In this document: positions 1-34,960 of the stretch, one piece after another | Layout of the letters: each line of letters begins with the position of its first letter | Numbering within the stretch: position 1 is the stretch's first letter | Assembly (NCBI GenBank): GCA_050115055.1 | Contig: JASFRE010000001.1 | Span: forward strand, 1-34,960 | Reading direction: 5' to 3' | DNA: 34,960 bases | Origin: Candidatus Eiseniibacteriota bacterium | GTDB lineage: Bacteria; Eisenbacteria; RBG-16-71-46; CAVPCR01; CBDCWB01 | Translations under genes and position numbers: made by a program | The notes under the pieces: model-generated | What the model was told of the DNA's origin: nothing | Seen by the model: the letters and a program-made list of their open reading frames with translations, nothing else | Databases searched by the model: none

Positions 1-2480
1 GCCGCGTCCGTCGCGTTCCAGCGCACCGCGTGGTCGCCGGCGCCGAGCTCGCGATCGACGAGGGTCGCCACCTTGTGGCCACTGATCGTGTAGACCTCGA
101 CCGTCACACGCTCGCTCCGTGGCAGCCGGAAGCGGATCTCCGTGCTCGGATTGAACGGGTTCGGCGCGGCCGCTGTGAAGCCGAAGGCCGCCCCGTCGTG
201 GCGTGCCGGGCCGTCCTGGAACCCGGATCCCTCGCAGGCCTCGGTCACGACGTTGGCGGCCGGGTCATAGGTGGCACCGGACTCGACGACATCGGTCACG
301 GCGAGGCACCAGATGCCGGTGGGCTGCCGCTCCTTCTTCGAGATCAGGACGGCCTCACCCGACGCATCCGTGACGCCGCTCGTCGCCTCCGTCGTGGGAC
401 CGCTGAACGTCCCGAACACCTCCGCACCCTCGACGGGGCCGCCGCCGCCATCGAAGACGGTCACCGTCGCCTCGGCGAAGTACTGGTCCGGACCGTTGGC
501 CGCCAGTCGCACGACCGTGATCGCCTCGACGTGCACGTAGACCACGGTGCCCGGTTCGGTCGCCGTGACGTAGTCGGGCGCCAGCCGCGTGTCGGCACCA
601 TGGGCGTTGCTGGCGGTCAGCGACACGCTGTACGTCCCCGCCGTCGTGTAGACGTGACTCGGATGCTGCGCGTCGGAGGTGGAACCGTCGCCGAAGTCCC
701 AGCTCCAGGCCGTCGGCGACCCGGTCGACAGGTCGGTGAACTGGACGCTCAGAGGCGCCGGTCCGGAGAGCGGCTCGCCACGGAAGTCGGCGACCGGCGG
801 ATCGGCCGACGGCGCCTCCCAGCTCGCGGTCGACATGGCCACCGGCGCCGACTTGCCGTTGGCGCTCCACAGGTCGTAGAGCACCTGTCCCGAGCCGTCG
901 GTGGTATTCGCGTCACGCAGGAACTCGACGTACTCGCGGCTCAGCGTCTGGTAATCGAGCGTGACGTCGATGCGCTCGGCCGTCGATGGGATCGAGTAGA
1001 CGGTCGCGTCCCAGTACTGCCCGTCGTCATAGCTGTAGCCGACCGGCGGTGACTGGATCGCCGCGAAGCCGGCGTTCGTGAAGCCACGCGGCGGGATCCG
1101 GTTGTCCTTGAAGATCTCGTGGTTGAGCACGAAGTGGAAGGACGGTCCCGGATCCAGTCCCAGGGTCGGTGCCAGTGCCTCGGAGATCCCCGGCTTGATC
1201 TCGTAGATCTTGACGTCCGCGTCGTGCGTCAGGGTGGCGGTCGCCGGATCGTAGGCGCCGGACTCGTAGACGATGCCGCCACCGGCATCACGCGCCACGA
1301 CATGGATCCAGATGCGCCGCCCCTCCGGATAGCCGGACGGCAGCTTGTGGCCGGTCTCGTTGGTCACGGTGACGGTCGCCTCCAGCACATCGCCCTGGTC
1401 GACGACCGCGAGGTCGAGGGACGCCGCCCGCTCGAGCATGTCGGTCGCCCGCTGGACACCGGCGGCCAGGGCCGGCGAGGAGACCTCGTCCGGATAGAGC
1501 TGCTCGACCAGCACCGGGATGAACGTGTTGCCGCCGGTCATGTCGTGCAGCGGCAGATCGTCGCGCAAAGGCGCTCCGCGCTTGTTGCAGCCCACACCGG
1601 TCACGTCGCGGAGGTGACAGTCCTGGCAGACCGAGACGTACTGCTTGTTGCCGCCGAACTGCGGTGCGTAGACCCCTTCGGGCGAGTTGTAGGCGCTCAT
1701 CAGCCACTCGCTGTAGGTCCGTTCGATCGGAAACATCGAGTCGGGGACGAAATCGGGGGCCGGCGCGCCGAAGTCATTGGGCACGTAGCTGTCACCGCTC
1801 CGCATGAAGGCGGGGTTGCTGACGTCATGACAGGTGCCGCAGAGCGCCGCCTCTCGGTGGAACGGCGAGTAGAACATCTGGTGGCGCGCCGCAGCGTCGA
1901 CGAACGGCCCGCGCTTGGCATTGTTGCTGTCGCAGACGTACATGCCGTTCGCCGAGGCGGGCGGGATCTCACCGAGGGTCGACAGGTAGGCCTGGTCGGC
2001 GTCATAGGTGCTGGCCCGGTAGTCCGGATCGCCGGGAAATGGATCGACACCGAGGGGCGTCGGAGCGACCAGCTTGTGGCAGAAGTCGCACTGCACACCC
2101 TCGCGATCGTTGTTGTTGAGCGCCGAGCCGTCGGTCGGTACCGAGCGTCCCTCGAGCCATCCGGCCGGCGAGTGACAGCGGATGCAGAGATCGCCGCTGT
2201 CGGGGGCATCCTGGTTGGCGATGGCCAGGCAGGCGTAGAACAGCGGGTCGCGCGCCGCCTGCGCCATCATGCTTCCCCGCCAGTTGAATGCCGGCTCCAC
2301 GGCCTGGTCATAGCCGCCGTGGCAGTTGTCGCACTTGCTCGGGTGCTCCAGGTTGCCGGACTGCCCCGGCTGCGAACCGGGCAGGAAGAAGTCGTCGAGC
2401 GTCGTCGGCACGGAGGCCCAGGCGACGGCCACCAGCACGAGAGCGGTCGTAACCGCTGCGAACACGAGTCGTTTGGACAT
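1..2480 (-). CDS. Multiheme c-type cytochrome (5 CxxCH) with PKD domain and FlgD-Ig/T9SS-like C-terminal domain; C-terminus cut by the window edge
   Basis: Not in the supplied ORF track because the frame runs off the left edge without a stop. My reverse-complement reading from the ATG at 2480 (GGAGGA 7 nt upstream) gives MSKRLVFAAVTTALVLVAVAWA, a signal peptide. It then shows CDNCH, CIRCH, CDFCH, CGTCH and CQDCH, and a PKD-type segment WDFGDGSTSDAQHPSHVYTTAGTYSVSLTASN. It ends inside APNPFNPSTEIRFRLPRSERVTVEVYTISGHKVATLVD. Open for all 826 codons read. Confidence 0.9.
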   Translation of the reverse strand, partial: MSKRLVFAAVTTALVLVAVAWASVPTTLDDFFLPGSQPGQSGNLEHPSKCDNCHGGYDQAVEPAFNWRGSMMAQAARDPLFYACLAIANQDAPDSGDLCIRCHSPAGWLEGRSVPTDGSALNNNDREGVQCDFCHKLVAPTPLGVDPFPGDPDYRASTYDADQAYLSTLGEIPPASANGMYVCDSNNAKRGPFVDAAARHQMFYSPFHREAALCGTCHDVSNPAFMRSGDSYVPNDFGAPAPDFVPDSMFPIERTYSEWLMSAYNSPEGVYAPQFGGNKQYVSVCQDCHLRDVTGVGCNKRGAPLRDDLPLHDMTGGNTFIPVLVEQLYPDEVSSPALAAGVQRATDMLERAASLDLAVVDQGDVLEATVTVTNETGHKLPSGYPEGRRIWIHVVARDAGGGIVYESGAYDPATATLTHDADVKIYEIKPGISEALAPTLGLDPGPSFHFVLNHEIFKDNRIPPRGFTNAGFAAIQSPPVGYSYDDGQYWDATVYSIPSTAERIDVTLDYQTLSREYVEFLRDANTTDGSGQVLYDLWSANGKSAPVAMSTASWEAPSADPPVADFRGEPLSGPAPLSVQFTDLSTGSPTAWSWDFGDGSTSDAQHPSHVYTTAGTYSVSLTASNAHGADTRLAPDYVTATEPGTVVYVHVEAITVVRLAANGPDQYFAEATVTVFDGGGGPVEGAEVFGTFSGPTTEATSGVTDASGEAVLISKKERQPTGIWCLAVTDVVESGATYDPAANVVTEACEGSGFQDGPARHDGAAFGFTAAAPNPFNPSTEIRFRLPRSERVTVEVYTISGHKVATLVDRELGAGDHAVRWNATDA

Positions 2481-2662
2481 GGTCTGGTCCTCCGTCGGAT
2501 CGGTGAGCGGCCGGCGGGCACGACGGACATCCGGCGGGCGGAGGGTGGTCCCGCACAGACGCTGCGGCGAGTGGGCGACGGAATGCCGGCCAGCAATGGC
2601 CCCGACACTCCCAGTGTACGCCGGTGCAACGCGTCCACCCATCACCGGCGTCAGGTCGGCAG

Positions 2663-2676
2663 TTGATCTCGGTCAA
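2663..2676. promoter_or_regulatory. Candidate FNR/CRP-family box TTGATctcgGTCAA (9/10 match to TTGAT-N4-ATCAA)
   Basis: The sequence at 2663-2676 is seen directly. It lies 183 bp upstream of the cytochrome ATG (2480) and 60 bp beyond the stop of the adjacent FNR-like regulator gene. That regulator keeps the E-x2-SR recognition-helix motif (ETLSR) that reads TTGAT half-sites in E. coli FNR. Confidence 0.5.
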
Positions 2677-2735
2677 CTCGCGGCAGTCGACCCCGGCCCA
2701 CGCGTGGAGGAGGGCGACCCGAGCCGCCCGGCGAC

Positions 2736-3461
2736 TCAGCGCGCCCTGGCAATCCGCCCCAGGCCGTCGACATCCTCGAGGACCAGCTCGGCACGGGTCA
2801 GCCGGATCAGGCCCTGTCGACCGAAGTCGCGCAGGGTGCGTGACAGGGTCTCCGGAGTGGTGCCGATCATCTGCGCCATTTCCTTGCGGCGCAGCGCGAT
2901 CCGCGTGCGCGTCGGGATCCCGGTGCTCTCCCCGGGGCCCGACTGGGAGGAGGTCCCGCCCTGCAGGAAGAGCAGGAGCTGGGCGGTGCGCTGCCGCACC
3001 GGATGCTGTGTGAGGCTCACCAGCTGGTCCTCGGAGATGCGCAGGTCCCGCGCCAGCCAGGCCAGGAGCTCGAGCGCCAGCCGCTCCGAGCTGCGGATCA
3101 GGCCGAGGATCAGCTCCCGGGGAATGACACAGAGGGTGGAGTCGACCAGCGCCTCGGCGGTGGCAGCACAAGGCTCGTCAGCGAGCAGTGGCCGGTAGCC
3201 GATCATCTCCCCGGCACCGAGCAGACGGATCACCTGGGTGGTGCCGCCCTCGCCGGTCTTGAACAGCTTGATGGTGCCCAAGTGGATGCAGTACAGCGCC
3301 AGCGGTGGTGCACCCTCGTAGAACACGGTCTGGCCGCGATGGAAGCGCTGGACCTGCTTGCCGTCGTCGAGCTCTCGCAGGGCCGGGCCTTCGAGGCACC
3401 GGAACACGCCCGAGGCGCGTACCTGGCAGAGCGTGCAGTCGATGTCGGCCCGTTCCATCAT
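2736..3461 (-). CDS. Crp/Fnr family transcriptional regulator, FNR-like (putative Fe-S oxygen/redox sensor)
   Basis: ORF 2736..3605, trimmed to the ATGATG at 3461 (MMERADIDCTLCQVRASGVFRC...). It has a cNMP-binding-like beta-roll and a C-terminal HTH (RKEMAQMIGTTPETLSRTLRDFGRQGLI). The N-terminal C-x2-C-x9-C plus the Cys in STLCVIPRE align with E. coli FNR C20/C23/C29 and with C122 in SMVCEIPFE. Confidence 0.85.
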   Translation of the reverse strand: MMERADIDCTLCQVRASGVFRCLEGPALRELDDGKQVQRFHRGQTVFYEGAPPLALYCIHLGTIKLFKTGEGGTTQVIRLLGAGEMIGYRPLLADEPCAATAEALVDSTLCVIPRELILGLIRSSERLALELLAWLARDLRISEDQLVSLTQHPVRQRTAQLLLFLQGGTSSQSGPGESTGIPTRTRIALRRKEMAQMIGTTPETLSRTLRDFGRQGLIRLTRAELVLEDVDGLGRIARAR

Positions 3462-3642
3462 GGCGTCGGCATGGTACGCGAGCGACTGCGGGGCGTCGAT
3501 GCCGACCTGCCGGCGCTCCGGATCGCGCCCCTGGCGGCGCGGGCCCGCCCCGGGAGACCCCCTCGGGAGCCCGGTTCGCCGCCGCACCGCCGCCGCACGT
3601 TGCACTCCATTCTCAACAACAAGAGGATGGCGCGTGCGTGAT

Positions 3643-3693
3643 GTGCACGGAGGTGCACGGTCGTGACACCGTCGTCGAGACTGTCGTGCACCG
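3643..3693. repeat. Cluster of GTGCACGG repeats (two direct copies and one 7/8 inverted copy) in the divergent fnr-like/ccp intergenic region
   Basis: gtgcacgg occurs at 3643-3650 and 3653-3660. tcgtgcac, a 7/8 inverted copy, is at 3684-3691. The related gtcgtgacac and gtcgtgcacc are at 3660-3669 and 3683-3692. All read directly from the sequence. Confidence 0.4.
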
Positions 3694-3912
3694 CATGCTA
3701 CACGACGTGCGTGCGGCAGGCAGCCCGGCGAATCGAATGTTGACGGTGATGCACAGCTTTGGCTGCACGTCCCGGTGACGCGGTCTTGACCGCTTCCTCA
3801 CTCCATCCTCGATTGACACCGGATCGGAGAGCGCCGTATCCTGAACGAGGTCCCTCCAAGCGCCGAACAGCACCTCCCCCATGCCCACCGTCGTCGCACT
3901 GGAGGTAACCCG

Positions 3913-5382
3913 ATGCGTGTCGTCGCGCTCTGCACGCCGCTGGTTCTGCTCGCGCTCTCACTGCCGGCCTCCTCGTCGGCCGATCTGACGCCGCTCGAGA
4001 CGCTCGGCAAGATGCTCTTCTTCGACACCAACCTGTCGACGCCGCCAGGGATGTCCTGCGCCGCCTGCCATGCGCCGGAGTGGGGCTTCACCGGTCCCAT
4101 CGCGTCGATCAACGCGGCCGGCTCGGTCTACTTCGGTGCGGTGCACGTCCGCTCCGGCAATCGCAAGCCGCCGACCGCCGCCTACGGCGGCCCGAGCCCG
4201 GTCCTGTCCTACGATCCGGCGGAGGACGTCTGGATCGGCGGCATGTTCTGGGATGGCCGTGCCACCGGCTGGAGACTCGACGATCCGCTCGCCGAGCAGG
4301 CCCAGGGACCGTTTCTGAACCCGCTCGAGCAGAACAACCCCAACCCCCGCCTCGTGCTCATCAAGGTCAGCCAGTCCTCCTATGCCGATCTCTTCGAGGA
4401 GGTCTGGGGCCCCGGCTCGCTCGACTTCGTGGGCGATGTCGACGGCAGCTACGAACGTCTGGCCCGATCGATCTCGGCCTACGAGCAGTCCGACGAGGTG
4501 AACCCCTTCACGTCGAAGTTCGACATCGCGCGCGGCGAGTTCACGCAGGAGGAGGAGTGGGGTCTGCAGCTCTTCGAGGACCCCATGAAGGGCAACTGCG
4601 CCGCCTGCCACCCGACCACGCCCGGCGACTTCGATCCGGATCACGCGCTCTTCACCGACTTCACCTATGACAATCTCGGGCTGCCCAAGAACCCGGAGAA
4701 CCCGTTCTACGGCATGCCGCCCAAGTGGAACCCGGACGGCGCCGACTGGGTCGACCCCGGACTCGGCGGCTTCCTCGCGGGCACGCAGTACGCCTCGCAG
4801 GCACCCGAGAACTACGGCAAGCACAAGGTGCCGACGCTGCGCAACGTCGGCCGCAAGCCGGCGGCGGACGATGTCAAGGCGTACGGTCACAATGGCTACT
4901 TCAAGACGCTGACGGACATCATGCACTTCTACAACACGCGCGACGTCGAGCCCTGGCCGGATCCGGAGGTGTCGGCAAACGTCAACTACGACGAGCTCGG
5001 CGATCTCGGGCTCACCCAGGAGGAGGAGGACGCCATCGTCGCCTTCCTGCTGACGCTCAGCGACGGGTACGGCATGCCGGAGCCCATGGCTCCGAACCCG
5101 GCCCGCTCGCCGTCACTGGCCACGCTGACGTCGATCCGGGCCTATCCGAACCCGCTGCGGACCGACGGCTTCGTCGAGTGGCAGGGCGCCTCGACGGCGC
5201 TGCGTCTCTACGACGCCAGCGGCCGGCTGGTGCTGACGCGCGACGTGGCCGGCCGAGGCGACGGCTCGCACCGCATCGCGTGGGGCGATCTCGTCAACCA
5301 CCAGGCGCTCGCGTCGGGCGTCTACTTCCTGCACATGGACGGCGTCCCGCAGGCGGCGAGGCGGATCGTCGTGACGCGGTAG
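3913..5382 (+). CDS. Di-heme cytochrome c peroxidase (CCP/MauG family) with FlgD-Ig/T9SS-like C-terminal domain
   Basis: GGAGG lies 7 nt upstream of the ATG, followed by a signal peptide (MRVVALCTPLVLLALSLPASSSA). Two heme sites are present, CAACHAPE and CAACHPTT. Family motifs are LGKMLFFDTNLS, KVPTLRNV and YGHNGYFKTLTDIMHFYN. The C-terminal about 85 aa (YPNPLRTDGFVEWQG...RLYDASGRLV...GVYFLHMDG) resembles the tails of three other proteins in the window. Confidence 0.9.
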   Translation: MRVVALCTPLVLLALSLPASSSADLTPLETLGKMLFFDTNLSTPPGMSCAACHAPEWGFTGPIASINAAGSVYFGAVHVRSGNRKPPTAAYGGPSPVLSYDPAEDVWIGGMFWDGRATGWRLDDPLAEQAQGPFLNPLEQNNPNPRLVLIKVSQSSYADLFEEVWGPGSLDFVGDVDGSYERLARSISAYEQSDEVNPFTSKFDIARGEFTQEEEWGLQLFEDPMKGNCAACHPTTPGDFDPDHALFTDFTYDNLGLPKNPENPFYGMPPKWNPDGADWVDPGLGGFLAGTQYASQAPENYGKHKVPTLRNVGRKPAADDVKAYGHNGYFKTLTDIMHFYNTRDVEPWPDPEVSANVNYDELGDLGLTQEEEDAIVAFLLTLSDGYGMPEPMAPNPARSPSLATLTSIRAYPNPLRTDGFVEWQGASTALRLYDASGRLVLTRDVAGRGDGSHRIAWGDLVNHQALASGVYFLHMDGVPQAARRIVVTR

Positions 5383-5545
5383 CCGCCCGGCAACGGCGGA
5401 CAGCCAGCGGTCTGCACGGGCAACCGTGCGGCCGCGTGCGATCAGCGGGAAGGTCCGGGCGGACCGACTGCGCGAGCCCTTTCCGCACTGACCCGGAGCC
5501 CGGTGGTGCGGCGCCACGACCGGGCTCCCGCCTCCGGGGTGTCCC

Positions 5546-6487
5546 ATGCCTGCCTGTCTCCAGCATGGCTTCCACGCCGGCCGCGACGCGTCGATCGATG
5601 GCCGCGTCGCCGCCCTCCTCCGGCTCGCGCTGGGGGTCACGCTCGCGGCCTGTGTCGCCGCCGGCGCCGCCCCGGCGTCGACCTGGGTCGAGATCGGCGA
5701 CGCCGGCGATCTCCCGGACGATGCGCAGATCCCGGGCGGCACCGGCCCCTTCACCGCCATCTCCGGCTCGCTGCTGGCTGGCGGCGATGCCGACCTCTAC
5801 CTGATCCACGTCGACGACCCGGTGGGCTTCGAGGCCACGACCTGTCCGGACAGCGATGTCGACACGCAGCTCTGGCTCTTCGCTCTCGACGGCCTCGGGA
5901 TCACCTTCGACGACGATGCCCCCTCCTGCGGAGTCCTCTCGACCATCACCGGCGCGCACGTGCCGGCCCCCGGCCGCTACTACCTGGGATGCAGCGCCTA
6001 TGACTGGGACGCGCTCGACGCCGCCGGTGACGCCATCTGGCTCGACGAGCCGTACGACACCGAGCGGCCACCGGACGGTCCCGGCGCCGCTTCGCCGCTC
6101 GCGCAGTGGGGCGACACCGCCTACGAGGAGGGCAGCTACGTGATCACGCTCGCCGGGGTCTCCTGGGCGGTCACGTCGGTCGACCCGGTCGCTGTCCCCG
6201 CGCCCGTCGACTGCCTTCTCGACCAGAACGCGCCCAACCCCTTCAACCCGCACACGGTGATCCGGTACGAGCTGTTCCGGGCGGCGCCGATTCGCCTCCT
6301 GGTCTATGACATCTCCGGCCGCCTCCTGCGCGTCCTGATCGACCGCCGCCTGGCAGCGCCCGGTGCGCATTCGACCGCCTGGGATGGTCGCGACGACGCC
6401 GGACACGACGCCCCGTCGGGCGCCTACCTCTGCCGGCTGGTGGCCGGCGATCGCACGGCGACGATCCGCATGACCCTCGTCCGGTAG
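5546..6487 (+). CDS. Secreted hypothetical protein, PPC (pre-peptidase C-terminal)-like domain plus FlgD-Ig/T9SS-like C-terminal domain
   Basis: There is a hydrophobic signal-like segment (LLRLALGVTLAACVAAGAA) and a GDADLYLIHV motif typical of PPC-type domains. The tail is APNPFNPHTVIRYELFRAAPIRLLVYDISGRLLRVL...GAYLCRLVAGD. The exact start is uncertain. Confidence 0.7.
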   Translation: MPACLQHGFHAGRDASIDGRVAALLRLALGVTLAACVAAGAAPASTWVEIGDAGDLPDDAQIPGGTGPFTAISGSLLAGGDADLYLIHVDDPVGFEATTCPDSDVDTQLWLFALDGLGITFDDDAPSCGVLSTITGAHVPAPGRYYLGCSAYDWDALDAAGDAIWLDEPYDTERPPDGPGAASPLAQWGDTAYEEGSYVITLAGVSWAVTSVDPVAVPAPVDCLLDQNAPNPFNPHTVIRYELFRAAPIRLLVYDISGRLLRVLIDRRLAAPGAHSTAWDGRDDAGHDAPSGAYLCRLVAGDRTATIRMTLVR

Positions 6488-6550
6488 CGGCCGTGCATCA
6501 CCGTCCCGGTGGAGGATCCTGGCGGCGTCGATCACCCGCAGCGGGGTTCC

Positions 6551-7657
6551 TCATCGGTCGACCGATCCCGGCCGCGTGACGGCGGCGTCACGCCGCCCGT
6601 CGCGCCCGACGACGCAGCGGCTGAGGCGCGCGTCGCGCTCGAGCAGCTCCATCGCCTCCGGCAGGCAGTCGCGGCTCGACAGCACCGTGACATACCCCGG
6701 ACGGAGCGTCGGTGCCAGCCGCAGCGCCTCGATCCACTCGTCGCGATCGAAGGGATCGGCCGCGACTCCGTCCCAGAAACCGCAGCGCTCGAGGACGTGA
6801 TCGATGCGCTCGGTGCCCTGCCCCTGCAGGCGGCTGATCAGGTAGGTGGCCACCCCGACCTGCAGACCGTGCAGGCGCGGGCGCGCCGAGACCGCGTCGA
6901 GGGCGTGCGAGATCAGGTGCTCGCCGCCGCTCGCCGGTCGAGACGAGCCGGCGATCGCCATCGCGAAACCGTTCAGCATGAGCGCGGTGGCGAGGAGTCG
7001 CGTCCCATCCAGATCGCGCTCCGGCCGCGCCATGAACTGGTAGACCGTGGCGTCCGAGAGCAGTGCCGCGAAGTCGTGCACCGGCGTCCCGACGGTGTGA
7101 AAGGCGAGCTTCCAGTCGGCGATGGCGGTGACCTTGGCCACCAGGTCACCGACCCCGGACCACCAGAGGGGGTCGGGAGCGGCCAGGCAGACCGCCGTGT
7201 CGACGACGACGGCGAACGGCATGGCCGACGGCAGCGAGCGCCGGCGGCCGGCGAGCGTCAGGCTGGACTGGGGACTCGCGAAGCCGTCGTTCGAGAGTGA
7301 CGTCGGCAGCGCGAAGAACGGACGACGGGCCAGGTGGGCGACGTACTTGGCGACGTCGAGCGCCTTGCCGCCGCCGAGCCCGACCACCGCCTGGGTCGTG
7401 GCCGGCAGCGCGTCGAGCAACGTGGCGGCACCCTCGAAGCTGGCCTCGCAGAGCTCGATGCGCTCGTCGATGTCGATCCCGCGCTCACCGCAGGCATCGG
7501 TGAACCGGCCCTCGATCGTCGCGGGCAGGCCCTCGCTCACAAGGAGCGCGACGCGTGCGAGCGCGTGGCGCTCGAGGTAGATGCCGATCCGGTCGAGTGC
7601 GCCGGGCTTGACGCGTACCAGGCGTGGAATGCAGACGAGCTCGGCGAGCTGCATCAT
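6551..7657 (-). CDS. Glycerol-1-phosphate dehydrogenase [NAD(P)+] (EgsA/AraM-type, iron-containing ADH superfamily)
   Basis: ORF 6551..7666. Position 7666 is a TTG that overlaps the upstream stop, so I prefer the ATGATG at 7657. Motifs are GLGGGKALDVAKYVA, PTSLSNDGFASPQSS (the G1PDH-type metal-ligand Asp), GGEHLISHALD and LHGLQVGVAT. Confidence 0.8.
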   Translation of the reverse strand: MMQLAELVCIPRLVRVKPGALDRIGIYLERHALARVALLVSEGLPATIEGRFTDACGERGIDIDERIELCEASFEGAATLLDALPATTQAVVGLGGGKALDVAKYVAHLARRPFFALPTSLSNDGFASPQSSLTLAGRRRSLPSAMPFAVVVDTAVCLAAPDPLWWSGVGDLVAKVTAIADWKLAFHTVGTPVHDFAALLSDATVYQFMARPERDLDGTRLLATALMLNGFAMAIAGSSRPASGGEHLISHALDAVSARPRLHGLQVGVATYLISRLQGQGTERIDHVLERCGFWDGVAADPFDRDEWIEALRLAPTLRPGYVTVLSSRDCLPEAMELLERDARLSRCVVGRDGRRDAAVTRPGSVDR

Positions 7658-7662
7658 CGTCG

Positions 7663-8493
7663 TCAACGCTCGACGATCTCCTCGAGGAGCAGCCGGTTCG
7701 GGATGCTCCAGCTCTCGGTGCCCGCCCTGAGCAGGGTGTCGACCGCACCGACCCGCTCGACCTCGCCGCGCCGCCCCTGCACGGCCACCGAGTGACCGAC
7801 CTCGAGGCTCCGGCGCAGGTAGTGTCCGGCGAGGATGTGTTCCACCAGGCGTCGGGAACCGAGCGCGAGGGCAATGCCCATCGACAGGGCGAAGGCCCCG
7901 AACAGCACGGTGGTCACGGTGACCAGGAGCTCGGTCGGCACGCCGAGCTGTTCGAGCGCCACGATGGCGACGACCAGCACGATGACACCCTGGGCGGCGT
8001 CGCCGAGACGATCGGCCTCACCGAAGCGCGCGGCCGCCGCGCCCGAGCGCACGACGTCGCGCGCGAAGCGGCCGACGAACAGGCCGATCAGGGCGATCAG
8101 ACCGGCCGCCAGCACGTTGGGCAGGTAGGCGATCACACGATCGATGGTGCCGGTCACCGCGCCGAGTCCGAGCGCCTCGGCCGCGATCAGGAGCACCGTC
8201 AGCATCAGGATCCAGTAGACCAGGCGGCCGGCGAGCGCCGACGGCGGCCTGCGAAGCCCGGCCTGGCGCAGGGGCCCGGTGAGCTCGAGCCGCTCCGCGG
8301 CACGATCGAGTCCGACCCGGTGCAGCGCCCGCACGACGAACGCTTGCAGCAGTCGTGCCGCGATCCAGCCGAGCACGAGGAGCAGCAGGGCACCGATCAG
8401 GCTCGGCAGGTAGGCACCGATTCGGGTCGCCAGGGCGTTCAGAGAGCTGGCCAGCACCGAGCGCCAGGTCTCCAGGTCGAAGATCTCCGTCAT
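7663..8493 (-). CDS. MscS-like / conserved-TM-helix membrane protein (mechanosensitive channel family)
   Basis: ORF 7663..9090, trimmed to the ATG at 8493, which has AAGGAG 4 nt upstream. It starts MTEIFDLETWRSV and has several hydrophobic helices. The C-terminal beta-domain-like segment VGHSVAVQGRRGEVERVGAVDTLLRAGTESWSIPNRLL is MscS-like. The stop lies 5 nt before the G1PDH ATG. Confidence 0.7.
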   Translation of the reverse strand: MTEIFDLETWRSVLASSLNALATRIGAYLPSLIGALLLLVLGWIAARLLQAFVVRALHRVGLDRAAERLELTGPLRQAGLRRPPSALAGRLVYWILMLTVLLIAAEALGLGAVTGTIDRVIAYLPNVLAAGLIALIGLFVGRFARDVVRSGAAAARFGEADRLGDAAQGVIVLVVAIVALEQLGVPTELLVTVTTVLFGAFALSMGIALALGSRRLVEHILAGHYLRRSLEVGHSVAVQGRRGEVERVGAVDTLLRAGTESWSIPNRLLLEEIVER

Positions 8494-8694
8494 GGCAACT
8501 CCTTCATGGTCGATCGACGACGCCGCGCCCGCCGGGGGCGCTCCGGGGCGCCGCATGGTGGCGCGGCGTCGCCGCATGCGGAAGGCGGGGCGAGAATACA
8601 CCATTGCTCCGTCGCCTCGGCCGGTGGCAAGCTCCCCGGCAGCTCTCCGCCGCTCTGAGTCTTCCGGCACCGCCCGGGACGGAGGGATCGGGAC

Positions 8695-9552
8695 ATGGAT
8701 CTGACGCGATCGCTGGCGCGCTCCTTCCTCGAGGACCACCCGCGGGACGCCGCGATGGTCATCGAGACGCTGACACCGACCGATGCCATCGAAGCGGTGT
8801 CGGGCGTCCCGGCCGCGCGGGTCGCGACGGTGCTCCGGTGGATGGCACCTGCGACCGCCGCGGCGCTGCTCGAGACCATGGTTCCCGATCGCGCCGTGGA
8901 GATGCTCGGGGCGCTGCCGGTCGGCAACGCCCCGTCCGTGCTGCGGCGTGTCGAGGAGGCGCGGCGCGAAGAGCTGCTCTCGGGGCTGCCCCCCGCGACC
9001 GGCAGCGCCCTGCGACGACTGCTGCGCTATCCGGCCGGCACCGCCGGTGCGGTCATGGACCCGCGCATCACCGCGCTCGTCGACGACCACACGGCCGAGG
9101 GCGCCCTGGCCCAGCTACGGCGCTCGCGGGACACCACGCTCTACAACCTCTACGTCATCGACCGTGAGCGGCGTCTGGTCGGCGTCCTCGATCTCGACGA
9201 GCTGCTCCGGGCCAGTCCGAGCTCCACGCTCCGCGCCCTGGCCCGACCGGCCGACCTGAGGATCCCGGTCGAGGCCGACCGCCGGCAGATCACCGCGCAT
9301 GCGGGCTGGCAGCGGGTCGACTCGCTGCCCGTCGTCGACGCGAACGGCGTCTTCCTGGGCGCCGTCCGCTACCGGACCATGCGCCAGCTGGAGAACGAGC
9401 TCGCCGCGACCGCCGTCGACGACGGTGTGTCGACCTCGCGCGCTCTGGGCGACCTGTTTGCCGCGGGGCTCGGGGGCATCGTCGACGCCATCGCCCAGTC
9501 CGTGTCGCCGGCCCACCGTCCCCGGGCCGATCGACGGGAGGAGGACCGATGA
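8695..9552 (+). CDS. MgtE N-terminal domain + CBS pair protein without transmembrane domain
   Basis: GGAGGG lies 8 nt upstream of the ATG. The sequence parallels the cytosolic half of the next gene (LLRYPAGTAGAVMDPRITAL versus LMSYPPDSAGALMDPRVLGF). There is no hydrophobic C-terminal domain. It has a 4-bp ATGA overlap with the mgtE start. Confidence 0.8.
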   Translation: MDLTRSLARSFLEDHPRDAAMVIETLTPTDAIEAVSGVPAARVATVLRWMAPATAAALLETMVPDRAVEMLGALPVGNAPSVLRRVEEARREELLSGLPPATGSALRRLLRYPAGTAGAVMDPRITALVDDHTAEGALAQLRRSRDTTLYNLYVIDRERRLVGVLDLDELLRASPSSTLRALARPADLRIPVEADRRQITAHAGWQRVDSLPVVDANGVFLGAVRYRTMRQLENELAATAVDDGVSTSRALGDLFAAGLGGIVDAIAQSVSPAHRPRADRREEDR

Positions 9553-10856
9553 CTCCCAAGCGCACCTCCGGAGAGCTGCGCCTCGCCCGGGCCTACATCG
9601 AGCGCCATCCGGCCGAGGCGGCGCGCCATCTCGATGCCGCACCGCCCGACGAGCTCGCGACCGTGCTCGAGGAGGAGAGCGCCGCACGGCGGACCCAGGT
9701 CATCCGCCACCTGAGCGGCGAGACCGCCTCGGAGGTCGTGCGCCTGCTCGGCGACGAGGCGACTCGGCAGCTCCTCCGGTCCCTCGATCCGAGTCGCGCC
9801 GCGGCGTTGCTGGCCCGACTCGAGCCCGAGGTCCAGGAGGCGAACCTGGCGCTACTCGAGCCGGGCCTGCGCGCGGAGCTCCGCGAGCTCATGAGCTATC
9901 CGCCGGACAGCGCCGGTGCGCTCATGGATCCCAGGGTGCTCGGGTTCGCGCGGGGCACGCAGGTTCGCGAGGTCCTCCGGCGCCTGCGGGCGCTCCGCCG
10001 GCGACGCGTGCAGGACCTGTTCGTCGTCGACGACGAGGGGGCGCTGCTCGGGACCGTGCCCCTGCAACGCGTCGTGCTCGCCGCCTCCGGAGATCACCTC
10101 GACCAGCTGGTCGACGAGCCGCCGGCGGCGGTGCAGGCCCTGGCGCCGCGCGACGAGATCATGGAGCTCCTGTCGGCGCACCGCGCCTCCAGCCTGCCGG
10201 TGGTCGACTTCGAGGGCCGGCTCCTCGGCGTCCTCCGCCAGGACGAGCTGATCGCCACCGCACAGCAGGACGCGACCACCGACATGGTCACCATGGTCGG
10301 GGCGGGCAAGGACGAGCGGGCACTGTCGACGCCCTGGTTCGCGGTGCGCAAGCGCCTACCTTGGTTGGAGATCAACCTGCTGACCGCCTTCCTGGCCGCC
10401 TCGGTGGTCGGGGTCTTCGAGGACACGATCGCCCGCTTCACGGCCCTCGCCGTCCTCCTCCCGGTGGTCGCCGGTCAGTCGGGCAACACCGGCGCCCAGG
10501 CCCTCGCGGTCACCATGCGCGGGCTGGCACTCAGGGAGATCCGCCTGCGACACTGGCTGCGGGTCACCTCGAAGGAGCTGCTCGCCGGTTGCCTGAACGG
10601 TGTCGCGGTCGCCGTCACCACGGCGGGCGCGGTCTACGTCTGGAGCCGCTCGACCGGGCTCGCGATGGTCATCGGCGTGTCGATGATCATCTCGATGACC
10701 GCCGCGGGGCTCGCCGGTGCCACGATCCCGCTCATCCTCACGCGTCTCAGGCAGGATCCGGCGCAGTCGTCGTCGATCATCCTGACGACGGTCACCGACG
10801 TGGTCGGCTTCTTCAGCTTCCTGGGAATCGCGACGCTGCTCGCGTCGAAGTTGTGA
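9549..10856 (+). CDS. mgtE: Magnesium transporter MgtE
   Basis: It has an N-domain, a CBS pair and a TM domain with VVAGQSGNTGAQALAVTMRGLALREI and TTVTDVVGFFSFLGIATL, both characteristic MgtE motifs. Confidence 0.9.
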   Translation: MTPKRTSGELRLARAYIERHPAEAARHLDAAPPDELATVLEEESAARRTQVIRHLSGETASEVVRLLGDEATRQLLRSLDPSRAAALLARLEPEVQEANLALLEPGLRAELRELMSYPPDSAGALMDPRVLGFARGTQVREVLRRLRALRRRRVQDLFVVDDEGALLGTVPLQRVVLAASGDHLDQLVDEPPAAVQALAPRDEIMELLSAHRASSLPVVDFEGRLLGVLRQDELIATAQQDATTDMVTMVGAGKDERALSTPWFAVRKRLPWLEINLLTAFLAASVVGVFEDTIARFTALAVLLPVVAGQSGNTGAQALAVTMRGLALREIRLRHWLRVTSKELLAGCLNGVAVAVTTAGAVYVWSRSTGLAMVIGVSMIISMTAAGLAGATIPLILTRLRQDPAQSSSIILTTVTDVVGFFSFLGIATLLASKL

Positions 10857-10860
10857 CCGA

Positions 10861-10878
10861 CCGCGCCGGGGGGCGCGG
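10861..10878. terminator. GC-rich hairpin CCGCGCC-GGGG-GGCGCGG in the convergent gap between mgtE and the HD gene
   Basis: A 7-bp perfect stem is seen directly, 5 nt after the mgtE stop. A second small hairpin (CCCGGCAGCCGGG) follows. There is no U-tract. Confidence 0.35.
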
Positions 10879-10905
10879 CCCGGCAGCCGGGCGCCGCTTG
10901 GCCCT

Positions 10906-11379
10906 CTACCTGCCCCGCAGGCGCTCGAGGGCGCGCGCGTAACGCCCCAGCTTCCCGCGCAGGGCCGCCGCTTCCGTCGACGTCTCCCCCGCCCGCTCCG
11001 CGGCCTCGATGACCTCGAGCGCCCGCCGCCGGTTGTCCTCGGCGTCGAGGATCTTGACGCGCCGCGCCAGGGGGACCGCCGCAGCGCGCTCGATGTAGGC
11101 GTCGTAGTCCTCGCCGTGGCGGCGGCTCAGGGCATCGACGGCCACCACCAGGCGCTCGTCGAAACCCTCGCGGCGCAGCCCGGCCGGCGTCCACGACGAG
11201 CCCTCGATGACGTCGTGCAGGATGGCGACGATCCGCTCATCGTCGTCTGCGGCGCGCGCCATCATCCGGAGCGGATGCAGGATCTTGGCCTCGCCGCCCT
11301 TGCCGGTCTGTCCCGAGTGGGCATCGAGGGCGACGGCCAGGGCGCGTTCGATCAGCGCTCTCGTGGACGCTGGCGTCAT
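10906..11379 (-). CDS. HD-domain phosphohydrolase, SpoT/Mesh1-like (small alarmone hydrolase-like)
   Basis: ORF 10906..12003, trimmed to the ATG at 11379, which overlaps the sixA-like stop as ATGA. AHSGQTGKGGEAKILHPLRMMA....IVAILHDVIE matches the RelA/SpoT hydrolase pattern H-x-GQ...HP...LHD. Confidence 0.75.
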   Translation of the reverse strand: MTPASTRALIERALAVALDAHSGQTGKGGEAKILHPLRMMARAADDDERIVAILHDVIEGSSWTPAGLRREGFDERLVVAVDALSRRHGEDYDAYIERAAAVPLARRVKILDAEDNRRRALEVIEAAERAGETSTEAAALRGKLGRYARALERLRGR

Positions 11380-11882
11380 GAGGCGCCGTCGCTGTCGCGC
11401 TTCGGGTAGTCGAAGTCCATCACGACGGGAACGGTGACGTCGATGTCCGCCCAGCGGTCGACGTCGAGGCGGAGCTCGACGACTCCCGAGGTCGGCACGT
11501 TGCCGATCGGCTCGCAGTCGAACCGGTTGACCAGATCGGTCAGGTCCGGGTTGTGTCCGAACAGCATCAAGTGGTCGATCGAGTCGGGTTGCGCGCGCAC
11601 GATCTCGAGCAGCGCGTCGGCATCGCCGTGGTAGATGCGCTCGTCGAACCGGATCGCCTGGCGATCGACACCGAGCGCCTCGGCGAAGGCCGCGGCGGTC
11701 CTGCGGGCGCGGCGCGCCGGGCTCGAGAGCAGCAGGTCCGGGCGCGCTCCGCGACCGGCGACGCGCGCCGCCATGCGCGGCGCGTCGCGCTTGCCACGCT
11801 TGTTGAGCGGCCGATCGAGGTCGGGCAGGGTCGAGTCCGACCAGCTCGACTTGGCGTGGCGCACCAGGGTGACGATCTTCAT
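11376..11882 (-). CDS. sixA: SixA-type phosphohistidine phosphatase (histidine phosphatase superfamily)
   Basis: ORF 11376..12710, trimmed to the ATG at 11882, which overlaps the stop of the giant Hsp70-like gene as ATGA. It starts MKIVTLVRHAKSSW...DRPLNKRGKRDA and also has LLLSSPARRARRTA and LFGHNPDL. Confidence 0.8.
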   Translation of the reverse strand: MKIVTLVRHAKSSWSDSTLPDLDRPLNKRGKRDAPRMAARVAGRGARPDLLLSSPARRARRTAAAFAEALGVDRQAIRFDERIYHGDADALLEIVRAQPDSIDHLMLFGHNPDLTDLVNRFDCEPIGNVPTSGVVELRLDVDRWADIDVTVPVVMDFDYPKRDSDGAS

Positions 11883-14800
11883 CGATCCCCCGCCTCCGGC
11901 GCGCCGTCGCCGGCGGTCGCCCCGGCCGGGGCGACCTCGGGCTCGACCAGCACCAGCCCGGCCGGCAACGCCTCGCCGAACACCCTGCTGTCCTCGTCGC
12001 CACCCAGCTCGCCGCCCTCGCTCACCAGCTCGATCTCGCGCGCGTAGTCGCCGGCCTCGCGCAGCCGGCCCACGACGCGCTCGCGCAGCGCCTCGCCGAT
12101 GTCGCGCTCCCGGTCGCCGGTGCGGCGGGCCAGGTGCGCCAGCGTGTGCGCGATCGCGTCGGCATCGGGCCACGCGCTCTCGAGCAGGGCGGTGATCCAT
12201 CTCTCCACCGCCTTCCGCGAGACGACGCGGTTCGCGTGCCCGTGGAACGGCACCCGCGCCCCCAGCCGTGCCAGGACCCAGGCGTCCTGTTCGGCCGGCT
12301 TGCCGGCCGTGATCCGCGCGACGATCTCGCGACCGAGGTCCGCCTTGCGCGCCGGTTCGATGTGTTCGAGGCTGGCGGCGCACAGCCACATCTCCACGCG
12401 CTCCTGCTTGCCGAGCCGCCGCGGGATGAAGCCCGCGGCACCGCCACCGCTCGCGCCATGGCGCCCGCCGGTGCGGCCGCGCGTCTTGCTCTTGGCCTTG
12501 CCCTTGCCCCTGGACTTCGCGGAGCGTGCGGCCTTGCCCGGCGCACCGCCACCACCCGGGCCGGCGACGAGCGGCGGCACCAGCGGGTGCACGAGCTGCT
12601 CCTGCTGGCCGGCGGAGAGCCCGCCGGCCACGCGCCGCCACAGGATCCACCACTCGGTCCGGCACTGCTCGTTGCCGGGATGCAGCACCCCGGCATGCGA
12701 GATCTTCCACAGCTCGCGGAGTCGCCAGTCGTCCATCGGGTAGCCGAACCCGGGGCGCAGGCAGAAGCCGATCAGGTTGAGCCAGCGAGCCTCGTGCGCC
12801 GGGCTGCGGCGGCGGTGCTCGCGCACGTCCAGCAGCAGCTCGGCCAGCTTGCGGAGCGCCGCCAGGGGCCAGGCGTCGCGCTCGAGCTGGATCGCATCCC
12901 GCAGTCGCCGCATCAGGTTCTGCGGCGTCACCGGTCCGTCACGCCGGCCGCCGGTACCACGTCGCACGTCGCCGGTGTCCACCCCGGCGCCGGTATCCGT
13001 CGCGGCACCGGCGTCCGCGGCGGCGCCGGCGTCCGCCGCACCAGCCGCGTCGTCCTCCGCGTCGAGCTCCTCGCGCGGCACGAAGGCCTCGCGCACCAGT
13101 CGCTCCATCACCTCGACCAGGTTCTCGTCGAGCGTCACGCCCTGATCGAGCGTCGTGCCCGGCGCCGCGCTCTCGTCGCCCGGCTCGCGTCGAACCTGGA
13201 AGCGCAGCCGCCAGCGGTGCTCGCTCTCCTGCGAGGCACAGAAGAGCTCCAGCGTCCCGACCTCCGTCAGGTGAGCCTCGAGGCGCACCGGCAACAGGCG
13301 CTCGCCGGCCTTGGTGCCGAAGCGCAGCACGGTGCGGATCGGCGGCAGCTCGACCACCGCGTCCCGCTCGACGATGACCACGTCGGCCACCCGGTCGGTG
13401 CGCACGCTCGAGCTGTAGAGCGCGAAGGCGACCGGTCGGTTGACGTGCGCCTCGAAGGGGCGCTCGAGCTCGATGGTCTCCCCCTCCTCGGTGCCGCGCC
13501 GCACGAGACAGACCGTCGCCACCGGATCCTCGAGCTCCGGCTCGTCGATCTCGATGCCCTCGACCGCCACGTAGTAGCCGCGCGCGCTGCCGCCGTGGAT
13601 GCGCACGCCGCGGCCGCGCCGCACGATGCCGTAATAGGCGGCACCGCGTGCCACGGCCAGCCTGAGGTCCGGGTTCTCGAGCTCGGTCGGCCGGAACGCC
13701 GCATCCTCGTCCGCGAACCAGGCGGAGACCACGTCGAGCAGTCGATGGCGGACTGCCGGCGGCGTCAGCGCCGCACCGTTCCACAGCACGAGATCGGGGC
13801 GGGCGAGCGGCACGCTCGCGCCGGGGCGCGCATCGACGCTCGCGTGATGCCGGCCGAGGAACTCGGCGAGGTGACGGGTGACGGCGGCATCGGAAACATA
13901 CGGCAATCCCCACTCGCGGAGCCCGGAGCGCCGCCGCTCGGGGCGCGCGCCCGCATCGACCAGCGGGAAGAAGCCGTCGACGACCACGCGCCGTGCCTCG
14001 TCGTAGGAGAGCTCGGTCTGGATGAAGCCGCCGACGACGCGCGACCCACCTCCCATGACCCCGACCGGCACCGACCGTCCGGAACCCGCGTGCGTCCCGG
14101 CCGTCTCCGGATCCGGCCGGTCCGCCTCCGGTTCCTGGGAGGGCCAGCCGGCCGGGTGGCGCATGCCGAAGGCCGGCCCCCCCGCGACGTCCGGCAGCGC
14201 GGCGTCGTCGCCTGCCGACTCGCCAGCCGGCCCGGCCGGCGGCGCCGCCACGTCCTCACCGGGCCCCTGCACCTCCTCGCCGAGCAGCGTCTCCTTGGCG
14301 CCGCGGCAGGCGTGCGTCAGGCCGGCCCAGGCCTGCGTGTCGAGCGTCGCCCCCTGCGCCTTCAGCCGCTCCTCGAGCTGCCGCGCCAGCGCCAGGTCCA
14401 TGTTGTCGCCGCCGAGCATCAGGTGCTCACCGACCGCGACGCGCTCGAAGCGCAGCCCCTGCCGGCCCTCCCGCACCACGATCAGGCTGAAGTCGGTCGT
14501 GCCGCCGCCGACGTCGCAGACCAGGATGACCTGGTCGGCATGCAGGACACTGGCCCACTCCGAGGAGTGCGCGGCAAGCCAGGCGTAGAACGCCGCCTGC
14601 GGCTCCTCGAGCAGCCTCACGCGTTCGATGCCGGCGGCCTGCGCCGCCTCGAGCGTCAGCTCCCGCGCCACCTCGTCGAACGAGGCGGGCACCGTGAGCA
14701 CGACGTCCTGCCGTGCCAGGGCAAGCTCCGGATCGTCGCCCGCCATCGATGCATCCCAGGCCTCGCGCACGTGCTCGAGGTAGCGGGCCGAGACCGCCAC

Positions 14801-15316
14801 CGGCGACAGCTTCTCGACCTCGTCGCTACCGCCCCACGGCAGGATCGGGGCGGTGCGATCGACGTCGCCGTGACACAGCCAGGACTTGGCCGACGACACC
14901 AGCCGCCCCGGGACCCGCGCCCCCTGGTCGCGGGCGAACTCGCCGACCGCGTAGCGCCGCCCCCGCGTCCAGGGCAGCACGGTGGCCCCCTCCGGCAACT
15001 CGTGCGTTCCCGGCAGGTAGAGGAAGGAGGGCAGGGTGGCGCGCGGCGCCACGGCCCCCTCGGCGACGAGCTGCGGCACCTCGAAGGTGTGGACCGGCGG
15101 ATCGCCCGACCAGCGCTCGCGCGTGTCGATGTAGGCGACGGCCGAGTTCGTGGTGCCGAGATCGATCCCGATCACGTAGCGCGATGGCTCGCGGTCAGAC
15201 GTGGAATCCTGCGGCAACTCGTGTGCCGTCCCCGGTGTCACACCGTCGCCGCCCCGTGCGCCGGCACCGCCTGCCGCGTCCTTGCCCGCCTTGTCGTCGA
15301 TTCCAGGATGGACCAT
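11879..15316 (-). CDS. Giant Hsp70-family ATPase paralogue (NBD + beta-domain + about 400-aa helical C-terminal domain)
   Basis: Motifs are YVIGIDLGTTNSAVAY, SAKSWLCHGDVDRTAPILPW, LLEEPQAAFYAW, VCDVGGGTTDFSLI and LGGDNMDLALA. I prefer the ATG at 15316 because third-position GC drops upstream of it. The ATG at 15370 (ORF track, 23-nt overlap with the upstream gene) remains possible. Confidence 0.85.
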   Translation of the reverse strand: MVHPGIDDKAGKDAAGGAGARGGDGVTPGTAHELPQDSTSDREPSRYVIGIDLGTTNSAVAYIDTRERWSGDPPVHTFEVPQLVAEGAVAPRATLPSFLYLPGTHELPEGATVLPWTRGRRYAVGEFARDQGARVPGRLVSSAKSWLCHGDVDRTAPILPWGGSDEVEKLSPVAVSARYLEHVREAWDASMAGDDPELALARQDVVLTVPASFDEVARELTLEAAQAAGIERVRLLEEPQAAFYAWLAAHSSEWASVLHADQVILVCDVGGGTTDFSLIVVREGRQGLRFERVAVGEHLMLGGDNMDLALARQLEERLKAQGATLDTQAWAGLTHACRGAKETLLGEEVQGPGEDVAAPPAGPAGESAGDDAALPDVAGGPAFGMRHPAGWPSQEPEADRPDPETAGTHAGSGRSVPVGVMGGGSRVVGGFIQTELSYDEARRVVVDGFFPLVDAGARPERRRSGLREWGLPYVSDAAVTRHLAEFLGRHHASVDARPGASVPLARPDLVLWNGAALTPPAVRHRLLDVVSAWFADEDAAFRPTELENPDLRLAVARGAAYYGIVRRGRGVRIHGGSARGYYVAVEGIEIDEPELEDPVATVCLVRRGTEEGETIELERPFEAHVNRPVAFALYSSSVRTDRVADVVIVERDAVVELPPIRTVLRFGTKAGERLLPVRLEAHLTEVGTLELFCASQESEHRWRLRFQVRREPGDESAAPGTTLDQGVTLDENLVEVMERLVREAFVPREELDAEDDAAGAADAGAAADAGAATDTGAGVDTGDVRRGTGGRRDGPVTPQNLMRRLRDAIQLERDAWPLAALRKLAELLLDVREHRRRSPAHEARWLNLIGFCLRPGFGYPMDDWRLRELWKISHAGVLHPGNEQCRTEWWILWRRVAGGLSAGQQEQLVHPLVPPLVAGPGGGGAPGKAARSAKSRGKGKAKSKTRGRTGGRHGASGGGAAGFIPRRLGKQERVEMWLCAASLEHIEPARKADLGREIVARITAGKPAEQDAWVLARLGARVPFHGHANRVVSRKAVERWITALLESAWPDADAIAHTLAHLARRTGDRERDIGEALRERVVGRLREAGDYAREIELVSEGGELGGDEDSRVFGEALPAGLVLVEPEVAPAGATAGDGAPEAGDR

Positions 15317-15347
15317 CACACCAGCACCTGCCGATCCACTGTCCGGA

Positions 15348-17294
15348 TCACGTCCCGCCTCGGGACGCATCCGATGTTTCGCGCACGTTGAATTCGAGCG
15401 TCCAGCGACCGCGCCCGTCGCGGCTCACGCACCAGAGCTCCAGCGTCCCGACCTCGGTGACCCGCGAACGCAGCCTGACCGGCACCGTGCTGCCCGCCAC
15501 ACCGCCCTCCTCGTCGCCGACCGGCAGCGTGGTGGAGATCGGCGCCAGCTCCTCGATCTCGTCCGTCCAGCTCTCGACCACGGTGCCGACCTGGTCCTCC
15601 TGCCGCACGCTGGAGCCGAGGAAGCGGAACTCGACCGGTTCACCCACCACCAGACCGAACTCGGCGTCCGGCAGCTCGGCCTCCATGCCCTCCTCCATGC
15701 CGAACGGCACGACGCAGACCGCCTTGAGCGGCGCCGCCATTCCCGGCACGGCCGGCATCGACGACTCGACGCCGATGTAGTAGGAGCGCGCCGTGCCGCC
15801 GCGGATGCGGATCCCGCGCCCGCGCCGTGCCAGTCCGTAGTAGGCCGCACCGCGCGCCACCGCACGATCGAGATCGATGCCGCCGAGCGTCCGCACCGTG
15901 TCGCTCCCGGCGTCGTGTGCCCATCGTGCGAGCAGCGTCACGACACGCTCACGCATGGCCTCGGCCTTCATGACGCCGCCGTTGAACAGCACCGCGGTCG
16001 GCAGCGTCTCGCGGAGCGTGCTGTCGCCGCCGCCGCCCGCCTGCCGACCGAGAAAGTGGGCCAGGTGTCGCGTCATGGCCGGGTCCGACTCGTAGGGCAG
16101 GCCGAGCTCGCGCATGCCGGTGCGACGGCGCGACTCCGGCACCGCGTCGACCTCGCACTCCGGGAAGAAGCCGTCGACCAGCACGCGCGCGATGTCGGCC
16201 TGCTCGAGCTCGGTGCGCAGCGTGCCGCCGATGAGCTTCGAGCCGCGCCCGACGACCACCACCGGCAGTGATTGCCGGTCCGGTTCGGCCAGCAGCGCCT
16301 CCTTCGCCACCCGGCAGCTGTGCCAGAGTCCGCGCAGCTGCCAGGCATCGAGCCGGTGCCCCTCGGCGGCGAGCTTGCCGGCCACGACGTGCGCCAGCGC
16401 CAGGTCCATGTTGTCGCCGCCGAGCAGGATATGGTCGCCGACCGCCACCCGCTCCAGCACCAGCTCACCATCCTCCTCGGTGACCGCGATCAGGCTCAGG
16501 TCGGTGGTGCCGCCGCCGACATCGCAGACCAGGATGCGATCGCCGACCGCGACCTGCTCGCGCCAGGCATCGCCCTGCTGGTCGAGCCAGGCATAGAACG
16601 CGGCCTGCGGCTCCTCGAGCAGCGTCACGTGACGCAGACCGGCCTGCTCGGCGGCGCGCGCTGTCAGGTCGCGCGCCGCGGCGTCGAACGACGCCGGCAC
16701 CGTCAGGAGGATCTCCTGGTGCTCGAGACGCGCCGCCCGCTCGTCGGCCGCCATGGCGTGGTTCCACGCGTCGCGCAGATGCTCGAGATAGCGCACGGTG
16801 GCCCCGAGCGGCGACAGCTTCTCGAGCTCGGGCGGCCCCTCCCACGGCAGGATGGGGGCGGTGCGGTCGACCTCGCCGTGGCGGAGCCAGGACTTCGCCG
16901 AGGCGATGACGCGCCCCGGCACCTCGGCGCCGCGGCGACGCGCCAGCTCGCCGACCACGTACGCCCGCCCCCGCGCCCACGGCAGGTCGAGGCTGCCCTC
17001 GGGCAGATCGTGCTCGGCGGCCAGGTACAGGAACGACGGCAACAACTCGCCAGCCGAGATGTTGCCGGGCTCGTCGAGCTGCGGCACGGCGAAGAGGTGG
17101 ATGGCAGGTGTCGTGGCGTCCGCTGCCGCCGCTGACGCCTCCCCGACCGCCGTGCCCCCCGACCCCGCCTCCGACGCCGCCTCTGACTCCGCCTCGAGGT
17201 CGACGTAGGCGAGGACGCAGTGCGTCGTTCCGAGGTCGATGCCGACGATGTAGCGCGCGTCGACGGCGCGCGTGTGGTGTCGCGTGTCGTTCAT
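15348..17294 (-). CDS. Hsp70-family ATPase paralogue (non-canonical, DnaK-like NBD)
   Basis: Motifs are YIVGIDLGTTHCVLAY, SAKSWLRHGEVDRTAPILPW, LLEEPQAAFYAW, VCDVGGGTTDLSLI and LGGDNMDLALA. The C-terminal VTEVGTLELWC motif is shared with the downstream paralogue (LTEVGTLELFC). I took the ATG at 17294 as the start; the GTG at 17321 is an alternative. Confidence 0.85.
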   Translation of the reverse strand: MNDTRHHTRAVDARYIVGIDLGTTHCVLAYVDLEAESEAASEAGSGGTAVGEASAAAADATTPAIHLFAVPQLDEPGNISAGELLPSFLYLAAEHDLPEGSLDLPWARGRAYVVGELARRRGAEVPGRVIASAKSWLRHGEVDRTAPILPWEGPPELEKLSPLGATVRYLEHLRDAWNHAMAADERAARLEHQEILLTVPASFDAAARDLTARAAEQAGLRHVTLLEEPQAAFYAWLDQQGDAWREQVAVGDRILVCDVGGGTTDLSLIAVTEEDGELVLERVAVGDHILLGGDNMDLALAHVVAGKLAAEGHRLDAWQLRGLWHSCRVAKEALLAEPDRQSLPVVVVGRGSKLIGGTLRTELEQADIARVLVDGFFPECEVDAVPESRRRTGMRELGLPYESDPAMTRHLAHFLGRQAGGGGDSTLRETLPTAVLFNGGVMKAEAMRERVVTLLARWAHDAGSDTVRTLGGIDLDRAVARGAAYYGLARRGRGIRIRGGTARSYYIGVESSMPAVPGMAAPLKAVCVVPFGMEEGMEAELPDAEFGLVVGEPVEFRFLGSSVRQEDQVGTVVESWTDEIEELAPISTTLPVGDEEGGVAGSTVPVRLRSRVTEVGTLELWCVSRDGRGRWTLEFNVRETSDASRGGT

Positions 17295-17394
17295 GATGCG
17301 ATGCGTCCGCTCCGCCGCCACGGGTCGCGCGCGGCGATCAGGGTCAGGTCCGAGTCCGTTCGGCGTCCACGCATGACCCCCGCCGGGTCACGGG

Positions 17395-18303
17395 TCAACC
17401 GATCTCGACCTCGGCCGGGGCGATGATCTCCGGATCCTGGCCGCGTGCATCGGTCGGCAATTGGACCTCCTTCGCACGCCAGCCACGGTGCCGGAGCGCT
17501 CCGGTGAACGGTGGATCGCCACTGACATTGCCCGTCAGCCGGATGGCCGAGGGATCGAAACCGCTCTCGACCGTGACCTGCGTTCCTTCGTCGGCCCCGT
17601 TGACCGGCTCGATGACCAGGTGCTCCTCGAGCGCCTGCCGGCAGCCCGCGTGCACGGCGCGCACCGCCGCGCCGATCTGCGCGTCGCTGAACGACTCGAT
17701 CTCCTCGCGCAGGAAGTCGACGAGCCGCCCGTCGCGCTGCAGGACAGCGAGCAGCTGCACGGCATCGCTCCTTCGGCGTACCGGTCCCGTCTCCTCGACC
17801 GCGGGCACGCTGCCGCGGACGGCGATCCACGCGGTGAACAGCGCCGCCAGGAAGGTCCCGGCGAAGGCGGCGACGACGATCCAGCGCTCCGGAGCCTCGA
17901 CGACCTCCTGCCAGTTGCGGGGCAGCATGGCCTTCCAGTCCGGGCCGCTCGCCGAACGGCGCGGTCCGGCGGCACCGGCTCCCGGCGCAGGGCCGGTGAC
18001 CACCTCACCACCGATCGCAGCCGCGCTGTCGTCCGCGGCGTCCGCGGCGACCGCGGCCGAGTCGGCCGCCGCCTCCTCCGCCCCGAGCGCCCCGCCTGCC
18101 GTCGTGTCGGCGGCCGTCGAGTCGGCCGTGACCAGGGTCGAGTCGGCGATCACCGGCGCCGGCCCCGTCGGCGCCGCCGCTCCGACCGTGGCGCCGGCCG
18201 CCCACGCAGACCAGCGCGCCACCATCGCCACCGCCACCGCCACCAGCAGCGCGAGGAGGAGGGCGGTCGTCAGGGTTCGCAGCACGGGCACTCTCGGGCG
18301 CAT
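17395..18303 (-). CDS. DUF2760-type membrane protein
   Basis: ORF 17395..18588, trimmed to the ATG at 18303, which has GGAGGAG 3 nt upstream. It has an N-terminal TM (LTTALLLALLVAVAVAMVA), an Ala/Asp-rich low-complexity stretch and a second TM (WIVVAAFAGTFLAALFTAWIAV). The conserved C-terminal domain is LLAVLQRDGRLVDFLREEIESFSDAQIGAAVRAVHAGCRQAL...IRLTGNVSGDPPFTGALRHRGWRA. I recognise this as the DUF2760 pattern usually found next to Hsp70-like genes. Confidence 0.75.
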   Translation of the reverse strand: MRPRVPVLRTLTTALLLALLVAVAVAMVARWSAWAAGATVGAAAPTGPAPVIADSTLVTADSTAADTTAGGALGAEEAAADSAAVAADAADDSAAAIGGEVVTGPAPGAGAAGPRRSASGPDWKAMLPRNWQEVVEAPERWIVVAAFAGTFLAALFTAWIAVRGSVPAVEETGPVRRRSDAVQLLAVLQRDGRLVDFLREEIESFSDAQIGAAVRAVHAGCRQALEEHLVIEPVNGADEGTQVTVESGFDPSAIRLTGNVSGDPPFTGALRHRGWRAKEVQLPTDARGQDPEIIAPAEVEIG

Positions 18304-18818
18304 GACTCCTCCGTACAACTTGCCATGGGAATGAGACTTAAGGGGATCACTGGAGTCCCGGCCGGGCAACGATGGGCCGGGCGGAGCGATCGCAGTGTTC
18401 GTCTCGCCGATGCGACCGCGGATTGTCGCACGGGTCGGCAGCGGGGGGAAGCCTCGCCTCCGACCGCGCCCGGTGGCACGGCGGGCGTCCGGGCCACCAC
18501 GTGGCCAGCGGCCGCACGCGGCGGTGGCACCATGGCCTGGGCCCCGGCCGTCTCGCGTGACCGTCTCAATCGTCTGATCTCGACCCACTCAACCGTCTCA
18601 GATGTGGAATCCCTGCAGCATGGATCTACAATGGCCGATCTGAATCTCTGAAGGCGTGGTTGCAGGAATGGCCCAGGGCCGCAAGGATGGGCCCGGCGGC
18701 CACGACCGGATCGGGGCGCCGTGGTGGTGGCGTCCAGGGTACCCCCGGAGTCGCGCCAGCTCCGACCCTCCAGCAGCGTGGCGGCGTGCCGGGCACGACC
18801 GCTGGCAGCGAGCCGACG

Positions 18819-20159
18819 ATGAACGCGATCCCGAGCAGTGCCGTGCCACGGCGCGACGACGATCTCGACGAAGGCCTGGCGCCGCCGGACGCCGCCAGCA
18901 CCTCCCCGCCGGACACCCGCGCCGCTGCGGTCGCCCCGGACCTCGCGTCGACCCGGCCCCTGCGCATCCAGATGATCGCGCCGACGCCGTTCTTCGCCGA
19001 CCGCGGCTGCCACGTGCGCATCCTCGAGGAGGTCCGCATCCTCGAGAAGCTGGGTCACCAGGTGCAGGTCGTCACCTACCATCATGGCCGCGACCTGCCC
19101 GGCATCGACATCGTGCGCTCGGTGACCGTACCCTGGTACCGGAAGCTGGCGCCCGGACCGTCGGTACACAAGCTCTACACCGACTGGCTGCTGGTCGGTG
19201 CCGCGCTCCACGCCGCCGAGCACTTCCGCCCGCATCTCGTGCACGGCCACCTGCACGAGGGCATCTTCGTCGGCGAGTTCCTGCGCCGTCGCTACCGGAT
19301 CCCGCTGGTCGCCGACCTGCAGGGCAGCCTGGCCGACGAGGTGGCCGACCACACCAGCGACCGCGTCAAGCACCTGGGCGGCAGAATGTTCGAGCGGGCC
19401 GAGCGCTGGCTCACCTCGCTGCCGGACTGCATCGTCACCAGCTCGTCGCGCTTCGCGGAGATCGTGCGCGAACAGTTCGGCCGTGACGACGTCGTCACGC
19501 TGGCCGACGCGGTCGACACCGAGCGCTTCCGGCCGCTGCCGCGTTCTGGCGAGCTCGCCAGCGCGATGGGCATCCCCGACGATCGGCAGATCGTCGTCTT
19601 CCTCGGCGTCCTCACCGGCTATCAGGGTGTCGAGCACCTGCTGGAGGCGGCGCGCAAGATCCTCAAGCACCGGCGCAAGCTCCAGTTCCTGATCATGGGT
19701 TACCCCAGCGTCGAGAGCTACCGCGAGCGTGCCGCCGATCTGGGGATCGCCGATCACATCACCTTCCCGGGACGCATCGACTACGACCGTGCCTGCGAGT
19801 ACCTGAACCTCGGCGACATCGCGGTGTCCGCCAAGCTGTCACGCACCGAGGCGAACGGCAAGCTGTTCAACTACATGGCCTGTGGCCTGCCGGTCGTCGC
19901 CTACGACTCGCCGATCAACCGCGAGATCCTCGCCGATCTCGGCTGCTACGCGGAGTACGGTGACACGGACTCCCTGGCCTTCCAGATCGATGCGCTGCTC
20001 GACGATCACCAGCGCCGTCGCGACCTGGCCGCCCATCTGCGTGCCCGTGTCGTCGAGCACTTCTCCTGGAATCGGGCCGGTCTCGAGCTCGCCAACCTCT
20101 ACGACGCACTCCTCGCGCGACGCCGGGAGCAGAAGGCGGCATCCCAGGTCTCCGGCTGA
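18819..20159 (+). CDS. Glycosyltransferase family 4 (GT-B fold)
   Basis: LRIQMIAPTPFFADRGCHVRILEE, HGHLHEG and the C-terminal half (VVFLGVLTGYQGVEHLL...ISAKLSRTEANGKLFNYMACGLPVVAYD) fit GT4. I chose the ATG at 18819 because third-position GC is about 93% after it and about 78% before it. TTG 18660 and ATG 18687 cannot be excluded. Confidence 0.75.
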   Translation: MNAIPSSAVPRRDDDLDEGLAPPDAASTSPPDTRAAAVAPDLASTRPLRIQMIAPTPFFADRGCHVRILEEVRILEKLGHQVQVVTYHHGRDLPGIDIVRSVTVPWYRKLAPGPSVHKLYTDWLLVGAALHAAEHFRPHLVHGHLHEGIFVGEFLRRRYRIPLVADLQGSLADEVADHTSDRVKHLGGRMFERAERWLTSLPDCIVTSSSRFAEIVREQFGRDDVVTLADAVDTERFRPLPRSGELASAMGIPDDRQIVVFLGVLTGYQGVEHLLEAARKILKHRRKLQFLIMGYPSVESYRERAADLGIADHITFPGRIDYDRACEYLNLGDIAVSAKLSRTEANGKLFNYMACGLPVVAYDSPINREILADLGCYAEYGDTDSLAFQIDALLDDHQRRRDLAAHLRARVVEHFSWNRAGLELANLYDALLARRREQKAASQVSG

Positions 20160-20249
20160 GCCGCTGATGCCGCTCCGCGCTCGGCCTCCCGGCCGGCTGC
20201 GCAAGCTGCGACCGTCCCGGCAGCGGTGGGCCCGTGCCCTGCCGCACCG

Positions 20250-21923
20250 CTACCAGTAGGGTCGATGTTCCCGCGAGAAGTACTCGTTGGTCATCGCGCG
20301 CGTCGTCCGTGTGAGCAGGACCAGCGCGATCAGGTTGGGCAGCGCCATCAGGCCGAGCGCACTGTCACCGAAGTTCCAGACGATCTCGAGCGAGAAGATG
20401 GCGCCGAGGAAATGGACGACGCAGAAGACCACCTTGTAGAGGCCGACGTACCGCGGGCCGAACAGGTAGACCGTGGCCCGATCGCCGTAGTAACTCCAGC
20501 TGATGGCGGTGGAGATCCCGAACAGGAGCACGCCGACGGTCACGATGTAGTGTCCCCACTGCCCGCCGAGTGGCTCGAGTCCCCGGTCGAAGGCCCAGGC
20601 GGTCAGCGGCGAGCCGTTCTGGGCCATCTCGCCGTTCAGCATCAGCACCGGCAGCAGGTCGAAGTCGATCGTGCCGGCCTCGACGGTCAGGGTTCCATTC
20701 CATGGCGCGCCCTCGAGGTCCCGGATCAGGGAACCACGCACCAGTGAGTGGTTACGGACGAACGCGACGTCCTGCGGCTCGCCATCGACGCACTCGAACC
20801 GCCCGGTCGCGAGCATCGCGTCCGCCACGCGACCGTTGGTCCGCACCTCTGTCTCGGGCTCGACCACGGTGATGTCCGACTGTGCGTTGATCGGTACGGC
20901 ATCGACCCGGCGCTCGTGCCAGGTGTCGGTGACGATGATCACCAGGCCGGTGATCGTGCAGATGATGAGCGTGTCGATGAGCGGCCCCATCATCGCCACG
21001 ACGCCCTCGCGCACCGGCTCGTCGGTCCGGGCTGCGGCGTGGGCAATCGGTGCCGAGCCCTGCCCTGACTCGTTCGAGAACAGACCGCGCTTGACGCCCC
21101 ACGTCAGCATGAAGATGAAGGTCCCGCCCGCGAAGCCGCCGATCTCGGCCGCCGGCTGGAAGGCCGAGGAGACGATCGTGGCGATCGATGCCGGCAGATG
21201 GGAAGCGTGGAAGAGCAGCGTCAGGAGTCCGCCACCGACGTAGATCGCCGCCATGTAGGGCACCAGCTTGCTCGTCACCGAGCCGATGCGACGGATGCCG
21301 CCGAGGATGACCAGCGCCACCAGGGTGGCCATGAAGGCACCGGTGATCCAGGTGGGAATGCCCAGGTCGGCGCGCATCTGGTCGGCCACCGTGAAGGCCT
21401 GGATCGAGTTCCCCGAGCCGAAGCTCGATACGATGGCGCAGGCGGCGAAGACGATCGCCAGCGGCTTCCACGACGGGCCGAGGCCACGCTCGATGTAGTA
21501 CATCGGCCCGCCGGAGGCGGTGCCGTCGGGCAGGATCACGCGATAACGCATCGACAGCGTGCACTCGGCGTACTTGAGCGCCATGCCGAAGACCGCTGTC
21601 ACCCACATCCAGAAGAGCGCGCCGGGTCCACCGTAGTGGATGGCCGTCGCCACGCCGGCGATGTTGCCGATGCCGACCGTGGCCGACAGCGCCGTCGTCA
21701 GGGCCTGGAAGTGCGACAGGTCGCCCTGGTGGCTGGGGTCGTCATAGCGGCCACGGATGACGTCGAGGCTGTGCTTGAGCCTGCGGAGCTGGATGAATCG
21801 CAGGACGACCGTCGTCAACAGGCCGGTCAGGAGGAGCACCGCCACCATGAGCGGAAAGGCGTCGGGCCAGCCCCAGATGGTCCCGGAGAGCCGGCTGGCG
21901 AAGTCGCGGATCGTCTCCATCAT
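20250..21923 (-). CDS. Sodium:alanine (amino acid carrier, AGCS) family symporter
   Basis: ORF 20250..22142, trimmed to the ATGATG at 21923, with GAGG motifs just upstream. Motifs are FQALTTALSATVGIGNIAGVATAI, GGPGALFWMW, GLFSNESGQGSAPIAHAAA and AISWSYYGDR. Confidence 0.85.
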   Translation of the reverse strand: MMETIRDFASRLSGTIWGWPDAFPLMVAVLLLTGLLTTVVLRFIQLRRLKHSLDVIRGRYDDPSHQGDLSHFQALTTALSATVGIGNIAGVATAIHYGGPGALFWMWVTAVFGMALKYAECTLSMRYRVILPDGTASGGPMYYIERGLGPSWKPLAIVFAACAIVSSFGSGNSIQAFTVADQMRADLGIPTWITGAFMATLVALVILGGIRRIGSVTSKLVPYMAAIYVGGGLLTLLFHASHLPASIATIVSSAFQPAAEIGGFAGGTFIFMLTWGVKRGLFSNESGQGSAPIAHAAARTDEPVREGVVAMMGPLIDTLIICTITGLVIIVTDTWHERRVDAVPINAQSDITVVEPETEVRTNGRVADAMLATGRFECVDGEPQDVAFVRNHSLVRGSLIRDLEGAPWNGTLTVEAGTIDFDLLPVLMLNGEMAQNGSPLTAWAFDRGLEPLGGQWGHYIVTVGVLLFGISTAISWSYYGDRATVYLFGPRYVGLYKVVFCVVHFLGAIFSLEIVWNFGDSALGLMALPNLIALVLLTRTTRAMTNEYFSREHRPYW

Positions 21924-22168
21924 CCTCGCAGTCCTCGCAGTCGAGCCGCCGGGGCGCGCGGCGGCACGTCCGGGTGCACGCGCCGGGGACACAGGCACGC
22001 CCGGATCCGACCGGGCACGACGCGCCGTACCTCTACCGCATCGCACGGCCACGGACAACCCGGAATCCACGCCCCGGGTCGCGGCGTCACCGGAGTCGCC
22101 GACGCACCATCCGCGCCCCAGGGAGGGCGATCGGCATGGCATGATGCACGGACGAGGAGGATCGAGGC

Positions 22169-22615
22169 ATGGAGGAACCGGTACGGACCGTGGCGGGCGG
22201 GTGCCTGTGTGGCGCGGTGCGCTTCGAGGCCGATCTGCCGAGCCGCTTCTGCGCGCACTGCCATTGCTCCAACTGTCGGCGGGCGCACGGTGCCGCGTTC
22301 GTCACCTGGGTCGGCTTCCCGATACGGCAGTTCCGGATCGTCGCCGGCGATACCGTGCTCCGGAGCTACCGCACCGATACCGGCGCGACACGGCGCTTCT
22401 GCGCCACCTGCGGCAGCACGCTGACCTACGAGGGACCTCGCTGGCCCGAGGAGGTGCACGTCACCCGCGCGGCGATCGAGCAGCCGATCGACCGCGAGCC
22501 TGGAGCGCACGTCTACGTCGACCACCGGGCCGCCTGGTGGGAGATCAGCGACGGGCTGCCGCAGCTGGGCGGCGAGAGCGGGGTCGAGCCCCGCGACCAG
22601 GCTCCGGGCGGATGA
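22169..22615 (+). CDS. GFA family protein (glutathione-dependent formaldehyde-activating enzyme/CENP-V-like Zn-binding fold)
   Basis: GAGGAGG lies 8 nt upstream of the ATG. GGCLCGAVRF, CHCSNCRRAHG and FCATCGS are the typical GFA Cys motifs. Confidence 0.8.
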   Translation: MEEPVRTVAGGCLCGAVRFEADLPSRFCAHCHCSNCRRAHGAAFVTWVGFPIRQFRIVAGDTVLRSYRTDTGATRRFCATCGSTLTYEGPRWPEEVHVTRAAIEQPIDREPGAHVYVDHRAAWWEISDGLPQLGGESGVEPRDQAPGG

Positions 22616-22674
22616 CCGGCGCGGCGCACCCGTGGCGGGTCGCGGCCGGCTCGATGCGCCCCGGACACGCAGAC

Positions 22675-22754
22675 GCCGGGCCACCCGTCCCCGCGGGGAG
22701 GGCGACCCGGCGTCCTGCAGTCGTCCGACCGATCACGCGGCCCGCGATCGCGGG
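22675..22754. terminator. Two GC-rich hairpins/palindromes in the convergent gap between the GFA and propeller genes
   Basis: GCCGGG...CCCGGC (22675-22711) encloses the palindrome TCCCCGCGGGGA. The perfect 14-nt palindrome CCCGCGATCGCGGG is at 22741-22754, 17 nt past the propeller gene stop. There are no U-tracts. Confidence 0.3.
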
Positions 22755-22770
22755 TCTCGGCCGGTCGCCG

Positions 22771-23658
22771 CTAGTTCTGGAACTTCGCCTTGATGTTGCC
22801 CCAGGTGGTCGGCTCGACCGGCGTCGCACCGAGCGTCTCGGCCTGGATGAAGCGCGCCGAGACGTCCGAGTACCAGGAGGTGATCAGGCCGGAGCCGTCG
22901 CGCGCGATGACGTGCACGCCGCTGCCGTTGGTCGTCAGCAGGTTGCCGTCCGTCAGCTCGTAGCAGCCACGCGGACCGCTCACGCCCGGATAGGCGCCGA
23001 CCTGGGTGCCGTCGGGCAGGAACTCGTAGATGACATCGTCGGTGAAGTCGGTCGCCAGCACGTTGCCGTTGGCGGCGAGCGCCATCTGCTCGACGAACGG
23101 CAGGCCGCTCGTGAAGACGCCGAGCGGCGTCCCGTCGAGCGCGTACCGCAGGATGTTGTCCGTGTTGATGCTCGCCACCAGGACGTCATCCGTGCGGAAC
23201 AGGATGTCGAACGGGCTGTCGAGCCCGCCGCCGCCGCTCGGGATGAAGTCGCCCAGCGACGCGCCGGTCTGGAGGTCGTAGTACGGAATGTAGTCGTCGT
23301 TGCCGCCGGTGCAGTAGAGCGCGCCGTCGTAGGCGGCGATGCCCCGCTGGTTGTCGATCCCCGCGGCGAACGTCGACAGCCAGTTGCCCGCGAGATCGTA
23401 CTGCTGCACCGCGTCGTCGATCTGGTCGGAGACCAGGAAGCCGGTCGAGTTCAGCGCGCAGTCGATCGGCGTGCTCAGATGGTCGGGATCGGGCGGCACG
23501 GCGTAGCCGAGGAACGCGCCCGAGACCGGATCGAACTTGAGGACGCCGTCGTTGCTCGACTCCGGGATGAGCAGGACGTCCTGGGCCAGGAGGGGCGTGA
23601 CGATCATCACGCCGACGAGGACGACCAGGCAGGCGAGCGCCGTTCGCAAGTGGGTCAT
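22771..23658 (-). CDS. Secreted six-bladed beta-propeller-like repeat protein (hypothetical)
   Basis: GGAGG lies 7 nt upstream of the ATG, followed by the signal peptide MTHLRTALACLVVLVGVMIVTPLLAQ. There are six repeats of D-x-[IV]-x-x-[FY]-x(3)-G-x(2)-[LV]-G, such as DGVLKFDPVSGAFLG, DAVQQYDLAGNWLSTF, DYIPYYDLQTGASLGDF, DNILRYALDGTPLGVF and DVIYEFLPDGTQVGAY. Confidence 0.7.
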   Translation of the reverse strand: MTHLRTALACLVVLVGVMIVTPLLAQDVLLIPESSNDGVLKFDPVSGAFLGYAVPPDPDHLSTPIDCALNSTGFLVSDQIDDAVQQYDLAGNWLSTFAAGIDNQRGIAAYDGALYCTGGNDDYIPYYDLQTGASLGDFIPSGGGGLDSPFDILFRTDDVLVASINTDNILRYALDGTPLGVFTSGLPFVEQMALAANGNVLATDFTDDVIYEFLPDGTQVGAYPGVSGPRGCYELTDGNLLTTNGSGVHVIARDGSGLITSWYSDVSARFIQAETLGATPVEPTTWGNIKAKFQN

Positions 23659-23967
23659 GCTGGAACCTCCGAGAAGGTGTGCGAGTGATGTGTGAGCGCT
23701 TCGTCGGCGCGACGTTGCGACGCCGCGCCGGGGACCGGCTCATGGCTCCCACACGGTGCATGGCCGGGCCCGGCAATCATCCCCTAGTGTAGCATTCCCG
23801 CCGCGGCGCGAGCAATCCGCGTCGGACCGACGCGACGCCCGTGCCCGTCGCCCCGCACACCGTTGCCGGTGAGGGGCACTCGACCTGCAACCTGGATTGC
23901 AGCAACCGGCCGCACGCGAACCGCGCGGCGATGGGGACCGGACCGCCTCACCCTCCCACGACGCGAC

Positions 23968-23998
23968 GGGGCGGGCACCGTCACCGGCGACCCGCCCC
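23968..23998 (-). terminator. GC-rich stem-loop GGGGCGGG-N15-CCCGCCCC downstream of the C25 peptidase gene
   Basis: An 8-bp perfect G/C stem is seen directly, 48 nt after the stop at 24046 on the minus strand. There is no U-tract. Confidence 0.4.
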
Positions 23999-24045
23999 GC
24001 TCGCATCGAACCGCTCTCCGGGCATGCCCGGAGCTCCGCGTGGCG

Positions 24046-27000
24046 CTACTTCATGAGCACCATCTTCCGGGTCCGCGACGCGTCACCGGCCGTGACCCGG
24101 TAGAAGTAGATCCCCGACGACTGACCGCTCGCGTCCCACAGCACCTGCCGCACGCCGGCCGGCTCGACCCCGTCGACCAGCCGCGTCACGTGCTGTCCCC
24201 GCACGTTGAAGACGTCGACCGTGACGTGGCGCGCCTCGGGCAGCTCGTAGCTCAGGCGGGTGATCGGATTGAAGGGGTTCGGCAGGTTCGGTCGCACCGC
24301 GAAGCGGAGCGGCAGACCGGAGGCCGCCGGCCCGCCGACCGCCGTCGTCGAGCCGCCGATGCTCGGCACGAAGCGGATCGCCCGCCCCTGGGTCAGCGTC
24401 GCCGCCCCCGGGACGTAATCGTTCCAGTAGGTGTAGAGCAGGCCGTCGGAGTGATCGTGGTTCTGGATGCCGACCGACGCGTAGCCGTTCACGGGATCGT
24501 AGTTCTGCACCGTCTGGTACTGGAACTCGATGATCCCGTCACCGGTCGCCGTCGTGTGATAGGCCGGATCGTAGAGGATCACCTCGAAGGTCTCGGTGGC
24601 GCCGTTGTAGTCGTTGCGGAAGCGGCTCCACTCGATCGTCCAGGTGTGCGCGCCGCTGTCGTAGTGCTCGAACGCCTTCGACGAGCCGCTCGACTGGTAG
24701 AGGTTGTCCCAGAACGGGCAGAGCATCGCGTTGGGACCGCCGGCGCTCGGCAGCGACCAGTTGCGGTAGTTGGTGAGGTAGGTCTCGCCCATCGCCAGCC
24801 AGCCGTTCGAGCAGACCGTCGCCCGGTCGTAGTCGACGCCGTAGTAGCGGAAGGTGAACGGCAGGTCGACGATGCGCGACCGGTCCTGGTAGCCGCCGTA
24901 GTCGCCGAGCACCACCTCGGTGCCGTTGCCACCGTAGGTCGGGTCGAGCTCGATCCAGCTGTAGGTCGGCGCCTCGTCGTAGGCGGTATCCGTGTTGTCG
25001 AATGCCATGTAGCCGTAGGCATCGGGACCGAACGGGTCGTCCGTGGCCAGCTGACCGACCGGCACGGTCACGTACGCCGTGTCGACCGCGCCGCCCGAGA
25101 ACGACGTGATGACCAGCAGGCCGGCCTGGTGTCCCTCGTAGGTGTTGGCGGCGGCGCTCACGCCGAAGCGGTCGACCGTGTTCTCGCCCGCCCCGCCGAT
25201 CGAGATCGTGCCGAACGAGCCGGTGCCGTCGGTCACGGTGACGAACGGACTCGTCGAGACCAGCGTGCCGGTGATGCCCGTAGCGGTCACGCCGCCGGTG
25301 TTGACCAGCTGGACACTCAGCTCGATCGATTCGCCCGGATCGAGGAGGCCGTTGCCGCCGGCGTTATAGAGCGTGGTGCCGTGCGCACCGAGGGCGGCCG
25401 AGACAACCGGCAGCTCGAACTGCGAGTCCCAGCGCGTGAGCCCCGAGGTGACTGCCAGGTCGAAACGCAGGACGTGGCCGTCGGGGCAACCGCCGCTCAC
25501 GGTGAAGTCGAAGTCGTCCGCGCTCCACGCCGTGGCCCCGGCGGCGATGTTGCCGAAGATCTCCTCGGCGTCGGTGACCGTCACGTAGGGATCGCTGGAG
25601 CTGAGCGTCGCCTCGACGCCGGCCGCGGTATTGACCCCGAAGTTCCGGAGCAGCGTGCGGAGCTCGATCGATTCGGTCGGGTTGAGCTGCCCGTTGCCGT
25701 TGCCACTGCTGGTGCCGTTGCCGTCGTCATCGATGCCGAGGCTCTCGTAGCCGACGTAGATGTCGTACTGCACCACCGGCACCGTCGCCAGGAACGCGTG
25801 ACGGTTGCGCTGGGTCACCGTGAGCTGGAGATCGCCCGCCACGGCCTGATCGATCAGCAGATCGGCCCTGCCCGCGGCGTCCGTGAAGGCCACCACCGGC
25901 TCGCCGCCGTCGACCAGGGCACAGACCTGCGCACCGGCAGCCGGGGCGTCACCCGGTCCGGTCACGACGATCGGCAACGTGTTGGCCCCGACCGGCAGCT
26001 CGGACGGGTGGGAGACGGTGAACGGATCGGGATAGGCCTGGTAGACCTCGAGCGCGGGATCGCCCATCAGGTTGTTCCAGTAAGCCCAGATCTCCGCCTC
26101 CTGCGGCTCGCTGTTGCCGTAGCAGAGCCAGAGCTCGATCTTGCCGCGGGTCAGCGCCGCGCCCATCGTCAGCTCGTCGCGGATCAGGCCGTGCCACACA
26201 CCGTAGTAGATGCAGTTGTTGTAGCGCGTGTGCGTGCCGCTCGTGGCGGTGCCGATGGCGCCGATCCCGCCCCTCACGCCGGTCGCGCCGCTGCCGGCGC
26301 GCAGGAACCCCTCGGAGCGCGACGTGCTCGAGGCGAACGAGCCCGTGCCACAGGTCATGATGACGCAGAACGGCATCTCCCAGCCGTTGGTCAGCTGGTA
26401 GGTATCGGCGTTGCCCCAGCCGCTCATCCCTAGCCAGCCGCGGTAGCCGAAGACGGTGTCGCCACGATCGAGGGCCTCGCCCATCAGGTAGTCGAAGTTG
26501 CCGGAGAAGACCGTGTCGACCTCGGTGTAGCCGATCTCCAGCAGGCGCTCCTTGACCCACTGGTTGATGATCACCGTGCTCTGTCCCGAGCTCGACGGGT
26601 CACCGACCACGCAGCCACGCGTGAACCAGCCGGGATCATCCAGCATCGGTGGGTCGGTCTCGTAGCCGACGATCTTGTTGACGATGCGCTCGAGCTCGAC
26701 CAGGTCGCTGCCGTTGAACGACAGACGACCGATGTGCACGTCGGAGAGGATGTCGGAGCCCTCGAGAGTCGTGTAGGGATGATCACCTTCCCCGTGGTAG
26801 AAGCTCAGGTTCTCGTAGAAGCACGGCAGCGCGTAGGTGCCGCTGGCGTCGCCGACCAGCGTCACGTACTCCAGATTGAGCGACGGATCGTCGTAGACGC
26901 CCTGGATGAAGTTCTTGATCGAGGTCGTCGAGGTGCCGGTCTGGGCAGTGGTGGCAAAGAGGACCGGCGATCCCTTGCGCTGGCGCCACTCGATCAGCGG

Positions 27001-27771
27001 TTGCAGTCGGTCGATGACATTGGCGTTGTTGTAGCAGATCAGGAGATCGGTGCCGGGCGCGATCGACTGCGAGGCGTCCGGTCCCTCGTAGTTGACGACC
27101 ACGTCGCGGTAGATGCGGTCGAAGCTCGGCGGGATCGTCGAGCGCCGGACGCGGCGGGCGGCACGCGGGTCATCGCCCGTGAACGCGACCTCGACTCGCA
27201 TCCGACGGGTGATCTCCAGCGTGCGCGTCGCGGCGTTGTAGCGCACCGGCCGGAAGGTCAGGTCGACGACGCGGAGATCGCGCAGCACCGCCGGTTCGCC
27301 GACCGTCACGCGCTCCCCCGTGCCGCCGGTGTCCCCCGAGATCAGAGCGTCGCGCGCATAGGCCGCCTCGTCGTAAACGAAGGCGGCGTTCGGATCACCG
27401 TCCTGGAGCGGTGCCAGGAACACGTTGTCCCGCGTCTCGACCTCGAGGGGCTCGACGGTCACCTCCACCCCGCGACCGTCGGGAACCGCCACGAAACGTG
27501 AGAAGTTCGGGATCGCCGGCGCCCCGATGTCGCCAGCCAGCCCGCCACCGGCGATCGAGATCACGTCGAAGGCACGACCCGCCATCTCGACGGTCGCCGA
27601 CTTGAGCTCGGGCAGCTCGAGCTCGAGGCGCACGCCCTCGGAGGTGGTGTCGGTGACCTGGATGCTGGGCATCTCCCCGGCGGGCGGCAGCATGAGGGCA
27701 TCCTCGAATGCCAGCGCAGGGAGGGCGAACATCAGACAGCAGAGCACGCCGATCGGGACGAGACGACGCAT
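24046..27771 (-). CDS. Peptidase C25 (gingipain-like cysteine protease) with propeptide, two CARDB-like repeats, an extra beta-rich domain and a FlgD-Ig/T9SS-like C-terminal domain
   Basis: GGAGGA lies 4 nt upstream of the ATG, followed by the signal peptide MRRLVPIGVLCCLMFALPALA. Gingipain-type segments are YVTLVGDA, HGEGDHPYT and FCVIMTCGTGSF (candidate catalytic Cys). Tandem repeats are NPTESIELRTLLRNFG...VTVTD and DPGESIELSVQLVNTG...VTVTD. The tail is LPNPFNPITRLSYELPEARHVTVDVFNVRGQHVTRLVD...GIYFYRVTAGD. Confidence 0.85.
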   Translation of the reverse strand: MRRLVPIGVLCCLMFALPALAFEDALMLPPAGEMPSIQVTDTTSEGVRLELELPELKSATVEMAGRAFDVISIAGGGLAGDIGAPAIPNFSRFVAVPDGRGVEVTVEPLEVETRDNVFLAPLQDGDPNAAFVYDEAAYARDALISGDTGGTGERVTVGEPAVLRDLRVVDLTFRPVRYNAATRTLEITRRMRVEVAFTGDDPRAARRVRRSTIPPSFDRIYRDVVVNYEGPDASQSIAPGTDLLICYNNANVIDRLQPLIEWRQRKGSPVLFATTAQTGTSTTSIKNFIQGVYDDPSLNLEYVTLVGDASGTYALPCFYENLSFYHGEGDHPYTTLEGSDILSDVHIGRLSFNGSDLVELERIVNKIVGYETDPPMLDDPGWFTRGCVVGDPSSSGQSTVIINQWVKERLLEIGYTEVDTVFSGNFDYLMGEALDRGDTVFGYRGWLGMSGWGNADTYQLTNGWEMPFCVIMTCGTGSFASSTSRSEGFLRAGSGATGVRGGIGAIGTATSGTHTRYNNCIYYGVWHGLIRDELTMGAALTRGKIELWLCYGNSEPQEAEIWAYWNNLMGDPALEVYQAYPDPFTVSHPSELPVGANTLPIVVTGPGDAPAAGAQVCALVDGGEPVVAFTDAAGRADLLIDQAVAGDLQLTVTQRNRHAFLATVPVVQYDIYVGYESLGIDDDGNGTSSGNGNGQLNPTESIELRTLLRNFGVNTAAGVEATLSSSDPYVTVTDAEEIFGNIAAGATAWSADDFDFTVSGGCPDGHVLRFDLAVTSGLTRWDSQFELPVVSAALGAHGTTLYNAGGNGLLDPGESIELSVQLVNTGGVTATGITGTLVSTSPFVTVTDGTGSFGTISIGGAGENTVDRFGVSAAANTYEGHQAGLLVITSFSGGAVDTAYVTVPVGQLATDDPFGPDAYGYMAFDNTDTAYDEAPTYSWIELDPTYGGNGTEVVLGDYGGYQDRSRIVDLPFTFRYYGVDYDRATVCSNGWLAMGETYLTNYRNWSLPSAGGPNAMLCPFWDNLYQSSGSSKAFEHYDSGAHTWTIEWSRFRNDYNGATETFEVILYDPAYHTTATGDGIIEFQYQTVQNYDPVNGYASVGIQNHDHSDGLLYTYWNDYVPGAATLTQGRAIRFVPSIGGSTTAVGGPAASGLPLRFAVRPNLPNPFNPITRLSYELPEARHVTVDVFNVRGQHVTRLVDGVEPAGVRQVLWDASGQSSGIYFYRVTAGDASRTRKMVLMK

Positions 27772-28362
27772 GATTTCCTCCGCAATGGGAACGAAGACCG
27801 GGACTGGGCCACGGTCGCGCGGGTCATGAACTCGACGGCCTCGACACGGGATCCATCGGAGATGACCACGCGTGCCGGGGTCCGGCGCTGACGGACAGGG
27901 CGACCATCCGGGACGTCGCGGCGCCAGGAACGCACGCGTGTCCCGAGCCAGGGGCCTCCAGGGTTGCTTTGTCTACCCCGGCCGTGGGTGAGCCGCATGT
28001 CGGTCCTCGACGCGCGAGACCTGCGGGGGGCGGGACAGGGCAGCTGTGCAGGGGGCCTCGAGGCTACGAGGCAATGTGCAAGCCTCCCAAGATCTTAGCG
28101 GATCTGGCCGGGATGCGCCAGCGGCAGGTGCGGGGAACGGCCGGGAGCCGGCGCCGGCACGATGGGTCGAGGTCCGCCAGCAATCCTGCGCAGGACTGAG
28201 AACGGGTCGCGATAGCGATCGAACCGCGGCTCGCACCGGGTCTCCGCTCGCCTTCGGAGGTCATGCACAACGTCTTCCGCGCCAACGAGATGGCCGTGCG
28301 ACGCGGCTGCATCGATCACCGACGGTGAATCAATACATGAAGATTTCCCGCTAACTGTCTAC

Positions 28363-28372
28363 TCCTATAGGA
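28363..28372. promoter_or_regulatory. Perfect 10-bp palindrome TCCTATAGGA in an AT-rich patch upstream of the Rrf2 gene; candidate operator next to a TATGAT -10-like hexamer (28377-28382)
   Basis: Seen directly. It lies 55 bp upstream of the Rrf2 ATG, in one of the few AT-rich islands of the window. Rrf2-family regulators commonly autoregulate via palindromic sites. Confidence 0.35.
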
Positions 28373-28426
28373 CTGATATGATTTCGTGAATCCACGTACT
28401 CACAGCCCGTTCCGGCGAGAGGCCCG

Positions 28427-28897
28427 ATGAAGCTGCGCACGCGCGCCCGATACTCGCTCCGCATGATGATGGCCATCGCCAGCCTGTCATCGGACGGGCG
28501 GCACGTCGGTCTCGGCGAGGTCGCGAGCCGCTGCTCGATCTCGCGCAAGTACCTCGAGCAGCTGGTCACGGCGCTGCGCAACGCGCAGCTCGTGCGCGCC
28601 CACGCCGGCCGCAGCGGCGGCTACGCGCTGGCCCGGCGACCGGACGAGATCCGGGTGCGCGAGATCATCGAGGCCGCCATCGGCCCGATCGCCGTCACCG
28701 ATTGCGCCGGCGATCCGGGGAGCTGCGGCTACGCCGAGTTCTGTCACTGCTGGGGGCTGTGGTCGCTGATCAATCACCGCGTCACCGAGGTCCTGGACGA
28801 GCACACGCTCGCGGACATTTTGGACGACGACTGGCTCGGCAAGGTGCGGGAGGAGCTCGACGGACCGCGACGCGCCGGCAGCGAGACGACCGCCTAG
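28427..28897 (+). CDS. Rrf2 family transcriptional regulator (IscR/NsrR-like, probable Fe-S cluster ligands)
   Basis: GAGAGG lies upstream of the ATG. MKLRTRARYSLRMMMAIA....ISRKYLEQLVTALRNAQLVRAHAGRSGGYALARRPDEIRVREIIEA is a classical Rrf2 wHTH. The Cys cluster is C-x6-C-x5-C-x-C (TDCAGDPGSCGYAEFCHC). Confidence 0.9.
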   Translation: MKLRTRARYSLRMMMAIASLSSDGRHVGLGEVASRCSISRKYLEQLVTALRNAQLVRAHAGRSGGYALARRPDEIRVREIIEAAIGPIAVTDCAGDPGSCGYAEFCHCWGLWSLINHRVTEVLDEHTLADILDDDWLGKVREELDGPRRAGSETTA

Positions 28898-28957
28898 CTT
28901 CCGGTCCGACGGTCCCACGGCCGGGCCGTCGCCCGGCCAGAGGAGGGCAAACGGGGC

Positions 28958-29905
28958 ATGATGGCCATCCAGATCCTGACCTACGTGTGCGCGGCGATCT
29001 TCGTCGCCTTCTGTGTCGCGCGTGCAGTCCGCTACGCGCGCACGCCGCTCCATCTGCGCTGGGAGCTCTACCCGGTCGCGCACGAGAAGGGCCGGGCCGA
29101 ATACGGCGGCTCGATCTTCGAGGAGCTCGACTGGTGGACGAAGCCGCGTGAGATCGACCGGCTGAACGAGGCGAGCGAGATGTTCAAGGAGATCGTCCTC
29201 CTGAAGGGCGTGCGCCGCAACAACCCGGGCCTGTGGAGGTTCTCCTTCCCGTTCCACTTCGGTCTCTACATGGTGATCGTCTGGCTGGCCCTGCTGGTGG
29301 TGCTCGGCATCCTCGCCGCCGCCGGCGTCACGTTGGGCCCGGCCCTGTCACGCGCCACCGAGCTCGTGCTCGCCGTGACCGGCTACGGCGGTCTGCTGCT
29401 GACCGGGATCGGCGCCCTCGGCCTGCTCGTCCGCCGCCTCGGCGACGCAGAGCAGCGCCGCTACAGCGCCCCGGTCGAGTTCCTGAACCTGGCGTTCTTC
29501 CTGGTGGTGGTGGTGGTCGCCCTCTACGTGCAGGCGACCACCGACCCCTGGTTCCGCGGGCTCGGTGCCTTCTTCGCCTCGCTGGCGGCCTTCCGGCCGC
29601 CCGCGTCTCCGGTGTCGGCCGGGCTCCAGCTGCACGTCGCGCTCGGTGCACTGCTCATGGCCTACATCCCGCTCACGCGCATGTCGCACTTCGTCGCCAA
29701 GTACTTCCTGTATCACGACGTCCGCTGGTCGGACGATCCCAACCCGCGCGGCAGCGCCATCGAGGGCAGGGTCAAGAACGCCTTCGGCTACCGCATGCAC
29801 TGGACCGCCCCTCACATCCAGACCGGCAGGTCCTGGGGTGAGGTCGGCACGACGAGCCCCGAGCAGGACGCCGGGGAGCCCCGCCGCGAGGAGGCCAAGT
29901 CATGA
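28958..29905 (+). CDS. NarI-like membrane cytochrome b subunit (DsrM/HmcE/HmeC-type)
   Basis: GAGGAGGG lies 9 nt upstream of the ATG. There are about 5 hydrophobic helices with conserved His residues (PLHLRWELYPVAHEKG, FPFHFG, LQLHVALGALLMAYIPLTRMSHFVAKYFLYH). It has a 4-bp ATGA overlap with the HdrD-like gene. Confidence 0.7.
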   Translation: MMAIQILTYVCAAIFVAFCVARAVRYARTPLHLRWELYPVAHEKGRAEYGGSIFEELDWWTKPREIDRLNEASEMFKEIVLLKGVRRNNPGLWRFSFPFHFGLYMVIVWLALLVVLGILAAAGVTLGPALSRATELVLAVTGYGGLLLTGIGALGLLVRRLGDAEQRRYSAPVEFLNLAFFLVVVVVALYVQATTDPWFRGLGAFFASLAAFRPPASPVSAGLQLHVALGALLMAYIPLTRMSHFVAKYFLYHDVRWSDDPNPRGSAIEGRVKNAFGYRMHWTAPHIQTGRSWGEVGTTSPEQDAGEPRREEAKS

Positions 29906-31509
29906 ACCGGCACGACCTCAAGATCACCGACATCTCCAGGGCGGGCGAGCAGCTGACGCACATCGATCCGGCCGACCTCCAGCCGCTGCCGCATCCCTAC
30001 GAGGACTGGCAGGACAAGGGGATCTCCGAGCTCTCCGACGCCAAGCGCGCCAGCGCCGAGACCTCGCTCGACGGCATCATCGGCATGCGCATTCCGGTCC
30101 CGGAGACGGCGGAGGAGAAGGAGCGTCTGACCCGGAAGTTCCTGGCCGGCGTCGAGCGTCTGTTCAACGCCGAGGACAACTGGACCTTCCTGCAGCCGCT
30201 CCTCCTGTCGATGGAGAGCTGCGTCAAGTGCAACACCTGCGCCGAGGCCTGTCCCATCTTCGAGTCGAGCGGACGCAACGAGATCTACCGGCCGCTGTTC
30301 CGCGCCGAGATCCTCCGGCGCATCGCGCAAAAGCAGCGCTCGCCGCTCAACGGCATCCTCGGCAAGCTCCAGGGTTCGAACATCGACGTCACCTGGGAAA
30401 CGGTGGCGCGGCTCGGCGACCTCGCCTATCGCTGCACGCTCTGCCGGCGCTGCGCCCAGGCCTGCCCGATGGGCTGCGACAACGGCCTCATCGCACGCGA
30501 GCTCAGGAAGATCTTCTCGCAGGAGCTGGGACTGGCGCCCGACGAGCTGCATACCGACGGCACCGTGAAACACCTCAAGGTCGGCTCCTCGACCGGGATC
30601 AACCCGCATGCACTCATGGACATCCTCGAGTTCGCCGAGGAGGACATCGAGGACCGCATCGGCATGAAGATCAAGATCCCGATCGACAAGGCCGGGGCCG
30701 ACATCCTGATCATGCACAACGCCGGGGAATTCCTCTCCTGGCCGGAGAACCTCGAGGCCTTTGCCATCCTGTTCGAGCTCGCCGGGCTCTCCTGGACGAT
30801 CTCCAGCGACCTGGTCGGCTACGACTCGGTCAATTACGGTCTCTTCTACGACGACATCCAGTACACCCGCGTCACCATGAAGCACGCCGAGGTGGCGAAG
30901 AAGCTCGGCGTCAAGAAGGTGGTGATGGGCGAGTGCGGACACGCTCACAAGGCCTTCATGGCCACCGGCGACCGGATGTGGGTCGACGATCTCAACATTC
31001 CGCGCGAGAGCGCTCTGACGCTCATGGAGGACCTGGTCTGCAACGAGAAGATCATGGTCGATCCGTCGCGCAACGACTTCCCGGTGACCGTGCATGACCC
31101 GTGCAACATCGTACGCTCGATGGGCATCGTGCAGCCGCAGCGGCGCGTGCTCGAGAAGATCTGCCCGCAGTTCCGCGAGATGACTCCGCACGGCGTCGAC
31201 AACTACTGCTGCGGCGGCGGCAGCGGCTTCGCCATCATGCAGTCGAACAACTTCCCCGACTGGCGGATGCAGATCGCCGGTCGCAAGAAGTTCGCCCAGA
31301 TCCTGGGCGCCTTCCAGGACTGCATCTCGCCGGACGTGAACAAGTACGTCTGCGCGCCCTGCTCGAACTGCAAGGGTCAGATCCGGGATCTATTGACCTA
31401 CTACGACGCCTGGAATCGGACTAGAATCCTCTACGGTGGGCTCGTCGAGCTGGTGGTCAACGCCATGGTGGATGTCCGGGAGGGCTTCCTGGAGTGGGAG
31501 TTCCACTAG
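29902..31509 (+). CDS. HdrD/DsrK/HmcF-like (Fe-S)-binding protein with two 4Fe-4S ferredoxin motifs and CCG domains
   Basis: Motifs are CVKCNTCAEACP and CTLCRRCAQACP, then HDPCNIVR, YCCGGGSGF and CAPCSNCKGQ (CCG-type Cys motifs of heterodisulfide reductase D-like proteins). Confidence 0.85.
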   Translation: MNRHDLKITDISRAGEQLTHIDPADLQPLPHPYEDWQDKGISELSDAKRASAETSLDGIIGMRIPVPETAEEKERLTRKFLAGVERLFNAEDNWTFLQPLLLSMESCVKCNTCAEACPIFESSGRNEIYRPLFRAEILRRIAQKQRSPLNGILGKLQGSNIDVTWETVARLGDLAYRCTLCRRCAQACPMGCDNGLIARELRKIFSQELGLAPDELHTDGTVKHLKVGSSTGINPHALMDILEFAEEDIEDRIGMKIKIPIDKAGADILIMHNAGEFLSWPENLEAFAILFELAGLSWTISSDLVGYDSVNYGLFYDDIQYTRVTMKHAEVAKKLGVKKVVMGECGHAHKAFMATGDRMWVDDLNIPRESALTLMEDLVCNEKIMVDPSRNDFPVTVHDPCNIVRSMGIVQPQRRVLEKICPQFREMTPHGVDNYCCGGGSGFAIMQSNNFPDWRMQIAGRKKFAQILGAFQDCISPDVNKYVCAPCSNCKGQIRDLLTYYDAWNRTRILYGGLVELVVNAMVDVREGFLEWEFH

Positions 31510-31544
31510 AAATCCGACCATTCCGGTGACGCGCATCGGATTTC
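31509..31544 (+). other. 9-bp perfect inverted repeat GAAATCCGA-N18-TCGGATTTC immediately after the dsrK-like stop
   Basis: Seen directly. It overlaps the last base of the stop codon and sits 31 nt before the HEAT gene ATG. It could be an RNA stem-loop (attenuator or processing site) or a protein-binding site. Confidence 0.35.
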
Positions 31545-31575
31545 CCGCTCCGGGCTCCATGAGGAGCCACGCCAG

Positions 31576-32373
31576 ATGGGACTCTTCGCCAAGCACGATC
31601 ATCATCACTCCGACCCCCGCGTGCGCCTCGAGGCGATCGGCACCCTCGATGACGAGCGCGAGCTCGTCGAGGTGGCCTGCACCGACGACTCGCCGCGGGT
31701 GCGCATGGCAGCGGTCGAGCGACTGACCAGCGACGCCGCCCTCGCCGAGGTCGCCAAGGACGCCGCCGAGATCGACGTACGGCTGGCGGCCGTCGAGCGC
31801 ATCGGCTCCGAGCCGGTGATCGCCGGGATCCTGAAGGCGCGCAAGAACTACCAGCTGATGGGCGCCTGCTTCGCGCGCATCACCGACCGCGCGGTGCTCG
31901 AGTCGATCGCCCAGGACCCGGGCTACAACCCGACCGCGCGCCGCATGGCGGTCGAGCAGTTCGCCGACGAGTCCTACCTGACCGACCTGGCGCCCGCCGG
32001 CGCGGGCGGCGACGAGGACGGCGCAGGTCTCGACGAGGCGACGATCGCCGCCCTGCTCGAGCAGTACGGGGATGTGCGCGTCGTCCGCGCCGTCGGTCGC
32101 TTCCGCCGCAGCGAGAAGGCGCTCAGGGCGCTCGGCGTCGTGGCGCGGCGCGGCGGCGAGGCGGGCGGCCTGGCAGTCGAGTACCTCTGCCGTGCCCTGG
32201 CCAGCTCGAACCCGTCGGTACGCGAGTGCGCGGCGGATCAGCTCTCCGGGCTCGCCGATCCGGAGCTCGTGGCCCAGCTCATCCGCGCGCTCGACGAACC
32301 CAAGCTGCACGCGCCGATCCGCGACATCCTGCGGCGGATCGACACGCCGGAGGCGCGCGCAGCGCTCGGGTAG
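31576..32373 (+). CDS. HEAT-repeat (PBS-lyase HEAT-like) protein
   Basis: Repeated D/N-P-x-VR-x-x-A motifs occur: DPRVRLEAI, SPRVRMAAVERL, DVRLAAVERI, NPTARRMAVEQF and NPSVRECAADQL. GAGGAG lies upstream of the ATG. Confidence 0.7.
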   Translation: MGLFAKHDHHHSDPRVRLEAIGTLDDERELVEVACTDDSPRVRMAAVERLTSDAALAEVAKDAAEIDVRLAAVERIGSEPVIAGILKARKNYQLMGACFARITDRAVLESIAQDPGYNPTARRMAVEQFADESYLTDLAPAGAGGDEDGAGLDEATIAALLEQYGDVRVVRAVGRFRRSEKALRALGVVARRGGEAGGLAVEYLCRALASSNPSVRECAADQLSGLADPELVAQLIRALDEPKLHAPIRDILRRIDTPEARAALG

Positions 32374-32425
32374 CAGCGTCCGGCCGGTGCCGGAGCGGCG
32401 GCCTGAAGGTCCGAGGAGGCTCACG

Positions 32426-32824
32426 ATGCCGAAGACGATCCTGGTCATCGACGACGAGAAGGACATGCGCGTCTACCTGAGCACGCTGTTCAGACAGGCC
32501 GGCTACGAGGTGGTGACCGCCGACAACGGTGAGGAGGGCCTGCGACTGGCCCGCGAGACGCCGCCGGACCTGATCACGCTCGACGTCCTGATGCCGCGCA
32601 AGTCCGGTGTCCGCGCCTACCAGGAGCTCAGGCACGCGCCCGAGACCCGGGACGTGCCGATCGTCATCCTGACCGGGCTCGCCCAGCAGCAGGACCTGTT
32701 CGGCGAGGAGCTGGGATCGCTGCCGCGCCCGGATGCGATCTGCGACAAGCCGATCGACCGTGAGGTCTTCCTCGGGCGCGTGAAGGGGCTGCTCGGCGAC
32801 GCCGTGTCGACCGACTCGAGCTGA
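32426..32824 (+). CDS. Single-domain CheY-like response regulator receiver
   Basis: ORF 32072..32824, trimmed to the ATG at 32426, which has GAGGAGG 6 nt upstream. Motifs are MPKTILVIDDEKDMR, PDLITLDVLMPRKSG (phospho-acceptor Asp), PIVILTG and CDKP. Confidence 0.85.
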   Translation: MPKTILVIDDEKDMRVYLSTLFRQAGYEVVTADNGEEGLRLARETPPDLITLDVLMPRKSGVRAYQELRHAPETRDVPIVILTGLAQQQDLFGEELGSLPRPDAICDKPIDREVFLGRVKGLLGDAVSTDSS

Positions 32825-32949
32825 CACGATCCCGCGCGCGCTTCCGGCGTCGGCCCCACGGCCGGCCGGGATCGCCTCCCCGACGCGGGAACGTCTGACC
32901 CCGCTGACGGAGGCAATCGGGGGCGCGAGTGGACGGAGCGACGTGACCG

Positions 32950-34785
32950 ATGGCGACCGAGGTGACAGGCCAGCGCGACGACCGCTCCCGCCGCGCGCGG
33001 ACCGATGGCCGGCCAGCAGCGCCGGGCAACGAGGCGGCCGCGCCGGCGCGTGCGCCGCGCTCCGGCCAGCCCAGCTCCGTCGAACCGCGGTCCGTCGAGC
33101 CGCGGCACGGCGAGCTGCGGCCCGACCCGCCGCGCCGCCCGACGGTGGCCTGGCGCTCGCGGCACGCGGCCGGCTTCGTGGCCGGCAGCGTGGCGCTGGC
33201 GGCCGCGGTCACCATCGCCGCCGGACACCTGCCGCCGCTCGTGATCGGCATCGGCCTCGCCGCGGCGCTGGTCGGCCTCGGCGCCCTGACGTTGCCGCCG
33301 CGTTCCGCCGCCCCGTCCGATCGCGGCACCGGCTGGCGCCACGCCATGCCCTGCCACGTCTCGGTGCAGGACCGCGATCTCCGCATCATCGAGACCAACC
33401 AGCTCTTCCAGCGCGACTTCGGTGATCGCGAAGGCGAGCACTGCTACGCGGTCTACAAGAAGAGCGACGCGCCCTGTCCGGCGTGCCCGGTGCTCCGGAC
33501 CTTTGCCGACGGCGAGGTGCATACGAGCGAGGAGACGGTCATTGCACGCGATGGCCGGCGGGCGCACGTCGTCGTCACCTCGGCGCCGGTCCTCGATGAG
33601 CACGGCGCGGTGAGCGCGGTCATGGAGATGTCCACCGACGTCACCGAGCTCAAGAACCTGCAGCGCGAGCTCGAGCAGAGCCGCCGGGACTTCAAGCGGC
33701 TCTTCGAGGCGGTGCCCTGCCACATCTGCGTGCTCGATCGCGATCTGCGCATCATCGGCGCCAACCGGCTCTACCAGCAGGACTTCGACGTGACGCCCGG
33801 CCGCCGCTGCTTCGAGGTCTGCAAGCACGCACCGGAGCCCTGCCCGGATTGCCTGGTGGCCCACACCTTCGAGGATGGCCGGATCCACTCGAGCGAGGAG
33901 ACGCTGACCACCGGCGACGGCCGCCAGCTCGACCTCGTCGTGCACTCGATGCCGGTGCGCGACGATGCGGGCGCGATCACCGCGGTCATGGAGGTGTTCA
34001 CCGACATCACCGAGGTCAAGAAGCTCCAGCGCCAGCTGACGCTGATGGGACGGGCGGTCGCCGGCATGGCCCATCGCATCAAGAACATCCTGATGGGACT
34101 CGAGGGCGGCATCTACGTCGTCAACACCGGCATGCAGTCGGACGATCGGGAGCTCCTCGACGAAGGCTGGCGCATGGTCGAGACCAACGTCAACAAGGTG
34201 TCGCGCCTGGTCAAGGACCTCCTCTACTGCTCCAAGGAGCGCCAACCGAAGTTCAAGGACGGCGTCAGCCCGCAGGAGATCGCGCGCCAGGTGCACGAGC
34301 TCTACGCCGGTCGCGCGTCCGACGCCGGCATCGACTTCGAGCTCGAGATCGGCGAGGCTCCGACCCGCGGCACGTTCGATCCCGACGGACTCTTCAACCT
34401 CCTCTCCAACCTGATCGCCAACGCCATCGACGCCTGCCGGTTCGACCCCGACGAGACGAAGACCGCGCACACGATCTTCCTGCGGTGCCATCAGGAGACC
34501 GGCGACCACACCGTGTTCGAGGTCGAGGACGACGGCGTCGGCATCCCCGAGGACGTGAGCGGCAAGGTCTTCGAGGACTTCTTCTCGACCAAGGGCACCG
34601 AGGGCACCGGCATCGGGCTGCTGGTCGTGCAGAAGGTCGCCGAGGAGCACGGCGGCACCGTCAGCTTCTCGACCCGCCAGGGAACCGGCACGCGCTTCCG
34701 CGTCATGCTGCCGCCGCGCCGGCCCGGCGTGGGGACCGGCCCGGCGGCGACGGGGCGCGGCGACGAGGCGGCGGGCGACCGGTAG
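32950..34785 (+). CDS. Membrane-anchored sensor histidine kinase with two tandem Cys-rich PAS-like domains
   Basis: High third-position GC runs from the ATG at 32950. There is a hydrophobic segment (FVAGSVALAAAVTIAAGHLPPLVIGIGLAAALVGLGALTL). Two homologous about 115-aa PAS-like units follow. The kinase core has an H box (AGMAHRIKNIL), N box (NLLSNLIANAIDA), G1 (VEDDGVGIPED) and G2 (STKGTEGTGIGL). Confidence 0.85.
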   Translation: MATEVTGQRDDRSRRARTDGRPAAPGNEAAAPARAPRSGQPSSVEPRSVEPRHGELRPDPPRRPTVAWRSRHAAGFVAGSVALAAAVTIAAGHLPPLVIGIGLAAALVGLGALTLPPRSAAPSDRGTGWRHAMPCHVSVQDRDLRIIETNQLFQRDFGDREGEHCYAVYKKSDAPCPACPVLRTFADGEVHTSEETVIARDGRRAHVVVTSAPVLDEHGAVSAVMEMSTDVTELKNLQRELEQSRRDFKRLFEAVPCHICVLDRDLRIIGANRLYQQDFDVTPGRRCFEVCKHAPEPCPDCLVAHTFEDGRIHSSEETLTTGDGRQLDLVVHSMPVRDDAGAITAVMEVFTDITEVKKLQRQLTLMGRAVAGMAHRIKNILMGLEGGIYVVNTGMQSDDRELLDEGWRMVETNVNKVSRLVKDLLYCSKERQPKFKDGVSPQEIARQVHELYAGRASDAGIDFELEIGEAPTRGTFDPDGLFNLLSNLIANAIDACRFDPDETKTAHTIFLRCHQETGDHTVFEVEDDGVGIPEDVSGKVFEDFFSTKGTEGTGIGLLVVQKVAEEHGGTVSFSTRQGTGTRFRVMLPPRRPGVGTGPAATGRGDEAAGDR

Positions 34786-34890
34786 TCTCGGGCCTCGAGA
34801 CAGCAATCGCTGCCATCCTCCCGGATACCGCTCGAGTCCCTGTTTCTCAACGGACTGGCAGTGAAATCGGGGGCACGGGCACGGCCCGCC

Positions 34891-34921
34891 TTGACATTTT
34901 GTTTAGATAAATTTATTGACA
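34891..34921 (+). promoter_or_regulatory. AT-rich island with two TTGACA hexamers (34891-34896, 34916-34921); TTGACA-17 nt-TATTGA sigma70-like promoter candidate facing the right window edge
   Basis: ccTTGACAttttgtttagataaattTATTGACAcg is seen directly. This about 40-nt stretch is strongly AT-enriched in a 70% GC background. The downstream gene lies outside the window. Confidence 0.35.
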
Positions 34922-34960
34922 CGATCGCGGCCCGGGAGGGTCTCAAGGGGGACCGAGACA

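Follow-up and report, generated by a model that had tools for sequence, protein, structure and literature searches.

The window analysed here is an entire contig of 34,960 nucleotides from an uncultured Eisenbacteria-like bacterium represented by a 4.27 Mb MAG (81% complete). An earlier sequence-only reading had placed two heme-protein genes near one end of it, and we confirmed both: positions 3-2480 on the reverse strand encode a pentaheme c-type cytochrome precursor of 826 aa (P0001; CXXCH motifs and homologues), and positions 3913-5382 on the forward strand encode a MauG/BthA-like di-heme enzyme precursor of 489 aa (P0002; CCP_MauG, 97 bits). Sec signal peptides had also been proposed for both; on inspection, both N-termini resemble Sec-type leaders (MSKRLVFAAVTTALVLVAVAWA ahead of a serine in P0001, MRVVALCTPLVLLALSLPASSSA ahead of an aspartate in P0002). 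P0001 carries five CXXCH motifs (residues 50-54, 99-103, 131-135, 214-218, and 285-289), all invariant among 43 homologues, and P0002 carries two (residues 49-53 and 229-233). Judged from sequence, both genes encode genuine c-type heme proteins.

Between them, at 2736-3605 on the reverse strand, lies a gene for a Crp/Fnr-family regulator (cNMP_binding, 73 bits; HTH_Crp_2, 55.8 bits), which runs in the same direction as the cytochrome gene and is divergent from the di-heme gene. An FNR/CRP-type palindrome, TTGACCGAGATCAA (2663-2676), lies ahead of the cytochrome gene, about 185 nt from its start codon. It is the sole match to TTGATN4ATCAA with one mismatch in the window, where seven matches with up to two mismatches were observed against 1.75 expected. 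The cytochrome gene, and perhaps both heme genes, is probably controlled by this intervening regulator.

Architecture and role of the pentaheme cytochrome

The 3' end of the cytochrome gene is cut by the contig end, leaving about 23 C-terminal residues missing; their recovery from a neighbouring contig region had been suggested, but the remaining contigs of the MAG do not contain them. Residues 24-553 (822-2411, reverse strand) form a PHC-type pentaheme cytochrome domain, assigned with Foldseek and a family profile, with an Ig-like beta-sandwich containing a NETGHKLPSGYPEGRR motif inside it. The top PDB match of this region by Foldseek was 5ZE8 (E 1.5e-8, prob 1.0, TMt 0.46), which was also the sole heme-protein match of the family profile (E 3.9e-4); P0001 matches ExtKL NF040886 weakly. 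There follow a PKD domain (residues 568-639; 564-779, reverse strand; PF18911, 66.3 bits; PF00801, 59 bits), matching PDB PKD domains at E 5e-15, and a second, Big_1-like Ig beta-sandwich (residues 647-750; 231-542, reverse strand; PF02369 and AF2). PKD and Ig-like domains had both been claimed from the sequence. The PKD assignment stands, whereas the Big_1 match (24.9 bits) lies below the 34.9 cut-off, with strands present in the AF2 model at pLDDT >90.

Over 7,700 homologues share 65-77% identity with P0001, which belongs to a very large family with members in at least 596 species genomes. Cultured carriers of the family include Mangrovibacterium marinum DSM 28823 and Aestuariivivens sediminis. 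Its domain of about 530 aa keeps about 150 invariant positions at that identity across phyla, which is unusual for simple electron carriers, and its heme density is low, with five hemes in about 530 aa. These features, together with weak similarity to ExtKL and to selenoprotein-type MccSep cytochromes, favour a reading in which the exported pentaheme protein is an extracellular redox enzyme or substrate sensor, rather than a terminal cytochrome of extracellular electron transfer, and is functionally unrelated to the di-heme enzyme; consistent with the latter point, the two heme genes are neighbours only in the source genome, the di-heme gene lying elsewhere in relatives. We consider this the strongest alternative, though an unlikely one. 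The solved structure nearest in fold, 5ZE8, belongs to an electron-transfer cytochrome of low potential, we identified no feature of a catalytic site in P0001, and extracellular electron transport is the setting in which the PHC family, with Geobacter ExtKL/Gsu2801, has been discussed (PMC11976967).

On the reading that we prefer, the pentaheme cytochrome on its PKD and Ig stalk would be an outward-facing electron-transfer protein, possibly supplied with electrons by an MtrA/DmsE-family decaheme paired with an MtrB-like porin, and also by quinol dehydrogenases of the CbcL type. Candidates for such a supply are encoded in the genome: two GSU2203/DmsE-family decaheme matches score above cut-off (385 and 241 bits), a decaheme of this family adjoins a weak MtrB_PioB-like barrel, whose ORF has an in-frame TGA in the assembly, and two multiheme proteins are fused to FdnI-like cytochrome b, which we read as CbcL-like.

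A shared C-terminal domain and the machinery that may recognise it

Residues 771-826 of P0001 (3-170, reverse strand; APNPFNP...VYTISGHKV...WNATDA) comprise the first two thirds of a C-terminal domain (CTD). This segment matched positions 1-56 of an 84-position CTD HMM, built from the source genome's own tails, with 62 bits (E 6e-17), and the tails of P0001 homologues go on with ...SGVYxYRL...RKMxLLK. P0002 bears a complete CTD at residues 401-489 (5113-5379, forward strand; YPNP...LYDASGRLV...W...SGVYFL...RRIVVTR; TIGR04183, CTD HMM, and AF2), matching positions 1-82 of the same HMM at E 2.8e-12. Both matches are far beyond chance. Public models scored weakly on the whole proteins (P0001, FlgD_ig 20.3 and TIGR04183 15.8, with its tail incomplete; P0002, PF18962 19.2 and TIGR04183 22.4, cut-off 23), and both tails fell under the PF18962 gathering score. 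The T9SS/FlgD-Ig assignment made from the sequence nevertheless held up, as the P0002 tail, scored in isolation, passed TIGR04183 (27.3 bits) and the model matched 38 of 40 tails sampled from the genome.

Furthermore, this CTD of roughly 85 aa closes 216 ORFs of the MAG, and in 190 of them it ends no more than 12 aa before the stop codon, bearing out the earlier placement of such tails at the very end of proteins exported by Sec. Among the 40 sampled tails, 35 matched FlgD_ig and 20 PF18962, with FlgD_ig scoring equally or better, and 26 matched the PorU CTD. Against the PDB, the tail-family profile recovered PorZ (1.4e-7), PorU (5.7e-7), and the RgpB CTD, and its best sequence match was to FlgD structures (1.7e-10). 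The AF2 model of the P0002 tail is a seven-stranded beta-sandwich (pLDDT 84), whose best PDB match is PorZ (5M11) and whose top 20 include the RgpB CTD and the CTD of the cargo NucA in the SprA complex; its Foldseek E-values are poor, with comparable scores for many generic Ig folds. By their profiles, the tails are members of the T9SS type A CTD/FlgD-Ig superfamily. The same contig also encodes a gingipain-family C25 peptidase, a classical type of T9SS cargo (24046-27771, reverse strand; Peptidase_C25, 141.9 bits; Propeptide_C25, 80.3 bits), with the same CTD (Por_Secre_tail 27.4 bits, cut-off 27; CTD HMM 82.7 bits).

The spread of the tail was surveyed in 80 cytochrome homologues. Tail-bearing homologues occurred in Eisenbacteria (5/5), Krumholzibacteriia (3/3), Fibrobacteraceae (2/2), Gemmatimonadetes (1/1), Latescibacterota (3/3), and Zixibacteria (3/5), and none were seen among 27 PVC homologues, comprising 24 from Planctomycetota and three from Verrucomicrobia. 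The tail thus tracks phylum, with FCB-group members bearing it and PVC members lacking it; it follows the secretion system rather than the cytochrome. Other family members bear dockerin or cadherin-like extracellular modules in its place. The tail-bearing architecture is not rare, because thousands of family members carry it, and some are already labelled 'T9SS type A sorting domain-containing protein' at NCBI.

SprA and PorU are both encoded in the source genome, scoring above cut-off at 543 and 436 bits, and porU has a PorV/PorQ-family gene as its neighbour (198 bits against a cut-off of 90). SprA was found in 61 of 61 sampled genomes of the phylum. GldK, GldL, GldM, and GldN were undetected in the source MAG, in Eisenbacteria RBG_16_71_46, and in a complete Zixibacteria chromosome, as were GldL and GldM in a complete Latescibacterota chromosome; in high-quality genomes of the phylum, GldM was found in 0 of 60 and GldL in 0 of 40. 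In two Bacteroidota used as positive controls, the same models scored 116-594 bits and recovered a contiguous gldKLMN cluster in both. GldKLMN is required for secretion in Bacteroidota. Of the T9SS core genes whose search had been proposed, those for sov/SprA, PorU, and a PorV/PorQ-family protein were therefore present and those for PorK/L/M/N (GldK/L/M/N) were not, so that we refer to a T9SS-like sorting system and not to a demonstrated canonical T9SS.

The undetected GldK/L/M/N, the working controls, the larger number of tails matching FlgD_ig than PF18962, the FlgD structures as top PDB sequence matches, and the similar scores of generic Ig folds would all fit a CTD that serves as a generic Ig module of the FlgD type, perhaps for oligomerisation or attachment in the periplasm or at the inner face of the outer membrane, leaving the heme proteins periplasmic, as the CTD-less Planctomycetota homologues presumably are. 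We find this improbable. The domain sits at the extreme C-terminus of unrelated Sec-exported proteins, nearly all sampled copies match TIGR04183, the C25 peptidase on the contig shares it, and PorU of the source genome itself bears it, as in P. gingivalis; SprA, universal in the phylum sample, and the encoded PorU and PorV would otherwise be without cargo, and CTD-less cytochrome homologues often carry the dockerin or cadherin-like modules.

As both heme proteins bear a T9SS-type sorting tail, the cell surface is their probable destination, and surface export of the cytochrome and the di-heme enzyme is likely on the sequence evidence. To the explanation as a whole, covering both c-type heme proteins, their T9SS-like CTD sorting, and their proposed roles at the surface, we give a probability of about 0.65. 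The surface display advanced by the sequence-only reading is thus supported in its tail family and in SprA, PorU, and PorV, but not in PorK/L/M/N or in the "peroxidase" class. That reading had named three outcomes that would count against it, namely tails scoring against neither model, no T9SS-like apparatus, and a generic Ig fold; none was found outright. In the proposed route, Sec would carry each protein to the periplasm, where, by general cytochrome c biogenesis, hemes would be inserted and the protein would fold. The C-terminal Ig-like domain would then guide it through an SprA-type outer-membrane translocon, and, by analogy with Bacteroidota, a PorV/PorU-type shuttle and sortase would release it or anchor it at the surface. 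The sorting system of this Eisenbacteria-like lineage is T9SS-like, with no detectable GldKLMN/PorKLMN motor and ring.

The di-heme enzyme and its downstream neighbour

P0002 had been called a di-heme peroxidase. Membership of the di-heme CCP/MauG family was upheld, but classical cytochrome c peroxidase was rejected, since MauG (E 3.6e-39) and BthA (2.6e-38) are closer PDB matches than classical bCcP (about 1e-9) and equivalents of MauG Tyr294 and Trp93 are present. Equivalents of Gln103, Pro107, and Glu113 are also kept, and a His/Tyr-ligated second heme is therefore predicted. MauG orthology was rejected as well (TIGR03791, 45 bits against a cut-off of 444), and the MbnH equivalog model scored 70 bits against 363. 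About 21 of the best 119 P0002 homologues carry the CTD; the remaining ones are CTD-less proteins of roughly 393 aa in Planctomycetota and Myxococcales. Outside the cell, the enzyme may carry out peroxide-driven oxidation or peroxide reduction, and the heme proteins together may serve extracellular electron transfer or peroxide detoxification.

Directly downstream, at 5546-6487 on the forward strand, P0003 is a secreted protein of 313 aa with the same CTD (FlgD_ig 30.3 bits, GA 27; genome CTD HMM 100 bits). It is Trp-rich, and six of its Trp and two of its Cys residues are invariant. The Tyr/Trp features of bis-Fe(IV) chemistry kept in P0002, the composition of P0003, and the retention of the gene pair in the two closest relatives (loci L100 and L101; P0003 orthologues 57-60% identical) despite differing flanks would accord with a MauG/MbnH-like oxidative modification of P0003 by P0002, both exported by the same tail. 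This too is doubtful: the pair is kept only in those two relatives, and at the more distant loci L102-L105 the di-heme gene, with or without CTD, stands alone with no P0003-like neighbour, so that the pairing may simply be inherited from a recent common ancestor. In P0002, Gly takes the place of MauG Trp199, through which holes hop to the partner protein, and both equivalog models are far below their cut-offs.

Comparison with known systems

A literature search found no paper describing a T9SS-tail surface route for cytochromes, and cytochromes and di-heme enzymes are absent as cargo classes from two T9SS reviews (PMC11205867, PMC11285876). Like the Bacteroidota type A cargo RgpB, PorZ, PorU, and F. 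johnsoniae NucA/ChiA, the proteins described here combine a Sec leader with an 80-90-aa, seven-stranded Ig-like CTD, and the source-genome tails share the PNP, GxY, and basic-hydrophobic end motifs of TIGR04183/PF18962. SprA, PorU, a PorV-family protein, and a tailed C25 peptidase are likewise encoded. The system differs in its Eisenbacteria-like host, in undetectable GldK/L/M/N, in tails that fall between the FlgD_ig and Por_Secre_tail profiles, and in its cargo, a holo-cytochrome and a di-heme enzyme.

P0001 resembles Thermochromatium tepidum pentaheme c552 (5ZE8) in the order of its parts, with an Ig-like domain placed after five c-type hemes, and c552 is its best structural match over 463 aligned columns, at only about 15% identity. 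Unlike c552, a soluble protein with no sorting tail, P0001 has a heme domain of far greater size (about 530 aa) and also bears PKD, Ig, and CTD modules. With the ExtKL equivalog model, P0001 scored 25 bits against a cut-off of 250. MtrC and OmcA of Shewanella are outer-surface decaheme cytochromes that reach their site through type II secretion. Conceptually, P0001 is similar: the multiheme cytochrome would be assembled in the periplasm, and a dedicated secretion system would then export it through the outer membrane. The DmsE/MtrA-family decaheme beside an MtrB-like barrel recalls the MtrAB-type conduit. Homology to MtrC/OmcA was rejected (PF22113, 18 bits against 30). P0001 has five hemes rather than ten, no lipobox, and a different secretion signal and machine.

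MauG (3L4M) and BthA (6NX0) are the best PDB relatives of P0002 (E about 1e-39) and share its two CXXCH motifs. Unlike MauG, P0002 lacks a mau or mbn operon context and has Gly in place of Trp199. To our knowledge, all characterised MauG/BthA-type di-heme enzymes work in the periplasm, whereas the sorting tail of P0002 would take this enzyme out of it.

The C-terminal domain of the two heme proteins

Two heme-protein genes of the contig encode a pentaheme c-type cytochrome precursor (P0001) and a MauG/BthA-like di-heme enzyme precursor (P0002), which are almost certainly genuine heme proteins with a genuine C-terminal domain (CTD) of the T9SS family. The metagenome-assembled genome (MAG) to which they belong consists of 562 contigs (4.27 Mb, 71% GC, 81% complete, 2.2% contaminated). 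Its RpoB fragment shares 76% identity with that of Candidatus Eisenbacteria RBG_16_71_46, and 67–69% with its counterparts in genomes of Gemmatimonadetes, Krumholzibacteriia, and Zixibacteria (one each). We therefore treated the host as an Eisenbacteria-like, FCB-group lineage outside the Bacteroidota.

A hidden Markov model (HMM) was seeded with the tail of P0003, the secreted 313-aa protein encoded next to P0002, and iterated over all stop-to-stop ORFs of the MAG until it converged at 216 ORFs. The domain ended within 12 residues of the stop codon in 190 of these. P0001 matched the model at E 6e-17 (model positions 1–56 of 84) and P0002 at E 2.8e-12 (positions 1–82), which upholds the T9SS/FlgD-Ig-type domain that a sequence-only reading had assigned to both proteins. 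The sorting domain of P0002 ends 3 aa short of the stop codon; the end of that of P0001 is lost at the contig end. The Sec-type leaders claimed in the same reading were also seen: judged by eye from the translations, each N-terminus has a short basic segment, then a hydrophobic stretch, and then an AxA-type site. Extreme C-terminal placement combined with such a leader (identified by inspection) is the arrangement of a T9SS type A CTD.

Searches with public models, which the sequence-only reading had proposed, gave borderline scores. The isolated P0002 tail scored 27.3 bits against TIGR04183 (cut-off 23) and 24.1 bits against PF18962 (cut-off 27); as a whole protein, P0002 scored 22.4 and 19.2 bits, respectively. 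P0001, searched whole with its truncated tail, remained below the cut-offs, with 15.8 bits for TIGR04183 and 20.3 bits for FlgD_ig (cut-off 27), and PF18962 is present in its full-length homologues. When 40 representative tails of the MAG were scanned one by one, TIGR04183 matched 38, FlgD_ig 35, the PorU CTD 26, and the PorZ CTD and PF18962 20 each. A comparison of the tail profile with the PDB retrieved FlgD Ig domains (E 1.7e-10) and the CTDs of PorZ (E 1.4e-7), PorU (E 5.7e-7), and RgpB (E 2e-4).

The AF2 model of the P0002 tail is a seven-strand Ig-like beta-sandwich (pLDDT 84) with the RgpB/PorZ/PorU-type fold. Its top Foldseek match was PorZ (5M11), and 8GLK chain D (the NucA CTD in the SprA complex) and RgpB (7PQ4) appeared within the top 20; as these matches had E-values no better than 2e-3 to 3e-2 and Ig folds of a generic kind scored alike, the predicted structure agrees with a T9SS CTD but cannot tell it apart from other Ig folds. 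Taken together, the results place the tail firmly within the T9SS type A CTD/FlgD-Ig superfamily; in this genome it tags the C-termini of a great many exported proteins. Fold by itself is no proof of function.

The same tail is carried by P0003 (5546–6487, plus strand) and by a C25 gingipain-family peptidase (24046–27771, minus strand). Among the heme proteins of the MAG, only three possess it: P0001, P0002, and a second, unrelated five-heme cytochrome fragment on contig C392 (3–707, plus strand; 235 aa), which is cut at its 5' end and closes with the sorting tail. Another tail-bearing protein of 869 aa is encoded downstream of this fragment on the same contig.

The pentaheme cytochrome and the di-heme enzyme

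The P0001 gene runs from an ATG at position 2480 on the minus strand to the contig end, encoding 826 aa without a stop codon (3–2480). It had been suggested that the missing C-terminus could be recovered from the neighbouring contig region; contig C1 in full is the window, and a blastn search with its first 300 nt found no overlapping contig in the MAG and matched only paralogous CTD-coding DNA elsewhere (75–93% identity). Such DNA forms a dispersed repeat among paralogues at this level of nucleotide identity, found at 1–170 of the window and on about 14 other contigs (e.g., C69:6471–6636 and C417:4033–4111). As eight tail-bearing ORFs are cut by contig ends, the CTD repeats probably account for some of the breaks in the assembly.

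In an alignment of 43 homologues, the five CXXCH motifs of P0001 were invariant, as were about 150 further positions within residues 25–550. Of the PKD and Ig-like domains proposed previously, the PKD domain was recovered by Pfam at 66 bits; the match to the Ig domain Big_1 was below threshold. The AF2 model had a mean pLDDT of 75, and its heme-binding half was poorly predicted, as expected from the absence of cofactors. Its best PDB match by Foldseek was 5ZE8, pentaheme c552 of T. tepidum (E 1.5e-8, TMt 0.46), which the family sequence profile also retrieved (E 3.9e-4). 5ZE8, ExtKL, and Gsu2801 belong to the "PHC" family, related to archaeal cytochrome nanowires (PMC11976967). P0001 shares with this family five CXXCH motifs, a C-terminal Ig-like domain, and structural likeness to 5ZE8 at the level of the overall fold, pLDDT being low in the heme-binding half; its match to the ExtKL equivalog model was weak (25 bits, cut-off 250). 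These data identify P0001 as a PHC-type cytochrome of large size, borne on a stalk that PKD and Ig modules make up. Homology to MtrC/OmcA/MtrF was rejected, with PF22113 (domain II/IV) at 18 bits against a cut-off of 30.

The heme domain (residues 1–560) has more than 7,700 homologues with 65–77% identity. PF18962 or PF13860 was present in roughly half of the best 119 of these by our count, and some are already labelled "T9SS type A sorting domain-containing protein" by NCBI; in many of the others, a dockerin or cadherin-like module occupies the C-terminal end. We then applied the tail HMM to the 80 best cytochrome loci, scoring a tail where the domain lay at the ORF C-terminus. Tails were found in all loci from Eisenbacteria (5/5), Krumholzibacteriia (3/3), Latescibacterota (3/3), Fibrobacteraceae (2/2), and Gemmatimonadetes (1/1), in three of five from Zixibacteria, and in 8 of 18 from Bacteroidota, in which the model trained on this MAG is less sensitive; there were none in Planctomycetota (0/24) or Verrucomicrobia (0/3). 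These counts indicate that the tail tracks the phyla owning SprA-type systems rather than the cytochrome, as a modular sorting signal would be expected to do.

P0002 is encoded completely at 3913–5382 on the plus strand (489 aa) and contains two CXXCH motifs (CCP_MauG, 97 bits). The sequence-only reading took it for a cytochrome c peroxidase, an assignment that has to be replaced. Its best PDB relatives were MauG (E 3.6e-39) and BthA (E 2.6e-38), aligned over the entire catalytic domain, whereas classical bCcP structures matched its N-terminal half only (E ~1e-9). Furthermore, P0002 has a tyrosine at the position of the MauG ligand Tyr294, and the equivalents of Trp93, Gln103, Pro107, and Glu113 are also kept; Trp199 is replaced by Gly. 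A classical di-heme bCcP, with a His/Met-ligated electron-transfer heme, was rejected on these grounds. The tail was found on about 21 of the best 119 P0002 homologues; most of the others are tail-less proteins of about 393 aa from Planctomycetota and Myxococcales, 65–70% identical. As with the cytochrome, some lineages of a periplasmic enzyme family have thus gained the tail.

P0002 scored 45 bits against TIGR03791 (cut-off 444) and 70 bits against TIGR04039 (cut-off 363); it shows neither the equivalog score nor the dedicated partner or operon of a MauG/MbnH protein-modifying enzyme. The one protein that might act as its partner is P0003, which is Trp-rich, secreted, about 300 aa long, and tailed, with no recognised fold; the sole hint of family was a weak DVUA0089/FDP match. 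P0003 is possibly a MauG/MbnH-style substrate, because in the two nearest relatives the tailed di-heme gene is likewise followed immediately by an orthologue with 57–60% identity (L100:7552–8436 and L101:7514–8398). However, at four more distant di-heme loci the P0003-like neighbour is absent and the di-heme gene stands alone, and we retain this partnership only as a rival explanation of low confidence. A conserved module of cytochrome and di-heme enzyme was rejected as a general feature, since in none of the relatives examined does the cytochrome gene lie near the di-heme gene.

The sorting machinery

The sequence-only reading had called for a search for T9SS core genes, which produced part of the canonical system. 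SprA/Sov was identified on contig C60 as a 2,249-aa ORF (TIGR04189, 543 bits summed, cut-off 200), and SprA was present in all 61 genomes sampled from the phylum. PorU was also detected (NF033707, 436 bits, cut-off 420) and itself carries the same tail. The gene adjoining porU encodes a protein of the PorV/PorQ family (NF033709, 198 bits, cut-off 90; PorV equivalog model, 123 bits, cut-off 250). Thus, the SprA/Sov translocon, the PorU sortase, and the PorV shuttle of a canonical T9SS have counterparts in the MAG. Directly downstream of porU–porV, on contig C112 (3064–5483, minus strand), are two paralogous membrane proteins of about 380–400 aa. They had no family match and have an ALxPGLGxL motif in common; we regard them as candidate lineage-specific components of the sorting system.

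The motor, PorL/PorM (GldL/GldM), and the ring, PorK/PorN (GldK/GldN), were not detected. In profile searches of the MAG, none of GldK, GldL, GldM, and GldN exceeded its cut-off, and the sole GldK-model match was a 53-bit match to an FGE domain. All four were likewise undetected in Eisenbacteria RBG_16_71_46 and in a complete Zixibacteria chromosome (CP070766), as were GldL and GldM, the two searched, in a complete Latescibacterota chromosome (CP070763). Among high-quality genomes of the phylum, GldM was found in 0 of 60 and GldL in 0 of 40; GldM was searched with both the TIGRFAM model and a Pfam model of its N-terminal domain, and neither matched in the relatives. With the same models, two Bacteroidota in which this cytochrome family also occurs each yielded a contiguous gldKLMN cluster (116–594 bits). 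Because GldK/L/M/N went undetected while these controls were positive, we concluded that the system is T9SS-like and lacks one of the features by which the canonical T9SS of Bacteroidota is defined. Motor and ring have either diverged beyond detection, or the translocon is energised in another way. A genomic survey found complete T9SS only in Bacteroidetes (Abby et al., PMC4793230), a result in the same direction as ours. Several FCB phyla thus seem to have a T9SS-like sorting system from which the known motor and ring are missing.

Considering the tails, their distribution, and the SprA–PorU–PorV set together, both heme proteins would be exported across the outer membrane by the SprA-based system, a reading to which we assign a probability of about 0.65.

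Redox context and possible significance

Between the two heme genes lies a gene for a Crp/Fnr-family regulator (2736–3605), whose product has a C-x2-C-x13-C cysteine cluster at its N-terminus. An FNR-type palindrome, TTGACCGAGATCAA (2663–2676), precedes the start codon of the cytochrome gene by about 185 nt and is the only one with a single mismatch in the window. The palindrome and the adjoining regulator with its cysteine cluster suggest that the cytochrome gene may be under redox or oxygen control.

The respiratory multiheme repertoire is large for an Eisenbacteria-like genome, with ORFs of 19, 16, 13, 11, 10, 10, 9, 8, and 8 hemes. On contig C118 (3316–6712, minus strand), a decaheme cytochrome that passed both the GSU2203-family (385 bits) and the DmsE/MtrA-family (241 bits) models is followed by an MtrB_PioB-like outer-membrane barrel of about 730 aa ending in GFRIGF, whose match to MtrB_PioB was weak (18.7 bits, cut-off 23). 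The barrel gene has a single in-frame TGA in the assembly, between ATVMDG and AGHLSG, which could be a sequencing error, a pseudogene mutation, or a recoded codon. Fusion to an FdnI-like di-heme cytochrome b membrane domain is seen in both the 19-heme and the 11-heme cytochrome, which we read as a CbcL-like architecture, and a hexadecaheme HmcA was found at 513 bits; the two fusions and HmcA lie on contigs C101 (2672–5704), C129 (2–2029), and C154 (4941–7049). A plausible and wholly inferred electron path would lead from quinol through the periplasm and a porin–cytochrome to the surface cytochrome. A specific role of the two proteins in extracellular electron transfer or peroxide chemistry is proposed tentatively.

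Outer-surface cytochromes do the actual work of extracellular electron transfer. To our knowledge, how they cross the outer membrane is understood only in a few Proteobacteria, which use the T2SS, and no characterised MauG-type enzyme acts outside the cell. The pentaheme family has at least 596 carriers in a scan with one genome per species, and about half of its closest members have a T9SS-type tail. If the tail works here as in Bacteroidota, uncultured phyla of sediments and soils would deliver redox proteins largely by a route so far unrecognised, that of T9SS-like systems. A high-valent heme oxidant of the MauG type would then also act outside the cell, possibly a new location for such an enzyme. 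As GldKLMN went undetected in these phyla, it has to be asked what energises the SprA translocon. The same cytochrome occurs in cultured Bacteroidota (Mangrovibacterium, Draconibacterium, Aestuariivivens, and Gilvirhabdus), making the secretion claim directly testable.

The tailed-cytochrome architecture is itself abundant in databases and partly auto-annotated. In the open-access literature, where absence is no proof, we found no paper linking the T9SS to the export of cytochromes or heme enzymes; secreted multiheme cytochromes have been predicted in Bacteroidota with the T9SS unmentioned (PMC11495043). New here are the non-Bacteroidota host, the lack of detectable GldKLMN in such hosts shown with positive controls, the finding that the tail follows phylum, the recognition of the "peroxidase" as MauG-like, and a candidate MtrAB-like feeder.

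On a wider scale, we consider it conceivable, though rather unlikely, that FCB bacteria outside the Bacteroidota (Eisenbacteria, Zixibacteria, Latescibacterota, Krumholzibacteriota, Gemmatimonadota, and Fibrobacterota) use SprA–PorU–PorV sorting without the GldKLMN motor and ring to display di-heme oxidising enzymes and fully assembled multiheme cytochromes on their surface. If so, electron transfer and peroxide chemistry outside the cell would have a widespread route in sediments and soils that has not been described before. The proposed SprA–PorU–PorV display would then be the functional parallel of the T2SS-dependent display of MtrC/OmcA in Shewanella.

Follow-up and report, generated by a model that had tools for sequence, protein, structure and literature searches.

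A widespread DUF2760/double-Hsp70 gene module and its lineage-restricted neighbours in an Eisenbacteria genome

Does a tightly packed cluster of five genes in an Eisenbacteria genome encode one machine, or a machine to which other functions have been added? The window, a stretch of 34,960 nucleotides of DNA from a Candidatus Eiseniibacteriota bacterium (contig JASFRE010000001.1), contains consecutive genes for a DUF2760 membrane protein, two Hsp70-like ATPases (here called H1 and H2), a SixA-like protein and a small HD-domain hydrolase. A preliminary description of this DNA treated all five proteins as one signalling machine, in which the output of a membrane-anchored ATPase is the dephosphorylation of phosphohistidine or the hydrolysis of an alarmone. 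We favour another reading, to which we assign a probability of roughly 0.55: the locus probably consists of an autonomous, ancient three-gene module and a lineage-specific two-gene appendix.

All five genes lie on the minus strand, as had been described (Table 1). The cluster had been said to begin at 11376, a start which omits the fifth gene, that of the HD hydrolase, and the true span is therefore 10906-18303. Both flanking genes are on the opposite strand; a convergent MgtE gene ends at 10856, and a divergent gene for a GT4 glycosyltransferase starts at 18660. The wider window consists of ordinary housekeeping genes. Several details of the original account were reproduced directly from the sequence: the strong GGAGGAG ribosome-binding site precedes the first gene, and 4-bp ATGA start/stop overlaps join H2 to the SixA-like gene (11879-11882) and the SixA-like gene to the HD gene (11376-11379). 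Because the SixA-like and HD genes are translationally coupled to H2, their products are made together with the module. The H1/H2 junction does depend on the start chosen, with the ATG at 15370 giving a 23-nt overlap with the end of H1 and an internal Met leaving a 31-nt gap. A sequence scan found no minus-strand terminator-like site inside the cluster, and upstream of it a scan for a CIRCE heat-shock operator and a sigma-70 promoter found neither.

Table 1. Features of the five-gene cluster, in order of transcription (positions in the window).
Feature	Position	Strand	Basis
GGAGGAG ribosome-binding site	18306..18312	-	2 nt before the DUF2760 start codon; read from sequence
DUF2760 membrane protein, 302 aa, ATG start	17395..18303	-	Pfam PF10816, 1e-52
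H1, Hsp70-like ATPase, 657 aa	15348..17321	-	Pfam HSP70, partial, 5e-15; hhalign to DnaK NBD
H2 (whole gene), Hsp70-like ATPase with DUF3731	11879..15370	-	Pfam HSP70 and PF12531
H2, N-terminal two thirds: NBD and family-specific domain	13181..15370	-	Pfam HSP70, partial, 1e-23; BLASTP against H1
H2, C-terminal third: linker and DUF3731 solenoid (predicted)	11879..13180	-	Pfam PF12531, 2e-80
SixA-like histidine-phosphatase-superfamily protein, 168 aa	11376..11882	-	Pfam His_Phos_1, 3e-12
Small HD-domain hydrolase, Aph1 type (putative), 157 aa	10906..11379	-	PDB 7smg match, 4e-27

The first three genes, encoding the DUF2760 protein, H1 and H2 with its DUF3731 region, are a self-contained, ancient module. 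With constant gene order, the trio is present in many phyla and at least 589 species. Its genes were adjacent, on one strand and in this order in the window and at 40 of the 53 loci with sufficient upstream sequence. At 8 of these 53 loci H2 had no DUF2760 gene within 5.6 kb, and the anchor is therefore not always adjacent to H2; in variants with a single Hsp70, it is always the H2 type that is kept. The trio has no conserved extra neighbour, as no other family appeared in more than 12 of 82 neighbourhoods, and the genes immediately 3′ of it are heterogeneous among loci. It is carried by a Bradyrhizobium conjugative plasmid and by Burkholderia, and its cultured carriers include Burkholderia cenocepacia, B. 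multivorans, Caballeronia and the Bradyrhizobium with this plasmid. The earlier statement that DUF2760 recurs with two Hsp70-like genes and has no described function agrees with this distribution and with the literature we searched, in which no paper described the trio or its domains or mentioned DUF2760, DUF3731, PF10816 or PF12531. The trio is already catalogued, in Pfam and by PGAP, but uncharacterised.

The fourth gene had been assigned to a SixA phosphatase. Placement in the superfamily stands, as His_Phos_1 matched with 46.9 bits (cut-off 21.7) and both the RHA motif (VRHAKS) and the histidine of the GHNP motif are intact. The more specific name is less secure, since the NCBIfam model for SixA, TIGR00249, scored 49 bits, below its equivalog cut-off of 74.5. 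The best match in the PDB was 2rfl, a putative SixA (4e-16). Among 80 loci of SixA-like homologues, the only same-strand neighbour seen was a gene for a CHAD protein, at 10 of them, which is not informative.

The fifth protein had been called SpoT-like, but its closest characterised relative is Aph1, a (p)ppApp hydrolase (PDB 7smg), to which it is ~50% identical over 113 residues. The Pfam HD_4 model returned 18.1 bits (E 0.0023), below its cut-off of 27.2, so the protein is not placed in the RelA/SpoT hydrolase domain family, and TIGR00691 matched weakly (1.4e-7) over residues 13-89 only. The HD motif itself is present: the family-invariant residues H21, H35, H55, D56, E59, K109, D112 and D115 are all found, and the HDxxED sequence reads HDVIEG. 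Six Aph1 residues, D24, R96, D116, R119, K133 and Y134, are said to confer (p)ppApp specificity (PMC10083569), and the Aph1 double substitution D24R/R119A broadened specificity towards ppGpp (Ahmad et al. 2023, PMC10083569). This signature is incomplete in the window protein, in which R96 and Y134 are kept, K133 is replaced by Arg and D24 by Gly; neither D116 nor R119 is conserved. From these residues and the match to Aph1, we consider the HD protein a putative alarmone hydrolase of the Aph1 type, which may act on (p)ppApp or (p)ppGpp.

We found the order H2-SixA-HD only in the window and on two related JGI contigs from one metagenome, where the HD proteins are 85% and 52% identical to that of the window. 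The SixA-like/HD pair was absent from all 82 module loci compared, among them loci from two additional Eisenbacteria genomes and from two close relatives, and also from the module loci of two further relatives, making 84 other loci in total from many phyla. Conversely, no module lay beside the homologues of these two proteins elsewhere, at 3 loci for HD and 80 for SixA-like, where the contexts were unrelated, and none of the homologue loci examined had a conserved SixA-HD pair. Since the pair belongs to this lineage only, any signalling link is a local add-on rather than part of the core machine.

These comparisons bear on the proposal that all five proteins form one signalling machine, which we now consider unlikely. 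It gains from the 4-nt overlaps that join H2, SixA-like and HD genes, and from the order shared with the two related contigs; that this order is kept despite HD identity as low as 52% suggests that, in this clade, selection favours the linkage to some degree. It also gains from one Methylomirabilota locus at which the H2 stop lies inside an overlap with a PAS histidine kinase gene, and signalling links may therefore recur sporadically. Against it, the pair is missing from all of the 84 other loci, other Eisenbacteria included, and the SixA-like and HD homologues elsewhere are solitary, in unrelated surroundings. In addition, the cluster encodes no HPt protein, kinase or alarmone synthetase; the kinase gene closest to it, for a PAS histidine kinase, is more than 14 kb away at 32947-34785, and there is no alarmone synthetase in the window. 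As a property of the module, then, a signalling output was not borne out; because the pair is missing from the other module loci, such an output is possible for this lineage only, on weak evidence.

Turning to the two ATPases, H1 residues 24-501 form an Hsp70-type nucleotide-binding domain (NBD), and the NBD of H2 covers approximately residues 63-585, interrupted at 366-431 by a low-complexity insert. Aligned with hhalign, H1 matched the DnaK NBD over DnaK residues 3-384 (Prob 99.5). The equivalents of DnaK K70, E171 and D194-T199 are K143, E237, D267 and G269-T272 in H1, and they are invariant in 29 orthologues. Both proteins are predicted to be ATPase-competent, as judged from the alignment of the NBD to DnaK and the intact catalytic residues. 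The motifs reported in the preliminary description, namely IGIDLGTT, DVGGGTTD and LGGDNMD together with SAKSWL[CR]HG[DE]VDRTAPILPW and the C-terminal [VL]TEVGTLEL[WF]C, were found in both sequences. The SAKSWL motif aligns with DnaK subdomain IB, where ‘FAIKRLIG...VQRDVSIMPF’ of DnaK faces ‘SAKSWL...VDR..PILPW’ of H1/H2, and it is therefore a family-specific form of a canonical element.

It had been claimed that H1 and H2 are paralogues of each other rather than housekeeping chaperones, and both parts of this claim hold. BLASTP aligned the two in two blocks with 54% and 46% identity (E 1e-101), and their best scores against the NCBIfam models for DnaK, HscA and HscC were 78 bits (H1) and 101 bits (H2), compared with cut-offs of 620-822. 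In a neighbour-joining tree, proteins from the H1 position and from the H2 position were reciprocally monophyletic (24 of 24 each).

Outside the NBD, H1 and H2 have in common a family-specific C-terminal domain of ~155 residues, at approximately 502-657 in H1 (with TEVGTLELWC) and at approximately 586-730 in H2 (with LTEVGTLELFC). No Pfam model matched this domain at E values up to 10. Its motifs resembled SBD-beta strands, and a DnaK-like substrate-binding domain (SBD) was considered and rejected at the level of sequence profiles, where comparison with DnaK residues 381-610 gave a probability of 0.9% (hhalign); a likeness in fold may still exist. The C-terminal third of H2, which has a Lys/Arg/Gly-rich disordered insert, consists of a linker and PF12531 (DUF3731, ‘DNA-K related protein’), which matched with 270.5 bits against a cut-off of 25. 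The preliminary description did not mention this domain. An AF2 model of the DUF3731 region (pLDDT 84, pTM 0.82) was all-alpha with 16 helices. Its best Foldseek matches were armadillo/importin-alpha repeats at E ~0.1 and TM ~0.4, and we describe the region as a predicted ARM/HEAT-like solenoid; a more specific structural relative was sought and none emerged beyond generic ARM/HEAT repeats (E ~0.1).

Could H1 and H2 be specialised co-chaperones or paralogues that aid the housekeeping DnaK in general proteostasis, for example as Hsp110-like exchange factors or disaggregation enhancers? Their Hsp70-type NBDs with intact catalytic residues would suit such a role, and it has been proposed for DnaK derivatives in general: a 2026 review speculates that the bacterial derivatives serve in Hsp110-like exchange or in enhancing disaggregation (PMC13580251). 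The rest of their anatomy and setting makes this improbable. Beyond the NBD there is no further alignment to DnaK, and the hydrophobic interdomain linker and SBD of canonical Hsp70s appear to be missing. As had been reported, no DnaJ or GrpE partner is encoded here, neither family being returned by Pfam scans of the main ORFs of the window; no J-protein or GrpE gene recurred beside the trio among the 82 loci, and none of the loci had one nearby, though such partners may be encoded elsewhere in the genome. The heat-shock operator CIRCE is likewise lacking, and the obligate linkage to a membrane protein and a solenoid points to a dedicated, localised task.

The first gene was confirmed as a member of DUF2760, with PF10816 matching residues 179-300 at 177.7 bits against a gathering cut-off of 25. 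Hydropathy analysis revealed two hydrophobic helices, at approximately residues 10-30 and 140-162, on either side of an Ala/Gly-rich loop. Together with a transmembrane helix in the AF2 model (pLDDT 82, alpha3-beta5 fold), they suggest that the protein is a membrane anchor, and positively charged residues flanking both helices suggest that the DUF2760 domain is cytoplasmic. This domain ends in an invariant tail, P-A-E-V-E-I, and has 34 invariant columns in an alignment across phyla, with 50-74% identity. The family comprises 2144 clusters at 50% identity, and in the 150 clusters listed every protein is small and its DUF2760 domain ends at, or a few residues from, the C-terminus. Foldseek searches with the model found no match in the PDB or BFVD. 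A GrpE-like or J-like fold was among the candidates rejected, with nothing significant in either search and a match to GrpEL1 at a probability of only 0.04.

The high conservation of DUF2760 is also relevant to the idea of an anti-phage or conflict role for the trio, with the Hsp70-like ATPases as sensors or assembly factors. Variable neighbourhoods, the copy on a conjugative plasmid and the known presence of Hsp70s in GTPase-centred conflict systems (PMC7159879) would fit, as would weak matches to the PADLOC candidate PDC-M61B (E ~1e-3). These matches reached only 15-16 bits and lay over the NBD; they did not amount to a PADLOC 2.0 defence match, and the other three proteins returned nothing. 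The trio has no effector domain and no GTPase or tubulin partner, identity of 50-74% across phyla is unlike that of fast-evolving defence proteins, the surroundings in the window are those of housekeeping genes, and no phage copies were found, leaving a conflict role very unlikely. The GTPase/tubulin/Hsp70 systems of Kaur et al. 2020 (PMC7159879) were considered specifically and set aside, as they have different partners, none of them encoded by the window. Actin/MreB-like polymerisation of H1 and H2 into a membrane-attached filament is hardly credible, for although Pfam MreB_Mbl scored just over its cut-off of 27 (28.0 and 28.7 bits), the profile alignment extends over all of the Hsp70 NBD, subdomains IB and IIB among it (Prob 99.5), and the HSP70 and HscA models outscore the MreB models by far.

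In the reading we prefer, an autonomous module with a local appendix, H1 and H2 would act together, probably as a heteromer, by analogy with Hsp70-Hsp110 and Ssb-Ssz1. The DUF2760 protein would recruit them to the inner face of the membrane, and either the solenoid of H2 or the family-specific domain may serve as docking site for its DUF2760 domain or for the invariant extended C-terminal tail. Such docking would replace the control exerted by J-proteins and nucleotide exchange factors (NEFs) on canonical Hsp70s, and ATP turnover would serve either to remodel a client close to the membrane or to report on it. Within one Eisenbacteria sublineage, the SixA-like and Aph1-like genes would have been added to the operon at its 3′ end. 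Small phosphorylated or alarmone nucleotides are the most likely substrates of the two enzymes, which would work under the same physiological conditions as the machine without being parts of it. We also entertain a bolder version, which we regard as distinctly unlikely: the trio would be a new class of membrane-tethered Hsp70 machine with no need for a J-protein or NEF, in which the invariant DUF2760 domain and tail control a heteromeric ATPase pair, and which in this Eisenbacteria clade is wired directly to alarmone ((p)ppApp/(p)ppGpp) and phosphohistidine turnover through the Aph1-like and SixA-like enzymes, whose genes are translationally coupled to it.

Bacterial DnaK derivatives have been termed unexplored ‘dark matter’ in the 2026 review (PMC13580251), and by its species count and the cross-phylum identity of DUF2760 the trio is among the more widespread and best-conserved of them. 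What is new here is the definition of its anatomy, the demonstration of its autonomy and a concrete docking hypothesis, from the DUF2760 tail to the H2 solenoid or the novel domain, which the cultured carriers allow to be tested. The SixA/Aph1 appendix, confined to one clade, gives a minor hint of stress or alarmone physiology and does not define what the module does.

How does the locus compare with known systems? The Myxococcus xanthus stk locus had been suggested as a relative, wrongly. StkA is a DnaK homologue of 540 aa with a regulatory rather than heat-shock role, StkB (141 codons) is SCP2-like and StkC (89 aa) is a small PhaE-like protein; the paper describes no second Hsp70, DUF2760 or DUF3731, and homology to stk was rejected (PMC4319316). 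The trios annotated by PGAP, with the ATPases named ‘Hsp70 family protein’, for example in Bradyrhizobium barranii (pCC829_3), Comamonadaceae OTU4NAUVB1 and Burkholderia cenocepacia, match the three genes of the window in content and order, with identities of 45-55% for H1, 37-45% for H2 and 49-56% for DUF2760. They differ in having no SixA-like or HD genes downstream, and the DUF2760 protein of the window has a long Ala-rich loop and, at its N-terminus, one more TM helix than theirs.

The appendix proteins resemble their named relatives in part. The SixA-like protein shares with SixA its small size, His_Phos_1 fold and RHA and GHNP motifs, but it has no HPt-domain partner nearby and belongs to a broad family whose homologues, 40-52% identical, occur in many unrelated contexts. 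Like Aph1 (PDB 7SMG), the HD protein is a single-domain HD hydrolase of ~150 residues; three of the six specificity residues differ, however, and it does not lie in a MuF toxin or Tis1 setting.

With DnaK, HscA and HscC, H1 and H2 share the Hsp70-type NBD, the phosphate-1, phosphate-2 and adenosine motifs and the equivalents of the catalytic Lys, Glu and Asp. Unlike them, they lack a linker of the DVLLLD type and a J-protein or GrpE partner, and neither SBD-beta nor lid is detectable; they have instead their shared C-terminal domain, DUF3731 on H2 and an obligate linkage to DUF2760. Parallels in organisation may be Hsp70-Hsp110 and Ssb-Ssz1 (RAC), in which, as expected for H1 and H2, two diverged paralogues pair and one carries extra C-terminal structure (partly PMC13580251). 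In contrast to those pairs, H1 and H2 both keep their catalytic residues, and they are bacterial proteins encoded in one operon, with a predicted membrane tether and a pairing proposed by analogy.

The reading best supported by our data is that the core of the cluster, a DUF2760 membrane protein and two Hsp70-like ATPases (H1 and H2), constitutes an autonomous, membrane-tethered pair of predicted catalytically competent Hsp70 derivatives without J-protein or GrpE partners. The SixA-like phosphatase and the small HD hydrolase encoded 3′ of H2 are predicted co-expressed passengers in this clade, and the module is not defined by them. The genes, overlaps and motifs of the preliminary description were all reproduced from the sequence (G+C ∼70%), and all five genes lie on the minus strand; however, a cluster starting at 11376 leaves the HD gene outside. 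The neighbors of the cluster are an MgtE gene, convergent with it, and a GT4 glycosyltransferase gene, divergent from it. Because both neighbors are on the opposite strand and no minus-strand terminator-like site was found inside the cluster, a single transcript for the five genes is plausible. No DnaJ, GrpE or alarmone-synthetase family turned up when the main ORFs of the window were scanned with Pfam, in agreement with the earlier statement that neither DnaJ nor GrpE is encoded here.

Genes of the cluster and their coordinates in the window
Gene product	Coordinates	Strand	Remarks
DUF2760 protein	17395-18303	minus	ATG preceded by GGAGGAG
H1	15348-17321	minus	
H2	11879-15370	minus	23-nt overlap with H1, or 31-nt gap if an internal Met is used
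SixA-like phosphatase	11376-11882	minus	ATGA overlap with H2
HD hydrolase	10906-11379	minus	ATGA overlap with SixA-like gene

Elsewhere in the window, a full-length MgtE gene (MgtE_N, CBS and MgtE domains; 9549-10856, plus strand) overlaps by 4 nt a gene for an MgtE_N+CBS-only protein without the transporter domain (8695-9552, plus), and the pair resembles an Mg2+ channel regulator that has been split or duplicated. The gene at 24046-27972 (minus) encodes a C25 gingipain-like peptidase of 1308 aa with a Por_Secre_tail domain for T9SS sorting. FlgD_ig-type domains terminate two further large proteins (5492-6487, plus; 3-2672, minus), the latter match being under the Pfam cut-off; these proteins may also be secreted cargo. 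At 28382-32373 (plus), an Rrf2 regulator gene is followed by genes for a NarI-like membrane cytochrome and a Fer4/CCG protein, which form a DsrMK-like pair, and a HEAT-repeat protein.

When each GTDB species was represented by one genome, a pattern scan found DUF3731, the C-terminal domain of H2, encoded in at least 589 species, with hosts among Deltaproteobacteria, Binatia, Chloroflexota, Planctomycetota, Nitrospirota, Fibrobacterota, Verrucomicrobiota, Acidobacteriota and others. That the DUF2760/double-Hsp70 module recurs in bacteria was borne out by 40 of the 53 loci that reach far enough upstream: these 40 have the order DUF2760, H1, H2; a few of the 53 have DUF2760 and H2 only, and 8 have H2 alone. 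Reduced variants (comparison loci L015, L017, L037, L003 and L026, L042, L049, L054, L055, L068, L069, L072) encode DUF2760 with a single H2-type Hsp70, or H2 with no DUF2760 within 5.6 kb. In a neighbor-joining tree rooted with DnaK, 24/24 H1-position proteins formed one pure clade and 24/24 H2-position proteins another, which argues that the duplication is older than the spread of the module. H1 is the predicted dispensable paralogue, because all tested single Hsp70s (9/9, from 9 of the 12 reduced loci listed) sit in the H2 clade.

The trio also occurs on a conjugative plasmid of Bradyrhizobium barranii and on Comamonadaceae, Caballeronia and Burkholderia replicons; none was found in phage. 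PGAP labels its members ‘DUF2760 domain-containing protein’, ‘Hsp70 family protein’ and ‘hsp70 family protein’. On the plasmid (pCC829_3, MOBQ/MPF_T; L166, 8312-14161), the complete trio and a MarR regulator lie between trb transfer genes and a DNA topoisomerase gene. On one metagenome contig (L168, 2109-7021), DUF3731 is a separate 313-aa ORF overlapping the end of a 606-aa Hsp70, and the DUF2760 protein, at 118 aa, would not accommodate the TM helices; this is either a split, soluble variant or the product of assembly frameshifts. In the closest long contigs (L001 and L002, ENA long-read assemblies), the Hsp70 genes are split into many short ORFs, probably by frameshift errors, and H2 is immediately followed by a gene for the carbon-starvation protein CstA.

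The preliminary description had joined the module to a SixA/HD signaling output; the Hsp70-derivative module stands, but the linkage is not a general property. Neither protein had a tblastn homologue in any of 82 module loci (flanks up to 10 kb where the contig allowed), including those of Eisenbacteria genomes L003 and L004 and of two close relatives with CstA after H2, and both genes were absent from the module loci of two further relatives. No Hsp70, DUF2760, DUF3731 or HD gene was found near SixA-like homologues in 80 metagenome loci (40–52% identity), and HD homologues on long contigs were solitary genes in unrelated contexts, in line with the ‘diverse genomic contexts’ already published. 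The order DUF3731, His_Phos_1, HD_4 recurs on two related contigs from one JGI metagenome (HD identity 85% and 52%). Because the pair is absent from the other module loci examined and its order is retained on these two contigs, we infer that it was acquired within a single Eisenbacteria sublineage, to which it appears confined, and then kept. When all flanking ORFs were clustered, no family occurred in more than 12 of the 82 loci, and recurring families were generic (e.g. response regulators) and variable in position. Directly 3′ of H2, other loci encode a PAS histidine kinase, a methyltransferase, IspF, glycosyltransferases, CstA or unknowns. In a Methylomirabilota locus (L020, 9226-10701), the PAS-HisKA-HATPase kinase gene overlaps the H2 orthologue at its stop; apart from the SixA-like and HD genes, it is the only signaling gene that was found in tight coupling with the module. 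That all five proteins form a dedicated signaling machine is unlikely.

The SixA-like protein belongs to His_Phos_1 (Pfam, 3e-12), and both catalytic motifs, RHA and GHNP, are present. A putative SixA structure is its best match; against the SixA equivalog model it scores under the cut-off. In 10 of the 80 metagenome loci (L089, L117, L157 and others) its gene is co-stranded with that of a CHAD-domain protein, and in 8 of these it lies downstream; the CHAD family is linked to polyphosphate. The HD protein, a marginal HD_4 match (0.0023, under the Pfam cut-off), had been called SpoT-like; its closest solved relative is instead the (p)ppApp hydrolase Aph1 (7SMG; E 4e-27, ∼50% identity), with Rel/SpoT hydrolase domains far behind. 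Similar to Aph1, it retains the family-invariant alignment residues, including the HD motif, but D24 is Gly, as in the two related contigs, D116 and R119 are not conserved, and the HDxxED motif reads HDVIEG. Ahmad et al. identified six residues, D24, D116 and R119 among them, as a (p)ppApp signature, and their D24R/R119A Aph1 variant acquires ppGpp activity (PMC10083569), so we assign no set preference: the protein is a putative (p)ppApp or ppGpp hydrolase. The two enzymes hint at a link to stress or alarmone physiology.

H1 and H2 are not ordinary DnaK, HscA or HscC, as had been proposed: their Pfam HSP70 matches are weak and partial, and they score 78–101 bits against NCBIfam DnaK/HscA models with cut-offs of 620–822. 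A profile of 29 H1 orthologues aligned H1 residues 24-501 with the nucleotide-binding domain of E. coli DnaK (residues 3-384; sequence entered by hand) at an HHalign probability of 99.5. Both proteins should hydrolyze ATP, since H1 K143, E237, D267 and G269-T272, which correspond to DnaK K70, E171 and residues within D194-T199, are invariant. The SAKSWL...VDR..PILPW motif, considered absent from canonical DnaK, is a family version of the canonical subdomain-IB element containing the catalytic lysine (DnaK FAIKRLIG...VQRDVSIMPF). The nucleotide-binding domain is followed by a ∼155-residue domain bearing TEVGTLEL[WF]C, in which neither a Pfam match nor a resemblance to the DnaK substrate-binding domain (probability 0.9%) was detected. 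Across these two domains H1 matches H2 in two blocks of 54% and 46% identity, as expected of mutual paralogues. That they serve as DnaK co-chaperones is unlikely.

The membrane protein was placed in DUF2760, as anticipated (Pfam, 1e-52), and has an Ala/Gly-rich loop between two hydrophobic helices. In its predicted structure (pLDDT 82), a TM helix precedes three helices and a sheet of five strands, and the tail is modeled with low confidence; the structure has no significant match in PDB or BFVD. The C-terminal domain is unusually conserved (50–74% identity across Binatia, Deltaproteobacteria, Polyangia and others; 34 invariant columns). P-A-E-x-E-[IL] is invariant at the extreme C-terminus of the family; here it is P-A-E-V-E-I (17395-17415), whose P, A and both E are invariant in 45/45 aligned members. 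DUF2760 falls into 2144 clusters at 50% identity, and the 150 listed are all small proteins whose domain reaches the C-terminus or stops only a few residues short of it. The tail is reminiscent of EEVD, the docking motif that ends eukaryotic Hsp70/Hsp90. The invariant domain and tail are likely a docking or regulatory element.

DUF3731 (‘DNA-K related protein’; Pfam, 2e-80), missing from the preliminary description, was found by Pfam scan. It is predicted to be a 16-helix solenoid (pLDDT 84, pTM 0.82), likely a binding platform. In the PDB it best matches armadillo, importin-alpha and HEAT repeats, with no specific relative among them; because these matches are weak (E ∼0.1, TM ∼0.4), the likeness is only generic. 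Within it lies a Lys/Arg/Gly-rich low-complexity insert of ∼45 residues (H2 residues ∼905–950; window ∼12520–12660), predicted disordered (pLDDT below 50), where the family consensus is variable and mostly gaps.

No paper in the literature searched mentions DUF2760, DUF3731 or their accession numbers, consistent with a module without established function, and a 2026 review terms bacterial DnaK derivatives unexplored ‘dark matter’ (PMC13580251). The core trio is a real open problem with tractable hosts, to whose function this window contributes only a narrow, weakly informative clue. A defense role for the trio is very unlikely; in the conflict systems of Kaur et al. (PMC7159879), Hsp70 is accompanied by GTPase, tubulin, GrpE and DnaJ partners, none of which is present here. 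That H1 and H2 are actin-like filaments is hardly credible. The suggested kinship with the Myxococcus stk locus did not hold, since its organization differs, with an SCP2-like StkB and an 89-aa StkC (PMC4319316). Overall, the module is catalogued but uncharacterized, and the cluster is a variant of it specific to this lineage.

Follow-up and report, generated by a model that had tools for sequence, protein, structure and literature searches.

The stretch of DNA analysed here (hereafter the window; 34,960 nucleotides of contig JASFRE010000001.1 from a Candidatus Eiseniibacteriota bacterium) carries six successive forward-strand genes encoding an Rrf2 regulator, a NarI-like membrane subunit (M2), an HdrD/DsrK-like CCG protein (K2), a HEAT-repeat protein, a single-domain response regulator (the receiver) and a sensor histidine kinase, with a candidate operator upstream of the first. 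The intergenic spacings are, in order, 60, -4, 66, 52 and 125 nt, the negative value being an ATGA overlap of M2 and K2 at 29902-29905, and GC3 is 0.93-0.94 in the five cluster ORFs on the list of the GC3 scan, the receiver lying outside that list. All six ORFs were present as described in the first-pass annotation, and searches of Pfam and NCBIfam bore out the product assigned to each (Rrf2, NarI-like, CCG, HEAT, receiver and Cys-PAS kinase). Genes for cytochrome c, DsrAB and DsrC are absent from the window, which stops 175 nt past the end of the kinase gene together with the contig.

M2 (28958-29905, 315 aa) matched PF02665 (Nitrate_red_gam) with 39.9 bits and scored 19 bits on the DsrM model, for which the cut-off is 300. 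An AF2 model (pLDDT 78.8) predicts the five-helix fold of E. coli NarI, and NarI accounted for all top 8 matches when this model was compared with PDB by Foldseek. Alignment with E. coli NarI and true DsrM placed H100 and H244 of M2 at NarI H56 and H205, the proximal-heme His pair, which is invariant in the M2 family. L110 takes the place of NarI H66, a position at which His occurs in 2% of 98 sequences (97 representatives and the window); the H187 equivalent is H226 and is variable (His in 30%-40% of the same set). As read from these alignments M2 retains the proximal-heme pair only, the distal pair being lost family-wide, which makes it doubtful that there is a periplasmic quinol site like that of NarI. 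The earlier description of a DsrM-like cytochrome b with heme-ligating His pairs thus holds for one canonical bis-His pair and fails for the other. M2 further differs from NarI in a conserved 65-residue cytoplasmic loop (residues 25-92) and a conserved 70-residue tail, in which H32 and H286 are invariant, and in having a CCG protein rather than NarGH as its partner.

K2 (29902-31509, 535 aa, Fer4_8 and CCG domains) is assigned as the cytoplasmic Fe-S catalytic subunit. It contains two CX2CX2CX3C [4Fe-4S] motifs (C107-C117 and C178-C188) and a GECGH motif (C345/H347), and its single complete CCG motif has all five Cys (C401, C436, C437, C487, C490). DsrK-type enzymes are defined by GECGH and a single CCG motif (PMC10861901), both of which K2 has, and GECGH, typical of DsrK/TmcB/HmcF, is invariant in the K2 family. 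Comparison of 83 family members with true DsrK and TmcB-like paralogues revealed an additional invariant cysteine, C484, and showed that C490 stands where JOP-type DsrK has Asp500. The best NCBIfam model was DsrK at 345.3 bits, below the cut-off of 400, whereas true DsrK proteins in loci shared with K2 scored 721-746 bits; scores were 212 bits for TmcB (cut-off 735), 192 for HmcF (cut-off 750), 45 for LdhH, 30 for LutB and 16-25 for GlpC. In a neighbor-joining (NJ) tree rooted on E. coli GlpC, a distant outgroup, K2 lay within the DsrK/TmcB/HmcF superfamily in a clade of its own (bootstrap 99/100), separate from true DsrK, TmcB/HmcF and GlpC. These scores and this tree uphold the idea of an MK core related to DsrK/TmcB/HmcF and not to GlpC/LutA, and K2 can be called DsrK-like by its best model, but not DsrK in the strict sense given its score, its Cys for Asp500 and its separate clade. 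The AF2 model of K2 (pLDDT 81.7) is predicted to have the HdrB/EtfD fold; its best structural matches were M. smegmatis EtfD (9ojn; E = 3.7e-12, TM-score 0.56 on the query), a LutA model in second place and HdrB (5odc_B), and 9ojn was the only PDB sequence match, at 17% identity. EtfD, the closest solved structure, shares the Fer4 and CCG superfamily and has its Fe-S part attached to a membrane cytochrome b-like domain; it differs in being a fused single polypeptide and in having an electron-transfer flavoprotein as partner.

The M2-K2 clade is tight and strongly conserved (55%-81% identity across more than 10 phyla), and the M and K genes are adjacent in 80 of 83 related sequences, counting the loci and the window itself. 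The order Rrf2-M-K-HEAT-RR-HK (RR, response regulator; HK, histidine kinase), or the same without Rrf2, was met again in about 15 loci spread over several phyla, so that gene order is kept together with the regulators in relatives and the six-gene arrangement is not due to chance. In 11 loci, from Dehalococcoidia, Syntrophales, Ignavibacteria, Gemmatimonadota and others, the gene directly 5' of M2 is a two-Cys dsrC, and 3 further loci have a CysB-only dsrC-like gene there, a total of 14 of the 72 loci having room for one. An operon of the form dsrAB-dsrN-(dsrL)-dsrC-M2-K2 recurs, and dsrAB, dsrC, cytochrome c3 or another K paralogue was found in 28 of 41 loci with 6 kb available on both sides. 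K2 coexists with true dsrMKJOP in seven loci (L023, L028, L029, L035, L037, L039 and L051); the genes of L037 run dsrL-dsrC-dsrM (484 bits)-dsrK (721 bits)-J-O-P-M2-K2-sat.

Within 10 kb of the cluster, the window's nearest relatives carry Hmc-like operons or a gene of DsrC-like type, and no dsrAB was found within 8-10 kb in either the window or these relatives. Hmc-like operons stand beside the cassette in L001, L087, L088 and the P0020 locus. L081 and L003, whose K2 is 79% identical to that of the window, have a co-directional block of 15 genes which encodes a PAS-kinase, HdrA-like, FlpD/MvhD-Fer4 and HdrD-like proteins, a single-Cys DsrC-like protein, MetV and MetF, followed by RR, Rrf2, M2, K2, HEAT, RR, HK and RR. 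This single-Cys variant, 4 kb from the cluster, was the only DsrC found in the flanks examined for the window's own subclade. The claim of a stand-alone module with an unknown substrate could not be maintained in view of these neighbors and of the bona fide two-Cys dsrC, dsrAB, dsrN and dsrMKJOP genes that adjoin the family in many genomes. The stand-alone appearance is partly lineage-specific, and may also be partly a contig-end effect because the sequence is cut right after the kinase.

The family has probably been noted in the literature already and is not a new kind of system. For sulfate or sulfite reducers, second MK pairs without JOP have been reported under the names dsrM2/dsrK2 or DsrMK-only; they lie in dsr clusters of Acidobacteriota, Deltaproteobacteria and others, in some cases next to dsrMKJOP and in some carriers without dsrAB (PMC6018796, PMC6372793, PMC10504309, PMC8477390). 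This is exactly the occurrence pattern of the K2 family, and M2-K2 are probably the same paralogues, matched on published gene pattern and not by sequence. The published accounts give no function, cofactor analysis or Rrf2/HEAT/RR/HK cassette for them (same references).

The Rrf2 protein (28427-28897, 156 aa) matched PF02082 with 107.7 bits and TIGR00738 with 104.4 bits, and fell below the cut-offs of the NCBIfam equivalogs IscR, CymR, NsrR and RirA. Its three-Cys Fe-S cluster motif (C93, C100, C106) is invariant across 8 orthologues and is accompanied by C108, and an Rrf2 gene occupies the equivalent position in L001, L003, L004, L006, L010, L081 and L087. A candidate operator read from the sequence, the near-palindrome ACTCCTATAGGACT at 28361-28374 (no strand assigned) with the perfect core TCCTATAGGA at 28363-28372, precedes the Rrf2 start codon by 53-66 nt. 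The 1.25 Mb of loci and window contain the pattern CTCCTA-N(0-12)-TAGGA only 6 times, each time 41-65 nt upstream of an Rrf2 start, in the window, L003, L006 and L081 and the duplicates of the last, L002 and L082; L010 has an operator-like variant with one mismatch.

The HEAT protein (31576-32373, 265 aa, HEAT and HEAT_2) belongs to a small, specific family (337 matches of about 260-280 aa, 54%-93% identity), is encoded directly 3' of K2 in 11 of 71 loci, has no Cys or His conserved among its homologues and probably serves the signalling cassette as adaptor or scaffold. The receiver (32426-32824, 132 aa, PF00072 with 71.5 bits) has the acidic pocket, phospho-acceptor Asp, Thr and Lys, as read from its sequence, and lacks an output domain; its best NCBIfam match, the DVU0259/DivK family, gave 89.9 bits where the cut-off is 160. 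The kinase (32950-34785, 611 aa) contains PAS_4 twice and HATPase_c (90 bits), with Cys sets C135/C165/C176/C179 and C257/C287/C298/C301 in the PAS domains, the latter 92%-100% conserved among 24 homologues, and an H-box at H375. Its N-terminal part of about 130 aa is not conserved, and has a GC3 of 0.88-0.98, consistent with coding. In D. vulgaris the hmc operon is regulated by rrf1 and rrf2 (PMC10924467), and HmcEF with these regulators, which together with TmcBC is among the closest known systems, resembles the present cluster as an MK-type pair with a receiver protein and an Rrf2 regulator. This analogy, drawn in the first-pass annotation, was strengthened by an orthologous RR-HEAT-RR-HK cassette directly 3' of Hmc-like operons, next to dsrAB, in L089-L091, receiver orthologues in Hmc-linked cassettes being 59%-66% identical. 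The window differs from hmc in lacking a multiheme cytochrome c, HmcB, HmcC and HmcD and in adding the HEAT protein and dedicated kinase. In L060 an HmcF-like protein carries a fused receiver of the DVU0259 type, and a similar paralogue of 586 aa, a candidate for such a fusion, occurs in L050.

We consider it rather likely that these genes specify a membrane complex of DsrMK-paralogue ('dsrM2K2') type with its own regulators, a predicted widespread cousin of the sulfate reducers' DsrMK complex packaged with redox-sensing control. DsrMK of DsrMKJOP is a menadiol:DsrC-trisulfide oxidoreductase, represented by A. fulgidus AF0501/AF0502 (PMC10861901; preprint 10.64898/2026.08.25.746951). M2-K2 resemble it in pairing a NarI-fold membrane subunit with a cytoplasmic subunit that bears two [4Fe-4S] motifs, one CCG motif and the Cys and His of GECGH, in overlapping or abutting genes and in linkage to dsrC and dsrAB, and differ in the absence of JOP. 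Substrate, electron-flow direction, heme number and regulatory wiring we infer as follows. M2 would exchange electrons with the menaquinone pool through at least one b-type heme on the cytoplasmic side, with H100 and H244 as its ligands, and K2, at a cluster bound by the complete five-Cys CCG motif beside the GECGH cysteine, would reduce (or in reverse oxidise) a protein-bound sulfur species. Since M2-K2 occur within dsr clusters of other genomes, the most likely substrate is a DsrC-type carrier in its trisulfide, persulfide or disulfide form. Against this reading stand the lack of dsrC, dsrAB and cytochrome genes in the window, the absent or single-Cys DsrC of its subclade in the flanks examined, the missing distal-heme ligands of M2, and the use of an electron-transfer flavoprotein, not a disulfide, by EtfD. 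In addition, K2, with its sub-threshold score, its Cys for Asp500 and its coexistence with true dsrMKJOP, may not share the reaction of DsrK. The Fe-S Rrf2 probably represses transcription at the candidate palindrome upstream of its own gene. As a second layer, the kinase with its 4-Cys PAS domains, which presumably responds to redox or Fe-S state, would phosphorylate the output-less receiver, which may then contact the HEAT protein and/or the K-type subunit; the L060 fusion supports direct receiver-enzyme contact.

It is possible, if doubtful, that M2-K2 are instead the functional DsrMK of a sulfite or sulfate reducer, a minimal JOP-less menaquinol:DsrC-trisulfide reductase with the reaction of DsrMKJOP. 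In L025, L033, L069 and L078 the pair follows dsrAB-N-(L)-C, where dsrMK canonically stands, L050 is likewise laid out with a single dsrAB-type ORF detected, the dsrC genes of all five carry both Cys, and their scanned flanks showed no second DsrK-like paralogue except one of HmcF/TmcB type in L050. DsrK homologues of dsrMK-only arrangements also retain Cys at the Asp position (PMC10861901), and a basal DsrMK-only clade coexists with DsrMKJOP in Deltaproteobacteria (PMC10504309), a clade to which K2 may belong. On the other side, the seven loci in which the pair stands in tandem with true dsrMKJOP speak for a role that is not redundant. M2 also lacks the distal heme ligands needed for a NarI-like periplasmic quinol site such as that predicted for DsrM-1 (preprint 10.64898/2026.08.25.746951), and no dsrAB lies within 8-10 kb in the window and its nearest relatives.

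We think it unlikely that M2-K2 in the window's lineage form a DsrAB-independent redox valve. Such a valve would be a quinone:protein-disulfide oxidoreductase with a single heme, reversible and possibly non-electrogenic, and would connect the menaquinone pool with a thiol carrier, DsrC-like or other, working for cytoplasmic modules of Hdr-like, MetFV or Hmc-like type. The 15-gene block of L081/L003, the adjacent Hmc-like operons and the family-wide loss of the distal heme would fit such a role, as would the all-Cys CCG ligation of K2, which resembles that of TmcB and of the disulfide-cleaving HdrB and not the Asp ligation of the DsrK that handles perthiosulfenate. This proposal is built on gene neighborhood and motifs, with heme number and side of quinol oxidation predicted; the family is embedded in dsrAB operons elsewhere, and none of the proposed partner genes is in the window. 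A GlpC/LutA/EtfD-like anchor passing electrons from a soluble dehydrogenase or flavoprotein to the quinone pool is very improbable: EtfD and a LutA model lead the structural matches, and EtfD is the only PDB sequence match, but K2 scores far lower on the GlpC, LutB and LdhH models than on DsrK, GlpC branches as a distant outgroup in the tree, K2 has just one complete CCG motif and an invariant GECGH, and none of about 90 loci has an adjacent dehydrogenase or ETF gene, the recurring neighbors being dsrC, dsrAB and hmc-like genes.

The six genes run in one direction on the + strand, with intergenic distances of 60, -4, 66, 52 and 125 nt, and encode an Rrf2 regulator (28427-28897, 156 aa, PF02082), the NarI-like membrane subunit M2 (28958-29905, 315 aa, Nitrate_red_gam), the CCG Fe-S protein K2 (29902-31509, 535 aa, Fer4_8 and CCG), a HEAT protein (31576-32373, 265 aa, HEAT), a receiver (32426-32824, 132 aa, Response_reg) and a sensor kinase (32950-34785, 611 aa, two PAS domains and HATPase_c). 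Pfam and NCBIfam assignments agreed with the first-pass annotation, whose gene-by-gene anatomy was borne out, and the ATGA overlap of M2 and K2 at 29902-29905 was confirmed in the sequence. GC3 was 0.93-0.94 in five of the six ORFs (those listed by the GC3 scan). The neighbouring genes are unrelated to it and code for housekeeping or secreted products, among them a T9SS-tailed C25 peptidase, a Na/Ala symporter, Hsp70-like proteins and MgtE. A tblastn search across the window found no dsrC, dsrAB, MetF, Hdr-like gene or K paralogue, and no cytochrome gene was found in the window. The contig ends 175 nt past the kinase gene and, because the window stops there, absence of partners cannot be assessed at this locus, which itself carries no dsr genes. 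Rfam and tRNA scans of the window gave no matches, and a sigma-70/terminator scan returned nothing useful for the six-gene operon.

M2 scored 39.9 bits on PF02665 (gathering cut-off 22.9), and its AF2 model (pLDDT 78.8, above 90 across the helices) retrieved NarI chains as all of the top eight Foldseek matches in the PDB, each with a probability of 1.00. On the modelled structure M2 has the NarI fold and belongs to the NarI/Nitrate_red_gam superfamily. A PDB sequence search with M2 gave nothing meaningful. In NarGHI, heme bP (proximal) is ligated by NarI residues H56 and H205, and heme bD (distal) by H66 and H187. Alignment of M2 to E. coli NarI and to the true DsrM of the same loci placed M2 H100 at NarI H56 and H244 at H205. 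Leu110 takes the place of H66, and H187 corresponds to H226 in the window protein, a position that is His in about 30-40% of the family. The pattern was the same for 74 locus-derived M2 sequences and for a set of 98 (97 representatives of 50% identity clusters plus the window): His occupied the H56, H66, H187 and H205 equivalents in 100%, 2%, 40% and 98%, respectively. True DsrM kept all four. The first-pass annotation had proposed a DsrM/HmcE-like cytochrome b; one heme-ligating pair (H100/H244) is indeed present and the distal pair is lost, so that the canonical ligands do not support a di-heme cytochrome b. A DsrM would be expected to reach at least 300 bits and to carry four His for two hemes; M2 scored 19.1 bits on the DsrM model NF038037 (cut-off 300) and does not keep the distal pair.

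A NarI-like periplasmic quinol site has been predicted for DsrM of DsrMK-only complexes (2026 preprint, 10.64898/2026.08.25.746951). Because the distal-heme His are missing, such a site appears doubtful in M2, and quinone exchange may instead take place nearer the cytoplasmic side. H32 and H286, the latter common to DsrM, are also invariant. They lie, together with many invariant aromatic residues, within a cytoplasmic loop of 65 residues and a tail of 70 residues in M2, and these conserved elements probably form the K2 interface.

In K2 the Cys sets C107/110/113/117 and C178/181/184/188 were invariant in the 83 family members and are read as two [4Fe-4S] motifs. The stretch G343-E-C345-G-H347 and C401, C436-C437, C484, C487 and C490 were likewise invariant (n = 83). 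Of these residues, both Cys sets, the GECGH stretch, C401, C436, C437 and C487 align with DsrK. DsrK-type enzymes are defined by a single CCG motif and a GECGH cysteine (PMC10861901), and K2 has both, the latter corresponding to Cys329/His331 in A. fulgidus, as well as the two ferredoxin-type [4Fe-4S] motifs. In the DsrK of DsrMKJOP an Asp stands in for the last CCG Cys, which the A. fulgidus dsrMK-only homologues retain (PMC10861901). Cys329, His331 and Asp500 have been described as a conserved catalytic trio of DsrK, with the Asp suggested to tune the cluster for a perthiosulfenate intermediate (2026 cryo-EM preprint, 10.64898/2026.08.25.746951). Compared with this trio, K2 has the Cys/His pair but Cys490 in place of Asp; in the alignment this Cys was invariant in the family, Asp was found in seven of seven true DsrK and Cys in TmcB-like proteins. 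Since the Cys/His pair is kept and Cys490 stands at the Asp position, K2 is, by its motifs, a predicted DsrK-type enzyme and not a JOP-type DsrK, that is, one accompanied by DsrJ, DsrO and DsrP.

The K2 scores on NCBIfam models were 345.3 bits for DsrK (NF045796, cut-off 400), 212 for TmcB (cut-off 735), 192 for HmcF (cut-off 750), 45 for LdhH and 16-25 for GlpC (cut-off about 278), and true DsrK in the fetched loci L037 and L028 scored 721 and 746 bits. With scores of 192 and 212 bits, and no cytochrome in the window, K2 was rejected as HmcF or TmcB. In a neighbor-joining tree built from family sequences and all other K-like ORFs of the same loci, with E. coli GlpC as outgroup and all ingroup sequences taken from these loci and not from cultured reference organisms, the K2 family formed one clade (99/100 bootstrap). 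True DsrK (ORFs of 721-746 bits on the DsrK model) formed a separate clade (100/100), and the K2 clade was also apart from TmcB-like (707 bits), HmcF-like and other sub-threshold DsrK-like paralogues. The pair was accordingly rejected as true DsrK/DsrM on its sub-threshold scores, the Cys at the Asp500 position and the separate clade. The earlier placement of K2 among MK-type rather than GlpC/LutA-type proteins stood, GlpC being a distant outgroup that gave just 16-25 bits, and with only one CCG domain detected a GlpC/LutA-type oxidase subunit was discarded. The AF2 model of K2 (pLDDT 81.7) matched M. smegmatis EtfD, a LutA model and HdrB, and on this basis K2 has the HdrD/HdrB CCG fold. No DsrM or DsrK structure was found by PDB sequence search, in which K2 matched EtfD 9ojn alone, and weakly.

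A scan of one genome per species recovered 80 loci with K homologues 54-81% identical to K2, from Myxococcota, Acidobacteriota, Thermodesulfobacteriota, Chloroflexota, Planctomycetota, Gemmatimonadota, Ignavibacteria, Zixibacteria, Krumholzibacteria and other groups; the best K2 matches came from Myxococcota. More than 5,000 protein-database relatives of K2 were found at E <= 1e-20, paralogues included, annotated merely as "(Fe-S)-binding protein", and M2 relatives formed 146 clusters at 50% identity (E <= 1e-30). M and K were adjacent in 80 of 83 related sequences (loci and window). A dsrC-family gene lay directly upstream of M2 in 14 of the 72 loci with room for one, and 11 of these 14 encoded a two-Cys DsrC ending ...GACKxAGLxKPTGCV. 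The order dsrAB-dsrN-(dsrL)-dsrC-M2-K2, with or without true dsrMKJOP after it, recurred in Syntrophales, Dehalococcoidia, Ignavibacteria and other groups, and a Terriglobia locus (L037) had dsrL-dsrC-(ORF)-dsrM-dsrK-J-O-P-M2-K2-sat. Among the 41 loci that extend 6 kb or more to each side, 12 had dsrAB, and 28 had at least one of dsrAB, dsrC, cytochrome c3 and a further K paralogue. Pairs of M and K without JOP were found in or beside dsr clusters at loci L023, L028, L029, L039, L035, L037, L051, L025, L033, L069 and L078. This placement holds for the family and not for the window locus, where there are no dsr genes.

The literature knows "dsrMK-paralogs (dsrM2, dsrK2)" in Acidobacteria and Desulfosporosinus as well as an "alternative DsrMK type" (among PMC6018796, PMC6372793, PMC10504309 and PMC8477390), and a basal DsrMK-only clade found together with DsrMKJOP in Deltaproteobacteria, with DsrAB missing from 7 of 74 assemblies (PMC10504309). 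The genomic pattern of M2-K2 matches these published dsrM2K2/DsrMK-only paralogues, a likeness drawn from their descriptions and not from their sequences. The initial reading of a stand-alone module therefore has to be given up, as M2K2 is no orphan and belongs to a widespread DsrMK-paralogue family that is dsr-linked in other genomes. The family has probably already been named in the literature, where it is uncharacterised, and the window holds an additional instance and no new system.

The best-supported reading is that M2K2 is an oxidoreductase between the quinone pool and a DsrC-type sulfur carrier. Electrons would pass among menaquinone/menaquinol, the H100/H244 heme, the two [4Fe-4S] clusters and the non-cubane cluster, where K2 C345 would assist, under the control of a redox-sensing phosphorelay and of Rrf2 as an Fe-S repressor. 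The all-Cys ligation of the K2 cluster, the coexistence of M2K2 with dsrMKJOP and the predicted mono-heme M2 would point to a separate redox valve that acts on a disulfide or persulfide, a reading that, with independence from DsrAB in the lineage of the window, we hold to be rather unlikely. That M2K2 is instead a minimal DsrMK which reduces DsrC-trisulfide as DsrMKJOP does is a tentative possibility, and one we consider rather doubtful. A sulfur-independent role as a GlpC/LutA/EtfD-like dehydrogenase anchor, toward which the EtfD and LutA structural matches of K2 would point, is unlikely.

A more specific form of the quinone-to-sulfur-carrier reading can be put forward, which we regard as improbable in its entirety. 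M2K2 would not be a redundant DsrMK. With a single heme and with Cys alone as ligands of the non-cubane cluster, it would act reversibly and without being electrogenic as a menaquinone:DsrC-type-disulfide oxidoreductase, and its activity as well as its transcription would be gated by a phosphorelay running from the 4-Cys-PAS kinase to the output-less receiver and on to the HEAT adaptor or the K subunit; in lineages like that of the window it would serve as a DsrAB-free valve to Hdr-like, MetFV or Hmc-type modules.

The subclade containing the window (K2 72-81% identical) had the unit (Rrf2)-M2-K2-HEAT-RR-HK-RR (RR, receiver; HK, kinase) in L001, L003/L081, L004-L007, L087, L088 and the P0020 locus, and synteny with the regulators was thus conserved. 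The first-pass annotation withstood, at least in part, all three of the refuting conditions that it had set. No dsrAB was found within 8-10 kb in these loci. In L081/L003 the unit was extended upstream by a PAS kinase, HdrA-like, FlpD/MvhD-Fer4 and HdrD-like proteins, a single-Cys DsrC-like protein ending …GKIAGLPKSTGCA, MetV, MetF and a receiver. This 15-gene co-directional block (L081:1-14692, from a Myxococcota MAG, also in L003, L002 and L082), in which the HdrA-like product is a FAD protein and the HdrD-like product a CCG protein, brings genes for methylene-THF reductase and Hdr-like proteins together with the MK module. The remaining three of the 14 dsrC-family genes next to M2, at L061:6618-6953, L065:1214-1555 and L079:177-497 (Dehalococcoidia, Syntrophorhabdales), kept only the internal CysB and lacked the C-terminal PTGCV Cys, ending ...PSFLYP or ...GLLYP, which is opposite to the L081 single-Cys variant.

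Rrf2 scored 107.7 bits on PF02082, and C93, C100 and C106 were invariant, as in Fe-S cluster-binding Rrf2 members; by domain and by these three Cys it fits such regulators, and cluster binding is predicted. At 655 bp, the spacer that separates Rrf2 from the divergent C25 peptidase gene (27772-28426) is unusually long; it gave no Rfam or tRNA match, and its last ~70 nt hold a palindrome and an AT-rich segment. The near-palindrome ACTCCTATAGGACT at 28361-28374, 53-66 nt upstream of the Rrf2 start, came to light on direct inspection of the sequence and in a regex search, its arms being too short for the repeat-finder seed (10-nt palindrome). Within the 1.25 Mb of fetched DNA, the pattern CTCCTA-N(0-12)-TAGGA had only six occurrences, all of them 41-65 nt ahead of an Rrf2 start; the copies in relatives overlap TTGAC/TATAAT-like hexamers. 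Because the motif is confined to this position, it supports autoregulation of the operon by Rrf2 at the candidate operator.

Each PAS domain of the kinase has four conserved Cys, spaced C-x29-C-x10-C-x2-C, and the protein also has a HATPase_c domain of 90 bits and the conserved H375 of the H-box. The receiver (Response_reg, 71.5 bits) has no output domain, was closest to the DVU0259/DivK family, and its phospho-acceptor D53 was read in the sequence; the two proteins have the features of a two-component pair, and phosphotransfer between them is predicted. The HEAT family is small and specific (337 matches) and has no conserved Cys or His, and a metal or cofactor protein was dismissed on that ground. 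Remoter HEAT members (54-58% identical) were found away from M2K2, in RR-HEAT-RR(-HK) cassettes that immediately follow Hmc-like operons. These operons sit beside a sigma-54 activator and dsrAB…dsrL in L089-L091; the RR and HK of the cassettes were 59-66% and 58-63% identical to those of the window. As relatives of all three proteins follow Hmc-like operons, the HEAT-RR-kinase cassette is, by gene content, a putative portable control unit for MK-type membrane complexes. The layout of cassette plus MK in the window parallels the known hmc-rrf1-rrf2 arrangement of D. vulgaris (PMC10924467). Hmc-like operons (NarI-like 215 aa, CCG 439-444 aa, multiheme cytochrome c3, Fer4_11, NrfD and DVU_0533 peptide) also adjoin the cassette in L087, L088, L001 and the P0020 locus. 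An unusual order, beginning with a ~422-aa unknown protein and followed by NarI-like 215 aa, CCG, cytochrome c3, Fer4_11, NrfD and DVU_0533 peptide, recurred beside the HEAT-RR cassette at L087:14875-21614, L089:328-7537, L090:787-7504 and L091:138-7451, and in L089-L091 this operon also adjoins the sigma-54 activator and dsrAB.

At L060:3964-5691 (-) an HmcF/TmcB-like CCG protein of 575 aa (HmcF model 354 bits, residues 7-434) is fused to a C-terminal DVU0259-type receiver (80 bits, residues 454-572). By Rosetta-stone analogy, this fusion hints that the free receiver contacts the enzyme and that single-domain receivers may act directly on HdrD-like enzymes. A 586-aa paralogue at L050:11885-13645 (-) appears similar, a likeness noted without a domain scan.

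DsrMK-type modules are a meeting point of sulfur respiration and the membrane quinone pool, and to our knowledge sulfur-cycling organisms often carry several such paralogues whose separate roles are not known. The M2K2 family is very widespread and unusually conserved between phyla, departs from characterised DsrMK at two mechanistically loaded sites (the Asp-versus-Cys ligand and the distal heme ligands) and travels with a portable Rrf2 and HEAT-RR-kinase cassette common to Hmc-like complexes. The details added here are the family-wide loss of distal-heme ligands, the Cys at the Asp500 position with the extra Cys484, the candidate Rrf2 operator and the cassette common to Hmc-like operons. The family could help explain the parallel DsrC-reducing complexes of sulfate reducers and their regulation.

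Some further features of the window were noted. The first ~130 residues of the kinase (32950-33345) are rich in Arg and Pro, include two hydrophobic segments and lack conservation among homologues (474-552 aa); coding of this part is supported by GC3, and the start codon is uncertain. The gene after the kinase in relatives encodes another single-domain receiver, of which no start was seen in the last 175 nt of the window. These contain an AT-rich stretch, cttgacattttgtttagataaatttattgacacg (34886-34925), amid a 70% GC contig, with two TTGACA boxes just before the contig end, which is probably the promoter of the missing downstream gene. The gene at 24046-27771 (-) encodes a 1241-aa C25 (gingipain-type) peptidase with a Por/T9SS C-terminal sorting domain, and neighbouring secreted proteins, with 3-2645 (-) and 5546-6487 (+) as further positions, carry PKD and FlgD-Ig domains. 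These features hint at a host (~70% GC) from a group with T9SS, in the FCB superphylum or Gemmatimonadota-like, and not from the Myxococcota of the best K2 matches. The products of three adjacent genes at 11879-18588 (-) are a 1163-aa Hsp70-like protein that carries DUF3731, a further Hsp70-like protein of 657 aa and a DUF2760 protein of 397 aa; the three genes look like a conserved, non-canonical Hsp70 cluster.
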